Virus record (IMG/VR): IMGVR_UViG_3300029288_000011
Coordinates: 2,669-66,668 of that record
Source: a virus
Taxonomy: Duplodnaviria > Caudoviricetes
Direction: 5' to 3' (one strand)
DNA: 64,000 bases
The notes beneath the pieces were generated by a model that worked only from the letters and a program-made list of their open reading frames with translations, searched no databases and was not told the origin of the DNA. Position numbers and translations under genes: made by a program. Shown here one piece after another: positions 1-64,000 of the stretch. Each line of letters starts with the position of its first letter. Position 1 is the first letter of the stretch.

Positions 1-2003
1 TTGAATGTGTTAGCTAATGTGAACGTATTAGCCAAGTTACGCGCTGCAAGTTCTTGTGCCGCATCCTCAAGGGTGATTGCTCTTGCTGTGCTAAGTCCGG
101 TTACTGTTATGTATCCTACGCCATCTGAGTCGTAGAATCTGTTAACGTGGCTAGACGCGTCTACATCAGCAGCTGCGACTTTTTGGTAGCTTGAACCGTC
201 TGTGATGGTGTCCATCGTGAGTGCCGCGGTCCATTGGTAGCCTGTTGCACCTGAGTTTACAATCAAGTATTGTCCCGCTGTGCCTACGGCGATTTCACTA
301 AAGGCTGTAGTAGTGCTCAAATATGGTATCGCATATTGAGTCCATGAACTTTTGTTCGTACCACCGTCTGCCACGGCAACATCTGTACCAGAAGCATAGT
401 ATGCTGCGTTACCAGCGACTTGTAATGCACCAGTAGAAACATTTACGTAGTTGTTGCCAAACGTCACAACTGGATCAGTGCCTGTTGATACGTCAAACGT
501 CCATGCGATTGTAGCGTCTCCACCAGCGGCCCAGGTTCGTGCACCAGTTAACTCAGTAGGATCAAACGCGATGCTACTAGACGTGAGGTCAATAGCTAAA
601 CCCTCGGATACGATAGAGGGCGTAGACGTAGAAGCTGCAACACTTGAGTAGACTAAACCACTCGTCAGCAAGCCTAAGTTTACCTCAGCACTCAACGTAG
701 CGTCTGCTGTGCTGACCCAGTATTTAGCGTCTGTTGGTGCACCACTTGGTGAAATAGAAACCCAACCGCCGTCATAGATTTTGAGGATGTTGTTTGTGTA
801 GTCCCACGCTATCCAAGCGGTGTCGGTAGCAGGTACAACATCAGCCCAGCGTGGGATGGCTAAGCCGTAGTCTTGACCGGTTGTGATGGTTACACCTGAG
901 ATGTCGACAGAGTCGGTAGCTGCGAATGTAAGTGTAGCTGCGAGGTCGGTAGCGGTGATGGTGTCGTTAGTGATCATGGCTGAGGTTACAGTACCCCATG
1001 AAGGATCGGTACCGTCAGTTATCAACACTGTATTCGCTGCACCAATAGCAAGCTCCGTCCAAGCTGGAGAGGAACTTCCAATGATTAGGTCACCTCTTGT
1101 TACCGTGAGCGCAGCAATAGCTGTAAGGTCGGCATCTAGGGTTTGTGCGCCTATAGCTGTTAACGCAGCTGCGGGAGTTTTGAATTCAAGCGCGGAGTTG
1201 TCGTTGGTTGATGTAAGGAAATAATTAGTTCCACCAGATGTTAACACCGCAGCTGCAGCCGCGCCGGTGAGTTGGATTACTGAAGCATCCGCAAAGGTTA
1301 ACCCTGCAACGGCAGCTAGTTCGGCGTCGTAGGCTTGGACGTTGGTGCCTATTGCTAAACCTAGGTTCGTACGTGCAGTTGCGTAGTCAGCAGAACCAAG
1401 CAACGAGACCATATTAGCTGAGGAGCTAATTACACTGGCCGTACCAGAACCTGTGAAGTATGGTATTGCGTTTGCCGCGCTGGTTACACCTGAGATAGCT
1501 TGAAGGTCTGCGTCGAGGGTGAGGATTGTACCACTAATGGTCAGGCCCGTGCTTAGGGTGAACCACGTAACTCCACTCGCACTATCATCCCAACCCATCA
1601 TGCGGTCTGCGTTAGGATCAGCCATGTAGCTGTTAGTACCACCAGCATCTAGGTCTATGTAGCCGTTGGTGTCACCGTCCCACACTGCGATGATCATATC
1701 ACCACCACCTGCTGGCGTACCCAAAGTCCATGACGTGGATGAGTGGGTGTATTGCATGTACTTACCATCATCAGCCGCGTCGGGTTCTTCTACGGTTAGA
1801 CCATGAATCGTGGTTGCGTCTCCTGCACCACTAGACGATTCAAAGTATAAGCCGTCACTACTGACTTTGATGTCCGATCCAGCCATGAGGTTTTGACCAT
1901 TGGCTAGGTCACGTGGTCGTACTGACCAACCAAATGCTAATGAGGGTATCAGTAGTAATGATACAATCAATGTAAACCAGAAACCACCTTTAGTTGTAAC
2001 CAT
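1..2003 (-). CDS. Tail-fibre/adhesin-like protein with N-terminal signal peptide (partial, runs off window start; absent from ORF track)
   Basis: ATG at 2003 with RBS AAGAGGT. Begins MVTTKGGFWFTLIVSLLLIPSLAFG. Contains ARTNLGLAIGTNVQAYDAELAAVAG and TLDADLTAIAAL fibre-type motifs. The segments I translated are open, including the last codons at the window edge. Confidence 0.75.
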   Translation of the reverse strand, partial: MVTTKGGFWFTLIVSLLLIPSLAFGWSVRPRDLANGQNLMAGSDIKVSSDGLYFESSSGAGDATTIHGLTVEEPDAADDGKYMQYTHSSTSWTLGTPAGGGDMIIAVWDGDTNGYIDLDAGGTNSYMADPNADRMMGWDDSASGVTWFTLSTGLTISGTILTLDADLQAISGVTSAANAIPYFTGSGTASVISSSANMVSLLGSADYATARTNLGLAIGTNVQAYDAELAAVAGLTFADASVIQLTGAAAAAVLTSGGTNYFLTSTNDNSALEFKTPAAALTAIGAQTLDADLTAIAALTVTRGDLIIGSSSPAWTELAIGAANTVLITDGTDPSWGTVTSAMITNDTITATDLAATLTFAATDSVDISGVTITTGQDYGLAIPRWADVVPATDTAWIAWDYTNNILKIYDGGWVSISPSGAPTDAKYWVSTADATLSAEVNLGLLTSGLVYSSVAASTSTPSIVSEGLAIDLTSSSIAFDPTELTGARTWAAGGDATIAWTFDVSTGTDPVVTFGNNYVNVSTGALQVAGNAAYYASGTDVAVADGGTNKSSWTQYAIPYLSTTTAFSEIAVGTAGQYLIVNSGATGYQWTAALTMDTITDGSSYQKVAAADVDASSHVNRFYDSDGVGYITVTGLSTARAITLEDAAQELAARNLANTFTLANTF

Positions 2004-2014
2004 GCTAATACCTC

Positions 2015-2386
2015 TTATTGAATGGCGAAGTGTGCAGTCAGCGTGGCGTTGGTGGCACCAGCTGTTTCCCACGCAGCGATTTTCATAAACCGGGCCATGG
2101 TGGGAGTGAACGTAATAACATCACGACCATCTGCGGCATTACCTGAGATGTTGGTAAGGCCGGTTGCTATTGAGTTGCCTTCGGTGGATTGGACAAAGTT
2201 TATGGCGTCGTTCGAGAGTAAGTATCCCAACGACACACTTACTCCAGCGGTGCTGATGTAGTATTGAAGCGAGAACGTACCACTTTTGCCAAACGTGCCT
2301 ATGTCTATGATGTCAGAGTAGGACGTTGTGCCAGTGGTTATTGTTGATGAGTTCCATAGTCGGTTGATTACGATGTCACGTGACAT
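2015..2386 (-). CDS. Hypothetical protein, 123 aa, beta-rich, possibly virion-associated
   Basis: ORF track; RBS AAGGAG; in the late operon between putative terS and the fibre gene. Confidence 0.6.
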   Translation of the reverse strand: MSRDIVINRLWNSSTITTGTTSYSDIIDIGTFGKSGTFSLQYYISTAGVSVSLGYLLSNDAINFVQSTEGNSIATGLTNISGNAADGRDVITFTPTMARFMKIAAWETAGATNATLTAHFAIQ

Positions 2387-2396
2387 AGGTGTCTCC

Positions 2397-3032
2397 TTAG
2401 TGCGTCTTGGTTGCTTGTAACATAGCTTTTAAGGTGGGGGATAACTCGTGCTTATCCCCGCCGTTGCCACCGATGGTGGGAATGGGCGTGTCACTGGGAA
2501 TATGTTTAGTAAACAACACCGGGTCCGGGGTGACGTTGATTACGTCGGGTTCGTCGTTAGTGGGTGCTAAGTCTGCCATTAGTTCTTTGTAAGCTGCTTC
2601 TGGGTCGTAGCCTAGGTCTGCATCGTCGTTGGTATCAGTCTCACCAGATGAGCGTTTGGTGACTCGTAGTAATTGTTCAAACACTATAGCATTGCCTGTA
2701 CCAGAAGTAGGTGTGGCTGAGTGTTGGGCTATACGGTTGAGGATGTTTTCACCCGTCTTAGTGCGTACGTCTGCACTCACGGCTTTGTCTTCGACAATGT
2801 CCACGAGAGCCTTTGCTACCTTCTCGGCCGCGTCTTCCATTATTTTAACGGCTTTCCCATAACGATCTTCTATTATCTTACGTTGACGCTCGATTTCTTG
2901 CTTAAAGAGTGGGTTAGCTTTTATGACTGACAGTCTCGACGCACTGATTTGAAAGTTTTGTAGGATTTCTGAGTTTTTCTTGCCCTCTGCGAACTCCTTG
3001 GCGAGTTGGATATGAAAGGGTGAAAGTCTCAT
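2397..3032 (-). CDS. terS: Putative terminase small subunit
   Basis: N-terminal HTH-like segment, central helical region, disordered C-terminus; first large gene of the leftward late unit. Position-based inference. Confidence 0.5.
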   Translation of the reverse strand: MRLSPFHIQLAKEFAEGKKNSEILQNFQISASRLSVIKANPLFKQEIERQRKIIEDRYGKAVKIMEDAAEKVAKALVDIVEDKAVSADVRTKTGENILNRIAQHSATPTSGTGNAIVFEQLLRVTKRSSGETDTNDDADLGYDPEAAYKELMADLAPTNDEPDVINVTPDPVLFTKHIPSDTPIPTIGGNGGDKHELSPTLKAMLQATKTH

Positions 3033-3147
3033 GTTAAGTAACTCCTTTTAATTGGTTGCTAGGTTTCTAGGGCCGGGCCTGGCGATTATTAACTCTGTCC
3101 TCCTAGACGACTTAACTAAACTCCTCCAGGCCCAGCTTGATGACTAA

Positions 3148-3207
3148 CTACTTACTAGCTTTACTGGGTTTCTGCTTCTTACTCTTTTTCTTAGTTTTCT
3201 TTCCCAT
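3148..3207 (-). CDS. Lysine-rich 19-aa peptide MGKKTKKKSKKQKPSKASK
   Basis: ATG at 3207 with RBS CAGGAG, TAG at 3150-3148, directly downstream of the leftward promoter. Confidence 0.5.
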   Translation of the reverse strand: MGKKTKKKSKKQKPSKASK

Positions 3208-3254
3208 TTCCCGGCTCCTGTGTGTGGGTTGTTATACTCTCCCATGATTGAGAC

Positions 3255-3283
3255 ATTATAGCAGCTTTCTATAACCCTGTCAA
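3255..3283 (-). promoter_or_regulatory. Leftward sigma70 promoter for the late unit
   Basis: TTGACA (3283-3278), 17-nt spacer ending TGC, TATAAT (3260-3255); perfect consensus with extended -10. Confidence 0.85.
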
Positions 3284-3568
3284 GACCTTTTTATAAGCGG
3301 GTCGAGATTGTGTACTTATTTGTACTCACCTACTTCTAGTCCCTCCTGACTCTCGTCATCACTGTCATTGTAGTTACTGTCAACTACCCAAAAATTTTTG
3401 TGGAAAAAAATTTTCATGTGGAGTCCTTGTCCCCGATTTGGCCGACGTTTGGCGAAAATCGGTTCATCGGGTCGAGCGATGAGAGAGAAAACGTCAAGTG
3501 ACATAGAAATAGGCTAGATTGACTAGATTTGGAGCGTCTTCTAGGATAAAGATTCCTGCATTTTTTTG

Positions 3569-3597
3569 TTGACATTCTAGATTCCATCTGATATACT
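3569..3597 (+). promoter_or_regulatory. Early sigma70 promoter P1
   Basis: TTGACA 3569-3574, N17 ending TGA, TATACT 3592-3597. Confidence 0.85.
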
Positions 3598-3769
3598 GGC
3601 CTCAAGAAATAAGGGATTTGTTCTTTGATAGGCAAAAGATCGACCTCAAAGGGAATGTCAGGCGCGGTTCCCGGCTCCAAGCCACGGATAAAGGGAGTCG
3701 ATTGACTGAAATCTGATAGAATCAGTCATCACCCGACCCCTATTCTATCCCAAATGAGAGGAGCATACT

Positions 3770-4261
3770 ATGGCTAAAAAGTCTGATCGCAAACCTATCC
3801 GCACTTATCAAGATGCCACTAGCGCGACCATGAACGTCTATCTGGTCGAAGCTACGACCAAGGACAAAGCCACTGGCAAGAGAATGGTGGTATGGTCTGG
3901 TGAATACGCTGAACCTGCCACGCTGAATGATGGTATCAAGGTCGATGGCCGGGATGAAGTGACTAAGGTCTGGAAGTCAGAGAGATTCACCAACTTCTTG
4001 GACACTCAGAGAAACGCCACCAAGGAATCCCGGTCTGCTATGATTAAACAACTGCTTGCAGCTATGGTCGCTGGTGATGCTATCAAGGTGGTCGAACTCT
4101 CGACTAAACTCGGCATTGACCTCAAGAAGGGTCTGACCAAGATTCTCGCTGACTTGCAGGTCGAGCCTACCACTGAACCTGAACCCGAACCAGAGGACGA
4201 CACAGACGATGATCCTATGGACGAAATTGCACAGGCGTTGCTTGATGACGCTGGTAAGTAG
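3770..4261 (+). CDS. Hypothetical early protein with acidic C-terminal tail (monocistronic)
   Basis: RBS GAGAGGAG; own promoter and terminator; tail EPEPEPEDDTDDDPMDE. Confidence 0.8.
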   Translation: MAKKSDRKPIRTYQDATSATMNVYLVEATTKDKATGKRMVVWSGEYAEPATLNDGIKVDGRDEVTKVWKSERFTNFLDTQRNATKESRSAMIKQLLAAMVAGDAIKVVELSTKLGIDLKKGLTKILADLQVEPTTEPEPEPEDDTDDDPMDEIAQALLDDAGK

Positions 4262-4266
4262 CGCCT

Positions 4267-4302
4267 AAAACCCTACCCATCGCAAGGTGGGTAGGGTTTT
4301 TT
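4267..4302 (+). terminator. Intrinsic terminator, probably bidirectional
   Basis: AAAACCCTACCCA / TGGGTAGGGTTTT perfect 13-bp stem, GCAA tetraloop, T6 tract. Confidence 0.9.
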
Positions 4303-4418
4303 AGTGCTATTATTCCATAGTCCTATCATATTATTATACCTATCCAGTTCATTTATTGAACCTATTATGTTACCATATCCATCGCACGATTAATGTTCAT
4401 ATTCACCCTATTTATTGG

Positions 4419-4728
4419 CTAAGCTATTGATTTTATTAGCTATTTAATGCCTACCAAATGTTTCCAATTTTCTATTATCTCATAAGTGATTGATTTTATT
4501 GCATATTTAATGGTTTGCTGAATGGTTTGATATACCAGTAGGGGTAGGGGGGTAGACTGGTAGTCTTTATACATATATATTTTTTTTTTTTTACTACACC
4601 CTCTACCTCTTGGTATATCAATAACCGAGAAATATCCTAAAAGGCTAATAATATCAATAGCTTAGAGGAAATCGCTACATTAGAACATTTTATGAGTACC
4701 TAAAAGCCTAATAATATCAATAGCTTAG
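4419..4728. repeat. Mirror-symmetric array of inverted and direct repeats around an AT-rich core; candidate replication origin
   Basis: Repeats at 4419, 4482, 4636 and 4699 with 63-bp period; inner inverted repeat TTGATATACCA 4527-4537 / TGGTATATCAA 4611-4621; T13 run 4580-4592. Confidence 0.7.
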
Positions 4729-4737
4729 CGAATTTGC

Positions 4738-4766
4738 TTGACATCCCTCAAATAATATGCTATCAT
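4738..4766 (+). promoter_or_regulatory. Sigma70 promoter P2
   Basis: TTGACA 4738-4743, N17 ending TGC, TATCAT 4761-4766. Confidence 0.85.
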
Positions 4767-4796
4767 GTAGGCATCTCAAACGAATGAATAGGAGGT

Positions 4797-5672
4797 GTGG
4801 TTATGAACAAGACTGATAAAGAACTAGAGGATGAGTTTAATAAAGCTATGTTAGAGGACGTTGATCCAGTGTGTATGAAACAGAACGAGGGAGTAGTGTT
4901 AACGCAGGTAGAATATAGTGAGTCAGTGGACACTACTACACACGCTACTACAGACACCCTGCCCGGTCAGGGGTATGGTAGACATAAGAACCAACAGGTG
5001 CAATTAAGCAGAGCACGTCAAAGACAAAAGAAGCAAGACACCTTACCAATGATAGGTGGAGAGTATGGTATGTATGCGTGTGATAATGCCGTTGCTAGAG
5101 TGTTGTGGATGGCTAAGGGACAAGATAGTATTAAGCCTAGGTGGGCAGTGAAGGCGTTGGTGACACTTAGGGATAATGGGGTGTGTCAGGTATGTGGTGA
5201 TGAGTGTGATACACATGGAGAGGTGGTTAGAAAGACACCATCGGTAGCAGGTGGGGAGTTCAATGAGTTTAATTGCATATTGGTGTGTCCAAATTGTTAT
5301 GCAGTGTGGCCTAAGAAGAGTTTTGATAAGACTAGATCACCAATGTTGAATATATATACACAATATATGTATGTGTTGAAACGTAGAGGATTTGGTAGAA
5401 AGGGTGCGGTGCCACTGTCTGCTAAGGGTATGGAGAAGTATAGGGAGGTGTGTCATAGGTTAGAAGATAGCCAGATACGGCTAGAGGTAGAGTTAGAGAA
5501 CATGCAACGTACGGTTGGTAAGGAGATTGTTAAGAGACGTATGACAGAGGAGGAGTACATGGAGATGATTAGTATGAAAAAGAAACCAATTAAAGACATA
5601 GAAGTTTCAAATCTTGAACCGGATATGTCAGTAGATGAGGATGGTACGGTATGGAGGACAGTTAAGGAATGA
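4797..5672 (+). CDS. Protein with HNH-like zinc-binding domain (catalytic His residues apparently lost)
   Basis: RDNGVCQVCG...GGEFNEFNCILVCPNCY; flanking acidic and coiled-coil regions. Confidence 0.7.
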   Translation: MVMNKTDKELEDEFNKAMLEDVDPVCMKQNEGVVLTQVEYSESVDTTTHATTDTLPGQGYGRHKNQQVQLSRARQRQKKQDTLPMIGGEYGMYACDNAVARVLWMAKGQDSIKPRWAVKALVTLRDNGVCQVCGDECDTHGEVVRKTPSVAGGEFNEFNCILVCPNCYAVWPKKSFDKTRSPMLNIYTQYMYVLKRRGFGRKGAVPLSAKGMEKYREVCHRLEDSQIRLEVELENMQRTVGKEIVKRRMTEEEYMEMISMKKKPIKDIEVSNLEPDMSVDEDGTVWRTVKE

Positions 5673-5844
5673 CTGAATAGCACCTTTCCCGTCCCGGATC
5701 GTCGAGATTAGTCCACCGAGCGAGCGTAGCGAGGGAGGGCCGTGTGGGTAGCAACGAGACTAGACTCACACATGTAGTCCAAACGTAGGAGTAAGCCTAG
5801 TTGGTGAGAGCTAAATAGCTGAAATGATTAGAGAATTTGAGAAA

Positions 5845-5868
5845 GCTATAATATAGCTATATTGTAGC
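5845..5868. promoter_or_regulatory. 24-bp near-perfect palindrome, candidate operator
   Basis: GCTATAATATAG|CTATATTGTAGC, one mismatched pair, 52 bp upstream of the P3 -35 box. Confidence 0.45.
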
Positions 5869-5920
5869 CATGCCATAAGCTATTGGAATCATTAAGCAAT
5901 CAAGATATTTTCGATTTTTC

Positions 5921-5949
5921 TTGACAATCTCGCTCCAATATGCTATAAT
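5921..5949 (+). promoter_or_regulatory. Sigma70 promoter P3 driving the early small-gene operon
   Basis: TTGACA 5921-5926, N17 ending TGC, TATAAT 5944-5949. Confidence 0.9.
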
Positions 5950-6018
5950 TGTCCAGATAATTGAAGTAGGCAATAAGTGAGGATTAGACTAGGATTAACC
6001 CATAAAAGAGAGGAGACC

Positions 6019-6252
6019 ATGAAAATCACGGTTCCAGCCCACAAATGCTACAAATATGAAGAGGTTTGGGAAGTTGTAGAATTCAAGGACGGTTGCATAT
6101 ATAAGACCGAGCCTCTAGGGTTTGTAGTAGCCATAGATGATCCAGATTATGACAGAATAGACAGAAGTAGATATACATTGGCCACGATAAATGCCAAACC
6201 CGGCAAAGAGTATGTGTTAGAACTGTACAAAGCACAGAAGATCGCAAACTAA
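6019..6252 (+). CDS. Hypothetical early protein
   Basis: Start moved to ATG 6019 after AAAAGAGAGGAGAC. Confidence 0.7.
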   Translation: MKITVPAHKCYKYEEVWEVVEFKDGCIYKTEPLGFVVAIDDPDYDRIDRSRYTLATINAKPGKEYVLELYKAQKIAN

Positions 6253-6269
6253 AAGAGAGGAGACTCCAA

Positions 6270-6389
6270 ATGACCCCAAAAGCCGCACGGAAGTTACTCA
6301 GAAAGTACAACTACCACATTATGAACCACAAGGTTGGTAACGCCACAGCTCCAGACTGGATGTTGAGGTTGTGGAAAAAGTGTACATAA
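6270..6389 (+). CDS. Hypothetical 39-aa basic protein
   Basis: MTPKAARKLLRKYNYH..., strong RBS; below track cutoff. Confidence 0.6.
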   Translation: MTPKAARKLLRKYNYHIMNHKVGNATAPDWMLRLWKKCT

Positions 6390-6413
6390 GCAGCACTCAA
6401 GGGGTAGGCTAAC

Positions 6414-6611
6414 GTGAAACCCTCCAGCCAAACTATAGGACACTCACTTGAAGCGTATCTCAGGTCACGTGAGGTGGTGTATGGTAAATCTAACTATCAT
6501 AACAATCTAGCCAAGTATCCTAACCGGATTAAGTTGCAAACCCATCGTAGGGTCAGTGGGATCGACGATGGGTTTGTGACGTTTAGGAAGTATAAAAAGA
6601 GAGGAGACTAA
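6414..6611 (+). CDS. Hypothetical protein
   Basis: ORF track, GTG start, fills the operon gap. Confidence 0.5.
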   Translation: MKPSSQTIGHSLEAYLRSREVVYGKSNYHNNLAKYPNRIKLQTHRRVSGIDDGFVTFRKYKKRGD

Positions 6612-6612
6612 C

Positions 6613-6792
6613 ATGACTACAAACAAGGTAGTAGTTGAACTTACACTAAAGCAGTTGGATGATTTACTGTCCAATAGAGTCTCACAAATGAAACCTGTTA
6701 TTGAGTATATCAGGGATAACGTGCAAGACGTTGAAGACTACATTCCAGACCTCGCAGACCTGGACATGGGTGAGCTTGAGGACGAAGGCTAA
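6613..6792 (+). CDS. Hypothetical 59-aa acidic protein
   Basis: MTTNKVVVELTLKQLDDLL...DMGELEDEG; strong RBS; below track cutoff. Confidence 0.65.
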   Translation: MTTNKVVVELTLKQLDDLLSNRVSQMKPVIEYIRDNVQDVEDYIPDLADLDMGELEDEG

Positions 6793-6794
6793 TC

Positions 6795-7064
6795 ATGTAC
6801 ATACCCACCCCACTAGATGAATACGTTGTCACCCCAATGCCAGACGGGACGTATAGCGTGTGGAATGAACCCAAGGACACACGTTATGCCGTCTGGCAGG
6901 CTGGCAACGGTAGGTACAGATGTACATGTGATCATTGGACTTATCGTTGCAAACTTTGGGGCGCGGATTGCAAACATATCACACTCGTCAAGGCGAGTAA
7001 CAAAAGAGAGGAGACTAACTATGAAAAAGCCCACCAAAACAGACAAAGGTATCAAAGCCTTTAA
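6795..7064 (+). CDS. SWIM-type zinc-finger protein
   Basis: YRCTCDHW...DCKHI (CxC...CxH). Confidence 0.7.
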   Translation: MYIPTPLDEYVVTPMPDGTYSVWNEPKDTRYAVWQAGNGRYRCTCDHWTYRCKLWGADCKHITLVKASNKREETNYEKAHQNRQRYQSL

Positions 7065-7446
7065 AGTTGTTGGCCCTCAGGGGTATGGCACGAATGTTAC
7101 GGGTGCTATTTTTGGTGTTCGTGGTATCACTCCAACCATTCGAGAGTTTCTCGACAAGTATCCAAACTATTTCCCAAAATACAAACGTGGTGCTATTATT
7201 AACCAAGCGCCGAAGAGTGCTGGAGTGTTTTGTTTCAGCACCATTGTGGATGCTCGTAAGTTTATACACAATAACTTCCAACTTCGTGAGCAGGACGTCA
7301 AAATACTCCAGGTAACTGGTTGGGGACGTAGGAAGATCACTGAAATAATACCTGGTTGTATGGAACTTAGTACGCTGTTTCGAAAGTGTGACCCATTTGA
7401 CTTAACGCGGGCACCCCCAAGGAACCATCGGCTTCAGACGCATTAA
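7021..7446 (+). CDS. Hypothetical protein
   Basis: Start moved to ATG 7021 after the repeated RBS motif. Confidence 0.6.
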   Translation: MKKPTKTDKGIKAFKVVGPQGYGTNVTGAIFGVRGITPTIREFLDKYPNYFPKYKRGAIINQAPKSAGVFCFSTIVDARKFIHNNFQLREQDVKILQVTGWGRRKITEIIPGCMELSTLFRKCDPFDLTRAPPRNHRLQTH

Positions 7447-7479
7447 AGTGGGCAACAAAATAAGAGAGGACAAAAAGTC

Positions 7480-7761
7480 ATGACAACCATTCTAGGCCAA
7501 CATATTTCACTCATACGGCCCTCACCACCACACAGGGCCATCGTCTACAAAAACGAGCGACCCCGGCCTAAGTCTCCAGTTAGGAGCAAACGCGCCATGT
7601 GTGGTAAGGTTCGTTTGATATGTGTGGAAGTTCTAGGTGGGATTATCTACTCCATCACTAAAGGCACACACTTAAACGTCATACAAACCTTCAACATAGA
7701 CCCAAGTAGGGTGATACGAACAGGTTGGCAACTCGATAACAACCAGTTCATATGGCGGTGA
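7480..7761 (+). CDS. Hypothetical protein
   Basis: ORF track, RBS GAGAGGA. Confidence 0.55.
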   Translation: MTTILGQHISLIRPSPPHRAIVYKNERPRPKSPVRSKRAMCGKVRLICVEVLGGIIYSITKGTHLNVIQTFNIDPSRVIRTGWQLDNNQFIWR

Positions 7762-7762
7762 G

Positions 7763-8140
7763 GTGAGTATGGGACTGCTAAACGACGACAATAAGGTAAC
7801 TACAGGCGTGAAGGTAGCTATTAGGTCAAAGACCGAAGACCCTAGGTACTTTCAAGCTAATGACTTATTGAAGCAGATTGATAAGTTGAGGGCTGAGCGT
7901 AGCAACTTACTGAAACAAGCGGATCAGTATAGAGAGAGGTTGGATACGTTAGAAGCACAGTTTCATAGGATTGTGCTTGAGTTAGAACCTACCGAGATAT
8001 GCACCACTAACAAACCCAAATCCCCACAAGACAAAAAAGCTGAGTCAGTTAAGGCTATTCAACAGGCGTTGGCAAGTAAGTTAGCTGACTCACCGGGGTT
8101 TGAGGAACAGTTAATGAAAATCTTGGAGACGATGAAATGA
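7763..8140 (+). CDS. Hypothetical coiled-coil protein
   Basis: Heptad-rich segment LLKQIDKLRAERSNLLKQADQYRERLDTLE. Confidence 0.65.
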   Translation: MSMGLLNDDNKVTTGVKVAIRSKTEDPRYFQANDLLKQIDKLRAERSNLLKQADQYRERLDTLEAQFHRIVLELEPTEICTTNKPKSPQDKKAESVKAIQQALASKLADSPGFEEQLMKILETMK

Positions 8141-8391
8141 TCACTAAAAAACGTCACAACACTGAGTATTCAGTTGCTAAGGAATGGGCACGTAAGCGTA
8201 ACTTCACGAAGTTTCTGTTGGCAGGTATGAAAGCTAGGTTACGTATCACAGAGGTTCAAGAGGTTCTTACACCTATCGAACAGCAACGTGTATTGGAACT
8301 AACCCAAGAACTCAACGCCATTGTTAGAGCATGGTCAGGTAACAACCCATTGTCGAGAACGTTGTTTGAGAGTAACAAGAGAGGAAAGTAG
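8137..8391 (+). CDS. Hypothetical protein
   Basis: ATGA overlap with the upstream gene. Confidence 0.6.
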   Translation: MITKKRHNTEYSVAKEWARKRNFTKFLLAGMKARLRITEVQEVLTPIEQQRVLELTQELNAIVRAWSGNNPLSRTLFESNKRGK

Positions 8392-8392
8392 T

Positions 8393-8593
8393 ATGAACGT
8401 AAACCGCGTCGTAGAAGTGAGGATGTTTGATTCGTTAGGACAGCCAACCTTTAACTACGACATAGACGTCAGCACGAGTCTCATGTCTAAAAAATGGCCC
8501 AAGTTCGTGTATACTGTGTTGAGAGAATCTCTAACTGTGTGTATGCAAGGCGGGTGTGTTATTATGAGAGGTGTGTTAACGCCCAGACTATGA
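8393..8593 (+). CDS. Hypothetical protein
   Basis: Start moved to ATG 8393 after AGAGGA. Confidence 0.55.
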   Translation: MNVNRVVEVRMFDSLGQPTFNYDIDVSTSLMSKKWPKFVYTVLRESLTVCMQGGCVIMRGVLTPRL

Positions 8594-8648
8594 AAAGAGA
8601 GGAAACTAAATTATGCAACCCCCAGTGGATCGTTTCATGGAGGTTAAT

Positions 8649-8765
8649 ATGCACAACTACCGCAGACTCTCATTTGATGATGAGTTTCTGCCTGAGTTGG
8701 CACTAGAAACCGAACCTGATGAGTGTTTTATGTTCTTCGCAGAGAAGGAGGACGAACAAGAATGA
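8649..8765 (+). CDS. Hypothetical 38-aa very acidic peptide
   Basis: MHNYRRLSFDDEFLPELALETEPDECFMFFAEKEDEQE; RBS GGAGG; ATGA overlap downstream. Confidence 0.5.
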   Translation: MHNYRRLSFDDEFLPELALETEPDECFMFFAEKEDEQE

Positions 8766-9100
8766 AACCCGACTTAAATGACCCCATGAGTGTTGCTATT
8801 GCTAGTGCAACGTTAGTATTGCATAATGCGTTTAGTCGTAGCATGAACACAACCTTCGAACAAGAATTCGTTTATGTCCCAATGCAATTTCCAGTTGGGT
8901 TTGCAGAAACACTTTCGTCGTTAATGGAAACAGACCAAGAAATAGGTCCGATAGTTGTTACGAGTATTTTAGTGGCTGGCTTAGAAAGTATTATTAATGA
9001 CTTCAACCTGAGAAACAAAGACTCCAGAGTCGCATTACGAGAAGCTATAACAAAACATGCAAACGAAGCACGTAAGGCACAAAATGCTGACTTACACTAA
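8762..9100 (+). CDS. Hypothetical protein
   Basis: Start moved to ATG 8762 (ATGA overlap). Confidence 0.6.
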   Translation: MKPDLNDPMSVAIASATLVLHNAFSRSMNTTFEQEFVYVPMQFPVGFAETLSSLMETDQEIGPIVVTSILVAGLESIINDFNLRNKDSRVALREAITKHANEARKAQNADLH

Positions 9101-9105
9101 CAAAC

Positions 9106-9259
9106 GTCCCTGTGGCCACGGGACATGTGTGGGTGGCCATGACGCACGAGGGTTAGGTCAGTGCTAAGTCGCCCGCACTACCGGGCGGCAGTCTCCTCCA
9201 CCCATAGCAAGCGTGACCAACGTGAGCAATGATTGGGTTAAGGACTCCGCCCGGTTTTT
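9106..9259 (+). ncRNA. Structured intergenic RNA, attenuator-like
   Basis: Hairpins 9106-9124 and 9168-9189; alternative stem 9181-9188/9247-9254 followed by T5. Confidence 0.45.
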
Positions 9260-9287
9260 ATTAATTTTGACATAAAAGGAGACCAAC

Positions 9288-9743
9288 ATGGAAGACGAAA
9301 ACAAAAGTGAGTTCGGTAAAGGATGTGCGTATTGTTTGGTGCTATTCGCAAACCACTTCGACAATGACATGTGGCATAAGGTTGTAGAGTACAACTGGGC
9401 AATTCAAGGTAAGGAAGTATCAAAGGACGCTCAGTGGTGGTTGGATAACATAGTCCCAATTTATAAAGGCGACAAAGCTAAGGCACTCTCGTCTCAGATT
9501 GTGTCTTGGGCCAATGGTGCGTCGGATCATTTGTATGATTTGCAGATTCCACAGGATGGGTCTGAGTTGTCAGATGTGTTGACAGAGATACGTGAAACGG
9601 GACTGAAAATGGGCCACGGGTTTCTTGAGCCAGTTACTTGGACACCTGATGATATGTTTAAGTTGAGAGAACTAACCTTTAAGGCTGCTACGTTGATTGA
9701 CCAGAAATTAGGTGTAGAGGTAGAGAAAGGTCAGTGGGAATAA
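9288..9743 (+). CDS. Hypothetical protein
   Basis: ORF track, RBS AAGGAG. Confidence 0.75.
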   Translation: MEDENKSEFGKGCAYCLVLFANHFDNDMWHKVVEYNWAIQGKEVSKDAQWWLDNIVPIYKGDKAKALSSQIVSWANGASDHLYDLQIPQDGSELSDVLTEIRETGLKMGHGFLEPVTWTPDDMFKLRELTFKAATLIDQKLGVEVEKGQWE

Positions 9744-9779
9744 CCTTTAAACTTAATTCATTCAGAAAGTGAATTCATT

Positions 9780-10238
9780 ATGTCTACGAAATTAATTGAC
9801 TCCTATTCCAAGCTACTCCCCTACGACGGTACGCTCTATTCGCCAGTTAAGCGTACGCCGTACGTAGGGGAGTTAGCTATTACGTTAAGTGACCCTAGAG
9901 GTTATTGTTGTGTTGTGAGTGCCATCAATAACGACATAGCTACGGTGTATTGGTTAGATGACCTTCCCAACGCTACGAGAACTTATCCAGTGAAGTCACT
10001 CATCCCAACGGGTAAGACACCACTAGACTTACTCAAGTTATACGAGCCTACACCACAGTCACTTAATGACGCACTCACTAAAGAGCGTAGTCAGGTTGAC
10101 TACCTAGCGTTCAAAAAGAAAGGAGGTGGGTCAGCCACTAACAAGAAGCCTAAGTTTGACGTCAAAAACATGTCTAAGGAACAAAAAGATCAGTTAAAAG
10201 GGTTTATTATGCAGTTATTAAAGGGAGGAGACAAATGA
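9780..10238 (+). CDS. Hypothetical protein
   Basis: ORF track. Confidence 0.7.
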   Translation: MSTKLIDSYSKLLPYDGTLYSPVKRTPYVGELAITLSDPRGYCCVVSAINNDIATVYWLDDLPNATRTYPVKSLIPTGKTPLDLLKLYEPTPQSLNDALTKERSQVDYLAFKKKGGGSATNKKPKFDVKNMSKEQKDQLKGFIMQLLKGGDK

Positions 10239-10420
10239 ACGACAACGGTGAACGTTTTCTGTCTGAGTTGAAAGACCTCTGTAAGAAACATTTTGTGCAT
10301 TTGATTGAGGAGTGGGTAGACGACAGCGATGGTAACACAATGTTCACGGGTATACACTTCCAAGGCCCCGATTTCTGGATTCCAGTAACGGATATGCTGT
10401 TGGAAAGTGAGGAGGACTAA
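10235..10420 (+). CDS. Hypothetical acidic protein
   Basis: ATGA overlap, RBS GGAGG. Confidence 0.6.
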   Translation: MNDNGERFLSELKDLCKKHFVHLIEEWVDDSDGNTMFTGIHFQGPDFWIPVTDMLLESEED

Positions 10421-10422
10421 CC

Positions 10423-10602
10423 ATGAAACGCGTCATAAGAATTCTGTACTTTGAAGGCCCAGACGAGTGGATAGACCTAACACTAAAAAAATCTTGGCTC
10501 CAGCCAGACGTGGAAGTTTCTATTGCTCAGGGACACATAGCTAAGGAACTGAGCAGAACCATTATTGTTGACGATCACTTCCTTGATAACAAGGAGGACT
10601 AA
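10423..10602 (+). CDS. Hypothetical 59-aa protein
   Basis: MKRVIRILYFEGPDEWID..., RBS GGAGG; below track cutoff. Confidence 0.6.
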   Translation: MKRVIRILYFEGPDEWIDLTLKKSWLQPDVEVSIAQGHIAKELSRTIIVDDHFLDNKED

Positions 10603-10603
10603 C

Positions 10604-10780
10604 ATGTCAGTAGGAATGAAAACATTGCTACAAATAGCCACTCAATTAAAATCCGAAAACAATAAGAACCCTGAATACGATAGGGCTTTAGTTGAATTTC
10701 TAACAGAAGCACTCGGCCTTACTATGGACCACAAGAATGACGTTGCAGAGTTATTGGACATTAAACTGGAGGTGCATTAA
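10604..10780 (+). CDS. Hypothetical protein
   Basis: Start moved to ATG 10604 after AGGAGG. Confidence 0.6.
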   Translation: MSVGMKTLLQIATQLKSENNKNPEYDRALVEFLTEALGLTMDHKNDVAELLDIKLEVH

Positions 10781-10782
10781 AA

Positions 10783-11676
10783 ATGCTCGTAACCGACCCT
10801 TCGACGATACAAGAGCTACGTGCAAATGGTATAGACGTCTATGACTTCTCATCAATTAGTCGTGCTATCTCATGTCCCCGTGCATACTACTATCGACACG
10901 AACTGGGCTTGACCATAGCTGTCACACCTGAGCCTAGTTACTCACTAGAGTTTGGCCGATGCGTCCACAAAGCATTGCAACACTGGTATGTGAATCGCAA
11001 GGACGACGATGCCATTTTAATGTTTGCAAACGAATTCAAACCCTTTGAAGAAAAGCCTACGTTAAGTGCCAAAACCGGCAAGGAACTAGACGCCACGTAT
11101 ACGGTTAGGTTTGGCTGTTCGTTGTTGGATGCATACTTCACTAAATATGCTAACGAGAATTATACGTTAATCCAGAACGAGGTTCCAGTAGCAGAGGAAC
11201 TAAGCGACAATGTATTCATAGCAGGTAGGATTGACAAAGTAATTGATCGTAATGGTAAGATTGTGTTTATCGACCACAAGACAAGTAAATACATGGACAA
11301 ATACACCGTCAATCCTAATCCCCAGTTTGCAGGGTATAAGTTTCTATGCGAGAAGTTAACTGGCAAACACGTAAGCGGTGAGTTGGACATGTTAGGTGTA
11401 GCGAAGTCTAAGGACTTAACTACGTTGCTCAGACGTGAGCCGTTTGACTACACTCCTTGGCAAATGGAACAATGGAAGCGTAGTATAACCGAACACATCA
11501 ACATGATTCGTAGGTGGCGTGAGAGTAAGTTCTTTCCGCAGTATTGGAACTGCAAACCGTTTTTTAGGGATTGTCAATTCTTGCCGTTGTGTACGTTGGC
11601 ACGTCACGAAGAAGAAGATAGTTTGATTGCTAACCTCTATCGGGTGGAGTTTTGGGACCCCTTTACAGTAGACTAA
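10783..11676 (+). CDS. PD-(D/E)XK exonuclease, RecB/Cas4-like, with Fe-S cysteines
   Basis: CPRAYYYR, GRIDK, IDHKT, C-terminal CKPFFRDCQFLPLC. Confidence 0.85.
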   Translation: MLVTDPSTIQELRANGIDVYDFSSISRAISCPRAYYYRHELGLTIAVTPEPSYSLEFGRCVHKALQHWYVNRKDDDAILMFANEFKPFEEKPTLSAKTGKELDATYTVRFGCSLLDAYFTKYANENYTLIQNEVPVAEELSDNVFIAGRIDKVIDRNGKIVFIDHKTSKYMDKYTVNPNPQFAGYKFLCEKLTGKHVSGELDMLGVAKSKDLTTLLRREPFDYTPWQMEQWKRSITEHINMIRRWRESKFFPQYWNCKPFFRDCQFLPLCTLARHEEEDSLIANLYRVEFWDPFTVD

Positions 11677-11685
11677 GGAGACACT

Positions 11686-11871
11686 ATGAAAACCCTCAAA
11701 GACATTAACCTATGTACTCACCCCGACCCGGGTGGGTGTTTTTATCACATTTACCTATTATACAAAGCCCAAGGTGCAACTATGCAACTCCCAGGTGGTT
11801 ATCCTGCACCAGCGTGTGACCATTGTAAGTGGTTGAAGCGTGATGAGGACTTTCATGCACCTATGGACTAA
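11686..11871 (+). CDS. Hypothetical Cys/His-rich small protein
   Basis: ORF track, RBS AAGGAG, CDHC. Confidence 0.5.
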   Translation: MKTLKDINLCTHPDPGGCFYHIYLLYKAQGATMQLPGGYPAPACDHCKWLKRDEDFHAPMD

Positions 11872-11976
11872 CCCAAAAAGGAGGTGATTAAACATGGCAA
11901 CGATTCTAGCTATTAACCTGGCTATTGTGATCGTTTGGATAATCCTTAAACATGCGAACTGAAAGGAGTACGTACT

Positions 11977-12273
11977 ATGCTTAGGTTCCCATATCCAATT
12001 AAGTTCGTAGCATCGAACAAACACGAGTTCGATGTGCGTGTAACGAAACCCAACAAACGATCATGGTGGTTGCAAATCCTTGACGATGGGGTAGTAATTA
12101 AAACAATAAAAGTCTCTAAAACCTCAGTCAAGTTGCGCTACCCCACTAAAAATGGAGGAACAGCAGATGGTCCAACCATACTCAGGTCGCTCGTCAAGGA
12201 GGACAGGTTATCAAGGGTACGGGAGTCCACGATCAACAGGCAAACGAATAGCAAGTCTACGTCTAGCAGATAA
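11977..12273 (+). CDS. Hypothetical basic protein
   Basis: RBS AAAGGAG; overlaps the next gene. Confidence 0.5.
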   Translation: MLRFPYPIKFVASNKHEFDVRVTKPNKRSWWLQILDDGVVIKTIKVSKTSVKLRYPTKNGGTADGPTILRSLVKEDRLSRVRESTINRQTNSKSTSSR

Positions 12274-12655
12274 TGATGTGTTTATTATTGTTGAGGCACC
12301 ATATGATGCGGGGTTTACGGAGACCCTTAAGACTAGCATCCCACAAAAGAAACGCATTTGGGACGCAAACGATAAGGCGTGGTTCGTTGTAAAAGATCAA
12401 CTTGATAAACTCACACATATACTTGACCAGTATTATGATGAGGTTATCTTGTTGGGATTTCCACAGCAGTCAATGGCCACGGACGCATGGGGGAAGTTGT
12501 ATCTAACACAAGGCGCACCTATTGAGGTGATACAGGCGGTGTATAGGGTACTTGCTAAGAAGTATCATCCTGATTTAGGTGGTGATGTAGAGAAGATGAA
12601 ACAGGTTAATGCAGCATACAAAGAATTAATGGGGGAATTTACTAACGGTGACTAG
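12167..12655 (+). CDS. J-domain (DnaJ-like) protein with N-terminal HARP-like segment
   Basis: YRVLAKKYHPDLGGDVEKMKQVNAAY (HPD motif); APYDAGF...KKRIWDANDKAWFV. Confidence 0.8.
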   Translation: MVQPYSGRSSRRTGYQGYGSPRSTGKRIASLRLADNDVFIIVEAPYDAGFTETLKTSIPQKKRIWDANDKAWFVVKDQLDKLTHILDQYYDEVILLGFPQQSMATDAWGKLYLTQGAPIEVIQAVYRVLAKKYHPDLGGDVEKMKQVNAAYKELMGEFTNGD

Positions 12656-12664
12656 GAGGTCAAA

Positions 12665-12937
12665 ATGAAAAAACTCATCTTAACAGCAATCATGTTCGGG
12701 TTACTTACGTCTGGTGCATACGCACAGGACACCAAACCTCAACCTAAGCCTAAGTCAACTGAAGAACTCACTTGGCAAGCACAGGCACTGCAAAACGAAT
12801 ACCTTTATTTACAGGAACGTCTCAAAAACATCCAGTTTGAGTTCAACAAAATCAAAGCCGAACTGGACGCTCGTAAGGTACCAATGGTTGATACGTCTAA
12901 ACCTGACTCCAAAGAGGACAAGAAAGGAAAAAAATAA
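12665..12937 (+). CDS. Exported coiled-coil protein
   Basis: Signal peptide MKKLILTAIMFGLLTSGAYA followed by heptads. Confidence 0.7.
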   Translation: MKKLILTAIMFGLLTSGAYAQDTKPQPKPKSTEELTWQAQALQNEYLYLQERLKNIQFEFNKIKAELDARKVPMVDTSKPDSKEDKKGKK

Positions 12938-13537
12938 ATGGACCTAACCACTAATAAAAATGCACAGGTAGCAACTCAGCGTATCAAGGGTAAAAAGCTG
13001 ACGTTGCAGGATTTGAAGCGTGCAAATAGTGTTACCACTCAAATTAAGAACGTATACATACTATGCGATATTAGCGGTTCGATGAGTGGGAACAAACTGA
13101 CCTCACTTAGAGACGCCTTGAAGAAGGTCTACCGTCCTGGTATTAAGGTGTTTGCGTTTAGCGATCAAGTGTACGAGCTACAAGAATCTGACTTTGCCTT
13201 GTTACAGGTGATGGGCGGTACGGGCATGATGAACGTGTTACGTGAAACCTGGCGTTGCGATCCGCGTCATATAATTCTTATCACTGATGGTGAGCCAACT
13301 GATACCAGTGAAGACGAAATCCTACTCGCAGCTGAGGCCCACAAAACCATACCTATTGATACGATTGGTGTGAGCGAATATGGTCGACGTGGCTTCAATG
13401 CCGGGTTTCTAGAGGCGTTGTCACGCATCACTGGTGGCAAATTTAACGACTGCAGCAAACCGTTTGAATTAACCTTTATAGTTGAAACCCTACTAATAGG
13501 TATGGGTTCCGAGAAGAGAGGAGCAATTCAACTATGA
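12938..13537 (+). CDS. vWA domain protein
   Basis: MIDAS motif LCDISGSM, GGT, ILITDGEP, IDTIGV. Confidence 0.85.
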   Translation: MDLTTNKNAQVATQRIKGKKLTLQDLKRANSVTTQIKNVYILCDISGSMSGNKLTSLRDALKKVYRPGIKVFAFSDQVYELQESDFALLQVMGGTGMMNVLRETWRCDPRHIILITDGEPTDTSEDEILLAAEAHKTIPIDTIGVSEYGRRGFNAGFLEALSRITGGKFNDCSKPFELTFIVETLLIGMGSEKRGAIQL

Positions 13538-13788
13538 GAACCTATAATGTTATATATTTTCTAGACGACAAAGAGAACCTAACCTGTCACATGGATTTGG
13601 GAACTTATTATGACAGTATAATCATTAACAACGAGACTGATTACATACACGCCAACCCACAAACGATATTTTATGTCCCAATTCATGACGAGCAGACGTT
13701 TGTTAACTTCAAAAATTCAGTTATTTGGGCATTTAACCACTACATGAAGAATAAACATGCATCAACTCACACTAGTCCTAAGGAGTAA
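13534..13788 (+). CDS. Hypothetical protein
   Basis: ATGA overlap. Confidence 0.6.
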   Translation: MRTYNVIYFLDDKENLTCHMDLGTYYDSIIINNETDYIHANPQTIFYVPIHDEQTFVNFKNSVIWAFNHYMKNKHASTHTSPKE

Positions 13789-13792
13789 GCCA

Positions 13793-14596
13793 ATGCAACT
13801 CAACATTCCAGACCCAACGTCAGTGAATGATTACATTCCTGATAGTTATAATGCACTAATCTACGGCCCGTCTGGGACAGGTAAGACTGAATTCTGGGCA
13901 ACCTGGGCTGAGGCAGGTGAGGTGTTGGGACTAGACTCTGATCAGGGTATCGTAACAATCAAGTCTACACCTAGAATCTCACCTGAGCTTAAAGCACGTA
14001 TCAAACACATACCCATTATTGACAAATCCACCGACCCTCACATCAAAGAACCCATTGGTTGGGCTATAGTAAAGGCAGTCGTTGAGTCTGTCGCTGCTAC
14101 GGGTAAGTTTGGTAACTGCCAACCCAAAACTCTCGTCATAGACTCCATGACCACAGTCTCAGCTATGACAATGACATGGGTGTTAACTCAAAACCGCAAG
14201 TCCCCTGAGACTCAACCATCCTTGCCAGACTGGGGCAAACAAATTGAGGAACTCAAACGTATTATTAACCTTGGACGTAGCATTAAGGGTGTCAACTTTA
14301 TATGCGTCGCACATGAGCAATACGAGAAAGACGAGTTATCTGGACGTGTGTGGTGCTTGCCACTTGTCACTGGTAAGTTTGCCCAACAAATAGGTGGATA
14401 CTTCGACGAGGTTTATCATGCTAAAGTCGAGCAAACTGGTGACAAGCATGTGTATAAACTGGACACAAAAGCGACGGGACTTATTACTGCTAAGTCGCGG
14501 TTAGACTTACCCACACCAATCGCAACTCATTACAACAGTCTCAAAGGCACGTTGGAAAAGTTGCAAGTGAAAGGAGGTGTCACAACAACAAAATGA
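13793..14596 (+). CDS. AAA_24 / Sak4-like P-loop ATPase
   Basis: LIYGPSGTGKT, LVIDSMT, ICVAHE, YFDEVY, AKSR. Confidence 0.85.
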   Translation: MQLNIPDPTSVNDYIPDSYNALIYGPSGTGKTEFWATWAEAGEVLGLDSDQGIVTIKSTPRISPELKARIKHIPIIDKSTDPHIKEPIGWAIVKAVVESVAATGKFGNCQPKTLVIDSMTTVSAMTMTWVLTQNRKSPETQPSLPDWGKQIEELKRIINLGRSIKGVNFICVAHEQYEKDELSGRVWCLPLVTGKFAQQIGGYFDEVYHAKVEQTGDKHVYKLDTKATGLITAKSRLDLPTPIATHYNSLKGTLEKLQVKGGVTTTK

Positions 14597-14641
14597 CAAT
14601 TACCCTTATTATTAACCGTTAACCAAATGGAGGAGCTTAGT

Positions 14642-15082
14642 ATGCCAACGATTAACCTTGGAGTAGATTACGAAGACGTGAAATCTCTTGACGAATGGAT
14701 CGTCGTGCCCGGTGGGACATATTCATTTGTCGTTCGCGGCATCGACGAGAAAAAATCCAAAACCGGACGGCCGATGTTGAACTGGCGAATTGAAGTCACC
14801 GACCCCGTGTCACAGCGCCCTGTGAGTGTGTTCTACAACACTGTCCTGCCGTGGATGGACAACGGCGAACTCAGCGTTAAGGGTTGCGGGATGCTTGTGT
14901 CTATCGCAAAGGCAGTAGGCTTGCCCTGGACTGGCAAAGACCTCAACACTGAGGACTACATCGGACGTGCCGGTAGCGTCGTGCTCAAAGTTAGTAAAGC
15001 TCAGAAAGACGACGGGACTGGTAAATACGTCGACGATCCTGATGGTAAGGTCCGTAACGAAGTTGAGAAGTTTGTCTACTAA
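14642..15082 (+). CDS. DUF669-like single-stranded DNA-binding protein
   Basis: VPGGTYSFVV...KKSKTGRPMLNW; directly follows the Sak4-like ATPase. Confidence 0.75.
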   Translation: MPTINLGVDYEDVKSLDEWIVVPGGTYSFVVRGIDEKKSKTGRPMLNWRIEVTDPVSQRPVSVFYNTVLPWMDNGELSVKGCGMLVSIAKAVGLPWTGKDLNTEDYIGRAGSVVLKVSKAQKDDGTGKYVDDPDGKVRNEVEKFVY

Positions 15083-15152
15083 CCATTCCCACATCTATTA
15101 ACCTTTTTCCAAGCATGACATTAGTTGTGCTAACTCTCTAGGAGGTTCTAAT

Positions 15153-15425
15153 ATGAAGACCGAACAAGTAGAAATCAAGTCCAAAGGCGAATCGTTGGGA
15201 ACGTTTGACTACGCATACCCTGAGACGTTGGACGAGGGTATCAGTGTTGACACAGCGGACTCAGTGTTTAAGCTGTACGCCATGCAGCGCAAGATTCGTT
15301 TCATGGACGCCAAACGCAGAGAGCTGACTGGTGGTGGTCTCCCGAAGGCTCTCACTGAGAAACTTCGCTCCTTGGATAAGGGCAAGTTGGCTCAGATTGC
15401 CGAGTTGCTGGGGATCGAACTGTAG
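15153..15425 (+). CDS. Hypothetical protein
   Basis: ORF track, RBS AGGAGG. Confidence 0.7.
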   Translation: MKTEQVEIKSKGESLGTFDYAYPETLDEGISVDTADSVFKLYAMQRKIRFMDAKRRELTGGGLPKALTEKLRSLDKGKLAQIAELLGIEL

Positions 15426-15438
15426 GTTATTAGTCGTT

Positions 15439-15698
15439 AGCTCCCTAACCGGGGTTGGAGGGTTCCGCACCTAATGGGATTTAACTTAGGTTAGATATAC
15501 ACACTGGAACGCTTGATGTTCATGCAACTACCGGTCTTACACTTGGGAATTTACATGACGAGAGGAACCAGTCATGTGAGGTTGCAAGTGGGGGAGCTTA
15601 TTACTAGCGTAGCGGTGGTAGGGTAGAAACAAAGGGTTGAATCTAGACGTCATTGCGCCTATAGGCAGAGTAAGACCCGTTCTGCCCGAAACCGCCAC
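15439..15698 (+). ncRNA. Candidate structured non-coding RNA
   Basis: Several nested stems in a 290-nt gap that lacks a plus-strand ORF in the track. Confidence 0.45.
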
Positions 15699-15715
15699 TT
15701 AAAGGAGGGGGAAAG

Positions 15716-15955
15716 ATGGATGACAATAGACCATTCCCAATTCAAGGTGGAGTTTTTAGACAGCCTGACGGGGAAGTTCGGAGGCCCGTCGAGCGTTATT
15801 TACCGTGTACTATTCCGTGGTGGTTAGCGGAGGAAGCGTATAAATTGTATGTCAAGGAAGGCGGAAGAGGCCAAACGCTGGAGAGATTAGCGGAACGTGG
15901 CGGTTTTGGCCGTGAAGAACTTATATACTTAATTCGTGGACGGTGGGGTGAGTGA
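15716..15955 (+). CDS. Hypothetical protein
   Basis: ORF track, RBS AAGGAGG. Confidence 0.65.
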   Translation: MDDNRPFPIQGGVFRQPDGEVRRPVERYLPCTIPWWLAEEAYKLYVKEGGRGQTLERLAERGGFGREELIYLIRGRWGE

Positions 15956-15986
15956 CCACGCCCCAGGCGGGCGAAAGGGGGAAGGG

Positions 15987-16448
15987 ATGAACATAGAATT
16001 TGAAGTTTTGACAGATACGCTTTTACATATTGGAGAGGTTCAAGAGAATTTGGAAATCTTTATCGGAGAACTACGGCAGCGTGGTCTTGCACATGACAGA
16101 ACGAAGCTGCAAGAACTAGAATTTGACGCTTTCGTTTCAACCCGCCCGAAGTTCAAGAAAGCGAACTACGGAAGTCCTGAGTATCAAGAATGTGTGGATG
16201 CTATCAAGCCAGCGATTGACCATCATTACCAGCTTAACAGGCACCACACGGCTTTTCATCAAGAAGGTATCAACGAAATGAACCTCATTGACATTCTCGA
16301 AATGGTGGCTGATTGGAGAGCCGCAGCGAGAAGAAGTCCAACTCAGACATTTGAACAGTCCTTAGATTATGCGTTTAATAAGTACAAGATAGACGAACAG
16401 CTAAAGGGGATTATACTGCATACTCTCAAGGACTTGAATTGGGTGTAG
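15987..16448 (+). CDS. DUF5662-like HD-related protein
   Basis: HDRTKL, HHYQLNRHH, EMVADW. Confidence 0.7.
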   Translation: MNIEFEVLTDTLLHIGEVQENLEIFIGELRQRGLAHDRTKLQELEFDAFVSTRPKFKKANYGSPEYQECVDAIKPAIDHHYQLNRHHTAFHQEGINEMNLIDILEMVADWRAAARRSPTQTFEQSLDYAFNKYKIDEQLKGIILHTLKDLNWV

Positions 16449-16459
16449 GAGGTCCAGCC

Positions 16460-16810
16460 ATGAACGATGTGAACAGGGAAGTGGCAGAGAAGGTTATGGG
16501 GTGGGAAGTGTTGGACATAGACTTGCCGCCTGGTGAAAAACGAATGTGGGCCTCACACGAAGTCGATTCCATTGGCTATAAATATTTCAAGCCACAAATA
16601 GCCGTGAAGGACTTCGACCCCATGCACCGGATTGAGCACGCGTGGATGGTGGTGGAGAAGTTTGATGGTTGTCTGCATTTGAGGCAGCACAATAAAAATG
16701 GAAAATGGGAAGCGTTCTTTTGTGACGCTGGCCCAGGGCACGAAGCAGAGGGAGACACCGCACAAGAAGCGATATGCAAAGCCGCACTCGCGGCAAAGGA
16801 GGAAGCATGA
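16460..16810 (+). CDS. Phage ABA-sandwich (BC1872-like) domain protein
   Basis: VAEKVMGW...IEHAWMVVEK...AQEAICKAAL. Confidence 0.7.
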   Translation: MNDVNREVAEKVMGWEVLDIDLPPGEKRMWASHEVDSIGYKYFKPQIAVKDFDPMHRIEHAWMVVEKFDGCLHLRQHNKNGKWEAFFCDAGPGHEAEGDTAQEAICKAALAAKEEA

Positions 16811-17064
16811 AACTAGGAAAGTGTATTTATACAGGCGAACACGGAGACTATGCTCACCATATTCTTTTGGATGAGTTTCCAAATGACGTGCTCAAAATTT
16901 CAACGGTGTTCTCAAGGAGCATTAATGGCTACAGTGAGAACTCAATCCTCTTGGAAAGAGGAACGGTCAGAAGGCTGGTCACTCTCCTACAAGAATGGCT
17001 GGGAGAACCTATAGGCATGACTGCCAAGGTAAAGCTGCCGAAGAAGCGGAAGGAGGGGAAGTGA
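16807..17064 (+). CDS. Hypothetical protein
   Basis: ATGA overlap. Confidence 0.6.
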   Translation: MKLGKCIYTGEHGDYAHHILLDEFPNDVLKISTVFSRSINGYSENSILLERGTVRRLVTLLQEWLGEPIGMTAKVKLPKKRKEGK

Positions 17065-17240
17065 TGTTGGTCCAATGTCCTTACTGCTTCGGTAAGGCAG
17101 TTATCTGCTGCGGTCTGTGTGGTGGTCGCAAAGTGGTTCCAAAAGAGGCTGCAAACCAATACAGAAAACTTGCGAATCCTACTGTGGATGACAGGATTAG
17201 GATACGAGAGCAGTTCAAGGCAAAGGAGGGGGAGGGATGA
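17064..17240 (+). CDS. Small CxxCxG zinc-finger protein
   Basis: CPYCFG...CGLCGG; start moved to ATG 17064. Confidence 0.6.
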   Translation: MLVQCPYCFGKAVICCGLCGGRKVVPKEAANQYRKLANPTVDDRIRIREQFKAKEGEG

Positions 17241-17428
17241 TACTAGCCCTGAAACTATACAAGCTCTGTCCATCCTGGCGGTATCACGTTAGGCGCACAT
17301 GGGCTATGGAGCCGCCGTTTAGGACGCATTGGTTCTGTAAGCATTGTCCTATAAAGATGTTCAACGGGATAGGAATGGCGTGGAGACGAACAAGAGACAG
17401 GGCCGCACTCGCGGCAAAGGACAACTGA
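17237..17428 (+). CDS. Hypothetical protein
   Basis: ATGA overlap; CKHC. Confidence 0.5.
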   Translation: MILALKLYKLCPSWRYHVRRTWAMEPPFRTHWFCKHCPIKMFNGIGMAWRRTRDRAALAAKDN

Positions 17429-17604
17429 TGCTGCTGCGTATAACTGCCCCGCATTTTGTAGCAGGAATGGACACGGAAACCAGAGAATGTGCCCCGATTA
17501 TTAATTATATGAAGATGTGGACTATTGGCGGTATCAAGTCTTATTGTGAAAAGAAAGGTTGGAAGTGCGAAAAGATAGACAAGAAGGAGGGGGAGCATGA
17601 GTGA
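17428..17604 (+). CDS. Hypothetical protein
   Basis: TGATG coupling at 17426-17430. Confidence 0.55.
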   Translation: MLLRITAPHFVAGMDTETRECAPIINYMKMWTIGGIKSYCEKKGWKCEKIDKKEGEHE

Positions 17605-18049
17605 GCGAAGGTTTTATATAGCAGAAATAGAGGAGAATGATGGAACATACAAAAACCCAGAAGTAATCACCGAGTCTGTGCTGAGGCGGTGGGCAATCCA
17701 AATGTTCAATGCTCAATGGACTTGTGCTGATGATGTGAGAATTGACATCCTACTCCACGGCTCGGGGGAGAAGGGCGATGACTTACCTCCCCGTGAGATG
17801 AGGGCAGAGCCGTATTACAAGAAGCTCGGTGAGGGGGAGAAGGAAGTAAAGGTCAACCACGAACAGTTTGAAGCTGTACGAGCAGCAATGCCCTCCCCCG
17901 CGCCGACAAGGGCGGAGTGGGAAGCGTGGATAAACAGATTTCCGTGGGTGTATTTGCAGGATTGCACCGTAATGGGAACAGGATATGATAATGGGGCAGA
18001 AAGGTTAAGGGACTGGTTCAAGTCCATGCCAATCATTCCCAAGGAGTGA
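17597..18049 (+). CDS. Hypothetical protein
   Basis: ORF track, RBS GGAGGGGGAG. Confidence 0.6.
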   Translation: MSERRFYIAEIEENDGTYKNPEVITESVLRRWAIQMFNAQWTCADDVRIDILLHGSGEKGDDLPPREMRAEPYYKKLGEGEKEVKVNHEQFEAVRAAMPSPAPTRAEWEAWINRFPWVYLQDCTVMGTGYDNGAERLRDWFKSMPIIPKE

Positions 18050-18187
18050 ACCCCCACGCCGACAAGGGAGGAATGGGCTCACAAACTGGCCCATGCGCTA
18101 TGTACGAAGGACTATTTTAGCCATGAGACACAAAGGGAAGAGGTAGAAAACTTACTTCTTTCCATGCCCATCGTGCCGAAAGGATGA
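18050..18187 (+). pseudogene. Start-less 45-codon paralogue of the C-terminal domain of 17597-18049
   Basis: In frame directly after TGA 18047-18049: TPTPTREEW...SMPIVPKG versus SPAPTRAEW...SMPIIPKE. Confidence 0.55.
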
Positions 18188-18191
18188 ACTA

Positions 18192-18365
18192 ATGAACAAA
18201 TCAAAACTACTCCGCGACAGAGACATAGCTATCATACTATCCACAATACATCTCTCTAAGCGTGAGAAACGAACTAGATCAACAACCTATACAGTTACTC
18301 TACCAACACTATTATTAATCATACTAGCAATAGCCTTATTATTAACCTCACACCTAACCTACTAG
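18192..18365 (+). CDS. Small membrane protein, 57 aa
   Basis: C-terminal TM segment LLLIILAIALLL; below track cutoff. Confidence 0.5.
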   Translation: MNKSKLLRDRDIAIILSTIHLSKREKRTRSTTYTVTLPTLLLIILAIALLLTSHLTY

Positions 18366-18377
18366 GAGGAACCCGAC

Positions 18378-19100
18378 ATGATACCTACTATGATGAATGA
18401 CCTAACCAATCCCCCACTTGACAATGTTGCAGTCTACCTAAGTGGTGGTATAGACTCGTCCGTGGTGCTTTATCACGTGACTAAAAAATGCAAAAACGTT
18501 CGCACGTATACGGCAGTTTTTGGTGTATCTAATGACGAGTCTGCCAAAGCTCAACGCGTGGCTAACTATTTTGGCACAACACACACTGAGGTATTTATAT
18601 TCAAGTCTGATATACTAGACTCTCTCCCATATGTAATGCGTCTATTCGACAGACCTCGATACAACATCTGGCCGTTTTTTCTGGCTAGACGTGCCTTCTA
18701 TGATGAGGTTAAAACAGCCTACATAGGTGAGGGGTCAGATGAGATATTTGGTTATCCCGATCGTGGTTACCTCGAAGGCTGGGCCGGGCAGTTGATTTAT
18801 GTACGTCCAACCTATGATATAGTCAACTCCCACTTCGGCATCACTCTCAAAGCCCCGTTCACTGAGTTACACCACAAGCTCATAGCAGACTACGGTTCCC
18901 AGTCCGCACCGTTAGCATACTTCGATCCACCCAACAAATCCTACCTTCGTTCAGCATATAAACGTCTCTTGCCAGACTGGATACTCAACACTCCCACAAC
19001 TGCACCAGCATTTACTAACTACACCGAACTTGGGATCACTAAACATGAATTCCAAATCGCAGCTACACGTGCATGGTTGGGGGTGCATGATGTTCACTAA
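18378..19100 (+). CDS. Asparagine-synthase-like ATP pyrophosphatase domain (no glutaminase domain)
   Basis: PP-loop YLSGGIDSS; GEGSDEIFGY; THTEV. Confidence 0.8.
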   Translation: MIPTMMNDLTNPPLDNVAVYLSGGIDSSVVLYHVTKKCKNVRTYTAVFGVSNDESAKAQRVANYFGTTHTEVFIFKSDILDSLPYVMRLFDRPRYNIWPFFLARRAFYDEVKTAYIGEGSDEIFGYPDRGYLEGWAGQLIYVRPTYDIVNSHFGITLKAPFTELHHKLIADYGSQSAPLAYFDPPNKSYLRSAYKRLLPDWILNTPTTAPAFTNYTELGITKHEFQIAATRAWLGVHDVH

Positions 19101-19839
19101 ACTAACCATCGAACTCACCAACATCTGCAACTTATCATGTGATCCTTGTCCACGTCACCACCTAAAAATGAACTTTGGCTACATGAACGAGCAGCTATTC
19201 TATAAGTTGCTAGACCAATGTCCCCCAGGTACCACTATCCTACCGTTCTGGCGTGGTGAATCGCTCCTACACCCACAGGCTATTGAGCTGCTCTATTACG
19301 CAGTTTCCCGTAAATTAGATGTTGTGTTAGCAACCAACGGTTCCCGAATGGTTGAACTACACCAACAAATCGGCCTCATAAAAAAGCTAAAAGCGATCAA
19401 CGTGAGCTTACATAACATCGACTCATATTCAGCCTACCTATGGCTCCAAGAACTCAAACACGCTACAAACTCACCAATCGACATACAACTATCCTATGTC
19501 GAAGGTGAACACACCGACGTTCCAGAGGAGTTATTTAACCACTTAAACCTTCGCCGTTATAAACAACACTCCTTCAACGGTGTATGGGGATGCACCGATG
19601 CTGAACCAGTATTATACCAAGACTGGTGTCAGCGTTTAGACACTGACCTAGTAATCACGTGGGATGGTAAAGTCTCACGTTGCTGCTATGTGTGGCAACC
19701 AATAGAAGGTTTAGATGCTAACACACAAACTCTGGAATCCATACAATATCATCCAAATTATAGTCGTATCATTACTAACTATCCCGACCGCATTTGCTCT
19801 GCGTGTGACCAATGGCGAGGCGGGGGTAGAACTCTCTAA
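19087..19839 (+). CDS. Radical SAM / SPASM protein
   Basis: CNLSCDPC; ITWDGKVSRCC; CSAC. Confidence 0.85.
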   Translation: MMFTKLTIELTNICNLSCDPCPRHHLKMNFGYMNEQLFYKLLDQCPPGTTILPFWRGESLLHPQAIELLYYAVSRKLDVVLATNGSRMVELHQQIGLIKKLKAINVSLHNIDSYSAYLWLQELKHATNSPIDIQLSYVEGEHTDVPEELFNHLNLRRYKQHSFNGVWGCTDAEPVLYQDWCQRLDTDLVITWDGKVSRCCYVWQPIEGLDANTQTLESIQYHPNYSRIITNYPDRICSACDQWRGGGRTL

Positions 19840-19854
19840 CCCAGGAGTCAAACT

Positions 19855-20670
19855 ATGGACATTTTAATCCTTGGTGGCGATGGCATGTTGGGGCATCAGT
19901 TACTTAAATCCCTAAGTCATAAACACTACGTAAAAGCAACCATTCACGGGCCGGAGATGTTTGGTAGAATCAACACATTTCCATATGTTGACGTCACAAA
20001 CACAGACCACTTAACAGAAATACTCTCTGAATTTCACCCTAAAGTTGTTATCAATGCAGTGGGTTTCGTTAAACAACGGTTTCATGACTACGTCAAAAAC
20101 ATCGAAGTAAACGCTTTGTTTCCACACAAACTAAACAACCTCTGTAAGTCTATTCATGCGCGACTTATACACATCAGCACGGACTGTGTGTTTAGTGGTA
20201 ACAATAGCAGCTACACAGAACAACATACACCTGATCCTGTTGACATCTATGGTATGACAAAACTACTTGGTGAAATTCACTCATCTTATGGTTGTCTTAC
20301 TCTACGCACGTCATTCATAGGACGTGAACTTAAGAATAAGTTAGGTTTACTTGAGTGGTTTCTAGGTCAAACCGGGACGAGTGTAAACGGCTACATAAAC
20401 GCTGTTTTCAGTGGCCTAACCACCATCGAATTTGGGCGTGTTATAGAGATGATACTAGACTCCCACGAACTACATGGTCTACTTAACGTATCTGGTTATC
20501 CCATTAATAAGTATGATCTCTTACTTAAACTCCGTGCTAAATTCAACCTAAACATAGACATCAAACCATGTATGGAACCAGTGATTAATAGGTCGTTAGA
20601 TTCATCCAAGTTTATGAAACGCTTCAACTACCAGCCCCCAACCTGGGATTCGTTGATTGAGGAACTATGA
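19855..20670 (+). CDS. dTDP-4-dehydrorhamnose reductase (RmlD/RfbD) family SDR
   Basis: ILGGDGMLG, HISTDCVFSG, YGMTK. Confidence 0.9.
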   Translation: MDILILGGDGMLGHQLLKSLSHKHYVKATIHGPEMFGRINTFPYVDVTNTDHLTEILSEFHPKVVINAVGFVKQRFHDYVKNIEVNALFPHKLNNLCKSIHARLIHISTDCVFSGNNSSYTEQHTPDPVDIYGMTKLLGEIHSSYGCLTLRTSFIGRELKNKLGLLEWFLGQTGTSVNGYINAVFSGLTTIEFGRVIEMILDSHELHGLLNVSGYPINKYDLLLKLRAKFNLNIDIKPCMEPVINRSLDSSKFMKRFNYQPPTWDSLIEEL

Positions 20671-21617
20671 AAATCCTTCACTACCATCACAACGGCGTGG
20701 GTGTGGTGCTTAGCAACGAAATGAACACCAGACCTAACATCACATCAAAGGTGTTCACCACCGCCAGACATCCTTTTGGGTTTAAGGCTGACTACGTGCT
20801 ACCACCCAATATACCAATTCTAGGTTCACAAAACCTTTCATATTGGATATTGTTTAGTACACTACACAAACGTTATGATATATTACATAGTCATGATGGA
20901 ATTCCCCTACCACAACGTGTATTACGCAAATGGTCTGGCCGGGTTGTGCAGCACTACCACAATCCATTATTTACTGACTTCTACCCACACACTCCCATAC
21001 CATCGTTCGTATCAACGCCAGCCATGACATTAACTATCCCAAATTCTGTGTGGATGCCACTACCTATAGACCCACTTAAATTCCATCCAGGTGTTAGACT
21101 TTATAACCCATACAATCCAGTTATAGGATTCTCATACAATATAAGCGCAGACAAGAATAAACTAAAATACATTCCACTTAATGAACTTATGCAGTTCTCA
21201 CGGGACTGTAAACAAGTCATCATGAAAGGTTTATCTGATTCTATTCATCATACCAAAATGCCAGCCTACTACCAATCAATAGACATTTATGTGGATCGCT
21301 TGGGACTGGACTCCTATGGTTGGCAAGCTATCGAAGCGGCGGCGTGTGGGTGCGTGGTAGTTACTCAAGCCAAGAACTCTCCAGAAGATTGTCCATTTAG
21401 TTATGCAACTCCAGAGACACTTTCTAACGTGCTAGAATCCATCATAACTCTACCAGTTAAGATGTTCATAAACATGAAACATCAATCCATTGAATACGCC
21501 AATAAATATCACAACGTCTCAACACTCGTTGACAGATACCTACAATATTACTCTAACCTAGGAGACCTAAATGCTTTTAAAAACTGCATGGAGCACACTA
21601 GCATTACTGCTATATAA
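20667..21617 (+). CDS. GT-B fold glycosyltransferase (GT4-like)
   Basis: YQSIDIYVDRLGLDSYGWQAIEAAACGCVVV. Confidence 0.8.
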   Translation: MKILHYHHNGVGVVLSNEMNTRPNITSKVFTTARHPFGFKADYVLPPNIPILGSQNLSYWILFSTLHKRYDILHSHDGIPLPQRVLRKWSGRVVQHYHNPLFTDFYPHTPIPSFVSTPAMTLTIPNSVWMPLPIDPLKFHPGVRLYNPYNPVIGFSYNISADKNKLKYIPLNELMQFSRDCKQVIMKGLSDSIHHTKMPAYYQSIDIYVDRLGLDSYGWQAIEAAACGCVVVTQAKNSPEDCPFSYATPETLSNVLESIITLPVKMFINMKHQSIEYANKYHNVSTLVDRYLQYYSNLGDLNAFKNCMEHTSITAI

Positions 21618-22599
21618 GCGTCAGAGTCAATGGGCCGTGCCAACATCATTAGGTGTATGTCTGACAGATAGATGCAACATCAAATGCACCTACTGTATGC
21701 GAGAAACGTTTAAACCACCAAGCGGTGAGTTAGACCTAGACGATATTCAAGTTATGTTACGTAATGCACCTACTGTTACAGGCGTCTGTATTATGGGTTT
21801 GTGTGAACCTTATTGTAATCCTAATACGAGTCGTATCATCAAATGGTTAAAAGATGAAGGTCACTACAGTATATCATTCACTACAAATTGTACCATCCCA
21901 TTCACACCCGTTAAATTAGATGCACTTCGACGCGTTGATGACATGGCCGTGAGTATAGACTCAGCTGATCCAGTGGTGTTTCGTGAATTAAGAGGTACTA
22001 GCTTAGACACAGTCATGACCCACCTAACCGATATTATTCGTTATAAACGTGTGCTCAAGTTAACCGCCACTGACTCACCACCCATTCACATCAATGCTGT
22101 AATAACTCAACGTAACTGGTCTGGCATACCAGACCTAATAAAAATGTTCGAACCCTATGCTAACGACCTAACCTACCTAATGCTAGACCCATGCACACGA
22201 CCTGATTACTCAAAGGCAGACGTATTTACATCAACTGAGAAACCGTCTAACTTCGACGACTTTAAACACCTTGCCAAACTCTCACCACTTAAAGTCATAG
22301 GTTTCGACTACATGTTCCAGCCATCTAGTGAGTGGTCTACCTGCTCAATGTCGTGGTTAGGCCCATTCGTACAACCCAACGGTGACGTTTATCCTTGTTA
22401 TGGTTATAGAACTGTCGTTGGTAACATCTATCGTGAATCCCTACTCCACGCCTGGAACTCCCCACTCATACGAGAGTTTCGACGTTCCTTACAAACTCCC
22501 TATCCACCGTTAGTTCAATGTCGTTTCTGTAACTTCGCCCGTCCTAAATGGCAAGTAGGTGGTGCATACAATAAACTCCACGAGGATCAAGACAAATGA
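21571..22599 (+). CDS. Radical SAM / SPASM protein
   Basis: CNIKCTYC; VQPNGDVYPC; CRFC. Confidence 0.85.
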   Translation: MLLKTAWSTLALLLYKRQSQWAVPTSLGVCLTDRCNIKCTYCMRETFKPPSGELDLDDIQVMLRNAPTVTGVCIMGLCEPYCNPNTSRIIKWLKDEGHYSISFTTNCTIPFTPVKLDALRRVDDMAVSIDSADPVVFRELRGTSLDTVMTHLTDIIRYKRVLKLTATDSPPIHINAVITQRNWSGIPDLIKMFEPYANDLTYLMLDPCTRPDYSKADVFTSTEKPSNFDDFKHLAKLSPLKVIGFDYMFQPSSEWSTCSMSWLGPFVQPNGDVYPCYGYRTVVGNIYRESLLHAWNSPLIREFRRSLQTPYPPLVQCRFCNFARPKWQVGGAYNKLHEDQDK

Positions 22600-23297
22600 C
22601 AGACTTTGATTATCAGTGGAAATACTTATCCAACTCACCCTATTTAGAACACAACTCAGATAGGGTGAAAGAACTCCTAGACCTAACAATGCTACCGCCT
22701 GAGTGGTTTAATGGTAAGTATTGCCTAGACGTTGGCTGTGGTTCGGGACGCTACACATATGCTATGCAACAACTAGGTGCAAAGGTTATATCAATAGACA
22801 ACAGCATCTATGCACTCCAGCTAACAAGTCAAATAAACAAACACGTCTTTCTACATGACATCACCAAAGCACCGTTTTTTATACGTGGTTGTGCATTAAC
22901 ATTCTGCTATGGTGTGATCCACCACACACCCAACCCTAGAAAAGCCTTCTCAAACCTAGCAAAGGGTGTACCTAGTGGAGGTTATTTATTTGTTATGGTA
23001 TACCGTGACTCTCCCGTTCAAAAACGGTACGAAGGTTTCAGAAAACTATTTAAATCCCTACCTGCTGTAATGAGGTTACCTTTTGTTTATATGATTACTC
23101 TAGTGTTCCGTTATAATTACATCCCACCATTTTATCATCCAGTTCATACAGTTCATGGTTGGTGGGACGCATTAAGTCCGACATACAACTTCACATTCAC
23201 CGAGGACGAAATAGTAACGTGGTTTAGAGAAGAAGGGTTTAGTAACTTATACACTTCTACCCTACCTAACATATGTATGACAGGACTAAAACTATGA
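22596..23297 (+). CDS. Class I SAM-dependent methyltransferase
   Basis: CLDVGCGSGRY; YGVIHHTP. Confidence 0.85.
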   Translation: MTDFDYQWKYLSNSPYLEHNSDRVKELLDLTMLPPEWFNGKYCLDVGCGSGRYTYAMQQLGAKVISIDNSIYALQLTSQINKHVFLHDITKAPFFIRGCALTFCYGVIHHTPNPRKAFSNLAKGVPSGGYLFVMVYRDSPVQKRYEGFRKLFKSLPAVMRLPFVYMITLVFRYNYIPPFYHPVHTVHGWWDALSPTYNFTFTEDEIVTWFREEGFSNLYTSTLPNICMTGLKL

Positions 23298-23938
23298 AAA
23301 TCCTCTTTGTCCCACACGATGCAGGTAACTTTGCTCCGTTGGTAGCTAAGTGTCTACGTGACCAAGGTTACGATGCTAGGTGTATAATTTTTTCACAATC
23401 GTATCTAAGTTATAAGGTTCAACCACCAGACAAAGTAATCGGCGGTCGTGGTGTGTGGTCACTATTAATATTAGAACTAAAACGCTGGCTCGTGTTGTAT
23501 GAGGCACTTAGTTATGATGTGATTGTTTTTACCTTTGGTAGTACCATCCTCCCGAACCCGGCGTTTATAGGTTGGGGATTGAGTAGTAAAATTTCACTAA
23601 AAATGCGTATGTTTTATTCATGTATAGTCTATCCATTCAGTTATCTAATGTTAGATGTTTGGTTGTTACATAAACTACACAAACGCATAGGTGTATTGTT
23701 CCAGGGCGGCGACGCGCGTAGAGGTGACATACTACGTACGCGTGGGTATCCAGACATAGACGAAGAACCCAAGGGTTATTATATTAACTTCATTGACAGA
23801 TTAAAGTCCCGGCGTGCCAAACTTTGGGACAAATATGCTGATGTTATTTGGTACCACAACCCCGATCTCTGGTGGGGACTACCTAAACGCTCAACCTTTA
23901 TGCCGTACCCAATAGAGACTAACCATGAAACGTTCTGA
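23294..23938 (+). CDS. Glycosyltransferase N-terminal Rossmann half
   Basis: MKILFVP, YDVIVF, LFQGGDAR; lacks the C-terminal donor-binding motif. Confidence 0.6.
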   Translation: MKILFVPHDAGNFAPLVAKCLRDQGYDARCIIFSQSYLSYKVQPPDKVIGGRGVWSLLILELKRWLVLYEALSYDVIVFTFGSTILPNPAFIGWGLSSKISLKMRMFYSCIVYPFSYLMLDVWLLHKLHKRIGVLFQGGDARRGDILRTRGYPDIDEEPKGYYINFIDRLKSRRAKLWDKYADVIWYHNPDLWWGLPKRSTFMPYPIETNHETF

Positions 23939-24281
23939 TATACGTAGACTCTACGTCCATAACCGCATGATCCTAATGAAAGGATTTAATGAGGTTGGTA
24001 TAGTTATAAGTATCTGGAACACGTCTATGCTACTGTTGCTTACGTTGTCTAACTTATTTGGACGGTCTATTAAAGTTGTGTGGATGGTGGTTATAGCTAT
24101 ACCTACTATTGTAGTTGTCTTTTATTTAGTAGGTCTCCTACTCTACAAACGCGGCTTCATGAACGCGGAGTCAGAATGGATAGCAAGTGTAAGTCCTCCA
24201 CATATGGACATAATCAAACGTCTAGACCACATAGAAAAGGAGCTACAGGATGTCAAGACTAACATTCGGACACATAGTTAA
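23925..24281 (+). CDS. Two-TM membrane protein with C-terminal coiled coil
   Basis: Hydrophobic segments, then IIKRLDHIEKELQ. Confidence 0.65.
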   Translation: MKRSDIRRLYVHNRMILMKGFNEVGIVISIWNTSMLLLLTLSNLFGRSIKVVWMVVIAIPTIVVVFYLVGLLLYKRGFMNAESEWIASVSPPHMDIIKRLDHIEKELQDVKTNIRTHS

Positions 24282-24843
24282 CCACCGTGAGCCAAAAGGT
24301 AGTCGTTTCGTATTAGACGCTGTTCATAAAGCACGTATGTCAGGTGCAGACTTCGGGTTTATATTTGCTGAACGTCTCTCATATCAGGAGGCTATGAAGT
24401 TATACCCCCAAATTGATGTGTTGCTTGAGCAGTTTGTTATAGGCTGGTATGGTCTACAAGCATGTGAGTTTGCACTCATGGGTAAGCCGGTTGTAGTCTA
24501 TCTACGTGAGGCTGACGGCCCGCCGCTGGTACCTAGCCAACTCTGGCAGGACATACCATTTATCAACGCCACTCCAGATCAAATCCCTGGTGTGATTATA
24601 AACATCACCAAGATGTCAACTCTTGCTCTAACTGAATTAGGAAAACGCGGCATAGCCTTCGTTAAGAAATATCATTCAAACACTGTAGTAACCCAACAAG
24701 TCATGAATGAGTTATTAACCCTACCAAATCACTCGGAATTAAACGAATCTCACGGAAAACTTTCCCCTAAGGAGGTGCATTGTGATGAAAAAGGTAATCC
24801 TATTAGCGTGGCTGCTTCAAATAGTGATCTACCCAAACTATAA
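24250..24843 (+). CDS. Glycosyltransferase C-terminal Rossmann half
   Basis: IDVLLEQFVIGWYGLQACEFALMGKPVVVY. Confidence 0.7.
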   Translation: MSRLTFGHIVNHREPKGSRFVLDAVHKARMSGADFGFIFAERLSYQEAMKLYPQIDVLLEQFVIGWYGLQACEFALMGKPVVVYLREADGPPLVPSQLWQDIPFINATPDQIPGVIINITKMSTLALTELGKRGIAFVKKYHSNTVVTQQVMNELLTLPNHSELNESHGKLSPKEVHCDEKGNPISVAASNSDLPKL

Positions 24844-25033
24844 AGGCATCCAAGGTGAGGTTGACTACTCTCGTCCAGCCATCGTGATTGACAAGGACGA
24901 AGTCTACCAAACCATACCAGGTACAACAGAACGTGACTACACTAAACCTAGCTACACTATAGAAGACAAACGTCCAGATACACGTAGACATCATCAACGT
25001 TACATAATCGACATGGAGGACCCGTTGGAATGA
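24782..25033 (+). CDS. Hypothetical protein with hydrophobic N-terminus
   Basis: MKKVILLAWLLQIVIY; RBS AAGGAGG. Confidence 0.55.
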   Translation: MMKKVILLAWLLQIVIYPNYKGIQGEVDYSRPAIVIDKDEVYQTIPGTTERDYTKPSYTIEDKRPDTRRHHQRYIIDMEDPLE

Positions 25034-26331
25034 ACATATTCACTATCAACCTATCAGACATAACTATCCCACCAACTCGTCAACGTACTGACAAGGACGA
25101 CAAATACATTGACCAGTTATCCGAATCCATCCGTATGATAGGCCAAATCAACCCTATTATACTTGACGAAACCAACACCCTCATAGCAGGTTGGTGTCGT
25201 ATCAAGGCGTTTGAGTTGCTAGGACGCACCGAAATCTATGCACGTCGTTGGGAGGACTTGGACCAATATGAAAAAGAACTTATCGAGTTCGAAGAAAACG
25301 TTAGACGTAAAAATCTATCCTATAACGAACAGTTGCTCGCTGAACTTGCACTCCATGAACGATTCCAGCAGTATCACGGCGTACAGAAGTCCCCATTTTA
25401 CGGCCACGTTTCTAAAGGACGACCCAAATGGCGAGTGGAAGACATGGCTAACTTTATGGGATTCTCAATAGGTAAAATGAGTGAGCGTCTCAAGCTCGCA
25501 CAAGAAATCCGCCGCAACCCTGAGATGGGTGACTTCAAGACCGAATCCCAAGCACGTCACGCTATGGAACGCAAACAAGCACAGGCTATACGTACGGTGT
25601 TAGCTGCTGTTAAGGTGAGTGAACAGAAGGAAACCACACCATCCAACGAACCCAAACCATTATTTGAAACCTATCACCACGGTGACATCACCCTCATTAA
25701 CGCAGACGCCAAACTCGTCATCCCTACCCTACCAGACGACTCTATAAGTTGCCTCATCACCGACCCGCCTTGGAACGTTCTCTTTGATGAGTCATTTGGT
25801 ACAGACACCAAAATAGGACTGGAGTTAACTCATGAGACTCTCAGACTTCTATACCCAAAATTGCAGTCAGGATCATTATGTGTCATGTATTGTGCAACAA
25901 GACACCTTATCACAGGAAAAATTTATGAACTCGTTCAGTCTTGTGGTTATGCTATCTACCCCACTATACATATATGGTACAAACCACACTCTGCAGGAAG
26001 TTCCATACCTTATCGTGAACTCAAGAACGACTACGAACCCGCGCTCTTATTCTCAAAAGGACTCGGAAGAGATTTTCATAGTCCTATGTGGGCAGTTATT
26101 AGTGGTCTAGTAGAAGGCAAACGTTATCATACTGCACAGAAATGTACGGACGTGCTGAAGCAACTCATTCAGAATTTCACGGTTGAAAATGAGTTAGTGA
26201 TTGACCCGTTTATGGGTTCCGGACAGACGATGTTAGCCTGTCGTGCGTTGAAGCGTCGCGGATTGGGTATAGAAAAAGAACCTGACCATTATCATACTGC
26301 TATTTATCTAATGGAGGAACCTCATGTCTGA
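25030..26331 (+). CDS. ParB/Srx-like domain fused to N6A/N4C DNA methyltransferase
   Basis: LSESIRMIGQINPI...LIAGWCR; TDPPW (motif IV); IDPFMGSG (motif I); beta-class motif order. Confidence 0.88.
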   Translation: MNIFTINLSDITIPPTRQRTDKDDKYIDQLSESIRMIGQINPIILDETNTLIAGWCRIKAFELLGRTEIYARRWEDLDQYEKELIEFEENVRRKNLSYNEQLLAELALHERFQQYHGVQKSPFYGHVSKGRPKWRVEDMANFMGFSIGKMSERLKLAQEIRRNPEMGDFKTESQARHAMERKQAQAIRTVLAAVKVSEQKETTPSNEPKPLFETYHHGDITLINADAKLVIPTLPDDSISCLITDPPWNVLFDESFGTDTKIGLELTHETLRLLYPKLQSGSLCVMYCATRHLITGKIYELVQSCGYAIYPTIHIWYKPHSAGSSIPYRELKNDYEPALLFSKGLGRDFHSPMWAVISGLVEGKRYHTAQKCTDVLKQLIQNFTVENELVIDPFMGSGQTMLACRALKRRGLGIEKEPDHYHTAIYLMEEPHV

Positions 26332-26518
26332 ACAATGGTTTGACATAGGTCGATGCGTCTATTGTGGGGCTATATTATATGACCTACATTACCCTACATC
26401 AGTTGGCTGGAACCCAACCGGGCGTCACCGTTGGAAAGGCGGCGACCCGGATTGCAGACACCGCGCACTGGAAATGGAGGTAGATGACGATGAAATTCAT
26501 ACGAGCACAGATAACTGA
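26324..26518 (+). CDS. Small zinc-binding hypothetical protein
   Basis: CVYCG...CRH. Confidence 0.5.
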   Translation: MSEQWFDIGRCVYCGAILYDLHYPTSVGWNPTGRHRWKGGDPDCRHRALEMEVDDDEIHTSTDN

Positions 26519-26702
26519 CACCCTACACGACCGCTTGATGGCCCTCACCACACATCATGGTGAGTACACCCACTTGATTCGTAAAGCCATTCGCGAGTTC
26601 GTTACCAATGAGGAGGCCCGCCGTGGAATTGACAACACAACTAGACTTACAATCCAAGTGCAGCAAACTAAAACTAGTCCTTCCAAAATCCCTAACCCAT
26701 AA
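26484..26702 (+). CDS. Ribbon-helix-helix-like protein
   Basis: MKFIRAQITDTLHDRL...LIRKAIREFV. Confidence 0.55.
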   Translation: MTMKFIRAQITDTLHDRLMALTTHHGEYTHLIRKAIREFVTNEEARRGIDNTTRLTIQVQQTKTSPSKIPNP

Positions 26703-28962
26703 ACGCCTAGCTATTGTTGGTGAAGCACTAGGCGCAGACGAGGAGGAACAAGGTGATTACTTCGTTGGCAAGGCTGGGTTCTTACTTGATAAACTCCTTC
26801 GTGAGTGTGGTCTCATCCGTGATGCTATTCATATTACTAATGTTCTTAAAATACGTCCTCCGGATAACAAAGTACCCAGACTAGGTGAGTTAGGTCTAAC
26901 CATAGATGACTTCGTCCCATATCTAAAGGAAGAACTCTCACTTGTCAAACCTAACATTATCCTTGCATTAGGTGCCCCGGCCATGCAGGTTCTAACTGGC
27001 AAAGACGGTATAACCAAATGGCGCGGCTCGACGGTTCCTTGCACTTTAATCCCAGGGAACATACCAGTTGTGATCACTCTTCACCCGTCGTATATACAGC
27101 GTGGTCAGTGGCACCTATATCCATATGTTAGGCATGACTTTGAAACCTTTGCAGATATGGGATTTGGGTTGCATAAACAAACCCAACCATTTGAAATGTT
27201 GATTGAGCCTACACTAACTCAAATTATGGACTACTTAAACGAAATATACGAGACGTCCACTGAAACGTCCATAGACATAGAGACCGTTAACAAGACCCAC
27301 ATCACTTGTGTGGGGTTTACTAAGAATGAGAACTCGGCAATCTGCATACCTTTTCGTTCGAAGGGTCTACGTAACCACTGGGCCGAGCATGAGCAACTAC
27401 TTATACTTGAAGCGATGCGTCGTGTCTATCAGAAACCGGGCCTTGTCAAGATTGGTCAGAACTTCCTAGACTACGACGCCCATTACCTCTATCCGTTGTT
27501 AGGCTTCCCACGTGAACCCCTATTCGACACCCTCTATGCACATCAGTTAATTCACGCCGACGCGCGTCATGACCTAGGGTTCATCATAAGTGTCTACACC
27601 GACATGCCCTACCATAAAGACGACGCCAAAGACTGGGAATCTAAAAAACTCCCACACGATCAAGCCTTGTGGGAATACAACTGTCGTGATACAATAGGCA
27701 CACACCGTGCTGCACTTAAACTAAGGAGCGACCTACATGAATTGGGACTCTACGGTTTTCTCACCGGCTACATCATGCCATTCAAACGCGCCCTATTTGA
27801 GATGGAGTGGAGAGGAATATACGTTGATCAAGAACTGCGTGGGAGAATGGCAAAAGACATTGAAGATAACCTTTTACCAGACGCATTGTGGTGCATCGAA
27901 GAACTCACAGGTAAAGCTATTAATCCAAACTCATCCAAGCAGGTTGGGGAGTACCTCAACGACGTCCTCCACATACCCGTTCCAAGGACAGACAAAGGCA
28001 ACTACACAGTCGATGAGGATAAGTTAGAAGAACTCTTCGCGAGGTTTCCAAAGCATCGTCGTATCATGGAGATGTTTATATGCACCCGTAAGATGAAGGC
28101 TAAGGACTTGGGTACCTATCTCACTGCACCCTTATCAAGTGACGGTCGCCTACGCACTAGCTTTGGCATAGCTAAAACCGGTAGACTCACCTCTGGTACT
28201 AACCACCGTGGCGAGGGCACGAACCTCCAGAACCAGCCCAAGCGATTGCGCGTGGTTTATAAAGCCGACCCCGGTCGTAAGTTACTATGTCCTGACCTCG
28301 TAGGTGCTGAAGCCTTCGTAACTGTCTGGCAATCCGGGGCAAAGAAACTCAAAGCTGAGATGTTGAAAGGTAAAAAAATCCATGCTATCGTCGCCAACTG
28401 GATCACCGGCAAACCCATTAGCGAACTCCCACCCGAAACCTACCGCAACATAAAAGCCTGTGTGCATGGTAGCAACTATAAAATGGGCGTGAACAAATTC
28501 GCCAAGACCATAGGCTCAACCGTTGAAGAAGCCAAGCGTGTGCGTGAACAATACTTTGCTGTGTTTCCTGAGTTGGCTGGGTATCATGCATGGGTAGAGA
28601 ATGAAGTTGTCACCAAACGTAAACTCATCACGCCTTATGGACGGGTACGTATATTCACAGGCGACTTGAAAAAAGACGATATGTATTCTGCTTATTCACA
28701 AATTCCACAATCCACTATTGCGGACACAATAAATACAGGGATACTCGGTCTTTGGTTGGTGAAGCCAGACGATATATACTTACTGCTACAAGTACATGAT
28801 GAAGTTGTAATAGAGCTACTTCCAGACAGAATTGAGTGGTTCAAACTGTACATAGAAGCACATCTATCCAAACTACGCGAACTATGGATTGGAGATGATT
28901 ATTTAGTTATTCCAGTGGACATAGGTAAGGCTAAGGACAGGTGGTACGGAGGTGAAAAGTAA
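26623..28962 (+). CDS. polA: Family A DNA polymerase with N-terminal uracil-DNA-glycosylase domain and 3'-5' exonuclease
   Basis: AIVGEALG..EE...FVGKAG, ITNV, TLHPSY (UDG); IDIET (ExoI); TGRLTS, QNQP, DLVGAE, KACVHGSNY, QVHDE. Confidence 0.92.
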   Translation: MELTTQLDLQSKCSKLKLVLPKSLTHKRLAIVGEALGADEEEQGDYFVGKAGFLLDKLLRECGLIRDAIHITNVLKIRPPDNKVPRLGELGLTIDDFVPYLKEELSLVKPNIILALGAPAMQVLTGKDGITKWRGSTVPCTLIPGNIPVVITLHPSYIQRGQWHLYPYVRHDFETFADMGFGLHKQTQPFEMLIEPTLTQIMDYLNEIYETSTETSIDIETVNKTHITCVGFTKNENSAICIPFRSKGLRNHWAEHEQLLILEAMRRVYQKPGLVKIGQNFLDYDAHYLYPLLGFPREPLFDTLYAHQLIHADARHDLGFIISVYTDMPYHKDDAKDWESKKLPHDQALWEYNCRDTIGTHRAALKLRSDLHELGLYGFLTGYIMPFKRALFEMEWRGIYVDQELRGRMAKDIEDNLLPDALWCIEELTGKAINPNSSKQVGEYLNDVLHIPVPRTDKGNYTVDEDKLEELFARFPKHRRIMEMFICTRKMKAKDLGTYLTAPLSSDGRLRTSFGIAKTGRLTSGTNHRGEGTNLQNQPKRLRVVYKADPGRKLLCPDLVGAEAFVTVWQSGAKKLKAEMLKGKKIHAIVANWITGKPISELPPETYRNIKACVHGSNYKMGVNKFAKTIGSTVEEAKRVREQYFAVFPELAGYHAWVENEVVTKRKLITPYGRVRIFTGDLKKDDMYSAYSQIPQSTIADTINTGILGLWLVKPDDIYLLLQVHDEVVIELLPDRIEWFKLYIEAHLSKLRELWIGDDYLVIPVDIGKAKDRWYGGEK

Positions 28963-28963
28963 C

Positions 28964-29482
28964 ATGAGTGGGTATGCAGAAAACTTACTTGGACGCAGAT
29001 TTGGTAAGTTAGTGGTGTTAGAAAAAATCAACACACACAAAGTTACTTCTAGGAGTGCGTGGTGGAAGTGTCAATGTGATTGTGGAAATATAACAGAAGT
29101 CGCTGCAAGACACTTAAAAGCTAAACTCAAACCTAAAACAGACTGCGGTTGTGTTAAGGGATACTCAAAAAGTGGCACGTATATATCGTATAGAAGTATG
29201 AGAAATAGATGTCTGAATAAAAACTCACCAGACTATCCTAAATACGGAGGTCGTGGGATAACTGTCTGTGGACGGTGGTTAGACAGCTTTGAAAACTTTT
29301 CGAAAGATATGGGTCCACGTCCAATAGGAACGACGTTAGATAGGAAAGATAAGTTAGGGAACTATGAACCATCAAATTGTAAATGGTCAACATACCACGA
29401 GCAAACATTAAACAGGAGTACGTCACTAATTTCAAAAGAAGAACTGGATCGCTTAAATAAGACACTTGGTTTTGTCAAGTAG
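28964..29482 (+). mobile_element. Free-standing HNH homing endonuclease
   Basis: GRRFGKLVV, WKCQCDCG, YGGRGITVC, LDRKD..GNYEPSNCKW; AT-richer than its neighbours. Confidence 0.85.
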
Positions 29483-29490
29483 GAGGTCAT

Positions 29491-29814
29491 ATGCCACAAT
29501 TTTATCCACCCACACCAGAAGAACAACAAAGGATGCACAACATAATCACAGCAGTCTTAGATCAACTCTATCCACGTGATAAAATTACCTTACTCAATCG
29601 TGACGAAACCTACCACTTATGCAACCTGGTAAGTGAAGTCACAGGCCACATACAAGAATACTCCAACTTAGTTTGGAGTCACTTCAACCACTTAAACAAA
29701 CCAACCGTTGATCCGAGTCATGAAGTGTTGTTACGTAAGCTAGAACGTGCGTTGAATAACCGTGGACTAGATATTAACAACCTAATCAATTCATTAAATG
29801 AAGGGAGTAAGTGA
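29491..29814 (+). CDS. Hypothetical protein
   Basis: ORF track, RBS AGGAGG. Confidence 0.65.
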   Translation: MPQFYPPTPEEQQRMHNIITAVLDQLYPRDKITLLNRDETYHLCNLVSEVTGHIQEYSNLVWSHFNHLNKPTVDPSHEVLLRKLERALNNRGLDINNLINSLNEGSK

Positions 29815-29990
29815 TGACCGACCAATTACATGATTTCTATGTCAAAGGTTCAGATGGTGTTGTGTATCGTGCCATCTACGCACTAGATAACGACTTCTAT
29901 CTAGTATGCAACACCAACGTCGACGTCACCGATATGCCAGTTCCAGTGTATGTAATCCGAGGTGAGAAAGTAGAGGACTTCAACGCATGA
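29814..29990 (+). CDS. Hypothetical 58-aa protein
   Basis: MTDQLHDFYVKGSDG...; coupled at both ends; below track cutoff. Confidence 0.55.
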   Translation: MTDQLHDFYVKGSDGVVYRAIYALDNDFYLVCNTNVDVTDMPVPVYVIRGEKVEDFNA

Positions 29991-30211
29991 CCACCTTCGA
30001 CCTCATAACCTGGGGTTTAAACCTAGGAGCACTCATTGGCGTGATACTTAACATTAAGCATCGCCGTGAGTGCTTCTATTTTTGGTTTGTTACTAACGCT
30101 GGTTGGTGTATCGTTGACTACTACAAAGGCATCTACGCTCAAGCAGCACTATTTTTCGTCTACTGGTTACTCGCAATCTGGGGTATCTTCGCCTGGAGGT
30201 CTAAGTCCTAA
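29987..30211 (+). CDS. Half-size PnuC-like membrane protein
   Basis: Three TM segments; FYFWFVTNAGW...GIYAQAALFFVYWLLAIWG..AW. Confidence 0.6.
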   Translation: MTTFDLITWGLNLGALIGVILNIKHRRECFYFWFVTNAGWCIVDYYKGIYAQAALFFVYWLLAIWGIFAWRSKS

Positions 30212-31395
30212 TGCCACGTAAATGCTCCCCGTCGTTTATGGAATCCTACCTCGAATACACCCGTTACCAGGAGTCTCCCGCACGGTTCCATTCATGGACC
30301 TCACTCTATGCTATATCGTCGGCGGTGAAACGTAACGTCTATATAGACAAATTCTACTACCGCCTATACCCTAATCTCTACATTGCACTCGTTGGTCCCA
30401 GTGCTGCTGTCAAAAAAACCACCGCCGCAGATATAGCAGCAGGGTTAATTGAGACCCTACCAAAGATTCTATTTCTCAAAGGTAAAGTCACCGCTTGGGA
30501 GTTTTTCCACGAACTTGGCAATGCCACTAAAATCGGAGACGCGGCCGCGAGTATCTATTCACCAGAAGCTAAAAACTTATTTGGTGACCTAGGTAAGATA
30601 GAACTAGTCACGATGCTAACTGACCTCTATGGCTCACCAAGCTCATTTACATATCGCACTCTCAAGCACGGTACCATAAACATCAAAAACGTCTGCATCA
30701 ACCTAATGATCTGCTCTACACCCGAATGGCTCATAACAGGTACCACCACTGATGAGATCGCAGGTGGTTGGACAGGACGATTCGTATACATTTTTGAAGA
30801 AACCTGTGACCGTAGTATAGCCTTCCCAGAAGACTTCATCACGCCTGAGTTGCAACAAGTCAAACAAGACCTCATAGAGGACTTGCTAGACATCTCTCAG
30901 GCCAGTGGAGAATTCGTCATAACTCCACAGGCCAAGGCTGAGTATCTAATTTGGTACAACTCCCGCAAGTCCGAATGGAAAGACGAACGTCTTATGGGCT
31001 ACTATGGACGCAAAGCTGACCTAGTTTGGAAAATCGCTATGTTGATCTCACTCTCACGTGATAACTCACTCGTTATTAACGAAGAGATACTAGCCTATGC
31101 TTGGGGTATGTTAAAAGACATAGAAGGTAGTATGGGTAAAGCCCTTGCGCATGTTATTGATGACCCCGCACTAAGATACAAAGATTCTGTAGTGTCATAT
31201 ATTGTTAACCAACCTGGACATCGTGCAACTAGAGTAGCTATTCTAAAGAAATTTTGGAACAGATTTGATTCAGATATGTTAGATAGAATTATACGAAATG
31301 CTCTGGAGTGTAGAACTATTAAACAGTATAGTGTTCACCAAGGCAAGACCTCAGACATAATGTATGAAATTAACGAAGACCCGATTAATCCATAA
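30211..31395 (+). CDS. DUF3987/YfjI-like P-loop protein
   Basis: ESPARFHSW, LYPNLYIALVGPS..KKT, GGWTGRF. Confidence 0.7.
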   Translation: MPRKCSPSFMESYLEYTRYQESPARFHSWTSLYAISSAVKRNVYIDKFYYRLYPNLYIALVGPSAAVKKTTAADIAAGLIETLPKILFLKGKVTAWEFFHELGNATKIGDAAASIYSPEAKNLFGDLGKIELVTMLTDLYGSPSSFTYRTLKHGTINIKNVCINLMICSTPEWLITGTTTDEIAGGWTGRFVYIFEETCDRSIAFPEDFITPELQQVKQDLIEDLLDISQASGEFVITPQAKAEYLIWYNSRKSEWKDERLMGYYGRKADLVWKIAMLISLSRDNSLVINEEILAYAWGMLKDIEGSMGKALAHVIDDPALRYKDSVVSYIVNQPGHRATRVAILKKFWNRFDSDMLDRIIRNALECRTIKQYSVHQGKTSDIMYEINEDPINP

Positions 31396-31406
31396 GGAGA
31401 AATGTT

Positions 31407-31934
31407 GTGAACAAAATACCAGACTTAATAGGACAACGATTCGGCAAATTGGTTGTAATAAGTTTTCATGGTTTAAATAAACAGAATAAATCTATGTGGG
31501 AATGTATCTGTGATTGTGGTAAACATAAAGTTATACGTGGTTCTTTACTACGTTATGGAACATCACAGAGTTGCGGTTGTTTACGTACTAAAAGTGTGAC
31601 CAAACATGGATTATGGGGTAGTCCCACCTATTCTAGTTGGCATGGTATGAAACAACGTTGCGCTAATCCAAACAGAGACGTTTATAAGGACTATGGTGGT
31701 AGAGGAATTACTATGTGTGAGCGTTGGAACAAGTTTGAAAAATTTTTAGAGGATATGGGAGAGTGTCCTAAAGGATTAACCCTAGATAGAATAGACAACA
31801 ACGGTAATTATGAACCCGGTAATTGTCGATGGGTGTCGATGTTAGAACAAACATACAACAGGAGAAAGAATAACACATTAACCATTGATGAAACTAAGAA
31901 GCTCTACCATAATTTTGGTATAAAAGGTTACTAG
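31407..31934 (+). mobile_element. Free-standing HNH homing endonuclease, paralogue of 28964-29482
   Basis: GQRFGKLVV, WECICDCG, YGGRGITMCERW, LDRIDNNGNYEPGNCRW. Confidence 0.88.
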
Positions 31935-31962
31935 ATTCTTCGTTGGAACCATAGGAGGACTT

Positions 31963-32325
31963 ATGACCCTAGAAACCCGGCCCGAAACGCTCATGGGCAA
32001 GACTCATAGGATTCGCACAGGATACGGATGGCTATACGTAACCATTAATGAACTAGACTCCAAACCCGTAGAAGTCTTTGCCACCATAGGTAAAAGTGGC
32101 GCATCCATTATGGCAAAAGCCGAAATCGTTGGACGCTTCGTATCGCTATGCCTACGCTACGACATCCCTCTCAAAGAAATAATCGACCAACTCATAGACG
32201 TCTCAGGCTCGGAGCAACTCCCTGTAGGCGACACAGTTATCAAATCCATACCTGATGCAGTAGGTAAGTTACTCCATCACTTGTACATAAAAACTCCACC
32301 CAAACAACAAGTGGAGTCTCTATGA
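31963..32325 (+). CDS. Stand-alone TSCPD-like domain (class II ribonucleotide reductase C-terminus)
   Basis: TGYGWLYVTIN, PVEVFATIGKSG, IIDQL, SIPDAVGK. Confidence 0.75.
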   Translation: MTLETRPETLMGKTHRIRTGYGWLYVTINELDSKPVEVFATIGKSGASIMAKAEIVGRFVSLCLRYDIPLKEIIDQLIDVSGSEQLPVGDTVIKSIPDAVGKLLHHLYIKTPPKQQVESL

Positions 32326-32393
32326 AACTATTAGGCTTTATAGTCTACTTCATAATCATAGCGTTTCTTATAGCTATATGGAGTTACCAATGA
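32322..32393 (+). CDS. 23-aa single-TM peptide at the convergence point
   Basis: MKLLGFIVYFIIIAFLIAIWSYQ; ATGA overlap; RBS GGAG. Confidence 0.4.
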   Translation: MKLLGFIVYFIIIAFLIAIWSYQ

Positions 32394-35300
32394 CGTGCGT
32401 TGGGTGGTTTCTTAGCGTCTATCGTCCGCTTACCAGCCAGCCACGTCCAGGGTGGTTCACCCCTGGCTGACTCCCTACCAATTTTCGTAGCCTGCGCTGT
32501 CCCAGGTACCCCAAACCCCTTAGCAGCTAACTCAGCAGACTTAGCCGTGAAAATGTCACCCTTATATAACTGTCTAACCGCTTCCTCACCAAACTTCACC
32601 GCAGGTCCGAACGGAGTTTGACCATATCTAATCCCACCACCTATCACCGGGACATTCTCAAGTAGCTCCTTAGCCATCTGCCAACTAGCACTAGGCAAGG
32701 ACTCTCCTTCTTCCAACGCTTCAGCAGCAGCCCGAAGTGGCGTAGGGAACGGTGAATTCATACCCATGAAGTCTTCATACAGCATATTAATCAACGTCGT
32801 AGACACAATATACTTCCCTAACTTCTCAAACCTCTCCTTGGAGTTAATTCTCGGATTACCCATCCCTAGTACGTCCCGGATGAAAAAATTCCAGTCATTA
32901 ATTACAAACGTCTGCAGCAACGTCAACATCCTACCTTCTTGACTCCGCTGAATCTTAGCAATATCACTCGGTGCCCCGGACGCTTGGGTCTTAACCACTA
33001 CATCATCAGCATAGTTAGCTGCTTTACTCTTACTCAACCCATCAGCCATACCTTTTCTATATGCACCTCTCCATGTAGTCCACGCGGTTGCAATATCTAA
33101 CCACTGAATAGGCTTCATACCAGCTTTACCAATGACTTGCTTAGTCTGACCTATCCTCCCGCCTCTTATGGCATCGAACGCCTGTTGCATAGACACATCA
33201 TAAGCTCTACCTAACAATACGTTAGACCTACCAAACGGTTCACGCCAGAGTCGCCTATTGCCGATTGACTCAATTAAGTCTCTCACCCCTTGAAAGGTAT
33301 GTTTGACTCCTATCTCTGGTATCGTGTTTCTCAACGCACTAAACTGTATCAACATGGTTCTCAAATTATAACTAAGCAACGCAAACGTCATGTTTCTATT
33401 CAACGCCATGATAGCTCTAGCAACGTTACCATGTAGCAACACCGTGCCTTGTTGTATACCTGTTTGATATGTCAACCAATCATTCACATACTTATAGAAG
33501 TTAGGATGTGTTTGGGACAACTGCCATTTATCACCCGTCGCGGCGTCTTGGAAAATCCCACTCAACTCTCTAATCTTAGCAATCCTTGGACTCATGTGGA
33601 TATGTTTAACTGCCTGAGGTAGATACTTCTCCATAATCGTGAAGGCATCCAGCTCAAGTGGTAGCAACTCCTTACCTCTATGCTTAGCATACTTAAACGG
33701 TGTCGCAGTAGGATGAATGAACCGCTCAAGTGTGTCCAACCCCTGGGTCATGGGGTTCATACCTAGGTTCTCTAACTTACTAAAATCATGCATAAAGGTG
33801 AAGTAGTTTTCAACCTTCGGAAACGGGGCATGACCACTAGCAACCCTAGCTGCGTTTAATCTTAGGTAAAACTCATCCAGCTTCTCACGCATCAACTTAT
33901 AAACCTGCATCTCACTATCACTCAGCTTAGGTACCTCTGTTATACCCATAGCTTTCAACCGTTCTAACCCATCATTATACCAAACCATTTGTTTACTTTT
34001 GGGATCACGTATATATGATCTCTGTTGCGCAATAGCATACGTCCCGATTCGTTTCCTAGCGTTGTAGTCAATCATCTCACGGAGGGTTTGCATCCACTTA
34101 TCAACCGTCCTGCGCTCGACTGCTACAGCATGTTCACCTTCCTTAATGGGTCTATAAAATAGTTCCTTAGCCTCTGGTCCGGCGTATTCAAACACCCGTA
34201 TAGGATTCTCAAATAACTCCCTATACGTACTCATAGGTATCTCATTCAAATTTTGAGCTATGTTACGCTCTAGACCCTTGACCTCAGGTGCGTATAACTT
34301 CTTACCCTTGAACGTAATCGTCCTGCGTTTCTTAACCGTCTCGTTCCAGTCAGTCGTGAACAACTTCTCATTAGGTATCTGCTTCTGAAACGGGGTTTTC
34401 ATTTGAGACTCGGCACGTATAATTTTGATCCTGTCAACTAAATCATCAAACATCTTCTGGAACCCTAACATATCCAACGTAACCGTAGGCACTTCCTGAG
34501 CCTGTCCAAGCCTAACCAAGTCATCCATGCCCATAGACTTAAATCTTAGTTTACCTTTGTCCTCACTTAGATACGACACCCACATCTTATTCTTAATGTT
34601 AGGATCAGGCACGATACCTACTATCGTCCCAAACCCAGGTACTTTATCACCCTTCTTGACCGACCTAAACGTCTTCCCAGGTACCACTGCAGTGGCTTTT
34701 TCTTCTTGTGTTAATCCAACGCTTGGTCTCTCAACAGACACCCCAACATCTGCTAAGTCATCAAATATATCACTCTCACCTTCAGCTACTCTCATCCCAG
34801 GTTCCGGGGCTTCTACGTCTGATTTGGGGCGTATCACTTGAGTACCCTTAGTAGGTGTGACAGGTGGACTAGGCTCAACCTTAGGTGCAACTTTAACTTC
34901 TGCCTTAACTGGAGGTGCTTTTTTCTCAACAACCGGTGGCTTAACCTTCGTAGCTACTGTTTTTCCTTCCTGCACCAACGGCTCAGTAAACTGTCCACTC
35001 CCTAAGGTCTTCTCCAAGTCCGGCATCGCAGCTTTTAGTGTTCTCCCAACCGCACTATCCTCAGCCTCTATAACCTTTAATGCACTCAACGTGTCAGTAG
35101 GCCCAAACACTTCCTTAGCTGCTTGTACCAACACACCCAAATCAAACGTCTCAACCTCTGTACCCGGCACCCCTCTAGCAAAAGACTTATTCAACATATT
35201 CACGAACGTTCCATACAACTCATCTTGCTTCTGTTGTGCTACCTTCATATCCCCATACGAAGGCATCCCTAACCTCTTTCTAACCTGATTAATAAACCCC

Positions 35301-36661
35301 AAGGCACTTACACCACTACTCTTAGCCAAGTGACCCTCAGCTACATACCTTTCTTTCCTAACCCTAGCAGCTTCCATTATACGTTTAGCCGCTTCAGGTA
35401 TTGTAGCTGGCTCATTAGGTATTGCGGTTCCCATCGTAGCCTTAGGTGCAACATCACCACCGGTCACTACGGGTTGTGTTCTGCCTAATGTCTCGGCCTG
35501 TGGTATGCCAACCTTCAAGTCCATTCCTAGCGTTGGCGCGATACTCTCACCTTCTACAATCCCACCAGCAGGTACCGGCTTAGGTGGTACTCCCTTAATA
35601 TCAGGCATCGTCGCGCCTTGCATCACAACACCACCACTTCTACCAACTTCTGATGACGGTACCTGAACCTTAGACAACGACTCACCTTCTACGATGCCAC
35701 CCTTGTCAACGTTTTTAATCTCAGGTTGATAGTTAACCTGTCTACCTGCACCCGGTTGTATATTCTGCCACGTCGCGCCTTCTTTGATACCCCACAACCT
35801 AGCATCATACGCCTTTCTAAGAGTGTGCGCGATCTTACGCTTCATATGTACATCATCTAACTCACTCAAATACTTAATCTGATCCATCACATGTGGAGGT
35901 ATCTCACCCACGAACCCTTTAGGTACCTTTAACTTAGCCAGTTGTGCAGCCGGTACCAACGCCATAGAAGGATCAGTTATAACTTCCATTATCAACTTAA
36001 TACTCGGCGCGAGTCGCTTGGCCCAGACTTTAGAATCCTTAACTCCTATCTCCTCAAACCCGGCTTCTAAGTCCTGGTCAATAGTCTTACCCATGTGCAT
36101 CTTGTAGTAGTCTTCAAACGTCACACCCCATTTGCCAGGTGTTGAGATGCTCTCTAACGTACTCACGAACCCGGCCCCCATTCTAACAGCGATCTGCTGC
36201 CAATACGGCATCTTCCAAAACTGTTGTGGATCATACGTCTCAGCAGACATATACCCCAACATAAACGGCTGACCAGTCATAGCATTTAACGTACCCAATC
36301 CTACTCCTGCTGTCCTAGATGCTACCTTCAACGCACCCACACCAGCTTCAGCCATAGGTGATAGTGGTTCTTTAACTGCTAGGCTATTCAAGTAACTATC
36401 AAAATTAGACTTCCCTTGAGGTTGCTCCTTAATCTCTAACCTATTCATTGCACTTATGAAGTTTCCTTCGTTGTCTGGACTAGCCTCTAAATAACCACGT
36501 GTCTTATCGGCTAATTTTAAGTCACTCATTGGATCGGTTCCAAGTTCATACGCACGTCTATGTTCAGTCGTTAACTGTTCAAGCTCATTCGTGGCAGTGA
36601 GTGGTTGGACCGTTACTGGTGTTACACCAATACTACTCCAATCGCGTTGTGCACTTACCAT
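32384..36661 (-). CDS. Large internal virion / DNA ejection protein, 1425 aa
   Basis: Last gene of the tail operon; size; C-terminal helical and hydrophobic region typical of podovirus ejection proteins. Confidence 0.7.
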   Translation of the reverse strand: MVSAQRDWSSIGVTPVTVQPLTATNELEQLTTEHRRAYELGTDPMSDLKLADKTRGYLEASPDNEGNFISAMNRLEIKEQPQGKSNFDSYLNSLAVKEPLSPMAEAGVGALKVASRTAGVGLGTLNAMTGQPFMLGYMSAETYDPQQFWKMPYWQQIAVRMGAGFVSTLESISTPGKWGVTFEDYYKMHMGKTIDQDLEAGFEEIGVKDSKVWAKRLAPSIKLIMEVITDPSMALVPAAQLAKLKVPKGFVGEIPPHVMDQIKYLSELDDVHMKRKIAHTLRKAYDARLWGIKEGATWQNIQPGAGRQVNYQPEIKNVDKGGIVEGESLSKVQVPSSEVGRSGGVVMQGATMPDIKGVPPKPVPAGGIVEGESIAPTLGMDLKVGIPQAETLGRTQPVVTGGDVAPKATMGTAIPNEPATIPEAAKRIMEAARVRKERYVAEGHLAKSSGVSALGFINQVRKRLGMPSYGDMKVAQQKQDELYGTFVNMLNKSFARGVPGTEVETFDLGVLVQAAKEVFGPTDTLSALKVIEAEDSAVGRTLKAAMPDLEKTLGSGQFTEPLVQEGKTVATKVKPPVVEKKAPPVKAEVKVAPKVEPSPPVTPTKGTQVIRPKSDVEAPEPGMRVAEGESDIFDDLADVGVSVERPSVGLTQEEKATAVVPGKTFRSVKKGDKVPGFGTIVGIVPDPNIKNKMWVSYLSEDKGKLRFKSMGMDDLVRLGQAQEVPTVTLDMLGFQKMFDDLVDRIKIIRAESQMKTPFQKQIPNEKLFTTDWNETVKKRRTITFKGKKLYAPEVKGLERNIAQNLNEIPMSTYRELFENPIRVFEYAGPEAKELFYRPIKEGEHAVAVERRTVDKWMQTLREMIDYNARKRIGTYAIAQQRSYIRDPKSKQMVWYNDGLERLKAMGITEVPKLSDSEMQVYKLMREKLDEFYLRLNAARVASGHAPFPKVENYFTFMHDFSKLENLGMNPMTQGLDTLERFIHPTATPFKYAKHRGKELLPLELDAFTIMEKYLPQAVKHIHMSPRIAKIRELSGIFQDAATGDKWQLSQTHPNFYKYVNDWLTYQTGIQQGTVLLHGNVARAIMALNRNMTFALLSYNLRTMLIQFSALRNTIPEIGVKHTFQGVRDLIESIGNRRLWREPFGRSNVLLGRAYDVSMQQAFDAIRGGRIGQTKQVIGKAGMKPIQWLDIATAWTTWRGAYRKGMADGLSKSKAANYADDVVVKTQASGAPSDIAKIQRSQEGRMLTLLQTFVINDWNFFIRDVLGMGNPRINSKERFEKLGKYIVSTTLINMLYEDFMGMNSPFPTPLRAAAEALEEGESLPSASWQMAKELLENVPVIGGGIRYGQTPFGPAVKFGEEAVRQLYKGDIFTAKSAELAAKGFGVPGTAQATKIGRESARGEPPWTWLAGKRTIDAKKPPNARHW

Positions 36662-47384: not shown

Positions 47385-47636
47385 CTAAGCAGTTCCGATT
47401 ACGAAGACATAGTAATACGACGTTGCAGCAGGTGCAGAACTAAACGTCACAACATTCGTGGCAAAGCTAACTCCCAACCTGCCTTCAAATGCTGTGGTTT
47501 CCTGCACCCAACACGCGTCGATCGTACCCAATGGAGCCGTCCACGCTGTATCGGAGGCATCGCCAGTCAGTTTATAACAAATAAACATCTGATTGGCTAC
47601 AGGTACAGCAAAAATTGCAGTTTCAGTGAAAGCCAT
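47385..47636 (-). CDS. Small virion-associated hypothetical protein
   Basis: ORF track; follows the decoration gene. Confidence 0.6.
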   Translation of the reverse strand: MAFTETAIFAVPVANQMFICYKLTGDASDTAWTAPLGTIDACWVQETTAFEGRLGVSFATNVVTFSSAPAATSYYYVFVIGTA

Positions 47637-47651
47637 TTTGCACCCCCTTCC

Positions 47652-48410
47652 TTATGGTGCAATCATAAGATAAACGGGTTTGTATTCTTGAGCCACACCA
47701 ACCAACAGCTGAATCCCAAGCGGGGGCGTGGTGTCAACAGTGGTTCTAACCGTGGTACCTGCAACCGTGTTACCGACTGCAAGCTCCACAGCAAACCCAG
47801 CAGACGGGGTACCTTCTGACCAGACGCACGCTACCCCCCAGGTTTGGAGCCAGTAGTAATAACTTGCAGCAACCGTGATAGGAGGTACACCAAGAATCCA
47901 TTCAGTGATAGCGGTTGCGATAACCGTAGCGTAGTAAGGATTCCCAACCATGGTTGCTTCTGATGCCGTGGTGAGTGCAGTCGCAATCGGGTCGTACAAG
48001 GTGATGTCGCAACTCGTTGCTGTCGTAGCGTTCGCCTTGTAGGATTTGATCTTATACTGAATCCCCTCACCAGCGGCGTCGTTAATCTGCAACCAACCGT
48101 CTTTGTAAATGCTAGCGGTTGGTTCAGCAGCGGTTTCAACGGTCAACGTGTAGGCTCCTGCGTCTACAGCCGCAAGGACTTCCTTGTTGATCCAGTTAGC
48201 TGAGCTAATCTCGGCGCATTTCACGAACTTACCAGGAGCCAGTGCAACTGTCCCGTTGTAAGCATACCTAAACACCCGCCCGTCTGCAAATGCCAGTCTC
48301 GTCCCAAGAGGTGCTTGCTGAGTAGCAGACGCCTCGTAGATTCCCTGCGCGGGTGGGACAATAATGTGGTCGCCTTTGCGATACTCACGATACTCGTTCT
48401 TTGATGCCAT
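47652..48410 (-). CDS. Capsid decoration / cement-like protein
   Basis: PLGTRL..ADGRVFRYAY, YYWLQTWG; directly after the major capsid gene. Confidence 0.6.
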   Translation of the reverse strand: MASKNEYREYRKGDHIIVPPAQGIYEASATQQAPLGTRLAFADGRVFRYAYNGTVALAPGKFVKCAEISSANWINKEVLAAVDAGAYTLTVETAAEPTASIYKDGWLQINDAAGEGIQYKIKSYKANATTATSCDITLYDPIATALTTASEATMVGNPYYATVIATAITEWILGVPPITVAASYYYWLQTWGVACVWSEGTPSAGFAVELAVGNTVAGTTVRTTVDTTPPLGIQLLVGVAQEYKPVYLMIAP

Positions 48411-48516
48411 AGTTAAATCTCCTTCGGATTAGGCTACCTCAGACGTGCATTGGCTTGCACGCGGAGATAGGTTGTGGGGGAGTCGCCACTAACTGCTCCC
48501 CCGTGCGTTAAAAGGT

Positions 48517-49443
48517 TTAGCTGACAGATGAGATGTAACCATTCCATCTAGGTGCTGTGCAAATAAAAGACCCAGCCCACAGCAACTGCCTTACCCAAGC
48601 ATCCTGGTTGATAGGAACCTTAGGTTCGGTCCAATACATATTGCGTTTCCTATGCACGACCATTTTCCAATAGTCCGTGTTAAGGATGAAAATATACCCA
48701 CTTGGGCAGTAGTGGTCCACTACGATAGTGGCTTTGTTAAACGCGATCCCAGTGAAACCTACACGAGCAAGATCAGGAGCGGTGGTCAAGTCGCCACGCT
48801 GAGTGGGCTGAACCCGGTTCCAAATCTTATCGTAGATGTCCTGGGTCGTGATAATCAGATCAGGCTGTACGGCACCATCACAGCAGTTGCCGTACGCACT
48901 CTGGAGCATACTCATAGAGAACGCTCCACCTGTGCTGTCTACCTGACCGCGCCACCAAGAATACGACGTCTTGCTGATCTCACCATAGGTGCCCGTTGTA
49001 GCCAGTGCACTAATCAACGGCGGGATCGCTTTGGTGTCGCTCCAAGACGTATCAAAAATCGCCTCAGAGAACTTTTTAGTGAAGGTTTTCTGCGCGTTCT
49101 GCATTTTGGACTGAACGATAGACAGAATTTTCTCATCGCCCTCGACCTTGAGTTCAGTCTCACCATCCATGGTCACGTTGACCCACATCAGATACCAAGC
49201 ATGCTTAGCCAACGTGGTGGTTTCAATAAGTGAGATATCGAACTCATCCAGTCCAGAATACCATCCTGAGTTCAAGTCACCATACAGCACTGGCACGTCG
49301 ATCTTGGAACCGGAGTCGTAGGTGACTTTGTTTTTTGACATCAACCTAGTAAAAATCGGGGTTGAATAATAGAACTGATCCGTAAGAATGGGAATGTATT
49401 TCTCCCGTACGTGAGCATCAAGTTCTGAATAAGTAAGAGCCAT
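48517..49443 (-). CDS. Major capsid protein
   Basis: 308 aa after scaffold; PDLIITTQDIY, GFTGIAF, IFILNTDY. Confidence 0.85.
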   Translation of the reverse strand: MALTYSELDAHVREKYIPILTDQFYYSTPIFTRLMSKNKVTYDSGSKIDVPVLYGDLNSGWYSGLDEFDISLIETTTLAKHAWYLMWVNVTMDGETELKVEGDEKILSIVQSKMQNAQKTFTKKFSEAIFDTSWSDTKAIPPLISALATTGTYGEISKTSYSWWRGQVDSTGGAFSMSMLQSAYGNCCDGAVQPDLIITTQDIYDKIWNRVQPTQRGDLTTAPDLARVGFTGIAFNKATIVVDHYCPSGYIFILNTDYWKMVVHRKRNMYWTEPKVPINQDAWVRQLLWAGSFICTAPRWNGYISSVS

Positions 49444-49457
49444 GATTTAATCTCCTG

Positions 49458-50222
49458 TTAGTCTAACTTACCCTGCATGGCACGCTCTTTGATGATAGAC
49501 TCAGTTGCTTCTTCCCATGAGAGAGGCTTGTCGGAGCGTTTCACGATAACTGGTCTAGAGCTACTGTGAATCCCATCAGTCCGGGCCTTGGCCAGTTCTT
49601 CCTTGAGCCTACGTTGAACTTCCTCCTCGACAATAGAGTCTCGATAGAGGTCTGTGTAGGCTTTTTCAAGGTCTAGTTGGCCGGTTTTAAGTGCATGGTC
49701 GAGTAACTTTTGTTTATCAAGATTCGCGTGTTTCGATGCGAGGTCGGTTAGTTGTGCTTGATAGTTAAACATGCGATCCACCCGTTTGGATGAATCAGTC
49801 ATAGCCTTTTGAGCGCTGAGTAACTCAGACTTGAGACCGGTTATTTGTTCCTCAAGTTTTCTCAACATCTCAGCATTAGCAGCAGGTTCGCCTTTGGAGA
49901 GTTGTGCACGTAGCTCCTCCTCCTTGGCTTTCTGTACTTGCTCGTCTTCGGTCTTAGTGGTGTCTTCAAGTGACTTATACCATTCTCGCCATTGAGTTGT
50001 TTCCTGTTCCATCGCACCATAGTTTTGCAACTTCTGCATGTATTCTTGTTCCCGTGCAGAGAATTCCTTGCGTTGTTCAGCTAGAGTTTGAGTCTTGCGC
50101 GTGTAGTCCGCTTGCATAGACTTGTACAACTGTTGCAACTCAGGTGCTAACTCGTTAGGGTTAATGTTTAAGTCTTTGAAGAGTTCTGCGTTAGTAAGAT
50201 CGTCCTTCTTGTCATCTGCCAT
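49458..50222 (-). CDS. Scaffolding protein
   Basis: Start moved to ATG 50222 (RBS AAGGAG); MQADYTRKTQTLAEQRK; coiled coil; before the capsid gene. Confidence 0.8.
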   Translation of the reverse strand: MADDKKDDLTNAELFKDLNINPNELAPELQQLYKSMQADYTRKTQTLAEQRKEFSAREQEYMQKLQNYGAMEQETTQWREWYKSLEDTTKTEDEQVQKAKEEELRAQLSKGEPAANAEMLRKLEEQITGLKSELLSAQKAMTDSSKRVDRMFNYQAQLTDLASKHANLDKQKLLDHALKTGQLDLEKAYTDLYRDSIVEEEVQRRLKEELAKARTDGIHSSSRPVIVKRSDKPLSWEEATESIIKERAMQGKLD

Positions 50223-50278
50223 TTGTCGTCTCCTTCGTTGCTCCAAAACGGAGTCTCAGAGCTATAAAAAGTTAATGG

Positions 50279-50680
50279 TTAAACTCCAGAGGTCGGTGGT
50301 TGCCTCGGAGGGCCAGTAAGTGATACGGCGCGGTTTCGGTCGGAACGTAACTTGGCTTGCTGAAGTGCTAACTTACCTTCCTGTTCCATGCCGTAGTGTT
50401 TGGTGATTTTTAAGTAAGCGTTTTGCAAGGTCTCGTCTATGATGTAGCGTATAGATGGTTCGACCTCTGCTGCACGTCGCATGATCACACCTGCTTGCAT
50501 GAGTAGCTTAATGGCTTGTTGCTCTTGGGGTGTGTCCGGGCCTGGACCACCCGGGCCTTGAGACTGCGCACCAGGAGGCCCGGCACCGGGCATCATAGGT
50601 GCTTGTGAGGGAGTCTCAGGTTGGTCTTCCATTGAACTAAGGCTACTCAAACTTTCAGTTTCGTTTTCGTTAAATGCCAT
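50279..50680 (-). CDS. Hypothetical Pro/Gln/Gly-rich protein
   Basis: ORF track; between portal and scaffold. Confidence 0.65.
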   Translation of the reverse strand: MAFNENETESLSSLSSMEDQPETPSQAPMMPGAGPPGAQSQGPGGPGPDTPQEQQAIKLLMQAGVIMRRAAEVEPSIRYIIDETLQNAYLKITKHYGMEQEGKLALQQAKLRSDRNRAVSLTGPPRQPPTSGV

Positions 50681-50726
50681 TTTCTCACCTCATTGATTCA
50701 TTTAATGAATTGAATGTGTTGGTTAT

Positions 50727-51452
50727 TTATGCCCAACGATGTCTAGCCTGACCAATCGTTGGGGGTAAACCTACGAAACGTGCACTGGCCGGTCGAGACT
50801 CACTTAGATTAGCCTCTGGATTGGGGTCTCTTAGTGAGAGTGCCTTAAGTAATTCTGACTCTGCGTTTGTACGTTGTTCTGCATAGGCTTGTTCACGTGA
50901 GATACGTAGGCGATTCGCTGCGTCTATTTCAGCAGGTGTACGCCCGCGTTCGGCTGCGAATTCAACTCCGGTTCGTATTGTAGGAGCTATCACGCCCGAG
51001 GTCGGTGAGCCTGTCATGGCGTTACCAACAGGCGGCCTACCCGGTCCGTGGTAACTTTGACCATATGTAGGACGTGGGTCAGCGCCAGGACCACCCAAGG
51101 CTGCACTTGAGACGTTTCCACCTATACCATCAAATGCACCTGCATAGTCCATACCTGCAATAATAGCAGCGGCAGCTGGAGTAGCAAACATAGATGCAAC
51201 TTGTGCTATGTCAGAACCCTTAATGGCTGATTTACCCAAAAGAGGTTCAGCGGCGTCCATACCAGAAGCACCTCCACCAAAGCCAGTTTCCGCTGCGTTT
51301 TCTGTTGCAGAAGCCATTTCACTCGCAACACCAGTTATAATAGCACTCACATCAGCGTCGGTAGAATCAGATTCACCCTCACCCAAATCGCCAAAGTCTC
51401 CAGCTGTTACTACGTTGGCGCCTTCTCCAACACCCACACCAGGAGCACACAT
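50727..51452 (-). CDS. Gly/Ala-rich low-complexity protein starting MCAPG, possible internal virion protein
   Basis: Met-Cys start following a GNAT-like gene. Confidence 0.5.
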   Translation of the reverse strand: MCAPGVGVGEGANVVTAGDFGDLGEGESDSTDADVSAIITGVASEMASATENAAETGFGGGASGMDAAEPLLGKSAIKGSDIAQVASMFATPAAAAIIAGMDYAGAFDGIGGNVSSAALGGPGADPRPTYGQSYHGPGRPPVGNAMTGSPTSGVIAPTIRTGVEFAAERGRTPAEIDAANRLRISREQAYAEQRTNAESELLKALSLRDPNPEANLSESRPASARFVGLPPTIGQARHRWA

Positions 51453-51454
51453 AG

Positions 51455-51850
51455 TTATACCTCTCTCTCGTAGTAAGTGTAGATTTTTTTCATGTTAAAG
51501 AGTCTCTGAAACGCATCACCATTTATGTGGCTAGATGTTCCAGAGATACGTTTAAAGCCGAGTTCTTTGAATTTTGCCACAATTAGGTCACGAAACTTGA
51601 ACCCTAACCCCGGCCCGTATAGTTGGCGTATTAATGCAGTATCACCATTGGATTGATAAATCATACATCCAACTCTCTCACCGTTTAATATCCCTATTAA
51701 AGCACTCGCCTGTCCAAGTAGAACCATACCAACAGATTCACATAGGTTGTCCATTCCATAAATCTCAGGTATCTTGGAGTTAATCATTGGTGACCACATC
51801 ATTAGGATTTCTTCTCTACTAAGGAGTGGTCTGAGTTCTAAGTTATCCAT
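51455..51850 (-). CDS. GNAT-like acetyltransferase fold protein
   Basis: Start moved to ATG 51850; LNGERVGCMIY...ALIRQLYGPGLG...ELGFKRISG. Confidence 0.5.
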   Translation of the reverse strand: MDNLELRPLLSREEILMMWSPMINSKIPEIYGMDNLCESVGMVLLGQASALIGILNGERVGCMIYQSNGDTALIRQLYGPGLGFKFRDLIVAKFKELGFKRISGTSSHINGDAFQRLFNMKKIYTYYEREV

Positions 51851-53648
51851 TAGCAGCCGGACTCCCGCCGGATTGGTTAGGGAATTGCGTACTAGCACCT
51901 GCATGACTCGCAGGTTGCTGCGGCGTGACTTCTTGGTTTTGCTCGTCCTGACGTTTCATTTCAACTCGCTTTAGGACGTCCTCACGATGGGGGTATTCTA
52001 AGTCCTCAAGCAAGGCTCTGTCGTCTATAACTTGCATCTTTCGGAGGTTCATGGATTGTTGTTTGCGTTCTTGTTTGACCAACTGTAAACTACTCCCCGG
52101 CTCGATTTGGAACACTACATCTAGCCACGCACGTTCTTTGCGCTTTGACACAGGTCTAAGTAACTCACTCTCAATCTCTTTAATTTGTTGCTCGTATTTA
52201 CTCTGTCTCGCACGTAGCACTTCAAATATGCGTTCTGGCTCATAAAACTGGAATATCCTAGAGATCAACTTACGGCCTATTCTCATGTGCATGGCTTCTA
52301 TGGCACGACCACGTAACCTCACCAATGCCTGTGCAGCCATCTGAAGTGCCTCGATTCCGACACCAGAACTAACCTGACCCGTACGAATACCACGCATGAC
52401 ATCAACCATACCAGTAATTTCATCTTTAGCTACCTTGAGGAAGTTTGCTACTTCGAATACATATTGTGGAAGTGCCACACCTGCTTCACGTCGCAACTCC
52501 CGGCCTGGGCGTTTTTTAACGTGTGATCCCGGTGCGTTTGTGAGTTTGATCCATTCTTCCTTCGTTAAAGCGTCAGCATCACCTACCCATATTGCGTTAG
52601 ACATCAGGATAGCATTTTCAAGGATAGTGGCTAGTAACTTATTAAATTGTTCTTGTGGGTTGGTTAGCAACTCCACATCACCCCATGACCATCCACAGTC
52701 TGGATCAGCGTGCCAACTCAACATGTCTTGTGGGAACTCACCATCATCGTATGGGTTCTCACCGTCGTCGGCTAGTACGACATCACCTATTAGGACTGAC
52801 TTTCTTGACATGTTTTTGAATTCGGGTTTGCCGCGTTCAGTTTTAGACCTGTCTTTGAGCCAGAATTCACGTATATATACACGTGGTACTGCACTGACGT
52901 GGGGATCTTGGATGCCTTGGGGCTGAAAGATAGTACCAAGTAATGTCGACAAGAACCCTTTGTGCTGTTGGGCTTGTCTAAATGGTGTTAACCCCGCGTC
53001 GGCTTTGATGCGGTCAGCGACTTTAGGGTAGATGTCCTGAGCCTTAGAGAGTGCCCAGACGTCCTCAACGATGAAGTATTCTCCCTCACACAGATTATAG
53101 GATTTAATCACTAAAGGATCAAAGTATGCCGCACGAGGATCAACGCTAGGTACTAGAATCTCGCCTCTGCCGTTACCACCGCTTCGGTCGTATACTGTAG
53201 ATGTGAACCCGGCCCCGAAAACTTGACCATTATAGACTACATCCGACATGCCCTGTCCAAATACACTCTGCTCAAAGATAGCTGAACATAGGTCGTTTAA
53301 TATATCAGCTGTGTCTTGGAAACTATCGCTCCTTGGCACAATCGACGGGATTGGTTTGGAGTCTGTTAATAGAGCTGTCTTTCGTTCGATGTTTTCAATG
53401 GTGAAGTTGATAACACTACTAACCTTATGACTCGGCCTACGTACTGGCCATTGTTCACCTTTGAGAAATTTAGTATACCTAGCCCAGTCTTGAGTGTGTT
53501 GTTGCTTATACAACGCGGCTTCGGTATAATACTTATTAAGCATCCCAACATACTCTATCTCACGCCTAACTTCAGCTTCCTTTGAGAGTATCTGGAGCTT
53601 CTCAAATTGTTCGATCTGTTCAGGAGTCGGGTCGTCTTTTTTCGCCAT
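51843..53648 (-). CDS. Portal protein
   Basis: 601 aa downstream of terL; GEQWP, INFTIENIERKTALL, DEITGMVDVMRG, SGVGIEALQ. Confidence 0.88.
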   Translation of the reverse strand: MAKKDDPTPEQIEQFEKLQILSKEAEVRREIEYVGMLNKYYTEAALYKQQHTQDWARYTKFLKGEQWPVRRPSHKVSSVINFTIENIERKTALLTDSKPIPSIVPRSDSFQDTADILNDLCSAIFEQSVFGQGMSDVVYNGQVFGAGFTSTVYDRSGGNGRGEILVPSVDPRAAYFDPLVIKSYNLCEGEYFIVEDVWALSKAQDIYPKVADRIKADAGLTPFRQAQQHKGFLSTLLGTIFQPQGIQDPHVSAVPRVYIREFWLKDRSKTERGKPEFKNMSRKSVLIGDVVLADDGENPYDDGEFPQDMLSWHADPDCGWSWGDVELLTNPQEQFNKLLATILENAILMSNAIWVGDADALTKEEWIKLTNAPGSHVKKRPGRELRREAGVALPQYVFEVANFLKVAKDEITGMVDVMRGIRTGQVSSGVGIEALQMAAQALVRLRGRAIEAMHMRIGRKLISRIFQFYEPERIFEVLRARQSKYEQQIKEIESELLRPVSKRKERAWLDVVFQIEPGSSLQLVKQERKQQSMNLRKMQVIDDRALLEDLEYPHREDVLKRVEMKRQDEQNQEVTPQQPASHAGASTQFPNQSGGSPAANG

Positions 53649-53651
53649 TTT

Positions 53652-54821
53652 TTATAACCTATCAGTGTAGTATCCGCAAACGTGAATTGTAGTTGTCACA
53701 CCAGCCGCAGTAGCATACCAATATAACGCCTGTGCTGCACTCAATGCCGTGTCGAAGGTGGTGTAACCAGTCACACAGTGTGCCTCTGGAGCCTGTGCTG
53801 AGGATTCAATGTCGAAGTAGTAACTGGTTTCTGATGTTGTGGTTAGTAACCTTAGTCTAGATCGAGTCGAAAAAATAGGCACACAGCTACTTATATCTAA
53901 GGACGTATATGTTACTCCCGCTGTCGCTGCTGTGAACTCTTCAATAGGTGCAGCGTAACGGTAGTAGTTGCCACTAAAAATATCAAAATCTAACACTTGA
54001 CTAGAGCCATTGGTTAGCACTGCACCAATACACCGGTCGCTGCCGTTGTACCAACCAACTTTAGATTCTGACCAAGCTGGTGCAGTAGTGGAGTTTAAAA
54101 ACTCACTAGCTGTGAGTAACCTCGATGCAGCGGACACCACAGCAGAGTCATCTATGTAGATGTAATGAATCTGTGATGCACCTAGGTTAGATGATGCTGC
54201 GTTGGAACCGGCTGGACCTAATGTAAAGGTTATTTGTGTCGCGGTGTATAGATGCTGGTTGGTTGTCCCGTTGTGTGCCCAAATGCCGCCCTTGATGGTG
54301 ATTGCTGTGGTAGATGAGTAACCTAAATAAAAACCATTTTTCATGCCACTGTTGTGTGCGGTGCTTTGTAGAGTAGTAATATCTACCCCGTACTCAGTCA
54401 ACACACCTTGTACAGTTGTACTAGAATAATACGTCGCGGCTGCTACAACACCCACTAAACCCGCACCCAGGCCAGCGGTGGTTGACAATAAATCCGTCGC
54501 ACCTATGAGAGCCTGGTTGCTGGTATTTGGAAACGTGAATGTCCTGTCAGCCGTTAAACCACTAGATGATAAAATCGGACTATAGCCAGCTGAGTTAATA
54601 GTAAAAGTAGTTGACGTTGTACCCGTATCAGTATGTTGCACATGTAGATGATCGTCTATATACCCACCCAATGCAGTAGCAGGTATAACGGTGTCGTCAA
54701 TATAGTGTACACTAACACTCCCACCCAAGTAAGTCTCACGGGTGAATGTTGTTGATGCATCACCCCAACTGATGTCTTCTTTACCTATTAGTTCATTAAC
54801 TAACTTAATTACTGTTGCCAT
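53652..54821 (-). CDS. Virion-associated Ser/Thr-rich protein, fibre-like
   Basis: HLHVQHTDTGTTSTTF; DRCIGAVLTNGS; beta-rich. Confidence 0.55.
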   Translation of the reverse strand: MATVIKLVNELIGKEDISWGDASTTFTRETYLGGSVSVHYIDDTVIPATALGGYIDDHLHVQHTDTGTTSTTFTINSAGYSPILSSSGLTADRTFTFPNTSNQALIGATDLLSTTAGLGAGLVGVVAAATYYSSTTVQGVLTEYGVDITTLQSTAHNSGMKNGFYLGYSSTTAITIKGGIWAHNGTTNQHLYTATQITFTLGPAGSNAASSNLGASQIHYIYIDDSAVVSAASRLLTASEFLNSTTAPAWSESKVGWYNGSDRCIGAVLTNGSSQVLDFDIFSGNYYRYAAPIEEFTAATAGVTYTSLDISSCVPIFSTRSRLRLLTTTSETSYYFDIESSAQAPEAHCVTGYTTFDTALSAAQALYWYATAAGVTTTIHVCGYYTDRL

Positions 54822-54994
54822 TCCTGTTGCTCCTTGTGTTCGTTGACAAGTCTAAACACGTCTTCTTCTGATTTAGCACCCTGTTCAATGGCCCACGCGA
54901 TTTCGTCAGTGGTTAGTCCATCAGCTCTACCTCGGTCTGGAAGTGGATAGTCAACGCCGGTATCATATTCGATGTTATCGTCTGTGTTAGTCAA
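54809..54994 (-). CDS. Hypothetical 61-aa acidic protein
   Basis: Likely TTG start at 54994 after GGTGAT; the track's N-terminal extension overlaps the upstream gene. Confidence 0.5.
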   Translation of the reverse strand: MTNTDDNIEYDTGVDYPLPDRGRADGLTTDEIAWAIEQGAKSEEDVFRLVNEHKEQQEWQQ

Positions 54995-55463
54995 TGGGTA
55001 ACTGATCACCCTTTGCCCACCCTGAAGGAGCTTTTGAAGTAAGTTCACTAATCTTAGCAGCAAAAGAGTCTGGAGTATCATTAGTGGCAACAGCAATAGG
55101 GGCAGAAGGTTTAGTAGTTGTGTCATTTTTAGTCACCTTTGGGTTAGTATGTTCTTCACCACACTTATTAGAGCAAAACACCTGACCTAAGTGTACAGGG
55201 GTGAATTTTTTGTCACAGTGTTTGCAAACATATTCATATTGTTTCAACCCCTCAGCCCATGCGGGTTCAAGGTAGAAATTGCTTAGGTTGCCTTGCATGT
55301 GGACTTCTAGTACAATGCCACAAAAAATCTGCCAAATTGGAAGGTGGTAGTCGTCTGCTATTTGGTGCATTAGTTCAGACGCGTGTTCGGGCAGACACAG
55401 CAGTAGGTCCTCGGTGTATTTGTTGAGTGTAACTTCGTCGAGTTTCTTTTTAGTTACCTGCAT
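54987..55463 (-). CDS. Hypothetical protein with zinc-finger
   Basis: CKHCDKKF...FCSNKC. Confidence 0.65.
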   Translation of the reverse strand: MQVTKKKLDEVTLNKYTEDLLLCLPEHASELMHQIADDYHLPIWQIFCGIVLEVHMQGNLSNFYLEPAWAEGLKQYEYVCKHCDKKFTPVHLGQVFCSNKCGEEHTNPKVTKNDTTTKPSAPIAVATNDTPDSFAAKISELTSKAPSGWAKGDQLPID

Positions 55464-55471
55464 AAATCCTC

Positions 55472-57235
55472 CTATGAGTTAAGCCAATGGTCGTCGTAGG
55501 TGTCGTCTTTACCATAGGCCAAAATACGTGCAAATTCTAAATCACGGAATTTAGTCGTGGTTGAGATAGCTGGCTTACGTGCTTGGATTATAGACGCGTC
55601 GTCGGGTTCTTGGTTGACGTGACGATACATCGTGTATAAGCCTATCAACGCGCTCATGACCCTGTCGTCATACCCGTTGCCGATTGCAGAACCACCACCG
55701 GACTCGTCCTGGGTGAAGGTTATCAATTCACGAATCAGGTCTTGACTATGTACAATGATTGTCATGTCTGAGATACAATGTGTGCCGTAACTAATTAACG
55801 CTTTCTTGGAGCGCAAGTTAGTCTCCCAGCCTAGCTTGTTAGTAAAGCTCCCATCGTAGGTGTCGATACGTTCCTGACGATAGATGTTCCAGTAGTGGTT
55901 CTGCAATTCCTGCAACGTGACGCGGCCATACGACTCGACCTCAACCGACGCTAAGGCTTCGTTGTAGAGTTTGCCAACCGAGGCTACGATCTCGGCTAGG
56001 TTAAAGGGGTCTACATAACCATGCCATTCAGCGACTTGTTCGGCTACCAATGGTATAGGGAGTTTTTTCCAGACTTCGATACATGAAAAGTCACCTTTGG
56101 TTTTACCACTTCGGGGGTCGTATTGACCACCACCTGAGACGTCAATGCCCATTACGTAGATGCCTCGGTCTTCGGGAAGTTTCCAGATGCGTAGGTTACC
56201 GTTTTCGTCTGCTTTCAAACCGCGCTTGGAGATGTTGCCACGCCATTTGGGTTCACTGCATTTGAGAAACATCGTCCTGAGTTTACGTCTATCAAACAGC
56301 GGTACACCTGATACGATAAAGGCTTCTTCGTCGTTGCTAGGATATTCCTGCCGGAACAACTCCACATCGGCGCGCAGGTCGGCGATGGTAGTACGACGCC
56401 AGTAGAGTTGTTCTGGTGACAGGCTATATGTGGCCTTGAGTTCTTTTTCTTCGTCGTTGAGACTCTCCATGAAGGCAGTTCGCTCACGTCCTGTGTTGAA
56501 CTGGCGCACATATTCTGGCAAGTCAAACCATGCTAGGAAGAACGGTATGAAGTTGCTACTCCCTTCTTTTGCTGCGAGCCACTCCTCGTGGAAGAAGTTG
56601 CCAACTCCTTTTGCTGTGGACTCGTAGAAGATGACACTGTTTAGGGTCTTAGGAACGGTGGGAATCAAAGCGGGAATGACATCTTCTGCTTTAGTCCATG
56701 AACCCAACTCGCTACAGTGAAGGTTATGGTAGCCCGCGCTTCTAGCTACGTCTTTCTTGCCAGCCGTTAAAACGGTCAAGGATGACCGTAGTCCGGGATT
56801 AAGGTTACGGGTTTTAGGGTCGGGGTTTTCGAAGGTTAGTTCGCGTTTAGACCCGTAGCGAACCATTGGTTGTAACTCTTTGGGTAGGCAGTCGTAGTAG
56901 AGCTTACACATGTTGAAGATTTTCTCACCTGACTCCTTTTCATGTGCGATTATAGCAGCGTCTGTGTTCTCGGACATGTGTGAGAGCCAGAAAATGGTGC
57001 CTTCGCAGTAAGTGGACATGCCCTCACGCCGGGCCTTGAGGATGATGAACCTGAGTAACTTTCTGTTTTGACGTGCGGATTCTACTACCTTGTGAAATTT
57101 CTGCTGTGGGGACCAGAAGTTGAACGGGAGCAACTGTTGATTCTGGTCTTTGATTTTCAACAACTTAGCTGCATAATATTCAAAATCCCACGTGCAGCGT
57201 TTGAAGTCGAGGTTATTTAAGACGCTAGAAGTCAT
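55472..57235 (-). CDS. terL: Terminase large subunit
   Basis: ILKARREGMST, LHCSE, YESTAKG, MGIDVSGG, DDRVMS. Confidence 0.92.
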   Translation of the reverse strand: MTSSVLNNLDFKRCTWDFEYYAAKLLKIKDQNQQLLPFNFWSPQQKFHKVVESARQNRKLLRFIILKARREGMSTYCEGTIFWLSHMSENTDAAIIAHEKESGEKIFNMCKLYYDCLPKELQPMVRYGSKRELTFENPDPKTRNLNPGLRSSLTVLTAGKKDVARSAGYHNLHCSELGSWTKAEDVIPALIPTVPKTLNSVIFYESTAKGVGNFFHEEWLAAKEGSSNFIPFFLAWFDLPEYVRQFNTGRERTAFMESLNDEEKELKATYSLSPEQLYWRRTTIADLRADVELFRQEYPSNDEEAFIVSGVPLFDRRKLRTMFLKCSEPKWRGNISKRGLKADENGNLRIWKLPEDRGIYVMGIDVSGGGQYDPRSGKTKGDFSCIEVWKKLPIPLVAEQVAEWHGYVDPFNLAEIVASVGKLYNEALASVEVESYGRVTLQELQNHYWNIYRQERIDTYDGSFTNKLGWETNLRSKKALISYGTHCISDMTIIVHSQDLIRELITFTQDESGGGSAIGNGYDDRVMSALIGLYTMYRHVNQEPDDASIIQARKPAISTTTKFRDLEFARILAYGKDDTYDDHWLNS

Positions 57236-57411
57236 TTGGGTCTGTGGCCACTCCTTATGGCATGTTTAGCGGGTTTGTTAACTTTAGATGCAAACTCACT
57301 AAGCTGCTTATGAGTCATGCTTAACACACCCCGGTTGCGCTTAAACAACTTACTAGGCGCGTGTTTAGCGATTGCCATTAGTTTACGTTGCTTCTCACTT
57401 ACTGCTGGCAT
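57232..57411 (-). CDS. DUF3008-like small basic protein, 59 aa (absent from ORF track)
   Basis: MPAVSEKQRKLMAIAKH...SMTHKQLSEFAS; its TGA overlaps the terL ATG. Confidence 0.6.
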   Translation of the reverse strand: MPAVSEKQRKLMAIAKHAPSKLFKRNRGVLSMTHKQLSEFASKVNKPAKHAIRSGHRPK

Positions 57412-60079
57412 CTTTCACCGTTATGTGAGGCGGGTTTTTCTTGGCCTCTTTAATAATGTCGATTTTGATGTTAGCTACACCCTTTTTGGTTATGCCTAAT
57501 TTGTCTGCTGCGGCCTTGGACAAGTCAAGCACCCTGTTAGGGTATTTATACGGGCCGCGGTCTGTGACTTCAACCACTACACTTTTATTAGTATGCTTAT
57601 CCGTAACTTTGATCTTTGTGCCTAGCGGTAAGGTTCTATGTGCTGCGGTCATTTTGTTCATGTCAAAGGGTTTCTTAGGGTTACCTGCCATTGGTTTCCC
57701 GTGGAATTGCTTACCATACCATGAGGCTTTCGCACCTTGTGGGTGGGAGTCGTGGGTGGCAGACTCATCAAGTTTAGGTTTCTCGTCACGTTGAGCAAGT
57801 GCCTTGAGTGCTTGCGTGGTTGTGAGTGAGCCTTGTGCGATACGTTGGCCTTTGATGGTGATGGATTGTTTTAGGTCAGGGGAGAGGGGGAGGTACCAGA
57901 CTTCTACTTGTTCACCACGTGCCTTTTCATACGCATCAACTAAATTACCACGAGCGTCTCGCAACTGTTGATAAGTTGGTGCTGCATTTGGATCAGCAAT
58001 AGTTGTTTTTATTTTAACTGGCCTAACCCCATACTCCCTCTCAGCCTCTCTAACCATGTACTCATCATAAACCTTCTCGAAAAACTTACCACCTACCAGG
58101 AAGTCCCCGGTTGCGCCGTCGCCGGATATAGCACGACCCGTGCCAGGCCAGTTCTCACTACGCATCTTTGCAACTAAAGCTGACGCGTCTTCTCTGTATC
58201 TTACAATGTCAGTTAACTCACCCATATCGTCGAATATTTTGTACCTGTCATCAGCTTTTTCGTAATATGCACCTCCAGCACGATCTTCAAGTGAATATGA
58301 CTCTGAATCCTTTGGTTTATTTTTAGACGCTGCTGTTGCAATTTTCTCCTGCTCCTCTACAATCCTAGCGACGTTCTTACCAGCGTTATCTTGCAACTGC
58401 TTCATATTCACATAACCCTGATCGAACGTTCTGCCATTAGGAGTCTCAAAGTGGAGAGTGTACTTACCAGTCTTTAAGTCCTTAGTCCAGTTGAAACTAT
58501 TGACTAGCTTGTTGTATCTATCTGCTACGATTCTGCCGGTTGACCATGTTACTGAGTCCTTACCTTCTCGTACGGCTGTGTCGACCCACTCCTTTAATCC
58601 AAGTTTGGCCCATTTGAGGTCTTTGAAAGGGGCGGGTGGAATGTTACTACGTTGTCCGAGATAACCCTGTGCATAGTTCACTAATGAATCTCTATCATAT
58701 GCACCATTTATTTTTGCACCTTCTTCGTCTCTAAGTATGTAGTATTCCCTGTTGTTTAAATCTGGCCTACCAGGAATGTTAGGAGGTTCCTTAGAGATCG
58801 TCCAACCAGTAGGTAGTTCGTCTTTTCCAATAGGTGTTGCATACCCCTCCTCCATCGCCTTCTGGTGTAATGAACTCTGCGTCTCATCCAAGTGCTTAGC
58901 TAACTCACCATTAGGCAACTTTCTATCGTGACCACGTGTGAACATAAACGCATTATCAGCTACGTTACCTGGCCAGTCATGTGGCTCCACGTAGCGTAGG
59001 CCACCTTCAGGAGTGAAGTGGAAGAGACGTTCTTGATAGGTTCCTGGGATGTGACCGGGGAGGTTGAAGGAGGAGTAGTTTTCGGGGCCGTACTTACCAC
59101 CAGCACTACGTTTCTCTAACTTTTCCATCGCATTTGCAACAGCCATTCTTCTATTTTGCAAACGCGTTATATCCGGTTGCCATATTTCGTATCGCTCTCG
59201 ATCCGGTGCTTTTTTATACAACTCGTCGAGTTCGTTGGTTGTCCTAGTAGCTATTCGTTCCAATCTATCACGTGCAGCCTGCAACTTGGGATCAATCGGA
59301 CCAAGCACACTCGGCTCCCCAGTCTCTTTTAGACTCTTACTCCTCACCAACTGCAACATCTCATCCCTACTGACTCTCTGATCACCTAGAGATTTCAGTT
59401 TCTGAAGCAAGCCAGTGTAATTGAGTTCCTCCATGTTGATGAGGTTTTTGTCGGTTGCATACTTCAATGTGCTTAGCATCCCAGTAGCTTTAGGGTTGTC
59501 TGGGATGAAGAGTTTACCAATCTGGCCGGTTTCTAGGGCACGTTCGAGTGGGGAGTAGAACTTAGGACTGCTTGTTAAGCCTGTCTTTGCACCACCAGCA
59601 CCCCCACCAAACGGTATCGTAGCTAAGTCAAAGTTAGCCATTCCTATAGACGTGCGTAACGTCTCACTTGCTTCCTTGGGGTCCATCGCTTGGGTGTAGG
59701 TTAACTCTCTACCAGTTTCAGGGTCTTTGAACTTCCCACCAGCAGCTACATGCGCCCAAAGGTTATAGGCGTTGTTGATGCTACTAACTACTGCTCCTGG
59801 TAGTGCCAACGCAAACTTAATCGGCGCACCAACTATCGCACCCATAACTTCGCCTGTGGTGCGGAGCCAGTCTGGTTGAGGTGCAGGTTGAGTAGGCGAT
59901 TCATAAGCCGGGGGTATGGAGACGAAGGGTTTGTCACCAAGGGGGAGTTGGTTGGTTTGGTCCCCAGCCCCGGCTTGTGGGTTAGCAACTACACCTTCTG
60001 GCGTAGCTGCCATTGCATCACGTTGGTCCTTCCACTTCCTAAATCTCTCAACCTCAATGTCCGTAGGCTCAGTTCGCAC
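57395..60079 (-). CDS. Large multidomain protein with C-terminal RlpA-like (DPBB) lytic transglycosylase domain
   Basis: ASWYG, TAAHRTLPLGT, VTDRGP, LDLSKAAA at about 57450-57740; FYSPLER, DETQS, APFKD...W blocks resembling large phage polyvalent proteins. Confidence 0.85.
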   Translation of the reverse strand: MRTEPTDIEVERFRKWKDQRDAMAATPEGVVANPQAGAGDQTNQLPLGDKPFVSIPPAYESPTQPAPQPDWLRTTGEVMGAIVGAPIKFALALPGAVVSSINNAYNLWAHVAAGGKFKDPETGRELTYTQAMDPKEASETLRTSIGMANFDLATIPFGGGAGGAKTGLTSSPKFYSPLERALETGQIGKLFIPDNPKATGMLSTLKYATDKNLINMEELNYTGLLQKLKSLGDQRVSRDEMLQLVRSKSLKETGEPSVLGPIDPKLQAARDRLERIATRTTNELDELYKKAPDRERYEIWQPDITRLQNRRMAVANAMEKLEKRSAGGKYGPENYSSFNLPGHIPGTYQERLFHFTPEGGLRYVEPHDWPGNVADNAFMFTRGHDRKLPNGELAKHLDETQSSLHQKAMEEGYATPIGKDELPTGWTISKEPPNIPGRPDLNNREYYILRDEEGAKINGAYDRDSLVNYAQGYLGQRSNIPPAPFKDLKWAKLGLKEWVDTAVREGKDSVTWSTGRIVADRYNKLVNSFNWTKDLKTGKYTLHFETPNGRTFDQGYVNMKQLQDNAGKNVARIVEEQEKIATAASKNKPKDSESYSLEDRAGGAYYEKADDRYKIFDDMGELTDIVRYREDASALVAKMRSENWPGTGRAISGDGATGDFLVGGKFFEKVYDEYMVREAEREYGVRPVKIKTTIADPNAAPTYQQLRDARGNLVDAYEKARGEQVEVWYLPLSPDLKQSITIKGQRIAQGSLTTTQALKALAQRDEKPKLDESATHDSHPQGAKASWYGKQFHGKPMAGNPKKPFDMNKMTAAHRTLPLGTKIKVTDKHTNKSVVVEVTDRGPYKYPNRVLDLSKAAADKLGITKKGVANIKIDIIKEAKKNPPHITVKDASSK

Positions 60080-60342
60080 TATGCTTTAGTCCTTGTCATC
60101 TCGTAGAGTCCCGTTGCAGTGGCTCCAGTCATGAAACCCTGCACCAGAAACAACACCACCGTTTGAGGACTCGTCCCGGTTGGAGTGATGTATAACGCTA
60201 CTAAACTAAGTCCCATGCCGATGCCCACAGCAATCCAAGGCTTGGCTTTACTAGAAACCTCCCACGTACCATAGATCATCCTAAGCACGATACTTAGCAA
60301 CACCGAGATTCCTATTGATCCAATTTGGAGTTCCTCTAACAT
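60079..60342 (-). CDS. Holin
   Basis: 87 aa, 2-3 TM segments, GATATGLYE motif. Confidence 0.75.
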   Translation of the reverse strand: MLEELQIGSIGISVLLSIVLRMIYGTWEVSSKAKPWIAVGIGMGLSLVALYITPTGTSPQTVVLFLVQGFMTGATATGLYEMTRTKA

Positions 60343-60344
60343 AG

Positions 60345-60590
60345 TTAGTCTCCCAAATAAGTGAGTGTAACCTGTGCAGCTATTGGGATTTTTGCTCCCA
60401 TGAGACCTTGGTTGATTGCGTCCTCAATGACGCTTTGGAGTTGGACAATTTCCTGGGGTTCGATGTCCTCACCGCCTGCACTCCCCGCTGCCTGTGCACT
60501 TTGCATCCACATAAATACTCGACTTGCAACTCCTGCAAACGCGATAGCCAGTGCTGTGTATTTCATCCATCTTTCAGTTGTCATTGCCAT
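60345..60590 (-). CDS. Small membrane-anchored protein
   Basis: N-terminal hydrophobic helix; RBS AAGGAGG. Confidence 0.6.
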   Translation of the reverse strand: MAMTTERWMKYTALAIAFAGVASRVFMWMQSAQAAGSAGGEDIEPQEIVQLQSVIEDAINQGLMGAKIPIAAQVTLTYLGD

Positions 60591-60602
60591 GATGTAACCT
60601 CC

Positions 60603-60833
60603 TTAAAGTTTGTGTTCGATGTTAGTGTGATACGTCCCACATAGATGCGTCTTATACGCCTCTATTCCCTTTTGCATTAGTTCAATGGTTTTCAGGGTTT
60701 CTTTGGCCCTGACACCTGCATTGTCTGGTCGGTCGTTTTCTAAGTGTTTAATAATCTTCTTCATGGATATTTGCAAAACCTTCAGACTCCTCTCCCACGT
60801 GCAAAGTAGATTGCCGGGATCGTAGACAGTCAT
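60603..60833 (-). CDS. Hypothetical protein
   Basis: Likely start ATG 60833 (ATGA overlap). Confidence 0.5.
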   Translation of the reverse strand: MTVYDPGNLLCTWERSLKVLQISMKKIIKHLENDRPDNAGVRAKETLKTIELMQKGIEAYKTHLCGTYHTNIEHKL

Positions 60834-61018
60834 CGTTTTAGTTCCACCGTAAGCTCCGCGATTCTTTTTATCAGGTGTTCCTCTTTCTGGAGTACGTCTT
60901 TCATTGTCGCTAGGCGTGCCCATTTCTCGCGTGTGGCCTCACCCAGCTCAATCGTTAGTTTAGCCAACACCAGCTTTTTCTCTATCACTTCATATGGTTC
61001 CTTGTTCCAGTTGTTCAT
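60830..61018 (-). CDS. Hypothetical coiled-coil protein
   Basis: Start moved to ATG 61018. Confidence 0.5.
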   Translation of the reverse strand: MNNWNKEPYEVIEKKLVLAKLTIELGEATREKWARLATMKDVLQKEEHLIKRIAELTVELKR

Positions 61019-61022
61019 GATC

Positions 61023-61355
61023 CTACTCCCTAGATTTTTCAACCCGTGCTACCTGTACTGCGAGACCCACCATGTCACGTTGTACGCTATCTACTCGTTT
61101 TTCGACGTCATCAAACTGCTTGCCAAACTCTTTTTTGCACTCTTCGTGCATTTTATCACAGCGCGACTGACCAACCTGTGAGTCAAGTTTCTGTTCGTTC
61201 TTAGTAACGCGCCTATCTAAATCAGCGCGTTTAACTTCCTCAACATCCAACCTTGCCTTTAGAACGTAATAAACAATCGCAGCTCCAGACCCAGTCCCGA
61301 TGGCCCCACTAAGAAATGGCGCCAACATAGAAACCCAATCAGGTGTAGGTGTCAA
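61023..61355 (-). CDS. Membrane-anchored coiled-coil protein, possibly lysis-associated
   Basis: N-terminal TM segment followed by heptads. Confidence 0.65.
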   Translation of the reverse strand: MTPTPDWVSMLAPFLSGAIGTGSGAAIVYYVLKARLDVEEVKRADLDRRVTKNEQKLDSQVGQSRCDKMHEECKKEFGKQFDDVEKRVDSVQRDMVGLAVQVARVEKSRE

Positions 61356-61371
61356 TCAAGTCGAGCCTCCG

Positions 61372-61512
61372 TTAGCAATTCACGTCGAGAATCCGTATCT
61401 TAGGTGCGTCAGGTTTAGGCAACGGCCTGTCGAACCATCCCATCCCGTACGCTGAAGAAGCGAACAGCACTATCGCAAGAAGGATAACTATATATTTTGT
61501 TGATCTTGCCAT
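61372..61512 (-). CDS. 46-aa exported peptide
   Basis: MARSTKYIVILLAIVLFASSAYG...; RBS GGAG; below track cutoff. Confidence 0.5.
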   Translation of the reverse strand: MARSTKYIVILLAIVLFASSAYGMGWFDRPLPKPDAPKIRILDVNC

Positions 61513-61634
61513 TCTCTCCACTCATCGTAATTAACCCACTTGATCCAGATATGACCGCATTTGGGGCATTGAGTAGGCCCAGGCTTGTCCTCATACTCAT
61601 AGCTACATTTCAAACATAGGAACCTAGCCTTCAC
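61488..61634 (-). CDS. 48-aa zinc-ribbon protein
   Basis: CLKC...CPKCG; GTGA overlap; below track cutoff. Confidence 0.55.
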   Translation of the reverse strand: MKARFLCLKCSYEYEDKPGPTQCPKCGHIWIKWVNYDEWREWQDQQNI

Positions 61635-62035
61635 TTACACACCTGTGTAGCGTTCCCGAATTCAGGGGCATCGGGAGTAACAGTCACCCCGCAGTTGATC
61701 GTAACGGACTTTGGTGTGCTCCACCCGTAGGTCAGAGCCTTCGTCCCGTCGCTCCGTGTCACCTCGACAACAGCCCCAAGGCGATACGAAAACGTACCGT
61801 CTGCAAGGCCGGTAATAGTCAAGTTGGTGCATCCCGGGAGACATTGTTGAGCCAAGAGTGAACCGTTCTGCTCAACCACATAATACTTGAACACAGGACT
61901 CATCGAAGCAGGGAATACGCTCGACCTCGGCGTGGGGTCGTCAAGGGATTTCGTCACCTGAATCGTGACATCATGGGCCTGTGCGAAGGTTGCGAAGGCC
62001 AGTACCAGAATCACCGTTGCGAATAGCTTTTTCAT
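61631..62035 (-). CDS. Exported fibronectin-III-like beta-sandwich protein
   Basis: Signal peptide MKKLFATVILVLAFATFAQA; LTITGLADGTFSYRL. Confidence 0.65.
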   Translation of the reverse strand: MKKLFATVILVLAFATFAQAHDVTIQVTKSLDDPTPRSSVFPASMSPVFKYYVVEQNGSLLAQQCLPGCTNLTITGLADGTFSYRLGAVVEVTRSDGTKALTYGWSTPKSVTINCGVTVTPDAPEFGNATQVCK

Positions 62036-62043
62036 AAATCCTC

Positions 62044-63609
62044 CTATTTGAACGTCGTCCCGTTCATAATGCAGCCTTGGGCGGTTGGGGGTGTTGAGCC
62101 ATACTCATACGCCCCAATGTCGTACCCTGCCCCCTGCGGCCTAGTGATAACTGTCGCTAGTCCCGCTCCGTTAATGCAGCCGTTATATGGACTTCCGAGG
62201 GTGTAGCCGTTATTAATCGCATCACCTGACGAAATCGCAAAATAGGTAGTATTTGGGATCATGTCGGTCCCATATGTTCCGCTGAAGCCCGTTGGGATAG
62301 TACCGCCTGTGAAAGCTGGGTTGGTCTTTTTTGCTGAAGTCTCCAAACTGGTTGTGAAGTCATTGACTCCACCATTTCTATGGTAGTTGACACCACCAGA
62401 TTCAACGTGAGTATCGGTGGCACTTGATGATCTATAGTACAGATTATTACTGTGATTTATGTGACTAAAACTGTTTGTTGAGTCCTCCCCAACAAGTATT
62501 GTGGAGGTTGAATTTAAAATATTGTTCTTAAAATCAATAGTACCAGTCGATGCAGTCACCAACGTCCTAAATAGATGTGTAGGTGAGTAACCACCTTGGA
62601 GCATGGTATTATTATAAATTCCGATATTAGCACCTACATAATTACCTGATGTTAAAGACACCATCCCTCCAATGATGATGTTTCCATAAATATATACTGA
62701 ATCAATCGGGTTGTTATAAGCCGCTGGTATTCCTATTGCATTTGGACTTGCATAGATGATATTATATCTAAACACTACATTTTCTGGAGATCCATAATAT
62801 CCACTATAGGTAGGGAGTCCATACGTCCCTACTGCAAATGCTGAAAAATTCCCAATGATATTGTAGATTGTATTGTACTCTAATGTGATATTGTCAGCAT
62901 TGTTAAAACAGTCTATTCCATTTCCCCTATTTGTACCAGATACCTGTCCAGTATCATGAACAGTGTTGCCTCTAACTGTTATGTTATAATTGCGGTTTGG
63001 TATATTGTCTTGCCAGTAATGATAGATAGTTATTCCCTCATGACCCGTATGATGGACATGACAATTTTTTATAGTTACATTACTAACTGTGTGAGAGTCT
63101 CTCGGCCCAAGATGTATCCCATAATAAAACTGCGACCCACTGTCAGTTGTTCTATTATTTGTGACCTCACAGTTATCTATTGTTATATCAGATATAGTAT
63201 AATATAGACCAGCCCTGATCTGCGAGATGTTATGATTGTTGCCATCGACTTTGAAACCCTGGAAAACTACGTTACTCTGGTAAATATCAACCATAGACCA
63301 ACCACTGCTATCTGTAGATGCTTGTAAAGTTGCTCTAGTTCCTGTCCCCCAAGTAGAACCGTCATAAGTAACGCCACTCGCACAAGAAATCATACTACTA
63401 GAGCCTGTCCACGTTTCCTCAGATGCGAAATAGCAAACGTCACCACTCGTACACTCCGTATTCGCCTTAGCCAAGGTCTGCCAAGGGCTTCCGCTCGATC
63501 CATCCCCTGTTGAGTCATTCCCGTCCGTAGCATCAAAATAGTGATTAGCACTCCATGAAACAGAGGGAATCATCAACAAGAAGAATAAAATACAAAGTAG
63601 TTTTCTCAT
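62044..63609 (-). CDS. Exported right-handed beta-helix protein (polysaccharide lyase/depolymerase-like)
   Basis: Start moved to ATG 63609; signal peptide MRKLLCILFFLLMIPSVSWSA; YFDATDGNDS..G....PWQT; TIDNCEV, TIKNCHVHH rungs; YDIGAYEY. Confidence 0.8.
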   Translation of the reverse strand: MRKLLCILFFLLMIPSVSWSANHYFDATDGNDSTGDGSSGSPWQTLAKANTECTSGDVCYFASEETWTGSSSMISCASGVTYDGSTWGTGTRATLQASTDSSGWSMVDIYQSNVVFQGFKVDGNNHNISQIRAGLYYTISDITIDNCEVTNNRTTDSGSQFYYGIHLGPRDSHTVSNVTIKNCHVHHTGHEGITIYHYWQDNIPNRNYNITVRGNTVHDTGQVSGTNRGNGIDCFNNADNITLEYNTIYNIIGNFSAFAVGTYGLPTYSGYYGSPENVVFRYNIIYASPNAIGIPAAYNNPIDSVYIYGNIIIGGMVSLTSGNYVGANIGIYNNTMLQGGYSPTHLFRTLVTASTGTIDFKNNILNSTSTILVGEDSTNSFSHINHSNNLYYRSSSATDTHVESGGVNYHRNGGVNDFTTSLETSAKKTNPAFTGGTIPTGFSGTYGTDMIPNTTYFAISSGDAINNGYTLGSPYNGCINGAGLATVITRPQGAGYDIGAYEYGSTPPTAQGCIMNGTTFK

Positions 63610-63619
63610 GAGCTTGTCC

Positions 63620-64000
63620 TTAGTATGAATAAGTGAAATAAGCCTTACCAAAAAACACATTAGCTATAATAGTTCCGGCCTCGGCCCAATCTGGAAATGT
63701 GCCGTATGTGCATGGATAAAGAACCCCCACTCTATTACCACCACTTGCTTCCTGAAATCTATGCGTATGTCCAGAGGTAGCTTGGGTGCTGAAGCATACC
63801 CAATACTGACCGCCCGCTTCAACTGTCGGTTTTGTAACAAAGGTGAATGTTACATCTGTTGCGCTGGTCGTTATGTCAAGCTCAGTGGATGACCCATTTG
63901 TGAGTAGTGTTGCTGGTTCATTAACATCCGCATCATGTGTATATATAGATAAATACGTCTTTCTATTTACCGATGAACTCAATGTAACCGTAACAGAGTC
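63620..64000 (-). CDS. Beta-rich hypothetical protein (partial, begins beyond the window end)
   Basis: Frame stays open from 63982 to 64000 (DSVTVT...). Confidence 0.6.
   Translation of the reverse strand, partial: DSVTVTLSSSVNRKTYLSIYTHDADVNEPATLLTNGSSTELDITTSATDVTFTFVTKPTVEAGGQYWVCFSTQATSGHTHRFQEASGGNRVGVLYPCTYGTFPDWAEAGTIIANVFFGKAYFTYSY

What the first reader, a model, noticed from the sequence alone, without database searches (positions are those of the whole stretch)
18378..24843. Phage-encoded sugar synthesis and modification cluster upstream of the DNA methyltransferase and polymerase
Contiguous, mostly overlapping genes: Asn-synthase-like amide ligase, radical SAM/SPASM, RmlD-like reductase, GT4-like glycosyltransferase, second radical SAM/SPASM, SAM methyltransferase and a split glycosyltransferase. 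Together they could make and transfer an amidated, methylated deoxysugar. No hydroxymethylase, TET/JBP or deazaguanine genes are visible, so a known DNA-glycosylation handle is missing. The target may be DNA through new chemistry, virion proteins, or host LPS/EPS.
Basis: partly seen in the sequence, partly recalled or inferred. Interest (0 to 1): 0.85.

Follow-up and report, generated by a model that had tools for sequence, protein, structure and literature searches.

The report
Phage sugar-building and sugar-transfer gene cassette
A complete uncultured 66.5-kb phage carries an intact nine-gene cassette that tailors sugars (two radical enzymes, a reductase, a methylase, an amide-forming enzyme) and transfers them (two glycosyltransferases, one in two pieces); it travels between unrelated phages with a membrane "O-antigen ligase"-type gene, so its target is more likely a surface glycan or secreted protein than DNA.

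Summary
Window 18378-24843 holds nine co-directional, mostly overlapping, intact genes: a short Asn-synthase-type PP-loop ligase, a BtrN-like radical SAM, an RmlD-like reductase, a GT4-like glycosyltransferase, a second radical SAM, a SAM methyltransferase, and a GT4-like glycosyltransferase in two halves around a small membrane-protein gene. The contig is a complete phage (127-bp terminal overlap) binned into a bacterial MAG.

New findings:
- RmlD-like/GT/rSAM2(/MTase) is a cell-type module. In Bathyarchaeia/Thorarchaeota MAGs and about 70 metagenome contigs, rSAM2 homologues usually sit beside a CapD/FnlA-type dehydratase and an RmlD-like reductase. The phage lacks the dehydratase.
- A complete, otherwise unrelated 68.8-kb phage shares exactly six genes with this one: ligase, rSAM1, MTase, both GT halves (fused there) and the Wzy_C gene at 45695-47374.
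- A third phage has the same frame with a different sugar-tailoring centre, and its GT is split at the same linker by an HNH endonuclease gene.
- The phage has no thymidylate-synthase-like, TGT/DpdA, TET/JBP or integrase gene.

Best reading (about 0.55): a modular glycoconjugate pathway feeding a Wzy_C-dependent step outside the cytoplasm. Virion glycosylation (0.2) and DNA modification (0.08) remain open. This scan has reported phage glycan islands on other DNA before. Verdict: new variant of a known kind.

The parts
18378..19100 (+). Short (240 aa) Asn-synthase-type PP-loop ATP-dependent amide ligase with no glutaminase domain ('AsnS-short')
   Evidence: PF00733 at E 1.6e-26, with SGGIDS and GEGSDEIFGYPDRGY motifs. 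Homologues of the same length occur in other viral contigs at 34-45% identity. It belongs to a large, mostly viral family. The closest PDB relatives by sequence are CarA, AsnB and beta-lactam synthetase.
19090..19839 (+). rSAM1: BtrN-like radical SAM enzyme with one auxiliary-cluster (twitch/SPASM) domain. The ORF opens at 19030; the database gene call of 249 aa starts at 19090.
   Evidence: CxxxCxxC motif. Radical_SAM scores 28.0 bits, just under the 29.5 cut-off; SPASM scores 26.2 bits, over the 21.5 cut-off. Four conserved C-terminal Cys. A family profile hits BtrN at E 1.7e-16. Homologues at 34-41% identity in viral contigs L080/L081/L082/L094 lie next to GFO/IDH/MocA oxidoreductase and hexapeptide acetyltransferase genes.
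19855..20670 (+). RmlD-like SDR, inferred to be an NDP-4-keto-6-deoxy-sugar reductase
   Evidence: PF04321 at 94 bits. TIGR01214 scores 88 bits, below its equivalog cut-off. GGDGMLG and YGMTK motifs are present. RmlD-like genes flank rSAM2 homologues in most cellular loci.
20667..21617 (+). GT316: GT-B fold, GT4-like glycosyltransferase
   Evidence: Homologues at 31-37% identity lie in Bathyarchaeia/Thorarchaeota-type glycan loci next to rSAM2. AlphaFold model pLDDT 83.6. The top Foldseek hits are ManT, BshA, PimA and MshA.
21571..22599 (+). rSAM2: radical SAM/SPASM-type enzyme of an uncharacterised nucleotide-sugar pathway
   Evidence: PF04055 at 48.5 bits and PF13186 at 46.3 bits. It belongs to a tight family at 44-80% identity. 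In cells it sits next to Polysacc_synt_2 and RmlD-like genes. The phage copy lies in a separate 9-member clade with SH-aLRT 100.
22596..23297 (+). Class I SAM-dependent methyltransferase (MT233)
   Evidence: Methyltransf_23/11/25 hits and the LDVGCGSG motif. It is 43-44% identical to genes placed directly before the GT in viral contigs L081 and L084.
23273..23938 (+). N-terminal half of a two-piece GT4-like glycosyltransferase
   Evidence: Aligns to residues 1-207 of unsplit ~380-aa proteins (P0121 at 53% identity). Other ~210-aa split forms end at the same linker. It is 63.5% identical to L081 and 45% identical to the fused L084 gene.
23925..24281 (+). TM118: small protein with two predicted membrane helices. 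Its gene overlaps both GT halves.
   Evidence: Two hydrophobic segments. It is 36% identical (E 1e-18) to L081:1232-1567, which in that phage lies just upstream of the ligase gene. No family match was found.
24250..24843 (+). C-terminal half of the two-piece GT4-like glycosyltransferase
   Evidence: Aligns to residues 219-372 of P0121 (46% identity, E 2e-46) and to P0123. It is a distant paralogue of the GT316 C-domain. The model of the fused homologue has pLDDT 90.5 and a GT-B fold, with ManT, PglA and BshA as top hits.
45695..47374 (-). Wzy_C (O-antigen ligase / O-oligosaccharyltransferase / polymerase family) polytopic membrane protein in the late virion block. It is the genetically linked partner of the cassette.
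   Evidence: PF04932 at 53 bits, over the 31.7 cut-off. At least 9 hydrophobic segments. It is one of only six genes shared with the unrelated complete phage G003 (25% identity over 551 aa, E 6e-41).
25030..26331 (+). Context: ParB-N fused N6/N4 DNA methyltransferase, immediately downstream of the cassette
   Evidence: PF01555 at E 1.9e-21; PF02195 weak, below cut-off (20.4 vs 26.3 bits). A syntenic homologue flanks the sugar slot in phage G004.
26608..28962 (+). Context: family A DNA polymerase
   Evidence: phrog_17 at E 2e-79. Syntenic with G004 PolA at 28% identity.

Best explanation
The cassette is a modular, phage-borne glycoconjugate pathway that acts during lytic infection.

Cytoplasmic steps:
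- Soluble enzymes re-tailor host nucleotide sugars.
- The RmlD-like reductase and rSAM2 are the phage copy of a cell-type pair. In cells this pair works right after a CapD/FnlA-type UDP-HexNAc 4,6-dehydratase, giving a 6-deoxy-(N-acetyl)hexose that receives one further radical-SAM step (epimerisation, oxidation or deoxygenation; inferred).
- MT233 methylates.
- The BtrN-like rSAM1 oxidises a sugar hydroxyl (inferred from its nearest solved relative).
- The short Asn-synthase-type ligase adenylates a carboxylate, most simply a uronic acid, and converts it to an amide (inferred).
- Two GT4-type transferases add these sugars to an acceptor at the inner face of the membrane, most likely a polyprenyl-PP-linked oligosaccharide. 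These are GT316 and the two-piece enzyme, whose halves reassemble non-covalently. TM118 may act as the membrane tether.

Extracytoplasmic step:
- After flipping by host machinery, the phage Wzy_C-family protein, encoded in the late block, polymerises or transfers the glycan on the outer face.
- The acceptor is either a host envelope glycan (receptor masking, exclusion of other phages, avoidance of re-adsorption to debris) or the phage's own Sec-exported Ser/Thr-rich proteins.

Shown: gene identities, intactness, the split-GT architecture, the cellular glycan-cluster context of the homologues, co-transfer with Wzy_C, and the absence of DNA-handle enzymes. Inferred: every chemical step, the lipid carrier and the acceptor.
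For: 1. Domain and motif content is intact.
2. rSAM2 homologues lie beside Polysacc_synt_2 in 52 of 77 fetched loci and beside RmlD-like genes in 50 of 77. In about ten loci they also lie beside GT316, MTase, a 432-aa Asn-synthase-like gene, GT2 and GT4 homologues. These are ordinary cell-glycan clusters of Bathyarchaeia/Thorarchaeota MAGs.
3. Phage G003 (68,760 bp, CheckV 100%) shares only six genes with this phage at E<1e-4: the ligase, rSAM1, MT233, GT-N, GT-C and Wzy_C. No structural or replication gene is shared.
4. The viral contig L081 has the same frame, ligase-rSAM1 ... MT233-GT, with a different centre: GFO/IDH/MocA oxidoreductase, hexapeptide acetyltransferase and a methyltransferase. 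L082, L094 and G004 add a DegT aminotransferase or an SDR. This is the conserved-flank, swapped-centre layout typical of surface-polysaccharide loci.
5. Both GTs model as GT4-like GT-B enzymes. Their nearest structures are lipid, oligosaccharide or small-molecule transferases (ManT, PimA, PglA, BshA). T4 alpha-glucosyltransferase appears only at rank 49.
6. Contig C4 has no thymidylate-synthase-like, TGT/DpdA or TET/JBP gene, and the early genes scanned with Pfam show no nucleotide-modifying enzyme.
7. Wzy_C scores above the Pfam cut-off and has at least 9 hydrophobic segments. Three late proteins carry Sec-type signal peptides and are 20-23% Ser+Thr.
8. The cassette has lower GC (41-45% against 48% upstream) and the opposite GC skew to the upstream same-strand genes. 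This fits mosaic acquisition.
Against: - No initiating phosphoglycosyltransferase, flippase or chain-length regulator is encoded, so the lipid-linked route depends entirely on an unknown host.
- The Wzy_C link rests on two complete genomes. G004, a DTR-complete distant relative with a ligase-centred sugar slot, has no Wzy_C.
- In this phage, G003 and G004, the cassette sits inside the replication/recombination gene block next to a ParB-DNA methyltransferase and PolA. That is where DNA-modification genes usually sit.
- The 4,6-dehydratase that always accompanies rSAM2 in cells is missing from the phage, and the bin has no strong copy either.
- The bin lacks LpxC, so a classical WaaL-type reaction is unlikely if that bin is the host.
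- GT-B enzymes include DNA glucosyltransferases, so the fold alone does not exclude DNA.
Confidence: 0.55

Rival explanations
1. Cytoplasmic virion glycosylation. The soluble GT4-type transferases put the tailored sugars directly on capsid, tail or fibre proteins before or during assembly, as in glycosylated mycobacteriophages. Wzy_C would then be unrelated, or would serve a second function.
For: All cassette enzymes except TM118 lack membrane segments, and no export genes are present. Relatives G004, G005 and G002 carry further GT genes elsewhere in their genomes. G004 lacks Wzy_C yet keeps the sugar slot. Several earlier follow-ups in this scan reached this reading for other phage glycan islands (unchecked leads only).
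Against: The cassette is in the early/replication block rather than next to structural genes. Its cellular homologues lie in cell-glycan clusters. The only non-cassette gene that travels with it between unrelated phages is a periplasm-facing Wzy_C protein.
Confidence: 0.2
2. DNA hypermodification. The sugar is transferred to phage DNA by chemistry that does not need 5-hydroxymethyl-pyrimidine or 7-deazaguanine, and it protects the genome from host nucleases.
For: The cassette lies between early genes and ParB-DNA methyltransferase/PolA. In G003 the module follows RecT and DnaB, and in G004 the sugar slot lies between ParB-MTase and PolA. GT-B is also the fold of the T4 DNA glucosyltransferases (rank 49). 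An earlier follow-up proposed DNA as the target of a ParB-flanked amino-sugar cluster in another phage (unchecked).
Against: No thymidylate-synthase-like hydroxymethylase, TGT/DpdA or TET/JBP gene is on the contig. The homologues of four cassette genes sit in cellular polysaccharide clusters. The module co-travels with a membrane Wzy_C protein. The nearest GT structures are not DNA enzymes.
Confidence: 0.08
3. Small-molecule biosynthesis. The enzymes build an aminoglycoside- or pseudo-oligosaccharide-like metabolite rather than a polymer or conjugate.
For: The nearest solved relative of rSAM1 is BtrN of butirosin biosynthesis. Related phage cassettes combine it with a DegT aminotransferase, an oxidoreductase, an acetyltransferase, methyltransferases and GT4 enzymes, a set that resembles aminocyclitol pathways.
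Against: No cyclitol synthase or resistance/export gene was seen. rSAM2, GT316 and RmlD homologues lie in cell-surface glycan clusters. The link to Wzy_C points elsewhere. I know of no precedent in phages.
Confidence: 0.05
4. Non-functional cargo. The genes are decaying fragments captured from a host, and the 'split' GT is a pseudogene.
For: The GT is in two pieces. The ligase is half the length of the cellular 432-aa form. The cell-type dehydratase partner is missing.
Against: Every ORF is open with its catalytic motifs. The short ligase is a large, conserved viral family. Both GT halves are 62-63% identical to those of another phage and 45-50% identical to a fused form. Split forms that end at the same linker recur at 39-60% identity in several lineages. 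The genes are translationally coupled by short overlaps.
Confidence: 0.02

Closest known systems
Wzx/Wzy-type surface-polysaccharide and O-glycosylation loci, and phage serotype-conversion modules (for example P. aeruginosa phage D3 Wzy-beta, PMC4815439)
   Same: Soluble nucleotide-sugar tailoring enzymes plus GT4-type transferases plus a polytopic Wzy_C-family protein. Conserved flanking genes with an exchangeable sugar-specific centre. The module is carried by a phage.
   Different: There is no integrase, so this is not a lysogenic conversion module. No initiating transferase, flippase or Wzz is encoded. Wzy_C lies in the late virion block, 21 kb from the cassette. Two radical SAM enzymes and a stand-alone Asn-synthase-type ligase are not standard parts of such loci.
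UDP-HexNAc 6-deoxy pathways: FnlA/CapE/WbjB (Polysacc_synt_2 dehydratase), then FnlB/CapF/WbjC or the WbvR reductase, then a 2-epimerase (from my own knowledge of these pathways)
   Same: In cells, rSAM2 sits directly beside a Polysacc_synt_2 dehydratase and an RmlD-like reductase. The phage keeps the reductase and rSAM2.
   Different: A radical SAM/SPASM-type enzyme takes the place where a third enzyme (an epimerase) would be expected, and its reaction is unknown. The phage lacks the dehydratase. The RmlD-like protein scores far below the dTDP-rhamnose equivalog cut-off.
BtrN, the twitch-domain radical SAM 2-deoxy-scyllo-inosamine dehydrogenase (PDB 4M7S/4M7T)
   Same: rSAM1 has the same size (~250 aa), the CxxxCxxC motif and a single four-Cys auxiliary-cluster domain. 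BtrN is its best PDB sequence match, at E 1.7e-16.
   Different: The similarity is at profile level only. The genomic partners are nucleotide-sugar enzymes, not aminocyclitol genes. The substrate is untested.
Wbp/Wlb pathway to UDP-2,3-diacetamido-2,3-dideoxy-uronic acids, and AsnB-type uronamide or amidino-forming amidotransferases (WbpS, WbpG; from my own knowledge)
   Same: Related phage cassettes (L081, L082, L094, G004) pair the short ligase with WbpB-like (GFO/IDH/MocA), WbpE-like (DegT) and WbpD-like (hexapeptide) genes.
   Different: This phage has replaced those three genes with RmlD/GT316/rSAM2. The ligase has no glutaminase domain.
Genes-in-pieces created by homing endonucleases (Aeromonas phage Aeh1 NrdA split by mobE; PMC3045599), and the naturally two-subunit GT-B enzyme Alg13/Alg14 (from my own knowledge)
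   Same: In the relative L081, an HNH endonuclease gene sits exactly at the interdomain linker of the GT. Both halves stay conserved, which implies non-covalent reassembly of the two Rossmann-like domains.
   Different: In this window the endonuclease position is occupied by a conserved two-helix membrane-protein gene. No intein or intron signature is present. Activity of the split enzyme is untested.
Mycobacteriophage virion glycosylation
   Same: A phage-encoded GT plus methyltransferase set with no export genes.
   Different: Those loci lie beside structural genes and lack radical SAM enzymes, the ligase and a Wzy_C partner.

Membership tests
Radical SAM superfamily | CxxxCxxC motif binding the SAM-cleaving [4Fe-4S] cluster | tested here: met
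   rSAM1 has CNLSCDPC and rSAM2 has CNIKCTYC. PF04055 scores 48.5 bits for rSAM2, over the cut-off, and 28.0 bits for rSAM1, just under the 29.5 cut-off. The Cys are conserved in alignments A1 and A2.
SPASM/twitch subfamily | C-terminal Cys-rich domain binding auxiliary Fe-S clusters (7-8 Cys for full SPASM, about 4 for twitch) | tested here: met
   PF13186 scores 26.2 and 46.3 bits, both over the 21.5 cut-off. Only four C-terminal Cys are conserved in each family (rSAM1 C180/C198/C236/C239; rSAM2 C258/C276/C317/C320). One auxiliary cluster is therefore the more likely state (inference).
BtrN-type carbohydrate dehydrogenase | Radical oxidation of a secondary alcohol of an amino-cyclitol or sugar to a ketone | not testable with these tools
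   Only sequence likeness is available (E 1.7e-16).
Asparagine synthetase B (glutamine-hydrolysing) | N-terminal Ntn glutaminase domain plus C-terminal PP-loop synthetase domain | tested here: not met
   Only the synthetase part is present, covering profile positions 20-137 of 354. TIGR01536 scores 77.6 bits against a cut-off of 267. The PP-loop SGGIDS motif is present. It works like an AsnB/beta-lactam-synthetase-type adenylating amide ligase but is not AsnB.
QueC (7-cyano-7-deazaguanine synthase) | QueC profile above cut-off, plus the deazaguanine pathway partners FolE/QueD/QueE and a DpdA/TGT | tested here: not met
   PF06508 scores 23 bits against 94 bits for Asn_synthase. TIGR00364 scores 20 bits against a cut-off of 150. 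No TGT is on C4.
RmlD dTDP-4-dehydrorhamnose reductase | Equivalog-level match, and an SDR Rossmann fold with the YxxxK motif | tested here: inconclusive
   PF04321 scores 94 bits, over its cut-off. TIGR01214 scores 88.5 bits, below its 224 cut-off. YGMTK and GGDGMLG are present. It is an RmlD-like reductase of unknown nucleotide-sugar specificity.
GT4 (retaining GT-B glycosyltransferases) | Two Rossmann-like domains and a C-terminal donor-binding motif with a conserved Glu (EX7E-type) | tested here: met
   Models with pLDDT 84 and 90 give GT4 enzymes as top hits, at E 1e-11 to 1e-12. The conserved Glu is present (GT316 E223; A7 E296). The first acidic residue of EX7E is Asp in GT316 and absent in the split GT. 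Pfam Glycos_transf_1 is below its cut-off.
Wzy_C (O-antigen ligase / PglL / Wzy family) | Pfam PF04932 above cut-off in a polytopic membrane protein | tested here: met
   53.2 bits against a cut-off of 31.7, and at least 9 hydrophobic segments. Which sub-activity it has (ligase, O-OTase or polymerase) could not be tested.
T4-type or J-base-type DNA glycosylation | A hydroxymethyl-pyrimidine handle made by a thymidylate-synthase-like hydroxymethylase or a TET/JBP dioxygenase | tested here: not met
   PF00303 and PF12851 give no match on C4.
Temperate-phage serotype conversion | A lysogenic phage (integrase) expressing glycan-modifying genes from the prophage | tested here: not met
   No PF00589 match on C4. 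The contig is a free, terminally redundant genome. Serine recombinases were not searched.

The most novel reading that the evidence does not exclude
A non-temperate phage brings its own glycoconjugate line: radical-SAM-made sugars, GT4 transferases and a late-expressed Wzy_C-family transferase. It uses this line outside the cytoplasm, either to O-glycosylate its own Sec-exported Ser/Thr-rich fibre or depolymerase-like proteins, or to rewrite the envelope glycan of a host without LPS during lytic growth. The module moves as a unit between unrelated phages, with an exchangeable sugar-specific centre. Its rSAM2 step would be an undescribed radical reaction on a UDP-6-deoxy-HexNAc-type sugar, shared with Bathyarchaeia.
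Probability: 0.3. Interest if true: 0.8.

Novelty: new variant of a known kind. Interest (0 to 1): 0.55.

Why it matters
Phage-encoded glycan pathways are known mainly from temperate serotype converters and from glycosylated actinophage virions. This case shows three further things.
- A lytic-type phage carries a portable module that includes a Wzy_C-family membrane transferase, which points to phage-directed glycosylation beyond the cytoplasmic membrane.
- The locus has the conserved-flank, swapped-centre design of O-antigen loci.
- The glycosyltransferase is kept functional-looking in two pieces, with a homing endonuclease at the same break in a relative.

It also exposes a conserved and uncharacterised triad in Bathyarchaeia/Thorarchaeota-type glycan clusters: dehydratase, RmlD-like reductase and radical SAM. 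That makes a concrete biochemical target. If the acceptor is a receptor glycan or a secreted phage protein, the finding bears on host range, superinfection exclusion and on engineering glycans.

Tried and rejected
- **Close relatives:** megablast of the region against GenBank phages found nothing. Single-protein scans of IMG/VR with rSAM2 and PolA found no close relative. The rSAM2 profile found nothing in IMG/VR.
- The contigs of the nearest rSAM2 relatives (P0002-P0009, 54-80% identity) and of rSAM1 relatives on 50-66-kb contigs could therefore not be fetched.
- **Intron or ribozyme between the GT halves:** Rfam at permissive threshold found nothing in 17-27 kb.
- **Intein or trans-splicing:** rejected. 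The halves abut the fused homologue with no extra sequence.
- **Longer homologues of the GT N-half:** the word-indexed search found none. The exhaustive HMMER search found many.
- **RiPP reading (Asn-synthase-like lasso cyclase plus SPASM maturases):** rejected. The partners are consistently nucleotide-sugar enzymes and GTs, and no precursor was seen.
- **Archaeal virus:** considered after the Bathyarchaeia hits and rejected. The bin has no ribosomal protein L15e, and the phage has a DPBB lytic transglycosylase.
- **Host assignment:** there are no spacer-like matches and no cassette homologues on the other contigs. The tetranucleotide correlation with the main contig is only 0.43. The host remains unknown.
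- **Operon boundaries:** promoter and terminator scans gave nothing above shuffles.
- **Literature:** searches for the gene combination found no description.

Full report
**Setting**

The window is bases 2669-66668 of contig C4 (66,668 bp) of a 1.26-Mb, 10-contig bin.
- C4 ends in an exact 127-bp terminal overlap, so it is a complete circular or terminally redundant genome.
- Its tetranucleotide profile correlates only 0.43 with the main contig.
- It encodes a large terminase, portal, major head protein, internal virion protein and a family A DNA polymerase, so it is a tailed phage.
- The bin is bacterial (no ribosomal protein L15e) and lacks LpxC.
- The phage carries a DPBB/RlpA-type lytic transglycosylase.
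- The other contigs hold no spacer-like match and no cassette homologue. The host is therefore unknown, and the bin membership is unproven.
- No tyrosine integrase lies on C4.

**Observation**

Nine + strand ORFs run from 18378 to 24843. They are separated by overlaps of 4-47 nt or, in one case, a 15-nt gap. No + strand terminator-like site lies inside the run.
- a 240-aa Asn-synthase-type PP-loop protein (SGGIDS motif; no glutaminase domain);
- rSAM1, with CNLSCDPC and a SPASM hit (the database gene call starts at 19090);
- an RmlD-like SDR with YGMTK;
- a 316-aa protein with only sub-threshold GT1 hits;
- rSAM2, with CNIKCTYC and a SPASM hit;
- a class I methyltransferase;
- three ORFs without family hits.

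AlphaFold models of the 316-aa protein (pLDDT 84) and of a fused homologue of the last GT (pLDDT 90) are GT-B folds. Their best PDB matches are GT4 enzymes: ManT, BshA, PimA, MshA and PglA.

**The split glycosyltransferase**

An exhaustive HMMER search shows that ORF 23273-23938 matches residues 1 to about 207 of many ~380-aa proteins. It also matches several ~210-aa proteins that stop at the same point. ORF 24250-24843 matches residues 219-372 of the same full-length proteins, at 43-46% identity. Nothing is missing and nothing is added at the break, which lies in the interdomain linker. Rfam finds no intron there.

Three related phage versions of this gene exist:
- It is fused in IMG/VR contig G003 (L084:9998-11146, 382 aa).
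- In contig L081 it is split by a 165-aa HNH endonuclease gene (phrog_374, E 1e-65).
- In this window it is split by a 118-aa gene for a protein with two predicted membrane helices.

That small protein is itself conserved. It is 36% identical (E 1e-18) to an ORF that in L081 lies upstream of the ligase. The two halves are 63% and 62% identical between this window and L081.

This is a stable genes-in-pieces enzyme, comparable to the endonuclease-split NrdA of phage Aeh1 (PMC3045599), and not a pseudogene. The window itself holds two paralogous HNH genes, at 28952-29482 and 31407-31934.

**Two modules of different ancestry**

*Module B: RmlD-like reductase, GT316 and rSAM2.*
- rSAM2 belongs to a tight family of 44-80% identity.
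- All genome records found for this family are Bathyarchaeia or Thorarchaeota MAGs. That scan used only two peptide patterns, so bacterial carriers are not excluded.
- In those loci and in 70 metagenome loci, tblastn finds a Polysacc_synt_2 (CapD/FnlA/PseB-type) dehydratase in 52 of 77 loci and an RmlD-like reductase in 50 of 77. In the loci of 7 kb or more these usually lie directly beside the rSAM2 homologue.
- About ten loci also hold GT316 homologues (31-37% identity), the methyltransferase, a 432-aa Asn-synthase-like protein, a GT2 and a GT4.
- These are ordinary cell-glycan clusters. The dehydratase-reductase pair is the start of the known UDP-6-deoxy-HexNAc routes (my knowledge of FnlA/FnlB and WbvB/WbvR). 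What the radical SAM adds is not known.
- The phage lacks the dehydratase, and the bin has no strong copy.
- In a quick maximum-likelihood tree, the phage rSAM2 falls in a separate nine-member clade (SH-aLRT 100), outside the clades that hold the archaeal sequences.

*Module A: ligase, rSAM1, MT233, the GT and TM118.*
- Module A is phage-borne.
- L081 has ligase-rSAM1 ... MT233-GT in the same order. Its centre is different: a GFO/IDH/MocA oxidoreductase, a hexapeptide acetyltransferase and a methyltransferase.
- L082 and L094 combine rSAM1 and the ligase with the oxidoreductase and acetyltransferase, and L082 also with a DegT aminotransferase. This is a WbpB/E/D-like set.
- The short ligase is a large, mostly viral family.
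- The best solved relative of the rSAM1 family is BtrN, a twitch-domain sugar/cyclitol dehydrogenase (E 1.7e-16).
- Both radical SAM families conserve only four C-terminal cysteines.

The cassette has lower GC and the opposite GC skew to the upstream same-strand genes, as expected for mosaic DNA.

**Link to Wzy_C**

I confirmed it: PF04932 scores 53 bits against a cut-off of 31.7, and the protein has at least 9 hydrophobic segments.

G003 is a 68,760-bp phage rated 100% complete with 51% GC. I fetched it whole and compared it with all 171 window ORFs. Only six gave matches at E<1e-4: the ligase, rSAM1, MT233, GT-N, GT-C and Wzy_C (25% identity over 551 aa, E 6e-41). Nothing else appeared even at E<0.05 beyond noise-level hits.

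In both phages the Wzy_C gene lies among late genes. In G003 it directly follows an ORF of at least 1585 aa.

Two otherwise unrelated phages that share just these genes is strong guilt-by-association that Wzy_C works with the cassette. The caveat is G004, a DTR-complete 48.6-kb distant relative with a syntenic replication block. It carries an SDR-DegT-ligase-acetyltransferase slot between ParB-MTase and PolA and has a GT2, but it has no Wzy_C.

**Target**

Against DNA:
- Six-frame searches of C4 find no thymidylate-synthase-like, TGT/DpdA or TET/JBP gene.
- The early genes scanned show none either.
- The GTs resemble lipid and oligosaccharide GT4 enzymes.
- Half of the cassette has cell-glycan homologues.

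For DNA:
- Only the position beside replication genes, which recurs in G003 and G004.

For an extracytoplasmic glycoconjugate:
- Wzy_C.
- Three late proteins with Sec-type signal peptides and 20-23% Ser+Thr, at 61631-62035, 62044-63660 and 3-2072.

Cytoplasmic virion glycosylation by the soluble GTs cannot be excluded.

**Verdict**

- The most likely function (about 0.55) is a modular phage glycoconjugate pathway that ends in a Wzy_C-dependent step.
- The chemistry of rSAM1, rSAM2 and the ligase, and the acceptor, are inferred only.
- This scan has already reported phage glycan-tailoring islands on other DNA.
- What is new here is the Wzy_C partnership, the swap-centre architecture, the endonuclease-associated split GT, and the link to an uncharacterised archaeal-type radical SAM sugar triad.
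This prevented a look at the nearest relatives' contigs.

Noticed in passing
whole window (G000:C4): The contig is a complete phage genome with an exact 127-bp terminal overlap. Its tetranucleotide correlation with the main contig of the bin is only 0.43. The bin is a 1.26-Mb bacterial genome without LpxC. Contigs C7 and C8 are also compositional outliers.
   Followed up: partly
window 28952-29482 and 31407-31934: These are two paralogous free-standing HNH homing-endonuclease genes (phrog_374, E 5e-50 and 2e-72), one directly behind PolA and one behind the DUF3987 primase/helicase gene. A homologue splits the glycosyltransferase gene in viral contig L081 (8101-8598).
   Followed up: yes
window 61631-62035, 62044-63660, 3-2072 (all - strand): Three late proteins carry Sec-type signal peptides (for example MKKLFATVILVLAFATFAQA) and are 20-23% Ser+Thr. 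One of them has a right-handed beta-helix domain. They are possible acceptors for a Wzy_C/PglL-type transferase.
   Followed up: partly
L003:5200-9736, L004:9959-13641 and about 50 further loci (L005-L079): A conserved, apparently uncharacterised triad occurs in Bathyarchaeia/Thorarchaeota-type glycan clusters: a Polysacc_synt_2 dehydratase, an RmlD-like reductase and a radical SAM/SPASM enzyme. An extra SDR epimerase is often present too.
   Followed up: partly
L092 / G004 (IMG/VR 3300035698_027457), about 35.2-43.5 kb: This distant, DTR-complete relative has the same replication-block synteny. It carries a different sugar slot (SDR, DegT aminotransferase, short ligase, hexapeptide acetyltransferase) between ParB-MTase and PolA. 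The ligase is the constant element of a variable slot.
   Followed up: partly
L004:6474-7010 and 7049-7396: In the Thorarchaeota locus, a GT4-like N-domain ORF (178 aa) and a GT C-domain ORF (115 aa) lie side by side. This may be another split glycosyltransferase or a frameshift.
   Followed up: no
G000:C7:21284-21709 and C7:15749-16120: The 22-kb outlier contig C7 holds a partial thymidylate-synthase-like ORF (60 bits, profile positions 94-212) and a distant radical SAM hit. It may be a fragment of another mobile element or phage with nucleotide-modifying genes.
   Followed up: no
window about 18000: The GC skew changes sign from +0.20 to -0.15 exactly where the cassette starts, although the coding strand does not change. 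GC content drops from 48% to 41-45%.
   Followed up: no
window 45695-47374, C-terminal ~170 residues: The Wzy_C protein has a soluble C-terminal extension with a helical-repeat (TPR-like) look by eye, and this extension is conserved in the G003 homologue. The bin's own Wzy_C ORF (C1:404123-404590) is 742 aa long.
   Followed up: no
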